Positions 1 through 64,000 of a stretch of 64,000 nt of DNA are shown here, one piece after another. Numbering within the stretch: position 1 is the stretch's first letter; the number at the start of each line of letters is the position of its first letter. The stretch spans positions 1,193,513 to 1,257,512 of the forward strand of contig NMRA01000011.1 in the NCBI GenBank assembly GCA_002633005.1. Reading direction: 5' to 3'. A program made the position numbers and the translations under genes. The notes below the pieces were generated by a model. That model saw nothing but the letters and a program-made list of their open reading frames with translations, ran no database searches and was not told where the DNA came from. This DNA is from Phoronis australis (Eukaryota; Animalia; Phoronida).

Positions 1-839
1 ATCGCGGGAGAGCCTATGCTTAGCCATAGTTCCGTTACGAATGCGCCGTGTTCCGAATTTGACACTTGAAATTGGATTTGAGCCCCCCCCCAACACTAAA
101 ACTGCACACATTTAAATCTTTTTTCATCCGTATAATTTTAATTACTGGGATTAATTAATAAACTCAACATTTCCCTACGCTCTTACTGTTTTATTTTTTT
201 TTGCGGCAGCCAAGGGGGGAGGGGGGGTGGGCCCCCTGGGCCCCCCTAAATCCGCCTATGGTAGGCCAACAGCTTCCCGGCGATACACTGCAACTTTCAA
301 AGTCTTTGACCAAGGCGATGATCCTTGACTCGTACTGAAATTTCCGTTTTGCATGGTCCTCCATGCTTCATCGGCGTAGGGTTGGGTCGACCGGGTTCTC
401 ATTCTCATCATCGAGGAAAAACGCAACTCTCTCCTCTCCTCGATGGGCAAGAACTAAACCGCAGGCGAACCAAACTTCGGGTACTCAAGAAGCGTTCAAG
501 TGGGTTACTATCAGTCAATGGGGGATCTACTCTTGCTTTGCAGGTCGTCCTTGAAATATTGCCATTTTGCTGGGAGTTGTACACCGTAAAGTCTTCATGG
601 ATAATGTCTATGTTTCGAAGAAAGGCTTCGAAACCATAGCTCGTAAAGTGAGGTCTAAGTTTGAATTTGCGACAGTACGGCGATAATGCAAACATCAGAT
701 GCGTCAGTAGAGGATGTCGCTAGCTGGATCGAAAAGATGCAGTTCCGGAAGATAGCACAGCGTGGATTTCAGTGTCAATGCTCGTTTGCACTGAGAAAAC
801 AACACGAATTAACATCGTTTCGTATGAGAGAGTGTACTG

Positions 840-996
840 CAGTGGCGGATGAAGAGGGGGGCCAAGAGGTCCATGGCCCCCCTAAAATTCTCCCAGATTC
901 CATTTGGCAGTTCGAGGGTGCGAATGTCTGACGGGCAAAATCCTGGCTAATACTCTGCCCTGGCCCCCCTAACTCAAAATCCTGGATCCGCCCCTG
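840..996 (-). mobile_element. 157-bp MITE with CAGTGGCGGAT...ATCCGCC(C/A)CTG terminal inverted repeats
   Basis: TIRs visible, flanked by a TACTG direct repeat (835-839, 997-1001). A near-identical reverse-complement copy lies at 3919-4073. Confidence 0.85.
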
Positions 997-1985
997 TACT
1001 GGCTCGGAAATCTCCGTAAAAGCTTTTTGCAATAGTTAAGTAGACCTATGAGTCGTTATCAATCCATCAGATATTTCGGAACGTTGTGGTCAGTACACCA
1101 GGAATCCATTTGAAACCACGGGAACAGATCTTCGCTCGGCGTATTGCCATTTACCTCAACAGTTCATACGTCATCAATAGAATCGACATTTAAGTCGAGG
1201 TTGTCGTTCAGTGGGATACTTTCACATGACGACACATCGATCGTCACGTATCTAGCTGTACCAGGGGTTGCTTTATATTCACAGCGCGGGTGGCATAGGG
1301 GAACAGTTTGACTTCGTAAAAAGTGTCATTGGGCAATACTTACATACAATTGTTCTAACCAATTAGTATTTTAAAAGAAAATATGTGTCTATGATTATTG
1401 TAGAAATTGCTTTCATATTGTTGATTTCCTGTGAGAGACCATTACACCATCAATCAGTCCTAAATACATTGTCTATGATTCAGTGACGATTTAGTCTAAT
1501 ACATTCCAAAAGTAATTTGTGGGAAATGTTCAATGGATTTGTAATGCAATATTTTATATATTTTTGTAAGACTAATTTTAAGATATGTGTGATAAAAGAA
1601 TAATATTATAATAGAAATGCTATAATATTGTTGTTGATTTCCTGAGTAAATCACTACAGTGTGTAGTTGAAGTGACGTTAATGACAATATGTTGACTACG
1701 TTTTGAGAAAATCACAATATAGTACGTGTATTATAATTGCTGTCTCAATCTTTTTCAATGTCACATTAAACTGGAGATCATGAACTGAAGATGCACGGCA
1801 GGCCATGCCTCTACCTGCCCTTTCTCAATGAGTTACGCCTTGAACTCATGTCTCCATTTCCACGCTGGAAGTAAAAACAACGAAAATTCATCAATTTTAC
1901 TCACCTTGCCTGGCTTCGCTTCTCGCGCCGAATTTCGTTCTCGATCGCTGTCCGGGTGTTCTCAATCGCGGGTTGGCCAGGTGGC

Positions 1986-2427
1986 TGTTACGTTTGATCT
2001 TATGTCTTCCTAATACTGAATATTGAAAATAGTCCGTTCTCGCTCTAAAATTGCGTCGTAAATGCACACCTCAGCATCATTCAGTTGCACCTATATCGTA
2101 CAAGTCTGCCATATTTAATAATATTAAACCTGCGTCTGACCAAGTCTAAAGTAAAATCTGGTTTAAGATCTAATTAATATATACCTCGTTGGTGAAATGA
2201 AAACTGACTTAGACCAGGTCTAAACTGGAGTCAGGTTTTACTAGACCAATGGTCTAAAAGTTGAACCACCTTTATGAAATGCAGGTTATCTTTAAACCTG
2301 GTCTAAGTCCAGTTTAAACCAGGTTTAACTTTTAAACCACCTTTATGAAATGCAGATTATATTTAAACCTGATCTAAGTCAAATTTAAACCAAGTTTAAC
2401 TTTTAAACCACCTTTATGAAATCGGCT
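1986..2427. mobile_element. Right-hand end of a second copy of the same Harbinger-like family
   Basis: Direct homology to 4395-4753; ends in AAACCACCTTTATGAAATCGGCT followed by TAA. Confidence 0.8.
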
Positions 2428-3271
2428 TAATGAGTTTAATAAAAGTTATACAGTGACTCCTCGTCATCTAGAGGCCATTGGTATCCGGTGCCACGTGCCG
2501 GACCAGTTGCCAAGTTGCTACTTGAAAGTCCCCCATTCTATTACACGACAGTGCAACTCAGCAGTTCGAAACGTTAATTATTCAGACAGAAGGAAACGAC
2601 ATGAAAAATCGATACTTCGTTGCATTATTCTTTTTTTACTTTTAGCAGAAGGGCACATCCTAATCCTCTACAGGTTCAGTGCATTAAAGTCGATGAACTT
2701 ATACGACTAATAATAGTACACGACAAAAGCAATCAGATCAGTAGCATACTGATTTCCCGTCATGACAGCAAATTCCGCTAAGAGCAAAAGTTGTGGTAAA
2801 TAACTTTAGGCTGGCAAATTCAACATGTAATTACAAATCACCTTACCAATTCTTCGTCATTCACGGACATCAACGAAGACAATTCATACGATGAATTCAA
2901 CTTCCGCACAGCCGCCATGACGGGGAATTCCGGGTTATTACGTCTGAATTACTTTTGGCTTGTACTGTAGTTTTTTTTTGTGAAACTGAGCGTTGTGGAC
3001 CCTTGTCAGCAGAGGTCGTGGTGTCTTCCAGGCTACTGAGAATGAAAACTGTACTGTTATTACCTCTCAAAAATTTACACACAGTGACAGAGTATTTCCA
3101 AACACGTTTTATGGAAGTTCTCATTAAGCATCATTATAGTTAAAAAATAATGGCACACAGTGGTCGGAGCACAATGTTGGAAAGAGGAACAACCAACAAA
3201 CTCACCATCTCAGTAAGACAACGTAGGTAGATATCAAGGGGAGATAACATACCCATTTGTCTATAACCTTA

Positions 3272-4753
3272 CAGCCGATTTCATAAAGGTGGTTTAATAA
3301 AACCCGGTTTATGACTTAAACCTGGTCTTCCTAAACCTGGTCTAATTTTAGACCTAACTTGCACTTCACCACCATGGTTTAAAAGTCTGAAAGCCTGGTT
3401 TTGTTAGACCATGAAGCGTGTTTAGTAAAACTATGTTTAAAGTATCCAAGCCTCCCTACTGTGTTGATCCGGATTAACCCAACAAAGAAACTATTGAAGT
3501 GCTTCAATGAAACCTTGATCATGTGGGTACACAAGAGCACACAGCAGTAGAGTCAGTGCAGTCTTTTGCAAAAAAGGGCTAAAAAGCTTTTCTCACGAGG
3601 AAAAAGCCAATGTCATAGTCGACAACAAGAAAATTGGTGCCAAATAAAGTCAACGTAAGCAGCAGGCTTGAAGAGTTATTGATCCAGAATAAAGTCAGGA
3701 AAGAAAATTTCTTGAGTGAAAAAATTGAAAGGAAAAACGGCGAGGGACCCAGTGGCAGATCTAGGATATCATGAGGAGATATTTTTCATTTTATATTGTC
3801 TGTGTCCAACACAAGTACACATTAAAGTACTTGTTCTCGATTAACCGCAACATAGTAAATGCACACGTTTATTTCCATGTCATTTACTTTTTTGCGGCTA
3901 AAGAGGGGGGGAGGGGCACAGTGGCGGATCCAGGATTTTGAGCTAGGGAGGCCAGGGCAGAATATTAGCCAGGATTTTGCCCGTCAGACATTCGCACCCC
4001 CGAACTATCAAATGGAATTTGGGAGAATTTTAGGGGGGCATGGTCCCCCTGGCTCCCTCTAAATCCGCCACTGGGGTAGGACCCCTGCCCGGCAACCTTA
4101 AACCGGGATGAGATGGAACTCGGCCAGAAAAATCATTAGATGCCTTTTTAGTCATACGCGTAGCGCTTGCGACGATGATGCTCTGCTCGAACCGTCATAT
4201 TCTGAGGAATCCAAAGGATTTGCCCTTCAGTACTGGTCTACGTATAGGCAGATCCAGGGTTTCAAGGGGTCGGGACCCCTTTCCCTTGATTTTAGTTATA
4301 TCAAATCTATAACTTATAAATTGTTGACCCAGGCCTTTCTTTTAAAAGTCTTTGATCCGACTCCCCCCCGCCTTTACAAATTCTTGGTTCCCCGTGTTAC
4401 GTTTGATCTTGTGTCGTCCTAAAACTGAATAATTGAAAATAGTCCGTTCTCGCTCTAAATTTGCGTCGTAAATGTACACCACAACATCATTCAGTTTCAC
4501 TTATATCGTACAAGTCTGCCATATTAAACCTGGGTCTGGCCAAGGCTAAAGTTAAACCTGGTTTAAGATCTTAATATAGATCTAAGTAATATACACCTCG
4601 TTGGTGAAATGAAAACTGACTTGGATCAGGTCTAAACTGGAGTTAAACCAGGTTTTACTAAACCACCTTTGTGAAATGCAGATTATCTTTAAACCAGGTC
4701 TAAGTCTAGTTTAAACCAGGTTTAACTTTAAACCACCTTTATGAAATCGGCTG
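3272..4753. mobile_element. Non-autonomous PIF/Harbinger-like DNA transposon
   Basis: TIR CAGCCGATTTCATAAAGGTGGTTTAA / TTAAACCACCTTTATGAAATCGGCTG with TTA on both sides (3269-3271, 4754-4756). Subterminal AAACC(A/T)GGT(T/C)T repeats, and a decayed Myb/SANT-like frame near 3572-3680. Confidence 0.8.
3919..4073 (+). mobile_element. Second copy of the same MITE, nested in the Harbinger-like element
   Basis: CAGTGGCGGATCCAGG...AAATCCGCCACTG with flanks GGGCA/GGGTA. Related GGCGGAT/ATCCGCC ends also occur near 205-260, 4247-4392, 4972-5129 and 8100. Confidence 0.85.
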
Positions 4754-6116
4754 TTAGTGTCGCTGTGCAACAACTAACCACTAAATTGGAATCCATGCAG
4801 TCAACAGTTGGCGAGAACGGCTCGACCACGAGATGGTTCACCAAGAACTGCGAGACGTCGTGAAAGTCGACACTTCGGGCGTCCATTCAAAAATGGTTCA
4901 TCACAGAACCGTTTTAAATAGAGAAATTTACGAGTAAGGGAAAAAGCATGAAAAGCATAATGATCACATGACAGAGGCGTATCAAGGATTTTTTTAAAAG
5001 GGGAAATTGGATCAAGATTTTTTTAAAAAGGGGGACCGATGTCAACAATTTGATAATATAGATTTGGTATTACTAAAATGAAAGGGAAGGGGACTCCGGA
5101 GCCCATTGACCCCCCTGGATTCGCCTATGACAAAGGTTGTGAGGAATACATAAAGCACCGAGTCAATCTTTATTATTTTGTGATTAATACGTACATTATC
5201 AATTGTTCCAAGTAGTTCATAAGCAGTAAAATACAAGTGTGCTGTAGACCTACAGTTGTATGTACGATATGGTTTACATCAACGCTGCATTTTACAACGA
5301 TCCAAAACCAGAGCGCAGTACATGTAAATACAGACTGCGAAGTTATAAATTAAGGTGTTGCCGTTACAGTACAGAGGTCAAATATGAAAAGTAATATACA
5401 ATTCATATGTGATGAGAGGATCATTTTGTGCCTCTGATGGGGAGGTAATTCTTACTAGGTAAGTTGGTACACGTCATTTCACGACTTATCATCAAGGAGT
5501 TTACTATAATAGGAGTATTCACCGGTGAGTTCTCTGTTATCGCTACTACTAGCGCCGCCAAGTAGGGAATTCATAAGCAACGGTCAAGTACGAAGCGCGG
5601 GAATAATGGGGAAGGGTGCCTTTTGCAGCGCGATAAATTGCGCAAATTAATCCACGAAAACACCAGAACTGTCATTTTTTACGTTTCCTAAGTAACTCTT
5701 AAAATATTCTGTCATGTCATTTTGCAACTTTGACCAGTTATGAGTGATGATATACTCAATGTTGATACGTTTTCGAAGTTGTGAGCTATTCTATGTAGTA
5801 GCAACTGACTTGTAACTATTGGCGATTACAGTGGGAGAGTGGGGAGTTTACCCTGTACTGGCACGTCACTAATAACAGAATATTTTAAAACTATTTGTGA
5901 GAGTGCATGAAAATGGATTACAGTGTTGTAGTAGTGATGAATTGCCTAAATTTCTCCGTCTTATTTTTGTAACATTTACTGCACAAAACAATTATTTGCC
6001 TTGTCAGTAGCCTGGCGTATTCAATAGGAAACACATGAGCAATTGTTGGCTGGAGATGAAACGAGCAGTGCCGGTGTTGGGAGCACCTTGTAATGAAAAG
6101 TTGGAAGATACTCAGG

Positions 6117-7971
6117 TAGAGTTCAGTAACGCTTGAACATAGCTAAAAAGCAAGACTTTGCGAGATTACGCAAGATATTGCAGTGTATTTTAAATGAGAA
6201 TACTTGATTTTGGTTAGATTTTCGCGAGGTCCTAGCGTTACTGGCTCTACCCGGATTTCAACATAGGTGACGTTGAGGGTAAAAGAATAACGATACCTTA
6301 GCGCCATCTATTAATGGGTGATCTAAAACCTCGGTGTTATTCAGAATGTAGACCTACATGTGTTGCAATGATCTCTGGTTCCTCAGGTGTTACAGAGTTA
6401 ATCCATGGATGCGTTACGTTGGAACTTCTCGCATAGAAATGTTTAAAAGAACAACTTTAACTTCTGTGAGCATCTGTGTTCAAAAGTTTGGATCGTCATG
6501 CCAAGTTTTCAGCGACGGTATCAGCTCACTTCTTACGTAATCTTTAGCGATTTCTGCGACTCGGTTGACTGCATAACATTTAGTAATTGTCTTTAGTGTG
6601 GAATAACTCCGGACTGCCTGGGAATTAACTCAGATCATGTAATATTTCTAATTTTAAGATTTCTCCCACCAGACATTTTCAGCCAGCTTTTGAGGGGGCA
6701 GCACGCTAAATAATGTTTCTACTACCAATTAAAAAACTTTCAGTCACTCTGAGTACCTTATATCACTGAGTAATTACAAGAGTTGACACTTGACAACCAA
6801 AATATGCGCATTTAGTTGAAGCTCTATGCATAAAATTAAAAGAAAACCATACTTTTGACCTATATTGTGGTAACTTTTATTGATAGTCTACAAATTTCAA
6901 GTCGTTTTGTTACAGCTTGCAGTATCCTAACCAATAACTTGAGTTTGAGTACTTAAATTAGGTGGTACGACAAAACGAGTGGACCCACGAAGGGGGGGGG
7001 GGGAAGTTCATTACTTCGGAAATTATATAGTATTTAGACAGGGGTATGAATATTATAAATGCCTACACAGTATTGAACACCAGTATCTAATCTACACCGA
7101 TTAGTCTCGTTACCAAAAGTGGTCATTTTTAATCTGAAATTTTTGCACATTTCAAGAAAAACTTTCAGGGGGTATCAAAATAGACAGAGAGGTCAGTGAG
7201 TGTAATATGGTGATTGGTGTCGTTTGAGGAGGATATGAATCCACTGGTAAAGTTTTAACCAATTCTGTGACGGGTCATGTAGAAATATATTTTTTGATTC
7301 CATAGGCTCTATCAGAGATTGTTAACCTTGGGCATTTAAACATTGTAGGAAAATGCTAAAACACGTCATTTTGGTAGTTATTATCATAACACTGGACTAA
7401 ACCTGTCGGTTTTATCCAGTGACTTCAATTATTGTTTGTGATCATGATCGATCACTAATGAAATTTCGAGTGATCGCATAAACCCAGGTCACTGACACAC
7501 ATAAGTAGCGGAAACAAGATCACTCCATAGATTTTTCAAAATGCTTTCCTGAGCATGCCCCTAATTTTAGACAAAGTATTCAGCGAACTTTCCAATTTAT
7601 TGCTAATTTAGCCTATCTGCATGTACTTCAGCGAGTTGCGCTCCTTGAATGCTGCGGTAGCAAAATGAACCGTGACGATTTTGCCAGAAGCGAGGCGATG
7701 AGGCGAATGTCTCACTTGTTGAATTTCTTTTACCTGGCGAGCGTAAATCTTCATGATATGCAAGTAAGGTGAGCTAAGTTCTTAGCTCATTGCCTTTTGT
7801 AGCCAATGAAAAGTATTATTAAACCACATGACAACAACAGGGTAGAGTTTAGTAAAGCTAGGACCTCATTAAAATCTAGCCAAAATGTTCTCATTTAAAA
7901 TACACGGCAATATCTCACGTAATCACTCGCAGTCTTGCGGCTCAGCGACGTTCTAACGTTACTGAACTCTA
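6117..7971. repeat. Pair of diverged ~135-bp inverted repeats (6117-6252 and 7840-7971), probably transposon-derived
   Basis: TAGAGTTCAGTAACG...GTGTATTTTAAATGAGAA...GAGGTCCTAGC..CTCTACCC matches the reverse complement of GGGTAGAG..GCTAGGACCTC...TTCTCATTTAAAATACAC...CGTTACTGAACTCTA. Confidence 0.65.
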
Positions 7972-10813
7972 TCCAGATCTCTCTCTAAGTCACGACAGCT
8001 GAGCTCCGTCTGCGGCGGCGGGCCCTAAGATGAACAGTTCATCGGCGCCTTCTACCGGTGGGTCTAAAAATGGAACGATTCTGAGCATTCACCACAAATG
8101 TCGGGCGGATCCAGGAATTTCAGTTCGGGCAGTTCAATATCCCTGAAGAGTATATGTGTGGATGCAAACTCACGGTGCAGAAAAAGCTTTCATGCAATAC
8201 GTGCACCAGAATACATTATCAACCCGGCACATGTCTTCCATTATTTTTTAAATTCTACTTTTTAACTCTGCCATCATGAATCCATATTTTAAAATAAAGC
8301 TCTTGCCCACAAGCATTACAGTAATTTTATGTACACAGAAATAATGCCCGCCCGATGTTAGCAGTCACGTGGTTGTGTTTTCTTGAAAATCACAATTTCC
8401 CGGGACGGTGACTAACTTCCACATGTGAAAAATGTTACCATACCATGAGATCAACAAATTCCACAGTCGACCCTCATTACAATGAACCTCCAGGGCTTGT
8501 CTAAAACTTTCGCTGAAGGCGAATTTTTCTGTAACCAAATCAACTTTTAGGGAAAATAAAAACCAGTAGTACTGTAAGGGTTTTAGATGACAGAAACAGA
8601 AATTTAACGTTCACACACTAACACGTACAGTAAAACTCGGACAATTCTATGACCTCGGACAAAGTTCCCGTGGGGTGGTTTTTACTACACTGTTAAGAGT
8701 CTTAGCAAGTTCACGTGAACGTGCTCGCCAACGTTCTGAGTGGTACAGTAGCAGACGCCCAGAAAGTTGAGGCCCGGTATTGGCTTTATATGGCTACTTA
8801 TTTAAAGCCTTCAACAAATTCCAATTTTCTGCCCAAAAGACTCAACAATGAGTTAGCTACGTCACTAAACTGACTATCGCTCCGTCCACTCGATCACTTG
8901 ATCCAACCTAAGACACACCAAGACGAAGACCGTAGGGTCTAAGTAAGTGTGTATGCTCTCACGAGTAGCTGAGAGCTGAGCTGTCGTCCTCAAGCGAGCT
9001 ATGACTGCTAAGCTCAAAAGCTCGATGAGAGTTACCCACACACAGCGAGCAAAATGTTCACTGACATGTTACTTGCAAACGATGGTTCCTGCGAGAGATA
9101 TTGGTTGTTGTTTGGTGATGCAATAATTAATTTTCAAAGGCAACCAAATTTAATCAGCGAAGCACTTCACATAGTTCTTATCTTCAATTTTGCAAAACAT
9201 AATTTTAATCGAAAAAACTTTTGAAATTGGACCGCAAATTAGGGAATGTGATATGTAGGAGCATTGTATCAAGGGTGTAACCTTTTGTCTTTTGTACCAT
9301 TATTGACTGCTGGGCAATTGGTTAGAGTCATCAATGAGGAAGGAGAAATTCGTTTTATGACTTCTAGCCGGTCTCTATTGATATAACCAAATGACGTTTG
9401 TCAACTGTTTTGCAGTAAGACGACTGTAGTGTCACGACAGACAAACATGACATCTTTCCCAAAATTTATGCGATTTTTCTTTGTCCATCACCAGCAACTC
9501 CTGCATTTTTTCAAAATCCTTACACCATTTTGGGTAAAAAACGATAGCCGACAGACCAAATGAGTGAGCGACATACGACTGAAAGCCCTTACACAGCCTC
9601 CTAGGCCACGAATTACTTAGCGGATGTAATCGTACTATCAAACAATTACTCGGTCAATATGTTGGTTTTCATTCCCCAAAAATAGGACAATGACCTAGGC
9701 GGAGCCGACATTTTTGGAATCTGAAAACCAACATACTGAGTTCAGTGAAAACCAATAATTGCACAATGCCTATGCAAACAAAAGAATTACGTTGCTGTAT
9801 CCTTCGAGCCGCTTTGTCACTAAAGCTCTTGCACTCTACCACAGAGCAACACTGGGCACGTGCAAGATAGCACACAGGGTCCCATTTACCTTGAAAGCCA
9901 ACACAAATGTGAATTATCTTGCTAATTGTCTGTTGAAATTATCTACAGGTACAACAGACGAAAAAAACATATTATTTGGTAATATCGGGCATCAAAAGCA
10001 ATACCATGCGACCTTTCTACTTTTGGTATCTTCTTCCACCTCCCATCCCCCCTCTTTCTCGTGAGTTGTCTTTGTCGCACTATTTTTGAGCGGACTCCTG
10101 ATGTTTGGAAATTTTGGTGAGACGACTCGTGGACAACACGGTCTCGCCACCTGGTGACCGCCCTGAGTCCATTAACTTCGTTAGCCAACACAAGCGTGTA
10201 TCACCTTACTTGTACATGATAGTAACGAGGGAGTCTGCGTATAAAGATGTCTAAGTACTGTCACTATACTTGCTTGTTGTTACTCGTTTGAGCCTCATGA
10301 ACATTACTGATATCTGGTTATTTCCACATAGATACTATATGCAGGAACTTTCTGACGAAAAACGTATGGCATTGTAACTATCGGGCACCAAAAGCAGTGC
10401 CAAGTGACCATTTCTGCTTCAATGGGAGCCATTGGACGTCATTTCTACTGATTCCTCGTAAATTATCTCATTACCGATATTTTCAAGTTTTCGTGGGCGA
10501 GGTTTCCCAGTCAACTGCACCAGTGAATTGTCATTCGCACACGTCAACCTCAGAGGAAGCATTGAAGAATTTCAAAATGCAGAAAGATACTGTTTACTTG
10601 AAAATTTGAGTAAGAATGTCGATTTGTGAATCATGGTATACGCAACTGCAATTTTCTCAACTTGCTCAATTCTCCATTAGGGGACGCCTTTGCAGTCAAT
10701 TATTTTAATGTTCTTCGTCGCATCAACCTAAGTGATATTTTCACAAAACCTATTAACGAACTACGGATTTAATACCAACTTTACAATCTAAATTTAAAAC
10801 GGTTTTGTTGAAT

Positions 10814-10902
10814 TATTTTTGAGTGGACTCACGAAATGTCGTCAATTCAACGTCGTTCGAAGTTTCTTGGTGAGCCGACTCGCGGTCGAGCCATTCTCGC
10901 CG
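10814..10902 (+). repeat. Dispersed ~85-bp repeat; other copies at ~10082-10150 (+) and ~4808-4893 (-)
   Basis: Shared TTTTTGA.TGGAC...TTGGTGA..C..CTCG.GG.C.A..C..TCTCGCC. Confidence 0.6.
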
Positions 10903-11635
10903 GCCACCAAGCGTGCAATCCGTAGGTGCCGCGAGAACCTCGTGAAAACGCAAGATCACGCAAGACTTCGTGAGATATCGCCATTTATTGGAAGCGAAGC
11001 ACGTGGAGACACTAGCTTCCTAAACGAGATTACTTCATATTTTTCTACTGATTTCCGGTAATAACACATTGAAACAACACACGAAGGAATGCACGACTGA
11101 CACGGCGTACACTCGCACATTCACACACACACACACACGCAAACGCACGATCGCAAGGACAAACACGCATTTTGAGACAAGAAATCAAATTGAACACTGT
11201 CAAATAAGCGTAAAAAGACGGACATCTGCTTCTGAATTTTTCATCTTCACAGTTTCCGAAATAAAGACTTATTTCATCCAGGAGATTCTTGCGGCCCCGT
11301 TAGTTGCAACAAGTCATTTTCCAATACATCAAAAGATGTCGCTTAATCTCATACCGCACAGGTCTGTCCAGGTCAGAAACGAGTTCCATGGTAATGAGAA
11401 ATAGCATGAAAGGAGTTGTTTTGCTTATTCGTATATTTGCTCTCATGGCTGGGTCTGAAGTCGTCCAAGCTTGTTGTCCTTGGAACATGTTAGCCAGCAA
11501 ACTTTTGCTGCCAACTCCTGTCTCGAATTTCATTTCAGTGCTTATAGAAATTTTCCGATGAAACGTACTTCTTTTGCCAGGTGCGCAGCAAGGTAAAAAT
11601 TATTGGAGGAACACATCGTCTCACTAGGTCGTCTC

Positions 11636-12243
11636 AATCTCCACCACCACTCGTCGCCAATTTTGCAGACGTTTCCAGCTGTGGCCACCGAGTTGTTGTG
11701 CCCCCCGACACTACAAACCGTCGTTTCCTACATCAAAATTATACTAGAGATAACTCGTGTTGTTTTTTCCTTTTGTTATTAAAGCTCTTACGAACTGATT
11801 ATGAGTAGATGAGGCAGGCATACACGCGATCATCCAATACACAATACGATGGTTCGCGTGAGAGCGCCATCCTCATGATTTGAGCATTGACTTTCCGTTA
11901 ATCTCTGTCTATGAAAGACAGAAAGCCAAGAAATATNAATCTCCACCACCACTCGTCGCCAATTTTGCAGACGTTTCCAGCTGTGGCCACCGAGTTGTTG
12001 TGCTCCCCCCCCGACACTACAAACCTGTCGTTTCCTACATCAAAATTGTACTAGAGATAACTCGTGTTGTTTTTTCCTTTTGTTATTAAAGCTCTTACGA
12101 ACTGATTATGAGTAGATGAGGCAGGCATACACGCGATCATCCAATACACAATACGATGGTTCGCACGAGAGCGCCATCCTCATGATTTGAGCATTGGCTT
12201 TCCGTTAATCTCTGTCTATGAAAGACAGAAAGCCAAGAAATAT
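11636..12243. other. Apparent ~300-bp tandem duplication around a single N at 11937 (assembly overlap)
   Basis: 11636-11936 and 11938-12243 are near-identical, with a few SNPs and indels, and meet exactly at the N. Confidence 0.85.
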
Positions 12244-15200
12244 GAACAAACGCGTGAATTTCCAACACATGAAATACGACATTTAAATAAGTAGTATTGA
12301 GTTCACGAACTAATCAATTATCTATGTTATGGCGTTTCGACAGAAAGTACAACGATTTCCTGAATAATTTGATAATAATGTCGTACTTCATCATTCGTGA
12401 ATTCTCGTCTCAGAACGAGACTTTTACGGATTTCTCAATTTCACCAGATATAGTGTAATCTGTCAAAACGAGCTCACCGAGATTAAGTAAAATAAAATCT
12501 CTGTCTTGATTTAACATCAAGTACAATTCCAATTAACATAGGGGCATACCAAAGTTACTAGCCCAATTTCCAAACTTATAATGTTGACTACCCACGACGA
12601 AGGGTGACTGTCTCTATCTATGAATACACTTGCCAGTGTTTACCAGGTCTTGAGAATATAGTCCTTGGTACTTGATAAAGTAAATCTAATGCAGGCAATA
12701 CACGTTCTTATCAGTAATGTAGTGCCCTATTAAACCAATCTTTGAAATACTCGCTGATAAAATGGTGGCCGCTGCGAGGTAACACTCTTCTATTGGAAAT
12801 AGAAATGTTCACAAGACATTTGTTGTTGTAGTGGATAAATGTTTTATCGACCAGCGTAACCCGCGTGCTGTTTACCTGCGCGTTTGGTGGAATTAAATCC
12901 CTGTAGCAGTTTTAGGCACTGCGTCACTGCACCCAGACACATCAAAATACTTGTCGACTGGGAAGACAATTGCAGTTCACAAATCTTCATATATATAATT
13001 AGCAAATAAAAATAAATTCTCGATAACATTAAAACAAAACGAGTTTTGTAAAGGGACATTAACCGTTTAACGGCCGAAAAACGCAATTTTGGGATTGTTA
13101 AATGGGATAAACTTCTCGAAGTCATTAGCTTTGTTCAGAGCTATAAAACAACTAAATCCGTTGATTGTGTGATTTTGTTACAAATCACCGTTTTCTGTCA
13201 GATATTTGTCGAAATCAAATCAGGCGTGCTATTTACCGCGTGGGTTTGGCTCAACGGCTGAGCATCCGGCTGCTACCGTGAGGTTAGTGGGCTAGTATCC
13301 GCACATCATTGCTATTTTATGTAAAATTTCTTATCTGGCCGAATGTCCTTTTCATTTGCCTTTTGATGCAAATACGAAAATTGACAAACGGGCATCTTGT
13401 AACTGGTGAGACATGTGTAAGCACTTGAAACAGCGTAAAGTTAGTGCATCTATAGGTCCGTTCACGCCAGTCTTTTTGCGTCATCTGGGCCCGGAGTTTA
13501 ATCTCTCGAAACTCGACTTGAAAATTGACCAATGACTGAACGCGCTTCGAGTAAACTTATACATTTGCCCTCGAATCATGTCGCATGATTGAAAGTTTAT
13601 CACAAGATGGTAAAAATGCGGCATTATTACTGTTGTCCACCCAGGTGAAAAAAATGCGTAAACTGAGGAAAAACTTTGCAAAAAGAATCGCATGAAAGGG
13701 TCTGACTTCCGAATAAACCAGATGAGAACGCCGACCGATAATTTCTTGTCTTGATGCCCATGGAATATAGGGTTAAACTAAAAAGCCAGGCATTCTAAAC
13801 CGTTCTCTGAATTTTTGGCTCTTCTATAAATGAACTTAAACATAACGGACGCCTGACGAAAACTGGAGTTATTTATCAAAGCAGCAGCAACTAAACAATG
13901 ATTGAAAGATGGTCGAAAATCCCATTTAGTTTTCTTAGATGGAAACGTGACCTGGAACAATACAACATGTTCTTGTCCCAAATAGGCGTATTCTCGCTAC
14001 ATTAGGCTTATTCTCTCGGTAGTTGTTCTTTTAACAGTTCTCAAATAGAAGAAAACGTTTAATTTCACCCGTTTCCTTAGGCTGACGACTTTATAATTTG
14101 ATTGTGTTAAAGCGCTCTAGCTAGCATGAGAAGGGGTCTCTTTAATAGTGTTCAAGAACTAACCAAAATTAATAACAACGCCTTTCGTATTTTTCCCACC
14201 GGGCGTTGCATTAAGCTACTTCCCCGTTTGAGTTACCTACAAAAAGAGTGAATTCAATTGAGCAATTTAATTGGCAAAGAACTAAAAGAAAAGACATGAT
14301 TTTCTGACAATTTATTAGAATTATAATCAATTCGAACTTCGACAGAAAATAAAACGCCGTTTTTCCCAACCAGCAACTAGGAAATGCATTTGAATATAGT
14401 CGTCAATTTTTAACAAATGAGATTCACTATACCATTAAGATCGAACAAATTTGGCGAATAGTCATCAAAACAGAGATTAAATAAAAAATGTATTTAATAC
14501 AAAATTATCACCGATATTTATTTCCATTGCTCAAAGTCTACTAACATTGTGCACAATAACTGATTGGTCACGACACAGGCACGTAGGTAAGATTCGTATT
14601 GACAAGGAACAATTCTTCAAGTTCACTTCACTTCAAACGGATTACAGTAATTGAGTTGTGAATGAGCAGCCCTAGTAGTTCAACGTGGCCACGCCGAACT
14701 TAAATATTTCCACGGTTACTGGAATTCAAATAATAGAAAGTTTACTGTGTCTTTTCCCGCTATTCAAAGAAGATCCCTGTCGAGAGCGAGTGCGAGTATA
14801 CAAGATTTCAGTGCGGTATTTGTTATTCTGTTGGAAGGTTTATTCTCAAGTAACTTTGTCTACGAGATAATTGGGGTAAAGAGAACAACAGGGGAAATCG
14901 ACCAAGACTTTGTATTGCCGGCAAACAGTTGCTCGTGTAGCCATTCGAACTGGATTATAGACACAAACCTGGCTGCCAATTTGCATATTGCATAAAGCTA
15001 GCAAAAGTGAAAAATGTAGTGTTAGTGATGCACACGACACACGTTTTGAAGATTGTTTTCATTAAAGCCTGACAAAAATGTAATTCATTTGCAAAAATAT
15101 AAAACAGTACTATCCCAATATTACGCCCAGGCTAACTCATGGCCGCAAGTCTCGTTTATGACTTGTTCAAACGCCAGAACACAAGCTTTAATATTTCGGC

Positions 15201-15640
15201 TGGACCAGTGAGGAACCCCTTCACCGTATCAGCAAGTTCATGCTAAAGGGCGCGCAGCGGGTTCTAATGCGGATTATTTATCGTGTATTAGGGTATCATA
15301 GCGTCTTTAACGGAATGTTTCATTCAAGTAATTGCTCATAACAGCCAAGGTGAAAAAAGGCGGAGACTTGACAGCTGTCAGGTGTGCGTCAACTTTAGAC
15401 CGGGCGACTTGTTGAGGCGGACAGGGAGATTTTGTGTTGACGACATGTTATGACTTATGGAAATCCTGCTGCAAAGCCCACCCATAAACTGCACCGTAAC
15501 TCATTCTCAAGTTCCCCCAAAACAACTATAACCAAATTCAAATAACGATCAAGGCAAACACAGAGATGACCACAAAAGAATAATGCCACCCTTATTCGAT
15601 AATCGAGCCATCCATTATACGTCACACTAGAGGTGTGAAG

Positions 15641-15775
15641 CTCCGCCTCCTTTTCACAGCAGCTACTGTAATTACGAAATGGACGTCTCCAAACTCAGTT
15701 GACTTGAAACAGTTCCACGTGAAAAAACAGTGAAGTCATTATAAACCTACTCGTGTCGACATCGAAGCGCATTCA
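15641..15775 (+). promoter_or_regulatory. Probable netrin core promoter (GC box, E-box, TATA, Inr)
   Basis: CTCCGCCTCC at 15641, CACGTG at 15716, TATAAA at 15740 and Inr-like GCATTC with A at 15771 (31 nt after the first T of TATA). No ATG between 15771 and the start codon at 15995. Confidence 0.6.
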
Positions 15776-15994
15776 AATATTTGCGAACCGGCGAATCAGG
15801 ACTGTATAGCTGGGCTATTTCTGATTGAAATTTATCAAGTTTATTGAGAAAATTCGAAGTGTTCGTGAGGTATCTATCTTCATACTATCTTATCATATAC
15901 AGATCCGGTGGAGATAGAGCACTCGCTCACATAGCTTTCGGGTGCTTTGGCGAACTTGGAGTTTTGCTTACGATTTTGTTACCAGACGACAAAG

Positions 15995-17033
15995 ATGAAG
16001 CAAAGGCGACCGTCGGACATATTGTATGTTTTTGGAATACTTTTCGTGGTGCGCGTTCAGGCCAGTAGGCCCTTCTTAGGGATGTTTGGCCCTCAACAAG
16101 ACCCTCCAGACCCGTGTTATGACGAGGACGGGGCCCCTAAGAGATGTATGCCTGACTTTGTCAACGCTGCCTTTAACAAGGACATCGTAGCCAGTAGCAC
16201 GTGCGGTACACCACCGTCTCGTTACTGCATGACAACCATCGACCAAAAACTGGGAGAAACGTCCCGGATATGCAACATCTGTGATGCCAACCATCCCAAG
16301 AGAATGCACCCTCCGGCGTACCTCACTGATTTAAATAACCTAAATAACGTCACGTGCTGGATGTCAGAACCGTTCCAGAATCACCCTAAAAATGTCACGC
16401 TCACGCTGGCTCTGGATAAGAAGTATGAACTAACTTACATATCTCTACAATTCTGCTCCTCTCGCCCGGACTCCATGGCGATTTACAAAAGCATGGATTT
16501 CGGGAAAACGTGGGTCCCATTCCAGTACTATTCGGGATCTTGCCGCAAAATGTACGACAAAGTTTCGCGAGGGACGGTCACTAAAGCAAACGAACAGGAA
16601 GCGATATGTACAGACGCCTACAGCACTTCAAAAATCACCGGCGATAGAATCGCTTTTTCCACCCTTGAGGGCCGACCTTCGGGTTATGATTTTGATAACA
16701 GCCCCGTTCTGCAAGACTGGGTGACCGCCACCAACATCAAAATAGTTTTCAATCGACTTAGCACTCTGAAATCCGAAGCCGAAAGCATTGAGAACAATCA
16801 AGCAGAGGTAGACCTTGGCAAATCAGAAAATTTCTATTCTCTGTCCGACTTTGCAGTTGGTGGTCGATGCAAATGCAACGGACACGCGTCCTCGTGCAGT
16901 AAGAACCGAGACGGTCAGACGGTGTGTGATTGTAAGCACAACACGGCTGGAGTGGACTGCGACCGCTGTAAACCTTTCCACGTTGATCGCCCCTGGGCCA
17001 GGGCAACAGCGAGAGAAGCAAACGAGTGCGTCG
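15995..17033 (+). CDS. NTN1: Netrin coding exon 1: signal peptide, laminin VI domain and LE1 (V-1)
   Basis: [23 protein letters not shown] signal-like N-terminus, then [62 protein letters not shown]...[15 protein letters not shown]. Donor G|GTAGGT at 17033/17034. Confidence 0.96.
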
Positions 17034-20000
17034 GTAGGTTTATCTTTTTCTGTCTCATTAGATTAATTAATTCTTTATAATTACTTCTCCCCCTCGCAAC
17101 GGCAGGTTGGCTGCTGGCACGCATTCTCTTGGCGCAGTCGACTCAAGTCGAAACAGTATACATATAAACACAGTCCATATGTTTTCAGCGCACATGTGTC
17201 ACGGGACTATGTTGCGTGTATTTCTGAAGTTTGGTGTCGCAGCCAGCGAACTTGATGCCCTTATTACATTCCTGTGTTTGCATTTGTGAGTGGAGAAAAT
17301 TAACTGTTAGTAGTTTTAGTGCCCACAGCATCTGTCGCTCGCATGTAAGCGTGCGTTCGCCATCTTAATAGTTTTATTTTTTGGCACGTTCAAGTTGCAC
17401 AAGTCATTTTGTGGAGTTCCCTTGCACCAGCTTTTAGAATAATCCATTGTCACCTCACAGGACAAATGTTGATTCACATTTCAATTGACATCAATATATT
17501 ATCAAGGGCATTAGGTTGAACTGTTGAATAAAATATAAAATTGAACAAAGTCTGGTATAGAAGGAAATACATCGATTACATAAATCACTTTTTCTGCGAG
17601 TTCGTTATTTTCCTTCAGTCCAGTTCCACCTAGCTCAGTACGAAATTAAAATTTCCGTAACAGTGTGCCAATTCGTTTCGTCTGAAGAGGGAATATCGAA
17701 ATAGTAATGATCGAGACGGATCAGTACTTAATTGACTTCACATCAAAATTCTGGTTCACGCCGCGTTTCTAATACGACACACATGTTCGACTACCCAATA
17801 CAAACACGCATCACGGTTTAGCAACAGTGGATGAACGTCATAAGAAAACTGCACCATTCTCAACTAGATTTCTCACAATCAATTTTATGAAAAACGCAAA
17901 TGAGAAAGCCTATCGCGCCTAAGAGGTGACAATAAAGTGATTCGTCTACTGACCGATAAGGAGATAAAGCTGACAGTTTAGTTACGAGCTGAAAATCGCA
18001 AACCTTTAGGAATCTGCAGACGCCGGGAGAATGCGTGAATAAAAAATAATACATTTTGCACACATTAAGTAAACCATGAGAGACGAAACAATATCACTAA
18101 AATGTAAATAGGAAAATAGTCCACAATTAAATTTACCATTTTTCCAACAACGCTTTCATTAGCCTCATGAACTTTGTAAAAATGCAAAATAAGAATTTCG
18201 AGACAACTTCAATTCCACAAACTTCCTGTAAAAAGTTATACAGCATGTTCATTCCGCAGCAGATAAGCAGAGGTGTCAGCTCGGCTCATTTCAAACATTA
18301 AAATGTTTATACTACTAACGTAAGATGATCCACAAAAATGGGTCACACGCAACAAGACGTCAACAGTGTTACAAAAAGTGGCCCCCATTTAAATGATTTA
18401 TCAATATTTTGTACAATTGTGATACATAAGGAAATCCCTCCGTGTTTCTTTCTTGCGGCATAACACACGTACACAGTTGATCGTGTCATTGTTTTCTTTC
18501 TAGAATAAATGCATTAATTTTTTGTATGCCGAGCAACAACGTCCTAAACGGTTCGTGTTTATCTTTTGGGGTTTTGAGCTATTTCACGCATGCTTTCCTT
18601 CGTAAGGTGCTAAAACTCAATAAAAATGATGTGTATATTCTAACGGGCAATTAAGCAATTAAGATTAAGGAGATAGAGACGATGGTATTGCACGCGGCTA
18701 TGGCCTTCGGGTATGACCCGGCGGTTCGCATTAGGCGGAGTTCATGCAGCAATAAAACATAACGAGGGAACTGTTCCGCTGTAATTATTTGTAATCGAGA
18801 TGTGAAATTTGTGCTGGCAGTGCAATATTAGTTCTATTTGCAGCAAATCAATGTAGCAAACTCAATTTGGTTGTGTTGGCCAGTCACTGAGACGATTTCA
18901 AGTTTGCACACGGGGCATGGTATACGAGGTTTACAAAAGAAGACGGGCCACTGTACATGTTAGTGGTCGAGGATCAAACATAAACAGTGCACTTCATTCG
19001 GAATAAATGTGTTTGTAAATTAGGAGGACAGCGATCTTTTAGGAAGCAATGCGGCTGTAAATGTTTAAACTATTGAACAAATTCCTGTCCGTGTTTATTT
19101 TCACATCTGGGTCCAAAGAGAAGTAACTGAGCGCATACAACGAAACGAACCAAACGTTCACACCAAATTAAGCAAGGAATTGTTAGAAATTTAGGAAACG
19201 AAATTTGTCGAAGTTGTGATTTTAAATGGCACTTATTTATCTCTGGTAGTACTTCAACGCACATCTATTTTTATCGCAACGATAGATTATTTTAGCCAAG
19301 AAAAACTAAGTTCTGAAAAACAGTCCGACTGAATGAGTTGGGTCTGCATGTACACAGGCCGTCTATTCAGCGAGAAGGGATGGATTATTCTTCTCATTTG
19401 AAAGCAGAATGGGTAAATATAATCATTGTCAGCCTATTGCCAGAATAAATAGTATACATTTATTAGAACAAGACCAAAACATGTGTGGCTTCATTGTGGA
19501 CTGTGTTAAAGGTGACACATCGTTTTCATGAGCAAGCACGAGTCGACAGCGTGCGCCCGTATGAGGACAGTCTTGAAAAACACAAAAATGCAGTAGGTTG
19601 CACAAGTCACAAAATTCCCACATCATTCTGTCTCGGGTGTCCGTGTTGGATAAATAAGAAACGTGTTTTGGCTCGGCAAGACAATAATATAACTACCAGG
19701 CTAATTGGTATGTAACAAACCTCATCGGTAAGAAACTCACACGCGAACTCGGAACTCGAATTTTTTGACGGAAAACACGCCACGACCTTGGGACAAAAAC
19801 AACCTCATGACCCGTCACTCGGTATGACGCCGCGGATCTAACTGTAGTTTTTAGTATCTTCTAGTTTATTTACAAAATATTTAGTCTCCTTCAAGCCTGT
19901 GTTCTCAGACTAGGACCTGTATTCAGAAGGCGGGCCAGTTTTAGAAACTCTACTTCGCATTTCGCTTTTCTTAAACTCCCACGTTGCTCTAATGATTTGC

Positions 20001-23000
20001 ACATATTTTCGGTCTAAGTCTATCCGCGATCAATATCAAAACAATACTAATGTGAAATGCGGGCCTCAAACTTTTAAGTATTGTCTGGCTTCTTCTTTTC
20101 GCAGTACGACAAAATGTTTTAAGCTAAGTATAGAAATTGCGTGTCTTCTTTGCGGAGACAAATTAATCAAAATTGACAAGAAGTTTATTAGCTGTCCACA
20201 TCGCTTCGCTTGTTTTGACTAAAACCATCAATTGCAAATTACGAAGGTATTACAAGGCCACGTGATCAATATTTTAATTAAGCTGATGTACTTTGACTGT
20301 GATAGTAACGTCTATGGCAATGAATGCGAGTATTGCGAGACCCAGACTACAATTCGTTTGGTGAGGGGGTTGGCGGGGTTAAGGTAGCTAGGTCATATAC
20401 ATGTCGACAAACACTGCAAGGTGAACGTATACCTTGGGATATAGTATCTTTGTTGTGGATATCCCTGACAAGATCTTGCATCCGCCCATGTCATGTGACC
20501 CTTCTCTGTCATGACTCCGTGACTTAATTTGGTTTTCTCGAGGATGAACGAAAGCGACTCGTTTTTAAGACCACTGAAAACTATATGACTCAAAAGTGAG
20601 AAAGCTCTGTGGCGTTTTGCTCAAATTTCCGTTGAAATGTACTTGTTTCGCTGGCTTACCAATTTCAAATGTATGAAACGTATTACAATCGGAGTTTAAG
20701 ACGAATGAACATGTTGCGACAATCGCATTCGCTTGGCCACTGTGCAGAACACCTGTGTCAAGGATTGTCAGGTCCACTCTTACTCTCTCGGTGCATTTCT
20801 TTCACGACAGCTTTCCGGTATGCCGGAGAAGGGTTTTGATAAACTAAATAAAATATGTAGATTAGCCGCGAATCCTTCTTTAAATAATTTGATATCATTG
20901 TTCGACTGTTGATTTAAGACCGTGAAAGGGTGGATGGCCGGTTATGGTAAACTCAACACAAGAGACGGTTCCCATTTCAATAAGCCCGGGGCGTTGAATA
21001 AACGTTTGACAAGTTTATACATATCTAAACTATTATTATTTTGATAAGAATGTTATACATAACACATTACGTGCATTAAATCCACTAAACACAGTCTGGT
21101 CGTGTTATTACACGGTTTATTACGTATATTACCCAACTAATATTTCCACGTGCTACCAGTCAAAACTCATAATTAACGGATGACCAGATACGCTTGTTAC
21201 CTATATATGCGCGGACAGTTTTCCATATCATTTTTACATGTAATCGTGTTCAAATATGTTCAGACCATGTATCCCATTGAGGAAAGACCAGAGGCATATG
21301 TTTCTACGTCCGCCGTTCCATTCTCAAATATCTATTAAGACCCGTCACTCAAAACACCTATTGTTTAGAGAAGCACTTAGATCTCGGAATGTTGATCTGA
21401 AAATATTCGTCTCGAACACGTTTTGTGCTAGTTTATTTTCATTATTGCCCATTTGCGCCAGTTTTCCAACATCTTAGTACACCATAATAAGACTCATTCA
21501 TTTTTTGTTGACTCGTGACCAATAGGACATTTCTCTCGTATTGAATCGTAGATTTCTAAGGGCAAAACGGGAAAAATGGTCCGAAAGTAAACAGTCTTTG
21601 ATGTGTTACCCGCGAATGTAAATTACAAGGGTAACAATACTAACACGCACGCAAGGATAATAGATCGTTTGACCAACTTCAGAATCCAGTCATCATTCAC
21701 ACCGTATCGTGTACGTTGCATAAACACGGAGGTGTAAAATTTATTCAAATTCAATGGCAAGGCACCCACAGTAATTAGACTTTAATTGTTACCTCGAATG
21801 TGAGTGTATTTTCTAGGAAAATACAAGTGTTAACCGCGGTTATTATGTCACCATGGCGTATCGTTTTTCGCGCCCGATTTCTACGGAGGTCCACTTCCGG
21901 TCACACAGCAGCGAGTTTTTACTACATGAGCAGCAGCAACAACAACAACAACAGTAAAAGTAATATAATTATAATGATCATCGTAGGATAATAGTAATAA
22001 CAATAATCATAATACAAATAATAATCATAGCAATGGTACAGATTGTACATCGGATGGATCAGATGATTATATACACTAACAGTTGAGCAGGGAAACGTTA
22101 TGTCCTAAATAGACAAAAAAATAAAAACCGTCTAAATTAGACTTTTATTGAAATGCACCTAAAAGGATATGCTCAATAGCGTCATGGCTATAAAGCATTG
22201 TCGGTATTATGTAAAGACATACCCAAAAAGTTATCAATTAGTCGGTGTTTTTGCAAAGGACAACACAGGTTCATAGGTTCGTGGAAATGCAATAATTGTG
22301 GTTGACCTATTTTAAAAGAGCGATGACAAAGTAACGACACTTTAACTTCAAAAAGACACGCACTGACAGCCAATGTACAGTAGGCTTTGTCGAAATGTTT
22401 TCAATACCTATAGCGTTTATTTCATCGCCAGATTGAAACGATTTTCGTGTATGAATTGAAAATGACGGTGTAGGAGGCTGAAGAAGCATTTATCGAAAGA
22501 AACGACGGATGCGTTCACAGAATAATGCCGACCTTTTATCATGACGTGTTTCTAAACTACGCTAGGGTTACATCACCGCGATATTTCGGTGCATTACTCC
22601 CCTACTGATATCGTTGAGAAACGCTGGATTTTAATCCGCTTTGTAACACCTCGCCTAGTACTTTTCAGTACATCAAAACAATCCTGAAATTGTACCAAGA
22701 GAGCCGCTCACGCTCAACGACTGGGTTACTCCCCTGTATTGTCATGACCGACTCATTCAGTAGCATGGTATCACGTCGTGAAATTCGCTACCGGAACAAC
22801 GCTGTTTATTTTACCACATTGGTGTTTTGAAGGGTAAACAAACAAACGAAATCTATTATTTACTCATATTTGCATCCTCCGACAATATGTCAGTGCCTTT
22901 AGCGATGTCAAATATGATGATTCATACGTTTTGAGATCACATTGAAGTACCTAACAGACCCTTTTTATGGCTTTCAAAGAGAGCTTAGAAATTCACTTTC

Positions 23001-26000
23001 ACATGTTTCCCCACTAGTCCATATCTCCATGAATGTGTTGCGAGGAGAAGATATGGTTTCACATTCGTTCGCTGTGTGTAAGCTAGTGTCAAATTTCTTA
23101 ATACAATTAGGTCTTGAATAGCAGAGCTTCACCTGTGAAAAGGATATTAATTTGAACAAGAATCGTCTGATGCTAAATGCGTAAATGTAAAACGGATCTC
23201 CTGTAGTAGTAGAGTTGTCTATAATATGTGGTGTAAGATATATAGCAGCTAAACAGAAACTCGGAATATCTGAAAGCGATGTTCAATGTAATAATAAAAT
23301 TAAACATTTTCGCGACAAAAATCATCTGTTTCAACTTCTGTGCGTTGAAAACATTCTTCTTGGTGTACTGTTGATTAATAACTAGTAGTCCATTTCCACC
23401 TGCGAGGAACAAGTGCTCATGAACGGTAAATGATCCACGGGAGCACCTTGAATTATTTACCTAAGACCCCTGAATGAGAACAATTGAGAATTAGTCGAGT
23501 TTAATGAAGCGTGAAATTACCTAAACACACCTGCAAACCGCACCACAGAGAAATCACGGCAATTAACGCTGTTTGTTGCGCCCGTCCGACTTGGGTACAC
23601 ACGGCCATAAAAACTAGCAGGTATGAACCGGAAAATGGTCAATAGCCATCACGCTGAGTTCCCTTCTGTAGTACTTCTGAATGTAAATGTTTGTGGTTTG
23701 TGCTAGGTAAACGACTGTATTGCACACCAAGATAAATAAAAGTATTCTATCATTTGTTATCATCTAGAAATCCAAAAAGAACACCTGTTTTGATTGTTCG
23801 TTAACATTTCTACATCTTTGAAATTAACTTATAGGTTGACAAGTTAGTAATATTGCCCCAGTATCAATTTCACGACTGCGATACCACTTCAAAGCCAACT
23901 CCGAGTCACAGTTAATTTTATACGGTTTGCTCGTCTGACAACGGAGAACGTCGAACGCATACCGACCGAATTTAGGCTGAGATCAACATTACATGCACAG
24001 TAATTTCTTGAACAAATGCAATGAAGACTTCCTGGGGTGGCTTATCGAAGGACTGTATCCTCCATTTTGTTAAAAACTGCATTTACAATCAAGTGGAGTT
24101 ATCAGGTCATAAATAAGAAAATCGCAACACTAAACAGTTGGCAATTGACAGGTGAAGACACGCTTGTTTTATGAGAGTAGTTACGCAACTCACCGGGCAC
24201 ACTGATTTATCTATTCGTTAGAGATTGTTTTTTACAAATTCTAATTCCACTGTATGTACTTTGGGCTGTAGACATGCCACGTTTGTCACGTTTTGAACGA
24301 TACGGGAATAAAGCACCGAGAAAGAAGTAGCAAGGATCTACTTCCTTTAATTAAATAAACAGTTATTAGACCGCGAGGCAGCGATAACATTTCCTATCAC
24401 AGGGTTTCCCCGGCTTAATACACAACGGGGCAGCCGGGGCAATTAGTTTTCCTGAAAGTGACAGAGAAATGAAATTTCAGTCACTCGTTCAACATGTTAG
24501 AAATCTGTTCCGAGGTGGTGAAAACCACTTGGGATGCTAATAGTTCTATTATTTATCTAAAAGCTTGACCTGTTCTTGTGATATAACGAGGTCGATACGC
24601 TTAAGAAAGTCATTGTTTCTCAATTGCCCTTGAATGATGAACAATGAGTGGGGTGCAGAAATCTAATCGACATTATAATACCCAATAACGGAGAGTTTTA
24701 TGGAGAGCTGACGTTATTTATTTTTGTTCCCGCTGTGCACTTAGTCATTACAAGTGGTAGCAATTGCTATCGAAACATTGTTCGAATTTTTTTGTTCGCA
24801 GATATCACTTTCATCAACACATTGTGACACTTGAATGGGCCTAATCACACGGCATTCTACCTGGTCACGGATTATCATGCAGTAATTCCCCGAAGTGTCT
24901 AATTAGGTCTATCAATTTCTCAGATTTGTTTGAGGTATTCGTGTCAATTACCAGAGACGGCCCAACGAAATCAACAATATTTACTTCACCGCTGCGGCCA
25001 GTCATTTCGACAGACATGGCCCAAAAACAGGAGGTGCATATACAAGTAACATTTCAATATGGTTCTGAAGGCTATTGTTCAAATGTCGACGTGACTCGCC
25101 ATATATCTTTCAATAAGCAGCCACAGAAAGATTGTTTACAATAACAGCAATTGTAGCGTAAACAACAAGGCATGAACTCGTACACGTGAGAACTAGAATA
25201 CTCGAAATCGGTTACAAAAAAAGAAAACTAATAATTCTGATTAACACACTTCGTGCAAAATGAAAGCAAAGTGATTGTAAAGCCTCACCACAGAATGCAC
25301 AGCAGAAGTCAAGCGATCATGAATGTACAGTCTACACAAACGACCTGCTAAGGCCAGTTTTCAGGAAGAGAGATTGTCATGTGAATCAACATCCTGTCCC
25401 TAATATCCTCTACTACTTACTATCCCTTAGCGAAACACTTTGATAGCATGTTTTTAAATTCTCTTTTTTTGCAAAAGCAACAACCATGACAACCATTGGT
25501 ATCCCACGTTGGCAGCTTCTGCGCGCGGATCCAGGATCATGAACGAAGAGGTCTGACAATGGGCAGACCACTTTTGACTCTTTATATCCCTCCACTGTAG
25601 CAATTCAACATTGCACATGCAATGAGTTCAATCCTGGATCCGAACCCGACTCCATAGACAGCGAAAATAGCTACTCCCGTTTCACACGTCTGACATAGTT
25701 GTTGCTTTTGAAAACTTGAATCTATTGCTAGGCATGACGTATTTCAATTTCCTTGTTGTAGTTCCATCGTAAATGTGAATGTATGGTGCCCAATTGTCTT
25801 GTAATCCCGATGTCTTTTTCGAAATGAGTCATCGCATTCGTGGAAGCTAAAAAGTCAGAAACACGTTTCTTCCAACTTTACTGTGCGCATTTTACTCATC
25901 CATTGACAATTGGAAATTTCCTGGGTTGCCAAGACTTTGACCACGAACGCGATGCAGTTCTCCAGGTTCGACAACTACTACCACCACTCTGTATGTGTCC

Positions 26001-29000
26001 CGACTACGCCACGTTTGTTTTCGAGCTTTTGGCTTACAATCTAACCTCTGTCATGTGTGCCTGACAAAGAAAAGTTGCTAATTATCTACTAATGTGCTTG
26101 ATTGGCTTTGTTTTTAAACACAATCATTGTGCTTCACGTCGAAGGTAACACATTGTAAACTAATACGACAGAAGTGGGGGGAGACGACACCTCAAGGACA
26201 AAAGGCAAAAATCGTGACTATTTTTACATTACAAAAATTTGTGTTAACGGCCTTTGGTTCGTAAGTGGTGAGATGGGTGGCGTTGCTGAATATGCGCTAA
26301 TCAGAAACATTGTTTTTTGTTTCAAACGGAGTTACTGCTTTTTGAATGACGAGTCATATAAACTATAACACTACCAAAATAGTTGAGGTAAAACGTCAAG
26401 GTGTTAAGTTCAAAACTTATTGCAATTGTTGACCACGTAATCCATACGTAAACTCATAGTCGGCTTATCTCAAATATCAACGCTTTTGTGAGCTTCTAGT
26501 TGCTTATTACGCACAGTTTGTTTTACTCCTTTCTGCCGTGGCTTTGCAAACCTTTAACAGCATGAACATTTTGCTTTTCCAGTGGCATTTAGAACAAAAG
26601 TTGTCACCACAATACACAAAACATTGTTTTATTGGAAAGCAATGTGACTCACGATTTACAGAGACACTATCGTTTTTCATGATTGACATTTTTGGTATTA
26701 TTGTTGGATGGGATAGACTTAAAAGATATTAGATTTGACCAGCGCTATAAAACAATAAAATCTTGCTACCTTTCTTGTTGAAGTGACAATAGTTCACCAC
26801 AGGAATATTTGGTTGCCACGGAAATGTGTTTGACAATGGTTGCATAACCTTTCAACTACCAAACTAAAAGACTGACACAAGCATATCAGTTCACTAAGAG
26901 ATGTTGTGCATTTTCTCAAGATCTCATGTGAAAAAACAAACGCCAGGAAAAGAAAATGCCACAATAAGCTATGTTAAAGATATTATACTGTCCTGTGTTT
27001 GTTACAACGAATACAATTATATAGAAAAGCTCAAGAACATTCCATATTTGTGGAAACAAACATTCTCTGTTCAAACCAATCAAGCAAAGCTTCACTTATT
27101 GTATTTTTATCATATGAAAACACAACTCTCAGAACACTTAAGAAGGTATGCTTAAATTTGAACTTCAATATCCTACCGTACTTTCAAGAGAATTGCCAAG
27201 TTGTGCACAACACTTTTAATCCTCATGTGTATTTAACTAGGTGGGCCACAAGTGCATAAAAGTCATCTTTGTTTCATAAGACACAACTGCTTGTCATTTT
27301 GTGTCATTAGAAGCAGTTTAGTTTAAGTGATAAAATGTGCTGCTTGCTGCATTATATAACCAACATGTTTTACAGATGACAGTACCTTCTAATTGGTCCA
27401 TCCCTCAGCCTGTTCCCCAAACCTTATCCAATAACAAAGTAAACACCTTGGAAATGTCCAAAAAGCGCAATTCTAACTTCAGGAGCCATAAGGCTGCTTT
27501 TTTGCCTTGGAAACTTCTTTAATTTAAAATTTATCCACTGGAATGCTCACTAACAAGTTCATACAATAGAAAATAAGATGTAATATTTACTCCACACAGT
27601 AACTTGTCTTTTGGAAAAGAGCTTTAGGCTTGTTTACACTTAAAGTATTCTACAATGGCTCCATTGATCTTTCATTTATTACAGGTGTAATTTCTTCTAC
27701 ACAAAAACTCTGATATTGTAAATTACAAAATCAATGCCTTCTAAAAGACGCAGCAGTACACTCGGCAGTGGATGTCAGTATATATAAGCAATTTTTGCAG
27801 CTTTTCATTTCAGTGCTCCCCTGATCAATCTGTGCCTATCTAGTCTGGTGGTGCATTTTTAACCAGGACATTGCCAGACATTTCAGGGGGAGCTGGAATA
27901 ATTAGCCATGACAAGTACCAATGAAGACAATCATTACAATTAGCCAAGCAAGGGAATGTAAAATTGATCAGTTGTGATGTCTTCTCTGGTAATTGATAAT
28001 ATCCATCCGCTTCTCAACACCTCCCCCAGAACTGACATGACATGTTCACAGTAATTAAGACACTTGATCACATGACCTCCCATAATGCAAAAGCAGTTGA
28101 ATAGCACTTGAGAAGTATAGTGTTAATTTTTGGGGCCAAAGCAACCACTGAACCAACTAGCTGAGGTTTTCCTTCAGAAGCACCAATGCCAGATCAGTTT
28201 TATATTTTTAGACCATTTGGACATTTGAGGCAAACTTAATACAAACCAAAGAATGGTACCTATAATCATTACAAGAATGTAATTTTTAACATTGTCAAGA
28301 TCTTCATAGGCATGGCACATCCTATTCAATGGGTGATACAACATAGATTATCCAGATATTGTTATAATTTTTACCACACAATTTGAATATCCCAAACATC
28401 ATCAATATAAGATGCACGTGATGCAAGACACCAGAAAAATTGAAGACGCAACAGCTTCCCTGGAACCTCATCCAACATGAGACGACCTATTGGTACTTGT
28501 CATTGCACTAACAGAATTCAAACAAACACAATTTTCTTCTTCATTAAGCGACCAATATTTGCCAACTATCCCACATTTTGTAACTGTCCTGCTTTCTGAA
28601 GGACTGTTCTGCGTCCAGGATTTGCATCAGATGTCCCACTTTTTGACACACACGATATTGTCCACATACTTGCATCGTCATAATAATAACTTCGACTTGG
28701 CCATTTCAATGCTATTTCTATTTACCCTTTCATAGGCAGAATTAAGAAGATAGCAAGTATACAAAAACAGAAGCACCACTTTTCATTTTGGAATGTTGAC
28801 AACTATTGTGTATGGGAGTTCTTCATTCACTCATCGGCAGTTCAGTCATTCCGACTGTGGTGCATCATGGGAGTTCTTCATTCACTAATCGTTTGCCCAG
28901 TCATTCAACATTCTACTTCCTGCCTACCACAGAAACCAAAACAACGTTGGTTTGACTTGTGCAGACAAAATAGTCAGTATGATACAGACAGTTTGGTTGA

Positions 29001-32000
29001 CGCACAGTTGGTGACATTCGATTCCCACCACTCAGCCCTCAAAAGTGATTCAACCTAGAAAAAGAAAACAGTGTAATTAAAGACCACTTTGCACCAACAG
29101 TGTGCTTGGGTGTTCAACTAAATGAAACTAAAACTTGGTGCTTAGAAGAGAAACTTGAGAAAATAAACAGACTTCTATTAAACACCAGGGAAACAGAGTA
29201 TACTACAAAGTATGGGTGAGGAAGGTGTGTAAAATGTAGATAAACATGAGAAGAAATGCCATGAGATTAGAGAAATATCTGATCATAGGAAATTTTAAAA
29301 GAAAATGAAGGCAAACCCAAGCAGAAGCAGCATGCATGCCCTCTAGTGTAGATGAAGCCATGAGGGGAACAGTCTTCAGATCATTCATAAGTGACAACTT
29401 TATCCTCACACAAGTGCAGAAGGTTTCATCGGCTGAGAAAATGCGATTAGTTTTAAAAAAACAACAGCTTCAGGCATTTGGTAGAGCAGCAAACGACAGC
29501 CCAACACACGTTGTGGCCAGCAACGACAAGCTGTTTTGGACTTGTTGAAACGCTGCGCTGTGCAACACAAGGTCAAACTAAGGTGACTTGTGTTCTCCAT
29601 TCACTGCTTGCTACTAGTTGTAACAGATCAAGTGCTTTAACCAATACAAGTAACAGTGAAATAGTACATTTTAAACCAAACATGAAATTCATAGATATGA
29701 ATCACATGTTGTATTAAGAAACTTGCTTATCATTATATGTTAAGGTAGATTACTACTACTACTACTACTACTACTATTACTACACTGCCTATCTTTAACT
29801 ACACACAATAGAAACAAGTCATTTATTGTTTAAGATCACAACAGTTTCAAGTCAACAACATCCAAGCAACAATTTAAAGAAAGGAAAAGTGCCCACATGA
29901 ATCAAAAATTCGATTTTCAGATGCTTGGTATTTTTCCTCACGGGATGAGAGTTAAATGCAACGAAGAAAAACTATGAAGCATAACTGGTTAATCCTCATC
30001 TTAATATTAACATTAATATTAACATTAATATTAACATTAACATTAAAATTAACAAAAGATTAATTCACTGTTGATTTTATTGATTTGTCTAACTCAATTG
30101 AAATTTCACACAATAGGCACTAAAGCTGTCAACAAGCTTTGAAGAAAAACCAGTTTAAAAAGCATATTTAAGACAATTCATTCCATGTGTTACTTTTTCT
30201 TTGGCTGCCATTAATTTACAAACACCGTGTTCACTGCAATGTGGAATTCAGAAAGTAGGCAAAAGCCAGTTGTTGTTTTTCCTAACATTTCTATGGCACG
30301 CTTTGCTGCTTATGCTTATCAACTCTTTGCTTCCACTTTGTCATAGCTGTGTTCTCTACCTTTTCTTTACAGCTTGTAACTGTAACCTCCATGCCAAAAA
30401 CTGCCGTTTTAACATGGAGCTTTACAAACTATCGGGACACAAGAGTGGAGGAGTTTGTCTCAACTGCCGGCACAATACCGCCGGTCGAAACTGTCATTAT
30501 TGTAAGGAAGGATTCTATAGGGATCAAACCAAACCCATCACCCACCGCAAGGCATGCAAAGGTAGGTGGGGCCAGAGTAGTCCGTCTTACATGTACCTTG
30601 TCCTTGCAGCATGTACGTGCAACCTTCATGCCCGACGTTGTCGCTTTAACAGCGAGTTGTACTCACTGTCAGGACAGCTCAGCGGAGGTGTCTGCATTGG
30701 CTGTAAGCACCATACCGCAGGCAGGTATTGCCACTACTGTCAAGAGGGGTTTTACCGTGACCTTAAAAAACCCATATCACATCGCAAGGCATGCAAAGGT
30801 AGGCAAAGAGTAAGTCACGTGGCAGGTACATGAAAGGAATGTGCAGGTGAATAATAGCACCACACAACTAGGACATCTTTGCTCTGAAAGTCCATTAGCC
30901 ATCAAGTGTACAGGTTCCAAGGTTTATTAGGTGGAAAATGTCACAAAATATGAAATTACTCCAGTCAAGAGGCTTAGCATTTTGAACTTTGATGAGAACT
31001 CTAATCAGTCTGAAGGTTCGTTAATCTTTTGGTCTACGGGTAGGAAGGTCATTAGTCTGATTTTTGGGCATTTGGACCAGGGGGCGCATCAAAACAAATT
31101 AAGGACTTTCAGTTCAATACACGCTATGAGCAGCCGGGAATAGGACAAAATGAGTGCTGGAGAGACAGGGCCAGCAAGGAAAAGGTCAACATCCATTAGT
31201 TTTTTTGTGAAGATCTGAATCAATTTCACACAGAAGGAATGTGTGTGTGAGTGTGTGTGTTTATGTGTCTCCCTGGTAGAAAGTGGGTGGGAACGTCTAG
31301 GTCAGAGGGGATGTTGTGATGTAGGAAGTGAAAGTATTTAGAAATCGAGCATCATGTTGTCAAAGTTGGGTGCACACATCAACAGTATGGTAAGAGGCAA
31401 CTTGTGTGTGAGATCACCAGCGTTTATTGTGTAACCAGATGAAGGTGTTGAGGTGGTCTTCTTCATTTTTCTAGTTCCAGCACCATTAAAACACAGGGGC
31501 TCACTGCTGGAACACTACAAGTTTCCAACAGCTGTTTTCCATTTTGAATTACAAGACTGATCTGTGTTTATATTGTGTAGGACACTTCTGTCTGCGAAAA
31601 ATGTTCACTCCACTGTAGACAAGTGATGTCAGAAGCTTAGGAGACCATGTGACTCACATACTTAGGAGAATCTTATGATGAAACTTGCTGCTTTCACCCC
31701 TTGATGAACTCAGTATTCATTGACACGTACTGCTATGAAATTGGTCTTGACTTGATCCTTATTCAGATGAGAAGTGATTACTCGGTTTGCAAAAAGCTGA
31801 CAGTTGATTATTCCTAGAGATGTTGCTTGGCGCACATCAGGCCCCACATGGCATTTCCCAACTGGTAGCTATAAATGCTTCTTACCAGTGGAGATTACAA
31901 AAGGCAACTTACCACCTGCCCTGGACTTTTATGACGGACTTTTTTCTTTTGGGCCAGGAACAAAAATGAGTCTCGATCACACCACTGCGTGTTTTTGGCC

Positions 32001-35000
32001 AACAGTCTTTCCCACCCATTTTAGACACTGCGGACTATAAAAACTAAATCCGTAACTGGAAATTGAATTTGTTCGTCATTCAAATGTCAAAAATCAGTTA
32101 CGTTTAACTGAAGAAGAAAGAAATCGTAACTGCTGTCATCCAAAGAATGCAGTGAAGAGGTGGGGGAGTGCATCATACCAACTTGTAAGAGTCTGATCTA
32201 GAGCAGTCACAGATTGCCAGTTCCTTCCACCCCTGAAATCATCCAGACCAATTTCATGAAATTAAGTGGGCTACATCAAAAGTTGATGTTTATAATAAAA
32301 GCTGGATTTACAGTCCCACTGTCCTAGAAGCGTAATACTTGACATATACAGTTCCCACTGTCCTAGAAGCGTAATACTTGACATATACAGTTCCCACTGT
32401 GCTAGAATCGTAATACTTGACATATACAGTTTCCACTGTCCTAGAAGCGAAATACTTGACATATACTATATATAATAGACATTATAGATGTTATGTTATG
32501 AACGTTTGCATTAAGTTTTCAGACATCTTCGTAGCAAAAGTAGATAAGGAAGGATTTAAATCCCATGGTATTTTTAATACCTGTTAAGGTAATTAAGGGC
32601 TATTCACTCATTTCAAAGTGGCCACCGTAAGAGTAAAAACACTTGGAATAGTTAACTTTCTTCAAATACCGCTTGTATCACCAATGACCACTGAGTGTCA
32701 TCGTTATCTATAAAGAAATGGCATTGATCATGATTTATTTATTTAAAGGTAAATCCAACTTATTATAGTCTTATAATAATGATTCTGAATAAGTGAGACA
32801 TGAAGTCATTGCACAGTCTGCAAGGTCATGCTGTCAATTACCTTACCAAAAATTAACTAAATTACTGAAGTACTGCATGTACACAGCCTGAAGGATTAAT
32901 CAGCATTAATAGAATGAAATGACTAACGAGGTTAAGTCATTATGTCAAAGCTGTATGTCAATTTATGAACACAAATGAATCCTGTTAACAAGTGTATGTT
33001 TGGACTATGTATAAAAGTAGTATACTGCTCACTGAGTCTAACTTTGTTGCAATCTAAATGAATGTAATCAATATCCTAAAACATGGTTAGGTTTGTTTTT
33101 AAAACAACTGTTATGACTCCATTTGACAAGGCCATGAATAACAATCTGCCAAAGAAAAAAGCCACAATCATGTAGACTGTATTCTACAATGCATTCTGGA
33201 TTACTCATGTATATTATGTGATAATCTCATTGAGGAAATATTTCGGGAGATAAGTTAGCATATTTCAGGAATTTACAGCAAAATTCCATTATTTTCTGAC
33301 ATGTATACACATCACACCGAAACACAACAGATATGTTTCCCAGCTAAAATCCTTAAAAGCATGTTTCTCTGCTTGGAACGAGTTTTTGAAAAAGCCTCCC
33401 ATGCCATCAATGGACAGGAAGCAATGCGTATGTCATATGCACAAGAAAGGAAATTTCTCCATCACTTGAGGATTCAGATCCAACTTGGGTTAACTAAAAT
33501 GCAGCAAAGTCGACCACTGACTAAAATTGGCCACTGTTGAATGAAGTTTTCTACCTTTTAAATTTACTGAAAATATTGGATGTTAAATCTGGCACTTGCA
33601 TGTGAGTAATGAACACACGTGCTCATTTTATTCAAAAAGTAAGTTGTCCCCTTCCTGCCACAGCCCAGACACCTTTAATTAATCGCACCTTTCTGGCCTT
33701 GGTTTCAATAGAAGTACTTATGGAGAACATCTTGAGTGAAGATGATGTCACCAACTGATGGATGGACATGTCAGGGAGATCATGTTAACTGTCTGGGTTG
33801 ATAAATTATGGGTGATTGAGAACATTGAAGTATGGGTCCTTAAGTAATTAATGTTCTGTGACGACATACAAAGAAAGCAATTCTTGCATGATAGAGTCAA
33901 CATACCTGCCTTTGATCACTGCTTTGTCATGTTCAAGTTTGGGATACCAAAGTATCAACAAGTAAGAAATAATTTAAGCTTTCAAATTTAAATACGCATT
34001 ATGTAATAAAACCTGCATGTATCATTTATTGTGATCCTTTGCTCACCACGCAAAAAATACAAAAATTGCAGATAAATTTGACAACTACCAACCATCAAGT
34101 AAATAACGCCTATGTTTCAGAAAGAGAAAAATAAAATTTCGGCGATTTGATATCACGAGACTAAGTATTACCAGAACAACCTACCAGTGGTTATGAAATG
34201 GTAACTTCCACTCAAATGCGAACAATTTTGGAACCACAAAAGTTGAGTCAGTGAGAGGCCTGTACTGTACAACCAAAGAATTCGAGTTTGCCTGGAGTCA
34301 ATTTCTCTGCCCAGGCGGTGCGCACACCTCCACCTTGCTGTAAACACTTCCATGTTGTTAAATTGATGCACCCAAACAAACACTGGGTCAGTGATGGCAT
34401 GTTGACATTGACCAGATACATCAGGATCCATGGTGTACAGAAACACCTGCATGGAAGGTTTGTCCAGACCTGGCTTATGTCTACCACCAAAATACTGGTT
34501 CAATTATATGGTTGGCTGGGAAATTTGGTATTGGAACAGGATGGGTACAGGGTTTTGGAAGCCTATATAAATGCCCTAACTTTGTCATAGATTGATCTTG
34601 TCCAATAATCACCAGTGGAGGCAGAAACTGTCACCTGCTGACGTCACATAAAAACATAGAATCAGATGAGAATATGTATGATAGGCTGTTAATGGTGACA
34701 GGGATGGTGCTGTTAACACCTGAATGTGCAAGACTGCTGTCAAAATGTACATCTGGTTAATGTCTGTTCATAGTTGCTGCTAATGCAAGTTCACCTGCTC
34801 ATTTCCCTGTGAATTACTACAGACACTTGTATGATGGTCAATAATTTGATCATTTCTACAAATAAATTGATATCAGACAAATAATAAAATTTTTATCTAG
34901 GTTACACCACACAAATTAAAAGTTTCACAAAAAGATGACCAATTCTTGATTTGTTAGGTTACTTGTTGCTTCACAAGCCAATAAATACCCTGGACATAGA

Positions 35001-37110
35001 CTAAAATAATGCTATTATATTGAAACAGTTCATGTCTACAAGTTTTTATTGCCTTTTTAAAAGTAAAATTGAAGCATCTAGTGTAGTCCAGAATAACATT
35101 TTTGAGTATGAATTTAGAATTACGTCATTAATTTGTGATTTTTTTTCAAGGGAACAAGATAGATGAGTATGGCCAAAATCTAGGACACAGCATGGCCCAC
35201 AAATGAAATATTTGACCATTTTTCCATGCAGCATATGCAGCACTTAATTAAATGATGTTTCATGTTCAAGTTTTGTACCACAGTTACTACTACACAAAGT
35301 TTTTAGAAGTTGGGAACATTTGCAACATTAGAGACCCTTCAAAATGAAAGAAAGGTCATTTTGGCAATTGTTTTTGTATGGAATTGGTGAAATTTTACAG
35401 AAGTTATTTTTAGCCATTAGTTGTGGATGGCGATGCTTTTTTGCTAAAGGTATATATGCACCGTTCTACTTGGACATTCACAACAATATCAGAAGCCCTT
35501 AAAATGAGAAAAATGATCATTTTGGCAATTATTTTTCATTCGTTATTGGTGACATTTTATCTCAATGTACCCAATTACTACATAATAACCTTATTACTAT
35601 ATATTCATCCAGGGCCTAAACTGGTGAATTTCAATAATAAAAGTCCTCAGCAACACAGCATGGCAGAAAAGTGAAATTTTATTTAATTAAATTTCACAAA
35701 TAACAAACTTCATGAATTTTTACTTGGTACAGTACATCTGTCCACTAACTACATTTGGTGAAATTTTCAGCAATATAACTACGAGAAATAGAAAAAAATG
35801 CAAATTTCAGCAATTATATTTGTCTCAAGTTTAAGATTTTATATGGTAGAGTTATAGTTATCTAGAAAGGGAATATGTTACATTGGAGTGTACACCCAGT
35901 CTGCCCTGCTTCAGCCTATTTTTATGTCTCAGTTTTTTAGATCCTTGCCGACACAAATGGATGAAACAGAAGGCAAAAAGGGTAGTTTATCTTAGTGTTA
36001 CCAAGGCTGGACACACATAAAGGGGAGCATTAGAAAAACTTTAGAACCATAGTTGCTAGAAATGCTCATTAAGAAGATGCCACCTGCGGATATTGTATTA
36101 ATTATGTGTCTGGCTATGAAATATAACTAGCAATAATAGTCATGTGGTTCTAATAGAATCATTCTCAACTCAGTAACTTCAAGAATGACAAATTTAGCCT
36201 ATGGTCTGTTCTCCTTTGGACAATGAGTCTTGCTTAGATAACATTATTGACTAGTTGTTAAAATGTAAGCAGTGTTTGCAATGAACATGCAGTTTGTGAC
36301 AAGTTAATGTTTGTTTTATGTTTGCAGCTCTGAGTGAAATCTGATAGCCAACAAATGGCTTTAATTACTGTCATAAAATAGAGAGTGAGATATCTAGCAT
36401 ATTTGAATGACAGTTACTAACAAATGCATGTGACAACTGTGCCTAGCCCATAAGCAGTTTTAAAGTAATTAGATGAACTCTTCGCTGAATGTCAGTCATA
36501 TATAAATCAGAACCTATTGAAATATCTACTGAGAATGAAAACAAATATGAAAGTTGCAAATGTTAAGTTGCCTGTCACAGCAAAGTTGATTACAATAGTT
36601 GGATATTGAAACATGGGAAGTTGTGAACAATTTTTTAAAACAATTCCAACCTATTGATTACGGTAAAAAATCTTCAGTTTGGGGCACAACATGGCAGACA
36701 GGTGAAATTTAATTTTGTCAAATTTCTCAAAAAATAACTTTTCAGGAAAAATTTGCTTATAGCATAGTTTGTATGGCGTAACTAATACCATACATTTGGA
36801 ATCATCTTGGACATTTGCAACAATGTGGTAATCCTCTGAAAAATAGAAATTTGGCAATTTTAGCAATTATTTTTGTCCCAAATTGAAGAATTTTTACCAT
36901 ACTTTCTAAAGATAAAACTAGAGCAGTCTTGTAAATATTGATGCAATGTCATGAGGGTCAGCCTGCTCAGAGAAAGACCGCTTCCCTTCCCCAGTTGCCC
37001 GCTGTCGCTCATGACTAAGACTTCCTAACAATAACTCTGTAGTGAGCCAGCCAACCGCACAAATCGCTGGGCTATACTGAATGCAAAAAAGCACCAGAAT
37101 ATTTACTACA

Positions 37111-37141
<31 letters not shown>

Positions 37142-40100
37142 TTATTATTTTAAGGATTCAATTGCTATAAAGTACAATAACAGTTGTACTTTCATGTTTT
37201 GTGAGCTGAAATCCAGATAAAAATGACATTCTTCAAAGCATGGATGCTGATAAGGATGTCTTAGTTGTATACAGGTGGATGACACCTTGGTCACTTAAGG
37301 GTGAAAATTTTCGGGGTGAGCAAAAAGCTAAGCATTGGTGTTAACTCAGGCGAGTACATACTTCTGTTTTACAGGGTGATTCTCCTAAAACAGGCCTCAA
37401 AATGTTCGTGCCATTTTTTTCCAATAAATGCAAGAACTTCAAATTTAGCCGACAGTCAATTTTAGGTATCGAGTTCATGATAGAGTTGAATGCCACAGCA
37501 GTTTTCCCCCGACGGTCCTTAAAGCACGAGAAGGCGTAAAGTAAAAATAATGTAAAGATGGCCTAGATGAGCTAACAAGACAGTCTAATTGAGACAATAG
37601 TTGCATTTCCATGTACTTTGATATCCCAGTAATTTACACCCGTAAAATCCAGGCGAAATTGGTGGTTCCCCAAGCTTTTCAGATTAAAATTTTAGTCAAA
37701 AACTGGGATTACTTCCACTTAATTTCACACAATCTTACAAGTGTTCAAGCACCTTTACAGTAGGTACAGGAAGGGATGTGCAACCTGCACTATGTAACAC
37801 ATCTGTGGTGCACAAAATCGAAACATTATCGCAAAATAGTGATATGTGTCCAACAATGATCCCAGTGCATGCTACAGCATTCGTTTGCAACATTGAGCAG
37901 GTTGATGCAAAGTTCCAGTTCCTAGCTAAGTAGAAAGCAAAAATTAGCAAAGGTTTATGGCCTGCTTCAGGAGAATCACCCTACCTTTTTATTTAAATTA
38001 ATAACCATACTAATAAAAATTAATAATAACATTGATTATTATAATTATTAAGATTTTCTATAACTACGACGATTACTACTACTACTATTACTACTATGAC
38101 TAGGAAATTGGACCCAATATCAGTGTTGACAGAAGTAAATGGACTGACTGACTAGACAGCTGTAGCAACCATCTAATTTTAAACAACACATCTCAGCTCA
38201 ATGGTATGGAGTGGAGATCACTTTACAGTAAATATATTGTGTACTCAAATCTGTAGCTTGTATTGGCTGTTGAGGAGAGGGTTGGGGATAAGCTGAACCC
38301 TTTTGTGGGTCTGATCTGTTTGCTCAACAGATGAGTAGGGGACACTATTGCTCTGTATATAATTCAGACACAGTTGCCAGTGCAGTTACTGCCAGTCTCT
38401 AAATGATTTCACACTAGAGGCGAGACTTCACTTTTAACGAAATTTTGGTAAGAGGGAAAGGTTAACCCCTGTAGTTCATCTGCAAGTGAAACATAACTGA
38501 AAATAGTAGGATTAAAAAGCAAAGCGATGGTACTCACTGAAACTGTGGTGTTGTGGGAAAGGTCAGAGCGAAACTTACGTCAAAGTTATCAGTAGAGGTT
38601 TCGGCATCAATATAGGATCACGCGAATGAGATAGATAACCTGCAGAACGTGTTCTTTGTTATTGAAAAGTCAGTTTATGCTGGTACATTTCAATTCATAA
38701 ATAAATAAAATACACATCAGATGAAGAATGACACTGATCATTTTTAAAAAAAACACTAGTAAATAGCAGGAGAACAATTTTCAATTAGCCTCGAGCCACC
38801 ATCCAATATTCGTTTGAGAGTATGAATGAACTGGGCCGTCTGGAATTTCTCTCCGATGACAGAATTGCCATAGAGTGATAACTTTAATTGATATCACTGT
38901 CTAGTAGGAAAGGTAATGGAAGTTTCGGGGAAGCTTCGTTTCGTTAAACTGAAGTTCCCCTAATGGGAAAGCACCATCAAGAATTGCTTTACGCCACATA
39001 CAACTGTAACTTCTCTTCAATTTTGCACAAAATTAGTAGTCATAATTGCACATTTTCCTTTAAAGGCCTATTTTATAGTTAAACACTAAAAATTGTACAT
39101 AATTCTTGCTCGAAGAAAGCTGCTCAGTACAGAAGATGCAGAAGTGAAGTACTTGTTTAAAAATAGTTTATTTTAATTGAAAATGTGACAAAACAGTTAA
39201 ACTTGTCTGCCATATTGTCAGCCATATTGCAAGTTTAGTTTAAGAGTGTTAGAGTTTAAAATTTGCAACTTCGGACCAGGGTAAGAAAAATGCAGATGCA
39301 AACTGGTGCACAACGAACACATGGAAATAGGGAATGCCAAAATTAAAAAGAACTTTTAAAGGGCTTCCAATTTCCAAACCTACAAATTGTTCTGTTATAG
39401 TGGCCTTATCAAAATTGGGAAACTACAGAATGAGATAGACACTAGCTAATATCAGGAAACATACTTCACACCCATTGAAAATATGTACAACAAAAACTAA
39501 GCAAATTTTAACTGCTGTGAGCACTGCCACATAAGTGTACACAGCAAGATAAATATTAGATAAGACCTAAAAAACATAGTTGGTTCTAGTCTCCTTCGCA
39601 ACTCATCTAGAGAATGCTCTCACTGACTAAAATGTCCGCCTGACAGTTTCAGCCAAGGTCTTTTTAAAAGGTGTTTTGGAAAGCTGCAAAATAAGCAAGA
39701 GCCAGCAAAGTTTGAAATTACATGATTTGCCAAGTGATGAGTACAAAACACAAATCCATAGTGTTTTGCTGGTCTTAGGTGGATTTTCTATTTTAAAATA
39801 CTGACCTACTAGAAAATACCAACTCAATTTTCAAGAAAACAAAGATCACAACCAAATGCTTTTCTGGCCTAATAGGTATTGTTAAATATATTGACATACA
39901 ACTGGACCAAAGTCTCTGTAGCTTGAGATTTTATATAGAAGATAACAAGAAACCAACAGTGACGGTCAAAAATTCAGAGTTTGCTTTCTTAAGTTGTTTT
40001 CACATTAAAGTTAGTCCACGCTAGTTCTCAGTCAGAACATAGGTTAATCAGCGTGATAATCTATCGTCACAAACTGTCACTTTTCTCACCTGACTGGACT

Positions 40101-43100
40101 AACATTCCCGTTACTAACTTTAAAATTTTACCAAAAGGTCACTAAGCTGTACTTGCTTGGCACCTGGCTGCTCTCTGACTTTGTTCGTGTGGCAGGCTCC
40201 GGTTGCACGATCGGCCATGTCCCGAAAAATGTGTAGAGCTGTTCGAAGTGTGGACAATTTCCAAGGCAGTCGTCAGAAAAGGCCTTACTTCTATGGACAG
40301 CATCTCTCACGTTCCTGTATGTCTCAACTTTTTCATTTGTCAGTCGCCCTCTGGTAACACATCACAGTCATCCGACTGGCTATCGCCTGATACACCATCG
40401 AAAATACCTTGAATTGGCGACTTGCTCCAAATGCTCAGTTTCATTTGGTATCCGGTTACCACTTCTATTCTAGTTAAATTTGCTGCTTTGAGACATGTTC
40501 TTAAAAGTTGTACAGTGAGCAGCAATCACACAGTATCAAGAGTGTGTGAAATGATGGGAAAACCTCCACACTGGCGTGAAGTGGTGAGACAATTTAGGAT
40601 GGTGAAATATAATCCGGACTAAACTTTTCGCATTGCCGTTATGTAATTGAAGTAACTTTGGTGTGCTCGCTAGTTAGTACGGCCTTTTCTTGCAAACTAA
40701 CTTACCTCCTAAATTTAGACAAGTCGAAATCATCTTTTACTTTGAGTCTAAAATTTTGTGGCTGAGAAAAGAATATTAGTCCATCGTTCTAAATCCGTAG
40801 TGCGAAAGGCTCTTTAATATATGGAAATCATTCAAACTTATGGTACATAAGAACATGATTGCAATGAATTCACATACCCTTCTGCTATCCTAACATTAAC
40901 ATGTTTTCAGCAAATTAAATCTCTCCAATTCAAAACTTTGGTTACAACATTATAACCTTATCCATTTCAATGAAAAATTACTGACTGTTACCGTTAATGC
41001 GTTCTCATACCTACCGCAAATAGAAGTGTCAACATGAGAAATACCACTAACTGGTATTTGCCTAAGGTAAATAGTAGCAGCCTATTGAAGACTCCTGTAA
41101 GTTCACACCTTGAAGCCACCGACACAAAGGGTGGTAACAAACATAGTCAACTTAAACATTTAACTTTAACTGGAATGTGTTTTCAAACTTTGAAAGTAAG
41201 AGTAGTCTAGTGGTCAACTTGAGGTCTGCATGCTTTGTACAGTTGACAATGAAGCAGTGTAATTGGATTTTCAAGCTGGCAATGCTATTTGTTGGGTTCA
41301 TTTCCGTTTTCTCGAAACTTCTTGATCCAATTTAGTCTTCAATGTATGTTACAACATAAAAAGTTGTACAGTTGCGTATTATAAACACCTTTATGAAAAT
41401 AATACCAAGTTGCAATATTTCTAAAGATAATACGCTTTTGAAAATTATCAACCTACTTAACTCTTAACCGTTTTCAAAGTATTGTGACCAAAATTTAGAG
41501 TCATTATTGGGCTCCTGTTGGTGATCAAATTGTTTAGATAAAATAAACATGTAGGAAACACATGTGAATGTTTTTATGTTCAAGTTATGACTGGGACTAT
41601 CTTAGCAACATGGGCGGTAAAAATATTTAACATTTGGACTGCTATTTGAGTTTTTTAAATGAATTAGCTATTCTGAGACTTCTGTTTTACTTTCATCTTT
41701 AATTCTGGAAGCTGTGTGTTTTGCATGTACTGGACATATTATATATCATCCACAATGTCTCAAGACCCCCCTCTCTGCTCCACCTCTCTCTCATAGTGTG
41801 TCTGTGCTATATTTATAGGAGAAAATAAGAATAATTGGTCACAAATGATGATTGACAAAACATTGTTATTTATCTAGGATCCCTAGAAAAGTGTCCAAAT
41901 CAGGGTAACTTCGGAACATCATATCTCAGAAATGGATGATTAAATTCAATGAAAATTTCAAATACTGTGCGTTATGTACTGTTCTCCAAAATGCTGTTGG
42001 GAATTATTTTTAAAATGTTCCCATTTTGCATGAGGGGATATCAAAGGATGACTGTTATGATATTCGCAGAAAAACTTCAACATTGCGTAAAACAAAAACT
42101 AAATATTTTAGAAAACTATAACAGCGATTTTGAGATCTCACCTCGAACATTTATATCGAATAAAATTTGAACATGTTATTGACAACATTGTTTTGCTATC
42201 GATGTGCATGTCTTTTTTGCAAAATTTTACTAATTAATAATAGGTTACTAAAAATATAAATTCTACAGGCCATGTAATTTCAGAAAATACATATTTTTAT
42301 TGAGTTAAAATCTAAAGTTTTGTAGATATTTAGCTACATAGGTAGACCTGTAAATAAGATCTTACATAATCTTAGCCAATGCAAGGCTGGACCCTTCATA
42401 ATGAAGTAACTTAATTTTTCAGCATGTAACTGTCACCCTGTTGGCTCCTCCGGAAAAATCTGCAACCAGACAACAGGACAGTGTCCATGTAAAGAAGGAG
42501 TGATGGGTCTGATCTGCGACAAGTGTGCGAAGGGATACCAACAAAGTCGAACACCCATTGCACCCTGTGTCAGTAAGTAACTGCTTATGAGTATCTGGAC
42601 TTAAGTGTTGGGTAACAAGAAGAAAATTTAAGCTGATCTGCTTTGTTTCGTACTTTTTAACTGCGTTTAATGAGCCTCATACAGTCCCGGGGCTAAGCAT
42701 CAGCACAGTTTGAACATTTAATAGAATAATACCAAAAATTAATACTTTAAACTAACATTCTTTGATATTACATTAGTTTTGTTCAGTATAAAATTATTGC
42801 TGCTCTACATGTTAGTTACTGCCATTAGATCAGAGATTTAAAGCAATCTTAAAGCGTACAGTTTCAGCATGGAAAGGCTAAATCTTGCTCTGAATCTTGA
42901 AGTCACTGTGATGTCCGTCTGTGTGTCATGTACTACAATTAACTGCCTCTCAGGTGCATGCTCAGTAGTAGTATTTTACTGTGTCAAGCTGTGATTTGTA
43001 CATGGCTTTATTGTGCTCAACTTTAGGATTGCATGGGCTCTTTAGTGAAAGGAGGTAAGAACGCGAGCCTTTATGTGTAAAAATGAATAATCCTGTCACA

Positions 43101-46100
43101 AATAAAAAACTTACTGACACAAGAATAAATCGAAAATAAAATACAGATGTTCGTTTCATAAATTTGACAACAATGCATCGTGAAATCAACATAAATTAAA
43201 AAAGCGTACTTTCGCACATGATGAGATATAAGTTTGCTTGCTACATAGGACATTTATTCCAAGTAAAACCCTCAATTACGCAAACATGCTGAATCCATGT
43301 GGGCCAGGATTCCCAACAGACTTAGATTCCATGTGGTGTATGCATGACAGTCTTCTACCCCCCTCCTCTCTTGCATGAGCCTCTAGACACTGCATCTTGG
43401 CATTTTGACCAGTCCTCTTTTTACAATTTGCCAATTTGTGTATTTTCAGGGAAATCATCTGAAGAATTTTTCCCTGTGGACGAAGTATTTACAGGTGTCT
43501 TAATTATTTATTTGTTGTTTCATGCAGACCTTGCGTATTGTATCCAACTGAATTGCTTGGACACGATCTTCACGCTCGCTGCACGCACACTCTTTTGCAC
43601 TAAATTTATCTGAACCAAAGCAATTAAAAATTTTCATAAATATGAAGAATCAGTAAACGAATAATCAAAATTACTAAACAAGAATATAGTCTGCAATGTG
43701 CATGATTTGTCCTTATACAAAGTAATACTTTTAAAAGCAATTTGTGGCTTATTGAAAATACATCAGTCAAGTGACGCTCTTTTTGCAACCAACCAACTTG
43801 GGAACTACAAGAGACTTAATAATGGCAAAAAAATTCAAATTATTCATTAAATCAAACATTGAAATGGCAAGACTAATTCCTACTAATAAGTTGTCTGGGG
43901 GGTTTGTCTACAATAGTGTTGAGCTCGAATGCTATTTATTGCCTGCCAATCGATAACAGCGATGAGTGTTTTTGATATCAGAAACTCTGCATTCAGCAGT
44001 TAGTAAATAGATGTCAAAACTTTTCAAGCAAATATTTGATAACACACTACTTCACACCAATGCAGACCAAATCGGCATATAATACAAGAGATAAAATTCC
44101 ATACCGGCCAACTCTTTGAAAAGACGTGTAAGCCTGGATTAACTTAATCTACATTTTTGCTCCACGAGGTGTTATAAAATGTCAAAACTATAAAAAATTA
44201 GACTCCAGTGGAATACATAACAAGTAAACAAATTATATCATGCTGGTGGGCTATTTCTAAACAAAACATTCCTTTGATGAGTAACCTTTACACAAATACA
44301 ACTTGTTTTATCTGATAATTTTTGTAAATATCAGGATGTACTTTGTTCAGGTAGATAACTCTCATGTTTACTAACTAAGAACAATTAACCATATATGCGA
44401 TCAACAAGCACACTGCGCTAAGACAACATCTCACCTCCTGTATAGAAGGGAATTGTATCAAAAGAATCCCAAAACTTTAAATTAGTTTCATTATCACCTT
44501 CCACTGCAAAAAGTAGACTTCAAGGCAGCCTGTATTCACCAGTCTCATTACATATCACTTTCAAGCCTTTTGCCATATTTTCTATAAAAACATTCCTTGC
44601 GCACATGTAGCTAAGTGCTTTATGTTGATTCAGATTCCAGATGACTACAATTACTAACACGCACCCAAAGGTAAGCGACTTCCGAACATGATGCAGCTAA
44701 AATTCTCCTGTGACGGGCATTCAAAGTGACTCTATCACTTCTAAGGAAATATTGGACTGTAAAAATCAGGGTTGAGAGCTACAACAAGCATGAGAATTGA
44801 AAATTAGGAAATATGGGGTTGAGCATTAGGCTGAATAATGGCTATCCAACAACACGAATCAAGTGATAAAACAACATCTTTAGTTTTTATAGATACGGTT
44901 AAAACTTTTTAAAACTATTATTCATGTGCCAAATATGTGAGTTGTTTGGAACTATTTCACACAACTTCAGTTATAAGAGTTGTTTGAGACTACTACTTCA
45001 TTTAGTGACAATTCAACAGCGGCTATGTTCTGTATTTTTATCACTACTGTCAATGGGTGGATGAGCAAGACATTTTCTACCTTGACTTTATAATGGCTAA
45101 TGGAAACGCGTTTCAGAGAATGAAGACATCACACCCTAATTAGGACACTTTTCTAACAAATTTTTGACAGACTTCAAGAGATGGTGTAACAATGTCAGTA
45201 AATGCACGGTCTACAACTTGGCTTACGGTAAAATCTCCCGATTTAGGACACACTATGGCGGACAAATAAAATTTTGTTTTTTTAAAAGTTTTTTCAGTGT
45301 CAACTTTTTTACTTTAGTTAACGTTGGACAATGAGTTAAGAAACTGTAGCATTCACAACAATGTAGGAGCGTTAGAATATTAAAAGAAGTCCAATTTTGT
45401 CAATTATTTTAGTCTAAACTAAATGATGTATTGCTGAAGATCAGAATGAGAGGCATGTATGATAATTGCAGATCACTTTGCGGGTGATTGTCAAAACAGA
45501 GATTCTAATGAATAACTTCACAGTGTATGATGCATCTTTGAACCACAATCTTAACATGTCAATCAAAGACCAATGCTTTCACACCATCTGGGAATGGTAC
45601 ATAACAATTTCACCACTGCAAAGGAGATAGACACACAGCGCTTGATCGGTTAATTTTTGGTACTAATACTTGAAACATTCAGGGAATGCCTGTACCTAAA
45701 TTATATGGATTTTAATCAGTCTTCTTGTATTTTAGAAATACCACAAGCAGTTGTTCCAACCATGGCTTCCAAACCAGCTAGAAAGCCTGGTAAGTTTTCT
45801 GTATTTCAGCACAATATGACTTTTCACTGTCTCTGGCTCAAATAAGCTCACTCAGAGACTACGAACCACCAGCTAGTTAGAAAATGACCAATACAGGTCC
45901 AGTATCACGGCTATCAAAATGTATTGGTGTTAACCATCTAATACATTTATGTTGCTCAAAATTTAATCTTGCAAGAAAAAAATGATGACCAATTAGTGTG
46001 AACACGTCCACAGTACGTATAGCTGTGTAACTTCCTTGTTTTAATTTTAGCTCGCAAATGTAACCAGAAATGCAGGGTAAACAGCAGAAGAGTGAACCTG

Positions 46101-46982
46101 AAGAAATATTGCCGTCGGGACTTTGGTAAGCACAATTTTTAAGTAATAACAAAAGTACCAATTTTCCTACTAACCTCATTTTCATTACATCACGATTAAT
46201 GAATAAATTATGATAATGACTTTATGTTCACACTTACTCGGAGCCATAAGTCAGATATGACACTCTCCTAACAGTCGAGAGTGTAGCTAAACCACTTAAG
46301 TTCCTTAGTACTAATAGACTAGTCAGTAATCAGTACCTTGACTGACGTATCTCACATTCGTGTGCTCTCACTAATGAGGCCCTCTCACATAAATACATAT
46401 TCTCACAAAATCTAAGCCAGTCTAAACATCTTGATAAAACCCGAGCTTTGGCCAAAAATGGTTCGAATGAAACACCATCGAAGGGGTACAATGCTTACTA
46501 GACATTTCTCCCTTTTCTGGATGGCACTGTGTATTGGTTTGACAGGACCCTTTGTTATGACCAAGCTCAGGTGTAAGGTATGGAGCAGGGGGTCTGGCAG
46601 TGAAAATTAAAAAAGAAGTTGAATGAGTCAAGCAATCCCATCAAAAATTGATGTTTCAGCTTTCCAAGCACATGTGCTCTCAAAAGAAATTGTGGACAAG
46701 AATTGGGTGAAGTTCAGGATCGACATCTACAATGTCTATAAGCAGCAGAAGATTCGTTTGCGACGCGGACCACAAAATATCTACATTGCCAAATCTGACT
46801 ACGAATGCAAATGTCCGAAAGTGCGTCTGGCACGAAGATTCCTTTTCGTAGGAAAGAACAAGAGGTACCGCAACGGTATTCTTTTGGACAGGAAAAGTAT
46901 AGTGGCTCCATGGAAAGATGACTGGGAGAGGCGGCTGAGGAGGTGGGCAACAAAGGACCGCAACGGCAAATGTCGGTCATGA
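15995..46982 (+). CDS. NTN1: Netrin-1/UNC-6-family secreted axon guidance cue, spliced gene: join(15995..17033, 30373..30561 [or 30610..30798], 42423..42572, 45736..45789, 46051..46125, 46660..46982); 1830 nt = 609 aa + stop
   Basis: Signal peptide, laminin N-terminal (VI) domain, three laminin-EGF (V) repeats and a C-terminal NTR/C345C domain. All introns are GT-AG and phase 1, and the joined exons give an uninterrupted frame. Internal exon sizes 189/150/54/75 nt match the vertebrate netrin-1 structure as I recall it. Confidence 0.95.
29751..29783. repeat. (CTA)n microsatellite
   Basis: tactactactactac... seen directly. Other simple repeats: (CA)n ~11122, (AAC)/(AAT) ~21932-22030, (TTAATATTAACA)n 30001-30053, (ATT)n ~37112-37148. 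Confidence 0.9.
30373..30561 (+). CDS. NTN1: Netrin exon 2A: laminin-EGF repeat LE2 (V-2), copy A
   Basis: Acceptor ctttttctttacAG, 189 nt, [63 protein letters not shown], donor G|GTAGGT. Confidence 0.94.
30610..30798 (+). CDS. NTN1: Netrin exon 2B: duplicated LE2 (V-2) exon, copy B, probable mutually exclusive alternative exon
   Basis: Acceptor ccttgtccttgcAG, 189 nt, [63 protein letters not shown] with all 8 Cys kept, donor G|GTAGGC. Confidence 0.88.
32309..32466. repeat. Minisatellite, four copies of a ~39-bp unit
   Basis: TACAGTTCCCACTGTCCTAGAAGCGTAATACTTGACATA repeated head to tail with no spacers. Confidence 0.92.
37372..37983. mobile_element. Tc1/mariner-like MITE (~610 bp)
   Basis: TA-CAGGGTGATTCTCCTAAAACAGGCC ... 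GGCCTGCTTCAGGAGAATCACCCT terminal inverted repeats. Confidence 0.7.
38403..38975 (-). mobile_element. Non-autonomous DNA element, inverted copy of 58612-59138
   Basis: Collinear reverse-complement similarity along the length, e.g. GGGAAAGGTTAAC, GTGGGAAAGGTCA, CATCAGATGAAGAATGACACTG, CCCTAATGGGAAAG. Confidence 0.75.
40128..40460 (-). pseudogene. Decayed Myb/SANT-like (trihelix, Harbinger ORF1-type) coding remnant in netrin intron 2
   Basis: Minus-strand fragments [15 protein letters not shown] and [19 protein letters not shown] resemble the N- and C-terminal motifs of Myb/SANT-like DNA-binding domains. Interrupted by stops and frameshifts. Confidence 0.4.
42423..42572 (+). CDS. NTN1: Netrin exon 3: LE3 (V-3)
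   Basis: Acceptor tttttcAG, 150 nt, [50 protein letters not shown], donor A|GTAAGT. Not in the ORF track. Confidence 0.95.
45736..45789 (+). CDS. NTN1: Netrin exon 4: Pro-rich linker
   Basis: Acceptor cttcttgtattttAG, 54 nt, [18 protein letters not shown] (cf. KIP.. linker of netrin-1), donor G|GTAAGT. Confidence 0.85.
46051..46125 (+). CDS. NTN1: Netrin exon 5: start of the NTR/C345C domain
   Basis: Acceptor ttaattttAG, 75 nt, [25 protein letters not shown] (cf. KKYCKKDY), donor G|GTAAGC. Confidence 0.92.
46660..46982 (+). CDS. NTN1: Netrin last coding exon: NTR/C345C domain with basic C-terminus
   Basis: Acceptor tgtttc[53 protein letters not shown] at 46980-46982. Confidence 0.94.
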
Positions 46983-47749
46983 TGCGATTTACAGACGCTC
47001 TTATTTATGGTATTGTGATATTAACAACTATTTGTGAATCTTGCAAATGTGAAGTTATGTCGTTACAAATGTGACGTTTGAACAGTGTTACGGTTTTATC
47101 CAAGACTAGGCACTTCACACGGACCTTTGATAATTGAAGAAGTTTAGTCTGATAATCAGCTCTTAATTTGGTTGGCGGAACTCTTTGAAACTGTCGACTT
47201 CCAAGTTTAACGGCAGCNAAATTGTGGACAAGAATTGGGTGAAGTTCAGGATCGACATCTACAATGTCTATAAGCAGCAGAAGATACGTTTGCGACGCGG
47301 ACCACAAAATATCTACATTGCCAAATCTGACTACGAATGCAAATGTCCGAAAGTGCGTCTGGCGCGAAGATTCCTTTTCGTAGGAAAGAACAAGAGGTAC
47401 CGCAACGGTATTCTTTTGGACAGGAAAAGTATAGTGGCTCCGTGGAAAGATGACTGGGAGAGGCGGCTGAGGAGGTGGGCAACAAAGGACCGCAACGGCA
47501 AATGTCGGTCATGATGCGATTTACAGACGCTCTTATTTATGGTATTGTGATATTAACAACTATTTGTGAATCTTGCAAATGTGAAGTTATGTCGTTACAA
47601 ATGTGACGTTTGAACAGTGTTACGGTTTTATCCAAGACTAGGCACTTCACACGGACCTTTGATAATTGAAGAAGTTTAGTCTGATAATCAGCTCTTAATT
47701 TGGTTGGCGGAACTCTTTGAAACTGTCGACTTCCAAGTTTAACGGCAGC
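46687..47749. other. Apparent 531-bp tandem duplication of the last netrin exon and proximal 3' UTR around a single N at 47218 (assembly overlap)
   Basis: 46687-47217 equals 47219-47749 except for the three synonymous SNPs I could see. The second copy starts mid-exon with no acceptor. Confidence 0.88.
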
Positions 47750-50446
47750 TGCACTGGGGTGGTATTGTGCAGTATATTATTCAGTTCTGGCTATTTTAAG
47801 TTTTTTGTTCCTATATAGTTGGTGAAGAGGTTCAAGAAGATCACAAAGACCCTTATCTTATAGTTTAGTAAGAGTGGTCAATATTCAAAATAACAAAGTA
47901 TTGTAAATATATTCACTTATTTTAATGCATTATTTTTTAGTTTTGTTACGAATTGAAATTCAGCAACAGCACGGTTACTGTCGATGTTACTTTTGTCTGT
48001 AAACATAAGAAATGCAAAATTACCAAGCTACTGAAGGAAAGCTCCTCTTTTTAACTGATGAATAGATTGAGAGCAGAAAACACATATCAGCACGGGGGCC
48101 TTTGTTTGACAAGGGTGCCATGGGATTACGTGACTGCAGATGTTTCTGTGGGTAGGACCTCTGCCTCACATGCGCAACCTGTTGTATTAGGATTACCGTA
48201 TATGATAAAACACAACCATAGTTAATGCTGATGTTCTTCACTTACTTTGCACAAAAACAATCAATGTCAAAATTTTCATTTTTCTATTGGTCAGTGGTTG
48301 ATTACCTTGCCGCATAGGATCAAAATTTTACCAAATGTTGATTTGTGGCATAAAGACACTACTACAAAGTAATCTAATAAGAGACCAAATATTTCTCAAT
48401 CTTTATATTTTCGCTAAATTTGACCAAATGAAATTTCACCAGTCCAAAGATAGTGAGTGCCAAATAAGTGAAGAATTTCTATTATGCTGTTCATATTATA
48501 AAGTTGGTCATTATTGCTGTAGTTGCGACAAAATTTGATACACCTGAAATGTGACCAAAAAAAATTTAAATTGTTGCCAACACGTTTTGAAAAACTGCAG
48601 AGATGCAATTATGAAGGTGAAACTACATGACATGCCAACATATTATGTAAACAACATGTTCTGTGCATTTGTCAAAACAAGTACCTGTTTGTTCAACCAT
48701 TTTTGAGGTGGGAAAATATAAGTGACTAAATGGTGCAGATAAATAAGACAGCCCTGCAGGCTGTTGTTATTTCTGGTGAAGATTCATGTGTGAATATGTT
48801 ACTTATGCAGTTTGGCAGCATTTCATGAAATGTCTCTTGGTCAGACTCATCTATTCTTGCTTTGGACAACTGGATATACCAGGGCTCGCCGCCAACTAAC
48901 TTTACTCAGTCCTTTATATTACTGGAGAATTATGAAATTAGACGGAGCAATTTCTCATGTGTTGGAGAACACCACATCGTATTGAATCAGAAGTACTTGA
49001 AATCCTTAGTAATTCTCATTTTTCGAGAAGTGCTCAAGAAAACACGACCAGCAATTATTCCTGAGTAAAATCTCGAGCACACTTGGGTAAATTACTCGAA
49101 AATTCCAAGACTGCTACATAGCGTACTTGAAAAAGTACTCAATATGAAGTACAATTTATTTGAAGCCTTAAGTTTACAATTTGATAGCATATTTACACTG
49201 CGAGTATATTAATTAAAATTGAAATAAGAATGAATAAATAAAATTTAATTTACCGAGTACATACGCTGCTCTTTTTACTAAAAAATATGCACACAATAAA
49301 TGTCCCTTTCACATCTTCACTGGAAAACTTCAAATTTGTAGACTGGCCTTTAGAGGGCGCTAGGTTTCAAAATGCACTTAATTTTATTTTTCTTGTTGAT
49401 CACACCAGGGAAGGGAGGTTGTCATAACTGAATAAACTCTTTAGCAAGAACAGTTTGAAGAAAGAATCTCTAAATGTAAGGATCTGAGTAAAGTTTGGTG
49501 GTAATGAGTCCAGCAGATGGAGCTAGTGTAAAAGTAATGAATAGACTATACTGACATGTATTTAACAAATTCTGAGTGAGAGTATATGAGACAAATATGT
49601 ACATATCAGTAATGCTGAACACTACCTTCTTACAGTGTGTAGGTCTGTAAGAGGCAGTTCTGTAGTATGGTGATGCTTTCACTTTTAGTAAATCTATGGA
49701 CACCAAGGGGGAAGAGACCTACCTGGCTACCCCCACTAACTTGATGTGGGCACAGTTCAGATGGTCAGATGTGGAAAGCTGTGTTGCCAATCAAAATATG
49801 AATTATTACAACTGTGAAATTTCAGAAAAATAGTGCATCCAACTCTAACTAGTGAATAAAGTAATAAAATCCACTATTATCAATTATTATCATGGTCAAC
49901 AAAGCCACCATACTGCACTAAGTACACAAGGCAAAATATCTGTAAATATTAGATGTATAAAGAATAGAAATCAACATCACTTCAGTTCTTTGTAAACCTG
50001 AGACTTGTTGATCACTAGATTTAAATGCAGGTACTTGCTAGAGTATTTGTATACCTTTTTGTTGGTATGAAATTTGTTGATAACATTTCCTAATATGTCT
50101 GTATAGAAAATGACTTTTGTATTTATAATATTTCATAGTTATTGTAACGTTTCATATGACTAATATTAATTTATAATATTCTCTATAGAGTTCATTCTGT
50201 TGTGAATATAGAAGACAGGTGTAAATGAGAATCCTTTTGTTTTACTATTCACAAGGACGAGTTCAAGTACATGACAGTGCAAGTTTTACACTCGCTGAAA
50301 TTAAGTCACAAATGATAACTTATTGTTAGAAATACTATATATGTTTTGGCTCATTTTGAATTTAGGATTCAAATATATCATAAAACATGTTTTCAAAAGA
50401 AAATAACCCATGGCACTGTGCAGAATCAGATACAGCATCAAGTTGC

Positions 50447-50610
50447 GGATATCTCCAACCTTACTCATAAAAATTGTCAATTTTTACAATTTTTCATGTT
50501 TGTCTAGCAAAATACCTTATCTTCGTTGTTGGGGATATCTCGAACCTTACTCACAAAAATTGTCTATTTTTACAATATTTCATGTTTGTCTAGCAAAATA
50601 CCTCATCTTC
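50447..50610. repeat. Two-copy tandem repeat, 86-bp period
   Basis: GGATATCTC.AACCTTACTCA.AAAAATTGTC...CTAGCAAAATACCT.ATCTTC at 50447 and 50533. Confidence 0.85.
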
Positions 50611-53600
50611 ATTCTCGGGGAACTTCAAATACAAAATTTATAGAGTGTAGCGAGAAAAAAGATTTAGCAGAACAACCTTGGAACCACGCAACCTGCGTGG
50701 ATGTTTGTTTACTACTTATCCGGGGTCAAAGGTTACAGGGCTGTCACTCAAATCGAATGTCCCGCCAGGTACAGAGCAGCTTCGTACCCTCAGTCCTTTC
50801 ATTCACCGAGTCGCCATATCATTGAGTCAACAAGGTGTGCAATCATGTTATAGAACAGTACCAGGGAAAATGAAGACAAAACTGATTCTGAGGGAGTTGT
50901 GCGTCTACATGCGTATGACCTCTGTGACTGTGGTCACGAACACAGCAAATTGTAAAAAGAGATAAATCCTCACCCAAATTCCTTAATTAGATAAGTGAAT
51001 TGACATTTCGCTGTTTCGATCTCATGCTAACGACGTGCTTCAATCACCGACTAGATTTTTTATGTCAATTTCTTACTTGGTTTCATATCAGTCTCCCGGC
51101 GCATGGTGTGTACTTTTAAATAGGTCACACCTCTTGGCTGGGGACAGTAAAGATTTGATGCTTTAGCGATAATTAAATTAATTACACACTGCAAATTCAG
51201 TTGACATTGCGAGTGAATGTTGACAAAGTTAGCGTGGTTGTGGCATGTATAAGTTATATTGACCAAAAACAAGTTTTCACCGAATAATTAACCAAAGACA
51301 TTGAGATTTTTACTCACCCCAGTTTAATTGGCTTTTTCGCAGCTTCGGCAAATCGACTTAAACAGCTCAGTGGATTTCGCTGAAACTTTTCAAACTTAAT
51401 ATTTATTCATCAATCTAAAAACACTTGTTAGAATTTTTTATATAAAGACCCAGTTTTTGCGTAATGTAATAAAAGACGAATACAACTTCTATTTTTTACA
51501 AAAATACCTTAAGTTTTGCGAGTTGATTTGTCATAAAAACCAAACGAAAAGACTAATCAAAAATAGCTAACAGCATTTTTGAGGTAACTGGTTTTCATTT
51601 TAAAAAGGTTTCATTAATCAAAATCGACCGAGGGGTTATTTTGCTATGAAATTTTGACTTAAAAAAGTATTAATGTAATAATAATAATGGTACATAAATA
51701 TAAAACATATTTTTATATTCCCTGATCATTTTTCTTTCCGAAAATATATACTTTTACTAGTTGACAAAACTTAAGTTTTGTTGATATACGAGTCAGACTG
51801 GAGGCCATTAAATAATAGCCTTCCATCACACACAAATTCTAGGTCCAGGGGCAGAATTAACTAAATCACCATGTATTCATATCATCTATATACATGTATA
51901 TCACTAATTTCAAACAAAAATAATTGTAAAAATTGTCTTTTTCATTTTTCAGTGTCTCCTAACATTCTTCTGAATGACCATAATATTTCAACGTACTGTC
52001 TCATGATAGCACTAATTAGATATCATGTCAAATACTTTTATAAATAATGAGAAAAGCAAGTTTTATTGTTTACCATGTCGCTCTAAATGGCCAAGACTTT
52101 ACAGCAGAGAGTAAATCGCTTCTTCTCAGTTTGCCAAATAGTCTTTACACAGCATAGGACGACCATGTTCAGCAACAACAACAGGTTGTACAGGTGGACA
52201 GTCGGAAAAATCTCCATGATGTAAACACCATAACGTTACATGTACAAATTTCTGCAAGTTCTTCAAATAAGTACACAAATTTTGATCTACATACACCTGT
52301 TTTGTTTCCACCAGCTCAGAAGCTTTGGATATCAAAGGTGGGACAATTTCCACTTTCAGTGCTACCACTTGATCGTCTATCTCGCAAGCATAGTTTTGCT
52401 TCTCACGTTTGAACCTCGAAGCACTAAACCAACTTTTGAAACTTGAAGCAAAACCAAGATGTTAAAAGCTTTTCACCAGTTTAAAACAAATAGATACAGA
52501 CATTGTTGTGTTTCTTGTTCCAAAGTCAACAAACAAAATTGGTAAAACTGGGGGAAGAATTCCCTTTGGCTGGTTTGAAATTTGAACCATGGCCTTATAA
52601 AAAGATCCCCTTTTGGCAAGAAAATGTTTTGGCAATGCGTGATCCCTGAACAAAGGTCAAGGGTAAACATAATTTACAATCAGGATGGCTGAAATTTTAT
52701 TCAATTACATTTCAAATATAACATTAATGTCAAGTTTAATTACATGGAATAACAATTAAAACTTTTATACACAAGACATGTAAATAAAAACAAAGCAGAG
52801 GATAGCTTCAATAATTATGCTTTTGATCCCAGGCTTCTATGTTTTAAATTATACTGAACAGGAGTTAAACACCACAGGACTCAGTAATTTGCCACAGCAA
52901 ACAAAGGCCTCGCAAGAGGAAACTGAAATGATATCAAACATGAATATAATTATTATAATCAGATATTACTTTTGTTACAAAATTACGGTTTTCTGAAGAC
53001 AAACTACAGAGACCAGACTAAAATTTGCCAAACAAAATTAACACATTACAGTAAAATCAAAATTAAAACAACACATTCATTTAAATGATGCTAAATTGCA
53101 CAATTTCTTAAAACGAATTTCTTGTTGGTGAAATGATAGCTATTTTACAAATATGCAAATTGCCTGAATGCCAAAAACACAAATATTGAGAGCAAAACAA
53201 TGTCTTGTTTATTACCAAAAGCAGTTAATAGTTGATCTGCGACATTTTATTTATGTTCCGTTCACAAGAGATCAGGACTTTGTGATAGTTAAACCAAAGT
53301 TATGTTGTCTACAACTGACTACAGTTTACAGGCAAACTTCCAAATTCCTCGAGTGGCACCAGGGTGTTAACAAATTTCAATTAAAAGAACATACGCCACT
53401 CACTAATGTAGGCTCAATGACTAAACAATGGCAAAGCCAAAGCATAGAATTGTTAATTAATGAGCTGAAGATAGCATAACATGCAACAGGAAAGACTGCA
53501 CAGAGCCAGGGAAATGGTTAAAACAGAAGTGTCTACACAAAGTGATTACTAACTACTGCTCTATCACAAAGTAAGTTTAAAAATCTATAAAAAGAATACT

Positions 53601-55357
53601 CAGTTCCAAAGGTGTTTTATGTTTCATTGAAAAATAATGCTTCTAATTGGTTTCCTTTGGCTGGAGCAGCATCAATTTACACTCATTCATCAAGGAAAGC
53701 CTAGTACGAGATACAGTAAAATATCTCCTGCTTAGGACACAGCATGGCAGAGAAATGGATATTTTTCTCTCGTTTTTTAAAAATCTGTATCACCGAAATA
53801 ATGCTTTCCTATGTTCCATAGCTATCAACGGACAATATTTTATAAAATTGGGCCTCTTCATAACATTGTTAGAAGCTGTAGAAAAATGGGCAATCTTTGA
53901 CCTTTATATTGAATGAAATTGGTGGAATTTAATTACAGTAGAAATTCTCTTAAGTTTTTTCGTCATATTTTCATAAACACCAAATGCCAGCTTTTATCTA
54001 TTCCGAATTCCTTATGACAAATTTCTCAAATGCACCAATTTGAATAAAAACAAACAATTTGAGGATAACAAGGATACTCCAAGTTATCAAGGATAACTGA
54101 TGACCATTCCATGCCAAGAATTGTATGATGGCGCTTGGTTTACATCAAAATCCAACTGCTGCCTAGTGGTTTGGTAATTGGCCTAATTATGTTGCACACC
54201 CAGTAAAATTAATGAAGAACTTACTATTGCAACATGATTAAACAAACACTTTAGGCTGTAAAAGTTACATTTCTTGTCCAATTTTCAAAATTCAAAAACC
54301 TAATTACGTGTGTTTTTACAAACTATTCGAATACGCTATTTACAAACTTTCAAAACGAAAATTTAAAAATACTATTGTTGCCCCGGGTGTTTATGATGGG
54401 TCTCAATATCTAGAGAAGGATAACATCAGCAGCCTGAAGTGATTTAATTAACCACAACAGCATGGTGTCTTTGATCTAAACTGGCAGATTCTGAAGTACG
54501 CAAACCAGCCGAGTTGCCCAATCCACCAGTTAGGGTGTCAACGAAAGATACTTTTCACACAATAAACATTTCAAAAGCACCAACCTGGGTCACCTTGACT
54601 GATTCAAATGTGAAACTGAACCATTTCAATAATACCTTTGAATTTATTGGGAAATACTTGCTTAGTGGAGAGAAGTTAATTACAACAATGAGAATTCCAA
54701 AAGCCAGTGAAATTGCCATCGTCATTTGGTTGAAAGGATGTATTGTTGAATCAGCTCTACGACAGAGAAGGCATCACAAAAAATCCCCAGCGACATATCT
54801 AATACCCTCGGAAGGTGTTTCCACCATATTCAGTTATTTCCAGCAAACCCCGTTACCAGCCTGTTGACAGGTAACACAGCCAAAGCACTTCATCCCAACT
54901 CAATAGGCATTAAGACAATTGAAGGAGACTAAACAGCAGGATTGTAAGTTTGAAATGTTTTACCACACTGTGATTAGTTGATGTAGACAGTTTATAAATT
55001 ATCCTGTTGGGAAAACTTACACCACAACACAGAAGAGCACGCCTGTTAAACAGACATCACAACCATTTAATTTTGAGTGAGGTCTCTGCGGAAATGTTCA
55101 ACTGTGGCAAGGCTGACAAAAAAGCGTCTAAATAGAGTAAATCGAATTTTTACGATACAGCAATCAGCAAGACTGTCAAGTACTAATTAAAGAAGTTCTG
55201 ATAACATGTAGAGTTTATTAAAAATGAATAAAGTTCAAATAGCACACTTTTGGGGCAAAACATTGAAGATACTGTGTCAGTTTAGTCAATCAATCTACAA
55301 CAATCTGACGAGTAGATGGCATGCTAGCAGAAGACACCAGTTGACTATGCAGCAGGG

Positions 55358-55510
55358 AAGTGAGGTTGGACAAGGGAGGATGGGAGTGGGGGTCGGTTAA
55401 GGGAGGAGGGGTCAGTTAAGAGAGGATGGAGGATTGAGTCGGTTAAGGGAGGGGAAGGGTGGGGTCTGTTAAGGAAGGAGGGTAATGGGGTCGGCTAATG
55501 GAGGAGGAGA
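55358..55510. repeat. Purine-rich degenerate ~20-bp tandem repeat
   Basis: GGGTC(G/A)GTTAAG(G/A)GAGG units, about six copies. Confidence 0.75.
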
Positions 55511-56211
55511 ATGAAGCAATTCATTGGGTGTTAACCAATACATAATGTTGCTATTTGATCACACAAAGACCCATGAGGCAGAAAATCTGGGAACTTGAGG
55601 CTACATTCTCTGAGTTGAGAATTCATTTATTTGATAAGAACTTTACAACTACACATATAAACATTTGAACAACTTGTTTACCTAATGAACAACTTGTTTA
55701 CCTAATGAACAATTTCTCATCCATTCATCTAGACTGATTTTTGGAACAGCGACTCATGATTTAGAAAAGAAATGTGATTGACTAAAAAGTGTCATAGTAT
55801 TACATGACCATGCTATCAGTGCATTAACTGTGTGCTACTTCAATTTTCCACGGATTACGACCAATTTAGAAGAGCAGGCCAAAGCTCATATTTTGCCACA
55901 TTTTGTAACAGAGAAACGCCCATGCAGATAACAAGATGTAACTAAGACAAACATACACAAGTTTATGGAAAGGTTGTGAAAACATAGACATGAATATTAC
56001 CATTTGGCCAGGAGTGCAAATACTGGACTTATTTAGGAAGAACTGAAAGTTATCCGTATCCATGGGAACAAATGATACTGATGCACAAATGTGACATTTC
56101 AATTGTAAAAAAATGTAAAAGCGAATTCTATAAATCTCTTGGAATAACGTCAGACTTGGACTGGTTTTAATGGTGTATCCTGTGACCCTAAAATTCACCA
56201 CCAAAATACAT

Positions 56212-57485
56212 AACAAGAGCAACGCGGGGCGTTGAAATGCGTTGCAAATGGTGTGATTTTAGGGTTATTTATTTGTATCATAAAAATGGCCTAGATGGCG
56301 CAAAAACATACAATCCATCCAAAAACAGGAAAATGCCATATTTCATAAAAATCTGTCAAGGAACTTCAGAGATACAAAGAAAAACAGAATAAAATGAAAT
56401 TGCCACTAGTGGGCACAGTGTCTGTTGGATCCGCCTGAAAGTCGTCATCATCGTCTGTTATCTTCATATCAATACACTTACTAAATTTAATAAAGATCCT
56501 GCAGTGGGTTAAGGAGATGCAACTATGGGCGCAAAACAAAACTACCACTAGGAGGCGCAACAGTAGTCAGTCACCATCATCAAAGGTCGTCTTCACACTG
56601 AGAACATATATGCCAATTTTCAAATGATTTGCTCGATACCGGGGTGTACACCAAAAACAAGATTTGAAAACAGCAAAAATGGCCACTAGGTGGTGCAAAA
56701 TACTTCGATTCCATCCAAAAACAGGAAGATAGCGTCGTCACATTAAAAGATGCCTACATTTAAAATTTTATGAAAATCTGTTGAGGACCTTTGAAGATAC
56801 TGAGTTAAACGTAAAAAAACTAAAATTGCCACTAGGGGACACAGCAGTAGACAGATCTGTCCGAAAGTCGTCGTCATCCGTAGTCAACATCATATAAATA
56901 CACTTGCTAAATTAAGTAAAGATCCTGCGAATGGTTTAGGAGATACAGCCATAGGAACAACAAAAACAAAACTGCCACTAGGAGGCGCCACAGTTGTCGA
57001 AATCGTCGGAAAAACATCGTCAACCGTCCTCTTTATAGTAAGCACATACCTGCCAATCTTCACAATCATCCTTTGAGTGGTTTGGTTGATAGAGGGGTGG
57101 ACGCAAAAAAAACAGACTCGAAAACAGTAAAAATGGCAACTAGGTGGCACAAACTACGTGAAATTCATCCAAAAACAAGAGGATAGCGTCATCTCACTAA
57201 TAGGTGCCTACATAACAAATTTCATGAAAATCCGTTCAGGACTTTTGAATATACAAAGGTAAGCGTAAAAAACTAAAATTGCCACTAGGGGGCACACCGG
57301 TAGTCGGATTTGTTCGAAAGTTAGCTCATGCCGTCCCATTCATGAATGGAACATATGTGCCAAATTTCATGAACGTATGTCAAAGGGTTTTGGAGATAGA
57401 GCAGCAGACACTGGACGGACGCCGCCTGGACGGACGGAGATGACGGCATAATGCGTCCACATATAAATATGTGGGTGCATAAAAA
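56212..57485. mobile_element. DINE-1/HINE-like (non-autonomous Helentron-type) element with internal ~145-bp tandem repeats
   Basis: Begins AACAAGAG followed by a short hairpin (CAACGC-GGG-GCGTTG). Has a GGAC microsatellite near the end, a terminal hairpin ATGCGTCCACATAT-AA-ATATGTGGGTGCAT, then AAAAA. Internal repeats show a ~430-450-bp higher-order period. Confidence 0.65.
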
Positions 57486-57598
57486 TGATGTTTCCGTTAT
57501 GAAGTTAAATCACAGTTCAATCCTCCTGCCCTGAATCTGCAATATCATGTCTTACAGCACTTAATCCTAGAATGCTATAGAAAGACAGAGAGCGCTAC

Positions 57599-57627
57599 CA
57601 AGGAGTGTACTAGTACTACACTCCTTG
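57599..57627. mobile_element. 29-bp palindromic mini-element with a 7-bp flanking direct repeat
   Basis: GCGCTAC-[CAAGGAGTGTA ctagtac TACACTCCTTG]-GCGCTAC. Confidence 0.7.
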
Positions 57628-58611
57628 GCGCTACTGATCAATGTATATTTAGTAAAAGCAACGGACCAGGGAGGGGGAGCGGGGTTGATGTAATCTAGGT
57701 CCCAGTAAACAGTTGTAATTTAACAAAATGAACAGTCTACCATTAAATTCATATGAACTCTGAGCAACAAATTCATAGTTTAGTAAATGAACTACATTGG
57801 TAAAAGTTTTGAAGCCCTTACACAAGCCTGAATGAGTAAGATATGAGTAAAGAGTGGTGAACTGGCAAAATATTTCTGGCTACAAAAACCAATATTGTTT
57901 GTTTTTTCTTCAGAGATTGAGTTCCTTATATTTAGTTAGAACAATGACTGCATTTCCAATAGCTACAGTGTATTGACTACTATTTCAGCAATTTACTGTA
58001 GTCAAAACAAGAGCAATGGTCAGAAAATGTCACAAATCAGATAAAGCCCAAATTTTTAACCTCTGTGTCATATCTTCCAACAAAAGTACTTTTAACATAA
58101 AATGAAATAAATTACCCAAATTATTCATATAGCAAAGCATCTGGTTTCTTTTTTGTTAAAATATTTTTAGAGGATGTTTTGTAAAACCATGAAGTGTACT
58201 GAAGAGGGCTATATTAATAGAGTTACACTTTAACTACAGAAAAACACAGAAATACAGCTGGAAATGAGAAGCTTTTTAAATTCGACAAGAGAGGGCAGCT
58301 CAGGCTTTGCGTGCATGGAAGAAGCAGACAATACCAGATGCAATGAATGATGCTAAAAAGCTATTCCCCATGTGTAAGACAATGAATAACGATAAATATC
58401 CAGTTTGTTGATGAGATTAAAACAAAAGCAAAATAAAGATAAAACAGCAAGAGCTCACAGTAACCTTGGGCTGCCTTTGTTGACAATAAGGTACTTGAAA
58501 ACTTGCTATCAACAGTTTTTAAATGTTACCTTGTTTATAATCTCCTGTTGACAAATTGTCATTGAGGGAGGGGGGACTACATAGTTGCTGTGCCACTGGT
58601 GCCACTTTCAA

Positions 58612-59138
58612 GGCACTTTCCCATTAGGGCAACTTCGGTTTAATGAAGCTTCGCCGAAACTTCGCTTACCTTTCCCACTAAACGGCGATACCAAATTTAT
58701 CGCTAAGATACCGGACGACGCAGTTTATTTATACTTTCAAATATTGAGTAGTGGATTCGAGGCTACCTGAAAATTGTTCTCCTGCCATTTACGAGTTTTT
58801 ATGAAAATGACCAGTGTCATTCTTCATCAGATATGCTTTGTTTTATTCATTTACGTCTGTCTATTGAGAGCATATCGGCTACGCTACAACAACAAAGAAC
58901 ATGTTTTGCAAGTCTCGTGTGAACGTATATCGTTGTCACGTCCTCTACCGACAACTTCAGCAAAGTTTTGCTTTGACCTTTCCCACTACACCGAAGTTTC
59001 AGTGTGTATCCAAGCTTAGCTTTTAAATTCTGTTATTTTCAGCAAAGTTTCGCTAGCAGATTAACTACCGGAGTTAACCTTTCCCACTTACAGAAACTTC
59101 GGTAAAAGTGAAGTTTCCCCCTCTAATGGTAAAGTGAC
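58612..59138 (+). mobile_element. Non-autonomous DNA element (Harbinger-like ends), ~530 bp
   Basis: TIR GGCACTTTCCCATTAG ... CTAATGGTAAAGTGAC, internal CCTTTCCCACT repeats, homologous to 38403-38975. Confidence 0.75.
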
Positions 59139-59300
59139 TTGTGGCAAGTGTTAGCAGAAGAGTAAAGCATGGTGAAGTCACCTGGCCTAAAGATCTCTGG
59201 AACTTCTTCCAACCGAGTCTATTGAATTACATGACTGCGCTAATTACTGGAATTACCATTTTGGAAAGTTTATTTCTGAAACAGAAAGGGCATCTTACCT

Positions 59301-59365
59301 TCACGATGGTACGACAGCAACGACAATGATGGCTATGAAGAGGAAGACGATGACAACCAACATGG
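59301..59365 (-). CDS. STX8: Syntaxin-8 last coding exon (tail-anchor transmembrane helix)
   Basis: Minus strand tactttcAG | (A)MLVVIVFLFIAIIVVAVVPS*, in frame with the 102-nt exon; cf. human GMIMVILLLLVAIVVVAVWPTN. Upstream exons were not found in the window and presumably lie beyond it. Confidence 0.88.
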
Positions 59366-60339
59366 CTGAAAGTAACAACGGTGCCAATATTTGTGTTACA
59401 CGTGAACTAAGAAATATGCCGGCAAATGATGCAAGAAGAGTTAATTGTTTTAATAACTGCAGAAACTCGAGACGAGGAATATTATATATCCTCATTAGAG
59501 GTTGACATCTTAAGTTACATGCTGTTTTCAGGGGGTAGAGGAGGGCAATTAATTAAAGATTTACTATTTTATGATACCTAATCCACAGCGTGAGCATAAA
59601 CACAAAGCTCACTGTTCTGTAACCATCTTCTTGGGAGACAAATGTCCCTCACAGCAGTCAATACCGCAGGGAATGTTGTCATTTCTTGGTTTATTTATTT
59701 TCTTAATAACTGCCCCCTATCCTTGAGGTGTTAAAACCTCACATATTTATTCAGTGTGTGTTAACATTCACACACCAGTGGACAGATACCCACATCCTCT
59801 GTTTGACAACATTGTCATGTTATAGCATTCAAAAATGACACCTCTACCACAGGCAAGGTCAGTGCAACTATCCCCAGTGGCTTTGTGGTTACGTGGTTTA
59901 CCACTAGGTGGAGAACATGACTTCCACTTTCAATGCCCCCTGTTAAATTGCTCATTTTGTTAGGAAAAAAGAATGGCCAGCAGAGCAACTCCGGTGATAG
60001 ATGATTCTTAACAACTCCTGACCAATAATTGGTAAAACACAATGGCAGTCACACCTGTCTCATAATTAAGTACATTCGTCATCCACTGACTTGCAATCTT
60101 CATGTAACCCACATAGACTTAATTTCAACATTTAACTCAGGTAAATGTCGCTTGAAAAGACGGTTTTCATAAAAACGTGCACGCACTTGAAACTTGTTCA
60201 ATGTCAACTGAAACTCTCCCACAGCCAAAGAGGCACCCACACATTCCGTCATAAAGCAACTATTGACATTGATCACTTACTGTTATAAACATTGATCTCA
60301 TTTTTTCCCTTGCTCTCATTACTGATTTCTAAGCTTCAG

Positions 60340-60737
60340 TGGCCAGTTTCACGAAACTGTCCCAATAAGGACTCGGCAATGCTCCCTATGCCTTCAACAC
60401 ATTTCTAGACTTTGTTTACTCACCAATGTTGTACTTTCAGACCACTTTCTTGAGTAGTGAGCTTCCTTTTTACTCAACACATTTTCTAATTATGATACAT
60501 GTGAACACTGAGCCTTATTTCAATGAACATAAACAGGGACTAAGACCTCAAATTAGGAGCGTTGCATGCAAAGCCTTTATTTATTTTCAAAAAATATGAA
60601 GAACTTAGAATTTACTCTCAGAATGTCTCAAAGCTAAAACATGACGTAGCAGTAAAGATAAAATAACAGCACAAATGTGATGAAAATTTAGTTAATATAG
60701 TCGAGTCCTTACTCAAATTGTTTCATGAAACTGGCCA
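60340..60737. mobile_element. Harbinger-like MITE (398 bp) in the STX8 intron
   Basis: TIR TGGCCAGTTTCACGAAAC / GTTTCATGAAACTGGCCA with CAG on both sides (60337-60339, 60738-60740), plus a subterminal TAAGGACTCG/CGAGTCCTTA inverted repeat. Confidence 0.8.
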
Positions 60738-61474
60738 CAGGAGGAATGGTAGTTATTGGTTCAGGCCAGGCTCAAGAAGTTTGTTTGTCATGGGGAGTTA
60801 TGTTACTTTCCCACCAAAACTGCAACTTTGTATGTTCTAATGCAACTCCAACACGACTCAACTTACCTTTCCCATTGACTAGCCACAAAGGAGTGATTTA
60901 AACACCAGGTGGAGTATTTGATTCATATTTTCGAACTATTGAACTCAAGATTAATTAGCATCTCCTGCCATTTACAATGAATAATGCCAGACTGATCAGT
61001 GTTATGCTCTGTCAAATTTATGCCATCATATTCCTCTACCTGCAACTATTGATAGTTTGTAATGAAAGCCGCAGGAATGATGACTCTAATCGAGTCTCCC
61101 ATGACTGATATTGCTAACGGTAGCGATTACTAAAACCTCAGTGGAGTTAATGTTTCCCACTGAAGTGAAGTACACACTCCACACTTTAAAACATCTATTT
61201 TGAGAGGAGTTGCGATGGCTAATTAAGTCTGGAAGTTGCACTTTATGCAAAAAGGGAAGTTGCAGTGTTGTTAGGAAAGTGACATTAATTTCAGCCACTA
61301 TATCGGCCACGGAAAGACAATGCCCTTTATTGCGACCAATTTCAATTGAAACAAACTTTAAGGATAAAAACAACAATGACATCATTTCAAAGAGAGTTGA
61401 TGTTTTTTAATACAAGAACATGGTATACAGGGCGCTAATCTACATATGAGAGACAAATCTTGTGGCAAACTTAC

Positions 61475-61576
61475 CACAGGAGCCGGACTTTTTCTCAATA
61501 ATGGCTACATGACGTGTTTCCTTTATCAGCCTCGTGTGTGTCCTGTCTGTATGATCTGTGATGTCGTCAATTATTT
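61475..61576 (-). CDS. STX8: Syntaxin-8 penultimate coding exon (C-terminal half of the Qc-SNARE motif)
   Basis: Minus strand tttttatttttcAG | 102 nt | GTAAG, phase 1-1, encoding (E)IIDDITDHTDRTHTRLIKETRHVAIIEKKSGSC; cf. human STX8 EIIDDLANLVENTDEKLRNETRRVNMVDRKSASC (from memory). Confidence 0.88.
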
Positions 61577-62381
61577 CTGAAAAATAAAAACAATTAAGGA
61601 TCATGAAATAAAAGTTTCATCAAAAATACTTCAAATTTTCCTAAGTTATACATGAGCAACACTGCCACCTATCGAAAACCTTTCATGACGGGCAACAGAG
61701 CAGAAAAATAGCCTTATATGAAAATATGAGGCAGTGTGGCCAAGTGGGATAAGTGTTCGCTTCGTGGGCTCAAGACCCACTGGGGCATACTGCTAGATTC
61801 TTGAGCCAGGTTTCTATCTCCTCAGCTCAGTTTTTACTAGATAATAATAAAGCATAAAAATGGCCCCATGTGATCAGTGCAATGAGCCCACCTGAGGAGC
61901 CTACGCACATCTGGTACAACGTAGACCAGACCACCTGCAATTATTTTTTAAAAATACAAGGACACCAATCAAATTTTGGTGTTTTTTTCACAAAGCTGCA
62001 TAGTAACCAGACATGCGCATGATATTTCTTCCACTGCACTGTCACTCTTGTCTATCAAAACCATCATCACCTTCTTTCCTCTGGAATGAATCAAGTGTCA
62101 CACTACAAAAGTTACATTGTTGGCAACAGGAAATTTGAAAAGCTGGACAAATATTCCTGGAAATGCAGTTAATGCAACAAAACTCAAAAGTGACTGGCAT
62201 TTTGAAAATTAGGTCACTCATTTACCGTTTTTTCGTAACCTTAGTGACAAGTGAAGTCTTTTGGACAGTGCAATTAAGCCTTTCCCCAATATCATGCGAC
62301 TGAGACAAAACAAGTCAGGGATAAGTGCTTGCTCCATTATATCAAAATCCATTGAAATGTACAAGACAATAGCATAATAGT

Positions 62382-62840
62382 AACTAGAAAGATTATTGTC
62401 ACGGGCGTGACAATAATGGACACTGCGCGCGTGTATTAAATGAATTGTTATGGGAAGTTACAGACAGCAACCCGTTAACCAATTCGAAAAGGAATTCTTT
62501 AAAATTGTAGGAATAATACCATGTTAATATTTTGATGACCTTTCCACTAATTGACCTGTTTTGGTGCATTATGAGCCCCGATGAGAAAATAATTGTAAAC
62601 TCGATTAAAAGTGTGGTTAATGCTAAGAATCACAGGTGTTTTACCTTAAGCACTTTAGAATACAATATGAATGAATTGGTCAAACTTTCAGAAGTAAAAT
62701 GCACCTAATGACCCCATGGGTGCACCAAATGACCCGATAATTTAGAATTCAAACTCAATCACATTTACTAAACAGATATGTAATTTTTAAGTATCTAGCT
62801 CAAAATTTTAGTTTGCACTCAATGACCTTCGACCTATTTT
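62382..62840. mobile_element. Probable 5' fragment of another HINE-like element
   Basis: AACTAGAAAG start followed by a perfect 12-bp hairpin ATTATTGTCACG-GG-CGTGACAATAAT (62392-62417) and TGACC repeats. The far end is not identifiable. Confidence 0.4.
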
Positions 62841-64000
62841 TCTGATTGGTTAGGACGTTCGATTGGCAGTCCTTAACGAATCAAGATGCAGACATTCACA
62901 AAAATGAAAACATACAAACTCTAGAAACTATTTATCTCAGAATTGTAATCATTTCACAACAATCAAAATCAGACTCATATTTCTTACCAGGATAGAATTC
63001 AGTTTCCAATACCAATAACAACATTGAAACCACCAGCAACTCAAGAATAAATCGGGTCTAGCCAACCCCTAAATGGTGCATGTATGCATTAACTTTGATT
63101 TGAGTTGATAACCTATTAAACAGTTTCTTTGAGCCAAACTTAAGTTGAATGAACTGCAAGAAAAGTTCACCAAGATTTAATGAAACAACACTTGTAAGTA
63201 AACAAGACCTGGAACACAGCTATCGGAGCAAACAAAAGGGAAACAAATTAAGACTGCAACTTAAAAAGATCAGGGGTTCCAATCTTGGCTTTGAATGCCA
63301 ATGCTACAATAGATGATGAGATGTAACACCGTCTGTAGTATAACTAATGAGAACCAGCCAAGACACAGGACAGACTGCAGTTTTGGATGACAGATCAACT
63401 TGTTATTGATGATGAGTGGGGAACAATTGGACACTCAGACAATGTCAAATGGATTCAAGAGGTAAAATTGGAGAATAATTAAAGAATGTGGCGATGGAAA
63501 ATTAATGGAAGAGAGTATAAGTAAGGCAGTAGTAAAGGGGATGTGAGACCAAGATTGTTGGATAGGGAACATGGATAATGTAAACAAATGGGACATCCGA
63601 GTTAATTATGGCAGATGAGAAATGCCTATTGTCTTTCCAAGATGTCCTGGTCGCTTTTTGAAACATGGTGAAACCATCAGAGCCAGTTTGATTCCATGTT
63701 ATGTCGCGACGCAACAACGCTTGCATTCTTTGAGGTGTGAAAAATGTGTAACCGCAGAACGCAACCCGTGTAACTCTCAATGCGGCGGCTTTGAAAATAA
63801 TCGTTTAAAACCTCATTGAAAAAACATCACACGTGCAGAATGGTGCGCTGGTTGTAAGGGAGTAGTTTTTGATCTACTTAAGAAGTAATTAGTGAAGACG
63901 AAGTCCGCATTTGATACAGAGGCTTGATATCATCAACGGTTTCATTTCAATTTCCCATGGAGTTCTCAAAAGAGATTGTTATATCCTGATCTTGTTTATT

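Follow-up and report, generated by a model that had tools for sequence, protein, structure and literature searches.

Dscam, a receptor with hypervariable exon clusters, illustrates how tandem duplication lets splicing vary one module of a protein, and alpha-tropomyosin has a distant branch point. Closest in layout to the locus described below are let-2 exons 9/10 (with a 30-nt intron), egl-15 exons 5B/5A and gly-5 of C. elegans, human OGDH exons 4a/4b, and alpha-tropomyosin exons 2/3, which combine homologous exons of 3n length, a short intron and steric interference (PMC4165533, PMC5740500, PMC7969005). The duplicated exon of oyster alternative oxidase is likewise a tandem exon duplication that varies one module (PMC5589949). 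Netrins consist of an LN domain, three EGF repeats and an NTR module (reviewed in PMC10084454), and the netrin-1/UNC-6 group, represented by human NTN1 and C. elegans UNC-6 (PDB 8SNP, 8TSM, 8EDK), shares this order of LN, three LE and NTR units. Phase-1 introns before EGF2 and EGF3 are also present in unc-6, according to the allele table of PMC13617976.

The gene reported here differs from those netrins by a doubled LE2 exon; the outgroup isoforms checked have one LE2. The same exon pair is found in the RefSeq netrin-1-like X1/X2 models of Haliotis, Mizuhopecten, Mytilus, Patella, Biomphalaria, Lingula (XP_013408519.1/XP_013408520.1), Lineus (XP_064637889.1/XP_064637894.1) and Tubulanus, which are automatic, unlabelled predictions of equal length. 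A literature search of listings and abstract openings, largely without subscription papers, found no description of a duplicated or mutually exclusive netrin LE2 exon. The first-pass annotation was aware of no such report for netrin-1/UNC-6-type genes, in line with that search, but the pair is implicit in the RefSeq models and recurs across Lophotrochozoa. Mutually exclusive duplicated exons as a kind, and the isoforms in automatic annotations, were already known; what seems new is the recognition of a single old switch, shared across a clade, in the domain with which a classical guidance ligand binds its receptors and heparin. Compared with Dscam, the netrin pair offers two alternatives only and sits on a secreted ligand, and whereas let-2, egl-15, gly-5, OGDH and alpha-tropomyosin have been tested experimentally, it is known from sequence and partial RNA. 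The reading preferred here, held at a probability of about 0.8, is that the two LE2 copies, exons 2A and 2B, are a mutually exclusive pair, so that the gene yields two netrins of 609 residues each, for which different binding to heparan sulfate and to UNC5/DCC is predicted.

The netrin gene and its doubled LE2 exon

The window, a 64,000-nt stretch of Phoronis australis DNA, carries on its forward strand a gene that sequence comparison places in the secreted netrin-1/UNC-6 group. The coding part of exon 1 (15995..17033) encodes the leader, the LN (VI) domain, recognised by Pfam as Laminin_N at 257 bits, and LE1; it ends in phase 1 at a donor that an RNA joint connects to exon 2A. Beyond the two LE2 copies lie exon 3 with LE3 (42423..42572, 150 nt, phase 1-1; tblastn, frame check, Pfam), a predicted 54-nt linker exon 4 (45736..45789; splice signals and frame only), exon 5 with the start of the C-terminal netrin module (46051..46125; tblastn, splice signals, frame check), and exon 6 (46660..46982; tblastn, frame check, Pfam), which holds the rest of the NTR/C345C module (PF01759, 67.5 bits) and the stop codon; all are on the forward strand. 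The introns of this model measure 13,339, 48, 11,624, 3,163, 261 and 534 nt. Pfam finds EGF_laminin in exons 1, 2A, 2B and 3, giving the gene four LE units, whereas each predicted single-copy isoform has three, as do the orthologues. Netrin-1 chains match exon 2B at 103-110 bits, against 64 for netrin-4 and no more than 41 for laminins. Exon 1 shares 62-66% identity with netrin-1 proteins, with the brachiopod Novocrania as best match (66%), and a quick exon-1 tree groups the window with Lingula and Novocrania at a weak SH-aLRT of only 84, a placement read as lophotrochozoan and perhaps close to brachiopods.

Exon 2A (30373..30561, forward strand), the first LE2 (V-2 or EGF2) copy and the form seen in RNA, is of A type, with N9, M14, K18 and N39. 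Exon 2B (30610..30798, forward strand), recognised from its sequence, is an intact second copy of B-like character, with R8R9, S14, S18, K32, H34 and Y39. The spacer intron between them (30562..30609, forward strand) is 48 nt long, runs from GT to AG, and contains a candidate branch point at A30589 and a short pyrimidine tract. Both exons are 189 nt long and phase 1-1, have AG acceptors and G|GTAGG donors, encode eight cysteines without a stop, and score above the Pfam laminin-EGF cut-off, in agreement with the first-pass description of two consecutive, complete LE2 exons with their own splice sites. A chain with either copy alone has 609 residues; one with both has 672 and one that skips both has 546, and these two are open as well. 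The spacer is itself a multiple of 3 without a stop, a point absent from the first-pass annotation, leaving 2A joined to 2B directly or through the spacer in frame.

The copies share 127 of 189 nucleotides and differ at 16 of 63 residues. Of the whole codons, 62 in number, 20 are the same in both copies, 26 show synonymous differences only and 16 encode another residue, as the first-pass annotation had described (16 of 63 residues, many synonymous changes, no stop or frameshift). The dN/dS comparison it proposed gives a pS of 0.83, which is saturated, and a dN of 0.21 (Nei-Gojobori), values from which the copies are judged old and constrained. In run X1 (organism A, about 90% alike), 30375-30864 lies on a single unbroken contig that differs at 47 letters and has one gap, which falls in the spacer and shortens it to 47 nt, a one-base difference that may be an error at a contig depth of 4.4. 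Because this contig spans both exons, the pair is present in independent data. The claim of an old, constrained duplication as opposed to an assembly echo therefore holds; the echo was rejected as a source of 2A and 2B, the window's two real echoes being 97-99% identical and lying on N bases. These are two tandem near-copies, each pair joined at a single N: 46687-47217 / 47219-47749 (99.4%), which duplicates most of the last netrin exon, and 11636-11939 / 11938-12246 (96.8%). A second, GTAAGT donor-like site lies at 30810-30815, 11 nt beyond the 2B donor, and its use would shift the frame.

Isoform pairs, spacers and history across Lophotrochozoa

The same arrangement came to light in other species through searches that used 2B, the frame running from 2A through the spacer to 2B, and a C-terminal module profile, followed by cluster listings. 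Nineteen equal-length protein pairs were chosen for differing LE2 and then checked for differences elsewhere; in all 19, among the matches listed, the 9-19 differences are confined to the LE2 exon. The pairs cover 15 named species of molluscs, brachiopods, nemerteans and annelids (three Haliotis, Patella vulgata, Littorina, Biomphalaria, three scallops, two Mytilus, Lingula, Lineus, Tubulanus and Owenia), plus one run-assembled pair, P0423/P0177. RefSeq alternative models are usually backed by RNA evidence. Among the matches listed, 56 of 57 lophotrochozoan RefSeq proteins carry a single LE2 (36 A and 20 B, typed by residue 39), one is truncated, and none is double. All six full-length proteins from cDNA or assembled runs likewise have a single LE2, of B type in two; judging from their full-length frames, the Logan contigs of 2.3-4.5 kb appear to be spliced transcripts. 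Of 18 other genome annotations among the matches listed, 13 have one LE2 and five have two, the latter being non-RefSeq models from four species (Tegillarca, Bradybaena twice, Pinctada and Plakobranchus). Such four-LE models are probably annotation mistakes.

Several species have A only among the listed models (e.g. Haliotis rubra, Ylistrum and Aplysia), Capitella has B only, and no cephalopods, Crassostrea oysters or flatworms appear by name among the matches listed. In six of six outgroup isoform sets (three echinoderms, two ticks and a scorpion), all isoforms have the same LE2. A seventh set, from Parasteatoda, consists of two proteins in separate records that differ at three late LE2 residues, set aside as a probable assembly difference. 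The vertebrate proteins inspected show no equal-exon alternatives and have shorter X2 forms without LE3 instead. LE3 is absent altogether from netrin-1 records of fish, crocodilian and amphioxus (P0012, P0022 and P0076, checked), and many further netrin matches of 552-555 aa appear to be of this kind. Netrin-1 is monomeric on deletion of LE3 (PMC13759497), so that skipping of LE3 in nature may serve as a conserved switch of dimer formation.

In genomic ORFs that stay open across the spacer, its length is 45, 48, 51, 75, 78, 108 and 129 nt. When 138 ORFs with a single LE2 were scanned for another copy out of frame, eight had one, with scores of 0.82-1.0 (best of 60 shuffles, 0.49) and spacers of 40, 44 (twice, near-identical), 55, 59, 62, 67 and 181 nt. 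With the window (48) and organism A (47), 16 distinct spacers range from 40 to 181 nt, 10 of them at most 62 nt, a range in which long spacers may be missed because detection from stop-free ORFs favours short ones. In translation, the longer spacers show stretches of F, L and S close to the 3' end, as would be expected of long pyrimidine tracts with a distant branch point. Immediately ahead of the B copy, the codons of distant genomes often spell FCLAA or a similar peptide (P0193, P0194, P0043, P0240, P0041), with LVLAA in the window, hinting at a conserved exon B acceptor sequence.

Residues follow the order of the copies. Where order is known, N39 occurs in 10 of 11 first copies and one of 11 second copies, a tally that is circular for the 12 isoform pairs whose A/B labels were themselves set by residue 39; M14 occurs in 8/11 first and 0/11 second copies, and R9 in 10/11 second copies. 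The eight further ORFs in which one copy is frame-shifted fit this order without exception, the copy in frame being of the type expected from its position. K32 is found in 15/23 B copies, 2/23 A copies and 0/13 outgroups, and H34 in 3/23 B copies only; window 2B has both. A tree of LE2 (62 columns) groups 22 of 23 A copies (96/90), with a nematode and one second copy inside, and places 21 of 23 B copies in another group (92/92). Window 2A sits within the A group on almost no branch; window 2B joins neither group, has a long branch (0.41) and is no nearer to other B copies (0.290) than to A copies (0.286).

The simplest reading of these patterns, likely and not proven, is one duplication before molluscs, brachiopods, nemerteans and annelids split, an event of the early Cambrian or older. 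The order, exon boundaries and diagnostic residues are common to the four phyla, and 23 of 23 A and 18 of 23 B copies are closer to the same type in other species than to the other type. These points weigh against an unlikely alternative that is compatible with mutually exclusive splicing, namely that several duplications occurred or that window 2B is a separate copy. That alternative draws on the small data set of 62 columns, in which the bootstrap did not settle, and on AU tests (without the two P0195 rows) that rejected none of the arrangements: a local duplication with window 2A and 2B as sisters (p 0.55), a single A clade (p 0.74) or a single B clade (p 0.60). It also fits the position of Owenia A among the outgroups, and ORF P0195, whose two very divergent A-like LE2 copies, separated by a 78-nt spacer, group together (98/93), possibly through gene conversion or a separate duplication.

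Transcripts and the mode of splicing

RNA from three raw runs assigned by species label (X2, X3 and X4), together with the X1 contig set, was mapped on 15500-31500; 18-19% of each raw run was read, and joints were listed from three reads with two starts. The joint from exon 1 to 2A, the 17033>30373 junction whose reads the first-pass annotation had proposed to count, is present in two reads of X2, four of X4 and one X1 contig, with none in X3. No joint into 2B and none from 2A to 2B (30561>30610) was listed in the three runs at this coverage and threshold. Sense depth sums to about 737 bases in the bin that holds only the 5' 79 nt of 2A and to 1,052 in the bin with the rest of 2A and all of 2B, a share of 41% for the 2A-only bin. 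Read simulation expects a share of 42% for 2A alone, 21% if both exons are always included (P ~0.005), 29% at 30% use of 2B (P 0.056) and 21% at 50% use (P 0.004), with P values that are rough because reads are taken as independent and unspliced RNA is ignored. The depth disfavours constant inclusion of both exons and fits 0-30% use of 2B, and 2A dominates in the sampled runs. Of the earlier claim that one gene makes two ligands by using one exon or the other, use of 2A stands on its RNA joint; no joint into 2B was listed in the three partial runs, and its use in this species is inferred, with orthologous isoform pairs and the read depth here speaking for the claim as a whole.

The same mapping shows reads opposite in strand to netrin over much of intron 1 (21908-29383) in all three raw runs. 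They reach a depth of 14 at 26.7-29.4 kb, above that of netrin exon 1, and differ from the window at many fixed sites. Behind 29056, loose ends (10 and 8 reads) run into sequence absent from the window. Their source is either an antisense transcript or an expressed repeat. At 26687-26720, a 34-nt stretch that reaches thousands-fold depth in X1 and gathers numerous clipped reads in every run is a fragment of an abundant repeat.

In the proposed mechanism, the 2A donor and the branch point probably lie too close together within the 48 nt for the spacer to be excised. The two copies would then not be joinable and each mRNA would carry one LE2, with 2A likely the default form and 2B minor or tissue-restricted. 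The only YTNAY-type match in the spacer is CTTAC, whose A30589, the candidate branch point, is the 28th base of the spacer (27 nt after the first base of the donor) and the 21st from its 3' end. The first-pass annotation had placed a candidate branch point too close to the upstream donor, on the model of alpha-tropomyosin. The match and its distance of about 27 nt from the donor stand, but the acceptor distance of 21 nt is ordinary and the site is close to the donor only through the short intron, more like the short-intron cases of C. elegans than the distant branch point of alpha-tropomyosin. OGDH, too, has distant branch points and a longer intron (PMC7969005), unlike the netrin candidate with its normal acceptor distance. 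The steric criterion for vertebrates is a donor-to-branch-point distance below about 50 nt (PMC5740500, PMC7969005), and any branch point in the 48-nt spacer would lie within this figure, which is a vertebrate one and may not apply to this organism. In C. elegans, introns of 14 and 30 nt between exclusive exons of 3n length are never excised and the minimum intron is about 40 nt (PMC4165533); because the netrin spacer exceeds that minimum, its length is suggestive and not decisive as the cause of exclusion.

Another class of exclusive exons is enforced by decay, where double inclusion or skipping shifts the frame. Here all exon combinations are open, and nonsense-mediated decay therefore cannot enforce exclusion. 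A hairpin between the 2A donor and the 2B acceptor was rejected, being no better than shuffles (z -0.26, 73/200), and pairing of the 2A acceptor with the upstream (55/1000 shuffles) or downstream intron (824/1000) was not significant. A 13-nt inverted repeat (30586-30598 / 30824-30836, 92%) would pair the candidate branch point with the intron just past the 2B donor and loop out 2B. Chosen post hoc, it is equalled by 8/1000 shuffles over 100 nt and 75/1000 over 300 nt, and this duplex of spacer and downstream intron is a weak lead for RNA pairing of the docker/selector kind.

Other fates of the pair have to be weighed against mutual exclusion. A meaningful share of mRNAs might carry both copies and encode a netrin with four LE domains and 672 residues. 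Such a product would be in frame and escape decay, short introns are spliced in some invertebrates (to about 40 nt in C. elegans, PMC4165533), and the five models from Tegillarca, Bradybaena, Pinctada and Plakobranchus do join both copies. Those models are all non-RefSeq, however; two copies occur in none of the 57 RefSeq and none of the six cDNA or run-assembled proteins among the matches listed. The partial runs here point the same way, both in lacking a listed 2A-to-2B joint and in the depth set against constant co-inclusion, which makes double inclusion at such a level very improbable, although a minor fraction may occur. That 2A, spacer and 2B form a single 426-nt exon with two LE2 domains and a 16-residue linker is scarcely credible. 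The spacer is 3n and stop-free in the window and in seven other distinct ORFs, but it also holds a donor, a branch-point match and an acceptor, and the linker occurs in no annotated full-length protein examined. As a conserved mode a translated linker is largely refuted, because eight of the 16 spacers, organism A's 47 nt included, are not multiples of 3.

Improbable, too, is the view that 2B is a relic in this species, its intact state owed to chance or to weak use, and that no protein is made from it. It would account for the missing 2B junction in the partial runs, for a depth best matched by 2A alone, for the long branch of 2B beside almost none for 2A, and for the several species with A only among listed models. 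Yet synonymous sites are saturated at a dN of only 0.21, the eight cysteines, splice sites and frame of 2B are intact, neither exon has an indel in the X1 contig, and B-only transcripts exist in other lophotrochozoans. Mutually exclusive use of 2A and 2B remains the preferred reading.

Predicted properties of the two ligands

LE2 holds the heparin site, an UNC5 contact and a DCC site of netrin (PMC13759497, PMC10871540). Both exon peptides align over all 62 residues to LE2 of netrin-1 (8snp_A 341-402), with exon position p corresponding to residue 340+p of the 604-aa chain. In vertebrate netrin-1, the loop-b helix of LE2 contacts UNC5B, and K360, in the numbering of PMC13759497, is called critical; it is equated here with mouse K358, the offset of two being a mapping made in this work. 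The RRxR motif adjoining the helix binds heparin, and H383 and E387 help form the dimer (PMC13759497). A heparin-dead UNC-6 mutant lacks K354, R355, R357, R378, R404 and K405 (PMC10871540), which map to p8, 9, 11, 32, 58 and 59, and human R348/R351 are part of a DCC site (PMC10871540).

Exon 2A is basic at five of the six heparin positions, with N at p9 (human R349), and keeps M354 and K358. Exon 2B is basic at all six with RRxR intact, and replaces M354, K358 and K363 (M14, K18 and K23) with S, S and L. From these residues, 2A is predicted to have a weakened RRxR heparin motif with one basic residue fewer, and 2B a full RRxR with an altered UNC5-contacting loop-b helix. Across species, M14 is present in 13/13 outgroups, 16/23 A and 0/23 B copies; R9 in 9/13 outgroups, 3/21 A and 19/23 B; and K18 in 13/13 outgroups, 5/23 A and 1/23 B, with L18 in 10/23 B. 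A change to leucine at the K358 position is reported to impair UNC5B binding. Counter to a simple split, K18 is missing from most A copies too, the 2A/2B differences spread across the whole domain, and window 2A and 2B have identical residues at the dimer positions. Net charge is nearly equal, at 9 and 8 for the window copies. Worm genetics disagree on the role of EGF2, with repulsion only in PMC10871540 and both directions in PMC13617976.

A tentative extension of the preferred reading, possible and short of probable, is that Lophotrochozoa have carried a switch since the Cambrian between a form with the ancestral UNC5 helix and a weak heparan-sulfate motif and a form with the full motif and a rebuilt helix, often with leucine at K358. 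If true, one gene would set, cell by cell, how repulsive or matrix-bound netrin is, in a clade that makes up a third of animal phyla.

The choice between netrin attraction and repulsion is normally ascribed to the receptors of the responding cell. An exon switch in the ligand would, if true, move part of that choice to the sending cell. The pair is also a natural set of V-2 variants with which the functions tied to heparan sulfate, UNC5 and DCC could be told apart, and netrin probes made for a single isoform may miss a form in these animals. The switch is testable in existing mollusc, annelid and brachiopod data.

What the first reader, a model, noticed from the sequence alone, without database searches (positions are those of the whole stretch)
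30373..30798. The two V-2 copies partition the receptor/heparan-sulfate-binding basic residues: a possible attraction/repulsion splice switch
Seen: copy A reads [22 protein letters not shown] and copy B reads [22 protein letters not shown]. Established (from memory): the canonical netrin-1 sequence is [22 protein letters not shown], its RRxR cluster in V-2 is implicated in UNC5 and heparan-sulfate binding, and V-2 of UNC-6 is needed for UNC-5-dependent repulsion. Copy A is otherwise closest to the consensus but has lost RR (to KN). Copy B keeps RRxR but has replaced M, K, R/H and K in the following helix/loop. Inference: complementary subfunctionalisation, with A being UNC5/HS-weak (DCC/neogenin-biased) and B being UNC5-competent, selected by splicing.
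Basis: partly seen in the sequence, partly recalled or inferred. Interest (0 to 1): 0.85.

Follow-up and report, generated by a model that had tools for sequence, protein, structure and literature searches.

The report
Ancient either/or exon in spiralian netrin
This animal's gene for netrin, a nerve-guidance signal, carries two versions of the exon for its receptor-binding module, used one or the other in the transcripts seen, and the same pair occurs in molluscs, worms and rotifers, so splicing likely tunes how the signal binds its partners, though an attraction/repulsion switch is untested.

Summary
The window holds one netrin-1-type gene with two 189-nt exons for the second laminin-EGF module (LE2/V-2), 48 nt apart. 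In one RNA run, 3 reads join exon 1 to A and 3 join A to LE3, skipping B. Another run covers B with sharp ends. The spacer has essentially no sense depth. In a relative, all 25 changed codons listed are synonymous. Tandem copies or either/or isoforms occur in molluscs, an annelid, a nemertean, rotifers and a cestode; 18 of 20 B copies group together, and 0 of 57 arthropod, nematode and echinoderm control proteins have two copies. One ancient spiralian duplication is likely. The proposed polarity (A UNC5-weak, B UNC5-competent) is not supported. The RR split holds in 8 of 16 pairs, and this window's A keeps more of the published UNC5B contacts than B (3 vs 2 of 4). The steadiest difference lies on the UNC5-facing helix: B has K/R for M356 (15 of 20) and L for K360 (14 of 20). 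No description was found in the open literature searched; RefSeq already lists such isoforms automatically. Function is untested.

The parts
15995..17033 (+). Netrin coding exon 1: signal peptide (inferred), laminin N-terminal domain VI and LE1
   Evidence: Pfam Laminin_N 1.5e-76; its 3' end is the sequence joined to exon A in 3 RNA reads
30373..30561 (+). LE2/V-2 exon A (upstream copy; K350 N351, M356, K360, H364, N381 in chick numbering)
   Evidence: spliced to exon 1 and to the LE3 exon in run X4; 12 of 12 changed codons listed are synonymous in relative X1
30562..30609 (+). 48-nt GT-AG spacer intron; one yTnAy branch-point-like site with its A at intron nt 28 (30589)
   Evidence: sense depth 0 to 0.08 in the three RNA runs; 47 nt in relative X1 (low-depth contig)
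30610..30798 (+). LE2/V-2 exon B (downstream copy; R350 R351, S356, S360, Q364, L365)
   Evidence: covered in run X2 with sharp ends at both splice sites (bin arithmetic); 13 of 13 changed codons listed are synonymous in X1
42423..42572 (+). LE3 exon
   Evidence: Pfam EGF_laminin; its start is the loose end behind exon A in 3 reads
45736..45789 (+). Linker exon (acceptor inferred; two nearby in-frame alternatives exist)
   Evidence: donor and joint to the next exon seen in 7, 2 and 5 reads; model
46051..46125 (+). First NTR exon
   Evidence: joint 45788->46050, GT..AG at cut +1
46660..46982 (+). Last coding exon, NTR/C345C domain (acceptor inferred)
   Evidence: Pfam NTR 3e-19; either isoform models at about 609 aa

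Best explanation
This is a netrin-1-type gene whose LE2 (V-2) exon is duplicated in tandem and spliced either/or in the transcripts seen, likely from one duplication early in Spiralia, and the two same-length isoforms would likely differ in how they bind UNC5, heparan sulfate and DCC site 2, as a graded tuning and not a clean attraction/repulsion switch. Shown: two intact exons, an A-only transcript, transcription of B, only synonymous changes listed in a relative, and the same pair in five spiralian phyla. Inferred: exclusion is enforced by the very short spacer (predicted branch point 28 nt from the 5' splice site). Inferred: the lasting functional difference sits on the loop-b helix, where B typically moves the basic residue one helical turn (M356->K/R, K360->L) while A tends to lose R351 and R364 and to gain N381. 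In this species A is predicted to bind heparan sulfate more weakly, and B to have the more altered direct UNC5 contact.
For: RNA: in X4, 3 reads join exon 1 to A and 3 join A to LE3; B has no sense depth in X4 or X3; X2 covers B with 2 reads at each end. The depth of 0.08 in the bin before B fits exon 1->B (1-base overlap) better than A->B (2-base overlap). Same-length isoform pairs differing only inside LE2: Littorina, Owenia and a Logan pair by whole-protein comparison; Crassostrea and Lineus pairs of equal length with different LE2. Tandem A-then-B records: Plakobranchus, Bradybaena, Pinctada, Adineta, Rotaria, Echinococcus and 9 non-redundant unnamed records. Tree: 18 of 20 B copies form one group (93/79), the B label needs 2 changes against 17.1 shuffled, and one B clade is not rejected (p-AU 0.169). 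Controls: 0 of 57 LE2-bearing arthropod, nematode and echinoderm proteins have two copies or a B signature, and 11 of 11 same-species isoform sets share one LE2. Residues: 356 is M/L/I in 19 of 20 A and 0 of 20 B; 360 is L in 14 of 20 B, 0 of 20 A and 0 of 74 non-spiralian or unassigned sequences. Literature: the loop-b helix contacts UNC5B and RRxR binds heparin.
Against: Read counts are tiny (18, 3 and 12 reads; about a fifth of each run was read) and joints under 3 reads are not listed, so low-level A+B inclusion is not excluded and B's partners are inferred. Both exons are 3n, so double inclusion stays in frame, and gene models in rotifers, Echinococcus and three molluscs join both. C. elegans splices introns from about 40 nt (PMC4165533), and read-through spacers in relatives reach 129 nt, so steric exclusion is not certain. 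The tree has only 62 columns, the B group is below the starred threshold, and two long-branch B copies fall outside it. Window B has S at 356 and 360, not the K/L signature. The role of K360 is disputed: PMC13759497 calls it critical for UNC5B binding, while a review says the antibody-binding residue is not a key receptor residue. The four-alanine LE2 mutant weakens binding only from 113 to 535 nM, and the complex structure is at 5.3 A. All functional inference is carried over from vertebrate and nematode proteins.
Confidence: 0.62

Rival explanations
1. One reading: A is UNC5/heparan-weak and attractive, B is UNC5-competent and repulsive.
For: Window A lacks R351 and R364; R351 is R in 2 of 16 A against 13 of 20 B, and R364 in 3 of 20 A against 11 of 20 B. 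Heparin bridging through R350/R351 is reported essential for NET1-UNC5B binding, and the RR mutant binds heparin less.
Against: RR only in B in 8 of 16 pairs and reversed in one; the basic count at 350/351/353 is higher in B in 7 pairs, equal in 5 and higher in A in 4. B loses K360. A is the commoner form here and the closer one to single-copy netrins. DCC site 2 uses the same residues.
Confidence: 0.13
2. The reverse switch: A is the ancestral bifunctional netrin, and B, with K360->L and M356->K/R, is UNC5-weak, giving an attraction-biased or matrix-tethered form.
For: K360 is an interface residue and mouse K358L is cited as lowering binding; L360 occurs in 14 of 20 B copies from rotifers to molluscs; window B keeps 2 of 4 interface residues.
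Against: K358L was measured against the antibody according to the citing sentence, and a review downplays that residue. Many mollusc A copies also lack K360 (K in only 9 of 20 A). B often keeps R364.
Confidence: 0.13
3. The exons are optional cassettes, not strictly exclusive, and a netrin with four LE modules (A+B) is a real product, at least in some lineages.
For: Both exons and the window's spacer are in frame with no stop; rotifer, cestode and three mollusc gene models carry both copies.
Against: No A->B joint listed and almost no spacer depth. RefSeq isoform sets seen (Littorina, Crassostrea, Lineus) carry one copy each. The spacer is 47 nt in relative X1 and B is out of frame in two other genomic ORFs. 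The joined models are gene predictions whose RNA support I did not see.
Confidence: 0.08
4. B is a functionless or neutrally kept duplicate.
For: B is rarer here (seen in 1 of 3 runs) and window B sits on a long branch.
Against: 13 of 13 changed B codons listed are synonymous in a relative at about 90% identity; the B signature is shared across five phyla.
Confidence: 0.04

Closest known systems
Netrin-1/UNC-6 family of secreted netrins (vertebrate NTN1, C. elegans UNC-6, Drosophila NetA/NetB)
   Same: Domain order LN-LE1-LE2-LE3-NTR; up to about 70% identity over exon 1 to invertebrate netrins; LE2 aligns without gaps to solved netrin-1.
   Different: Two alternative LE2 exons. The controls examined have one LE2, and a review of vertebrate netrin isoforms shows no homologous-exon swap in the passages seen (PMC6408995).
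Mutually exclusive homologous exons in binding modules (FGFR IIIb/IIIc and Dscam1, recalled; OGDH 4a/4b and C. elegans egl-15 5A/5B, passages)
   Same: Tandem duplicated, equal-length, same-phase exons that swap a binding surface, with a short spacer compatible with steric exclusion.
   Different: Here the swap is in a secreted guidance ligand and replaces a whole LE module; the binding difference and the splicing regulators are unknown.
Netrin-G1 splice isoforms
   Same: Alternative splicing within the LE region of a netrin-named protein.
   Different: Netrin-G is a separately evolved, GPI-anchored group that does not bind DCC or UNC5; its isoforms add or drop non-homologous cassettes.

Membership tests
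Netrin-1/UNC-6 secreted netrins | LN + three LE modules + NTR domain in one reading frame | tested here: met
   Pfam hits; spliced model of about 609 aa with either exon
Netrin-1/UNC-6 secreted netrins | Sequence closer to netrin-1/UNC-6 than to netrin-4 or laminins | tested here: met
   exon A scores 121-125 bits to netrin-1, 110 to UNC-6, 71 to netrin-4 and at most 53 to laminins; groups with lophotrochozoan netrins, support 86, unstarred
Netrin-1/UNC-6 secreted netrins | Binds DCC/neogenin and UNC5 | not testable with these tools
Mutually exclusive homologous exons | Tandem, homologous, equal-length, same-phase exons | tested here: met
   189/189 nt, phase 1-1, 74% amino-acid identity
Mutually exclusive homologous exons | Each exon is used alone in mRNA | tested here: met
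   A alone shown by junction sequence (3+3 reads); B alone inferred from sharp ends in X2 and shown as B-only isoforms in relatives
Mutually exclusive homologous exons | Double inclusion is absent or rare | tested here: inconclusive
   no A->B joint listed, but the listing threshold is 3 reads and only 33 reads were laid
Mutually exclusive homologous exons | An enforcing mechanism (steric, NMD, RNA pairing) | tested here: inconclusive
   predicted branch point 28 nt from the donor, below the ~50-nt vertebrate threshold; NMD cannot act on 3n exons; a 13-nt stem over the branch point is broken in the relative
   RR only in B in 8 of 16 pairs; interface residues favour A in 5, B in 3, tie in 8

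The most novel reading that the evidence does not exclude
Since their last common ancestor, spiralians have carried a ligand-side splice switch in netrin: swapping one exon rewires the helix that contacts UNC5 (M356/K360 to K356/L360), so the cell that secretes netrin, not only the cell that receives it, decides between attraction and repulsion.
Probability: 0.22. Interest if true: 0.88.

Novelty: new variant of a known kind. Interest (0 to 1): 0.64.

Why it matters
Netrin's two-way action is normally explained on the receiving side, by whether UNC5 is present. LE2 is the module tied to UNC5, heparan sulfate, DCC site 2 and dimer formation. A conserved either/or LE2 exon would give a large part of the animal tree a sender-side control that the fly, worm and vertebrate models appear to lack. 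It supplies natural variants at positions (351, 356, 360, 364, 381) for dissecting which contacts make netrin repulsive, and a possible marker for spiralian ancestry. It also warns that RNAi and in situ work in spiralian models pools two proteins, and that four-LE netrin gene models may be mis-joined. Even without a switch, the exon pair is a real and apparently undescribed piece of netrin evolution.

Tried and rejected
Assembly artefact: rejected. A and B are 67% identical in DNA with many synonymous differences, unlike the 97-99% duplicates at the two N positions. Species-specific duplication: rejected by the shared B group. In-frame retention of the spacer as the product: not supported (no sense depth; 47 nt in X1). 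RR/KN as the conserved difference: rejected. RNA stem hiding B's branch point (30586-30598 with 30824-30836): two left-arm bases differ in X1 with no compensating change among the listed differences, so it was set aside. The run search listed no RNA holder; the evidence comes from laying same-label raw reads. The first, 17-kb lay was crowded by repeat-derived reads and listed no A/B junction. Rows left out of the 20-pair count: P0004, P0005 and the Littorina isoforms (near-identical to P0003), further rotifer records, a second Echinococcus species, a garbled rotifer model (P0319), and tick P0248, whose second copy is identical then breaks off (likely an assembly repeat). No structure or complex prediction was run: no UNC5 or DCC sequence was available. 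The organism could not be placed below 'lophotrochozoan-like, outside the mollusc group'. Literature searches that listed no paper on this exon pair: (listings only, apart from PMC6408995 and PMC10084454 passages); subscription journals are not covered. The scan's own index had no look-alike sequence.

Full report
What is there. The window is animal DNA (38% GC) holding one netrin gene on the + strand. Its first coding exon (15995-17033) encodes the laminin N-terminal domain and LE1, and later exons encode LE3 and the NTR domain. Between them lie two LE2 (V-2) exons, A at 30373-30561 and B at 30610-30798. Each is 189 nt, phase 1-1, with AG/GT ends, and they are 48 nt apart, while the introns on either side are 13,339 and 11,624 nt. 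They share 46 of 62 residues and 127 of 189 bases, and 26 of the 46 same-residue codons differ. Either exon gives a model of about 609 aa. In a quick tree this protein sits with lophotrochozoan netrins (support 86, unstarred), outside the mollusc group.

Splicing. The run search listed no RNA holder but added three raw RNA runs by species label. Their reads match the stretch closely: 28 of 33 at 99% or more, the rest at 95-99%. About a fifth of each run was read. In X4, three reads carry the end of exon 1 before A and three carry the start of the LE3 exon behind A, so B is skipped; the loose-end sequences match 17004-17032 and 42423 onward. X4 and X3 have no sense depth on B. X2 covers both exons. 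For B the depth starts and stops at the splice sites with two reads each: 1.75 x 24 = 2 x 21 bases at the 3' end, and 0.08 x 24 = 2 bases before the 5' end. That fits exon 1 as partner (1-base chance overlap per read) better than exon A (2 bases). This is arithmetic on bins, not a listed joint. Sense depth in the spacer is 0 to 0.08. Joints under three reads are not listed, so rare A+B molecules are not excluded. A contig of a relative at about 90% identity (X1, depth 4.4) spans both exons. Of the 40 of 49 differences shown, those in A change 12 codons and those in B 13, all synonymously, and its spacer is 47 nt.

How widespread. Three protein searches (best 120 rows each) and three cluster look-ups gave 416 proteins. 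Tandem A-then-B records come from the molluscs Plakobranchus, Bradybaena and Pinctada, the rotifers Adineta and Rotaria, the cestode Echinococcus, and unnamed contigs. Equal-length isoform pairs with different LE2 are recorded for Littorina, Crassostrea, the annelid Owenia, the nemertean Lineus and a Logan pair; for Littorina, Owenia and the Logan pair a whole-protein comparison put all 15-17 differences inside LE2. Ten unnamed read-through ORFs imply spacers of 45-129 nt, a sample biased to in-frame, stop-free spacers. In a tree of 61 LE2 sequences, 18 of 20 B copies, from rotifers to molluscs and including the window's, form one group (93/79). The B label needs 2 changes against 17.1 shuffled, and a single B clade is not rejected (p-AU 0.169), which does not prove it. 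The A copies mix with single-copy outgroups. The two exceptions are long branches (Echinococcus and unnamed P0246), and 62 columns is little. As a control, 57 of 74 arthropod, nematode and echinoderm proteins had an LE2; none had two or a B signature, and 11 of 11 same-species isoform sets shared one LE2. Spider and starfish isoform sets agreed. These are annotations, not genome searches. That rotifers branch early in Spiralia, and that this ancestor is Cambrian or older, is recalled knowledge.

Which residues differ. I used chick numbering, anchored on residues 350-366 of PMC13759497 and checked against R374, H375, K395, H399, R400 and K401. Twenty non-redundant pairs were scored (16 with known genomic order including the window, 4 assigned by likeness; in 4 the start of A is missing). 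The RR motif is in B only in 8 of 16, neither in 6, both in 1 and A only in 1. The best separators are 356 (M/L/I in 19 of 20 A, 0 of 20 B; K/R in 15 of 20 B), 381 (N in 16 of 20 A, 1 of 20 B), 360 (L in 14 of 20 B, 0 of 20 A) and 364 (R in 3 of 20 A, 11 of 20 B). Among 74 distinct non-spiralian or unassigned LE2 sequences (mostly vertebrate), 356 is M in 72, 360 is K in 70 and never L, and 351 is R or K in all 74. Both copies have thus left a nearly invariant ancestral surface in different ways. The window's B has S at 356 and 360, a further departure.

What those residues do elsewhere. PMC9984387 (passages): RRxR and the RH-HR pocket bind glycosaminoglycan, and the RR mutant binds heparin less. 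PMC10871540 (passages): the UNC-6 heparin site is K354, R355, R357, R378, R404, K405; deleting EGF2 removes repulsion; human R348D/R351D abolishes DCC site 2. PMC13759497 (abstract, first third of Results, passages, first third of supplement 1): the loop-b helix of LE2 contacts UNC5B Ig2 in a 5.3 A structure; R353A/N355A/K360A/R364A shifts KD from 113 to 535 nM; heparin bridging through R350, R351 and R374 is called essential; mouse K358L is cited as lowering antibody binding and confirming a role in UNC5B binding. The review PMC5372507 (passages) says UNC5B and DCC site 2 need the same residues and that the antibody's residue is not a key one. The primary papers behind these citations were not read. 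Mapped on the window, A loses one heparin arginine (351) and R364 but keeps K360; B keeps the heparin sites but loses K360 and R364. Each copy is weakened for UNC5 by a different route, so polarity cannot be read from sequence. Across pairs the four interface residues favour A in 5, B in 3 and tie in 8.

How it most likely works. Shown: two constrained exons, an A-only mRNA, B transcribed. Inferred: the short spacer blocks A-to-B splicing. The only yTnAy site puts the branch A 28 nt from the donor, under the ~50-nt limit cited for vertebrates (PMC7969005 passages), but nematodes splice introns from about 40 nt (PMC4165533 passages) and some relatives have longer spacers. Inferred: the isoforms differ in site-2 chemistry, with the typical B moving a basic side chain from 360 to 356, one helical turn away. 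I expect graded differences in UNC5 and heparan-sulfate binding, hence in range and repulsive strength. A binary switch in either direction is possible but has no consistent sequence signature.

Known or new. The gene is an ordinary netrin-1/UNC-6 member, and mutually exclusive homologous exons are a known device. Seven searches of the open-access library listed no paper on a duplicated netrin LE2 exon. A netrin isoform review (PMC6408995, passages) and a review of wiring-molecule evolution (PMC10084454, passages) did not show it in what I saw. Subscription papers on leech, planarian or annelid netrins are outside the library and could mention it. Automatic annotations already hold the isoforms without comment. 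The scan had no look-alike by sequence; by words it returned only an analogous exon pair in sea urchin EGFR, not checked.

Verdict. Observation confirmed; splicing supported on few reads plus relatives; spiralian-wide origin likely; the proposed polarity not supported; function untested. New variant of a known kind, interest 0.64.

Noticed in passing
window 46687-47749 and 11636-12246: Near-identical direct duplicates (99.4% over 531 nt; 96.8% over 309 nt) on either side of the single N at 47218 and at 11937; likely scaffold-joint artefacts, the first repeating most of the last netrin exon.
   Followed up: partly
window 30586-30598 and 30824-30836: 13-nt inverted repeat, 12 of 13 complementary, pairing the predicted branch point before exon B with the intron behind B; two left-arm bases differ in relative X1 with no listed compensation.
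   Followed up: partly
window 30250-30350 and 30750-30970: A few reads in the orientation opposite to the netrin mRNA flank the exon pair in X2 and X4; antisense transcription or noise.
   Followed up: no
window about 36660-36900 and 41900-42045: Short intronic segments with very high depth and many loose ends in all four runs, typical of high-copy repeats.
   Followed up: no
P0234 (Argiope isoform X4); many ~553-aa vertebrate 'isoform X2' rows: The spider isoform lacks the 50-residue LE3 module; the short vertebrate isoforms may do the same (not checked). LE3-less netrin-1 is reported monomeric.
   Followed up: partly
P0213 (Glandiceps, hemichordate): Its LE2 has N at 356 and 360 and falls next to the B group with weak support (94/71); convergence or a sign of an older origin.
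   Followed up: no
P0321-P0327, P0332 (Rotaria socialis): Gene models exist as A-only, B-only and A+B in the same species; their RNA support was not seen.
   Followed up: no
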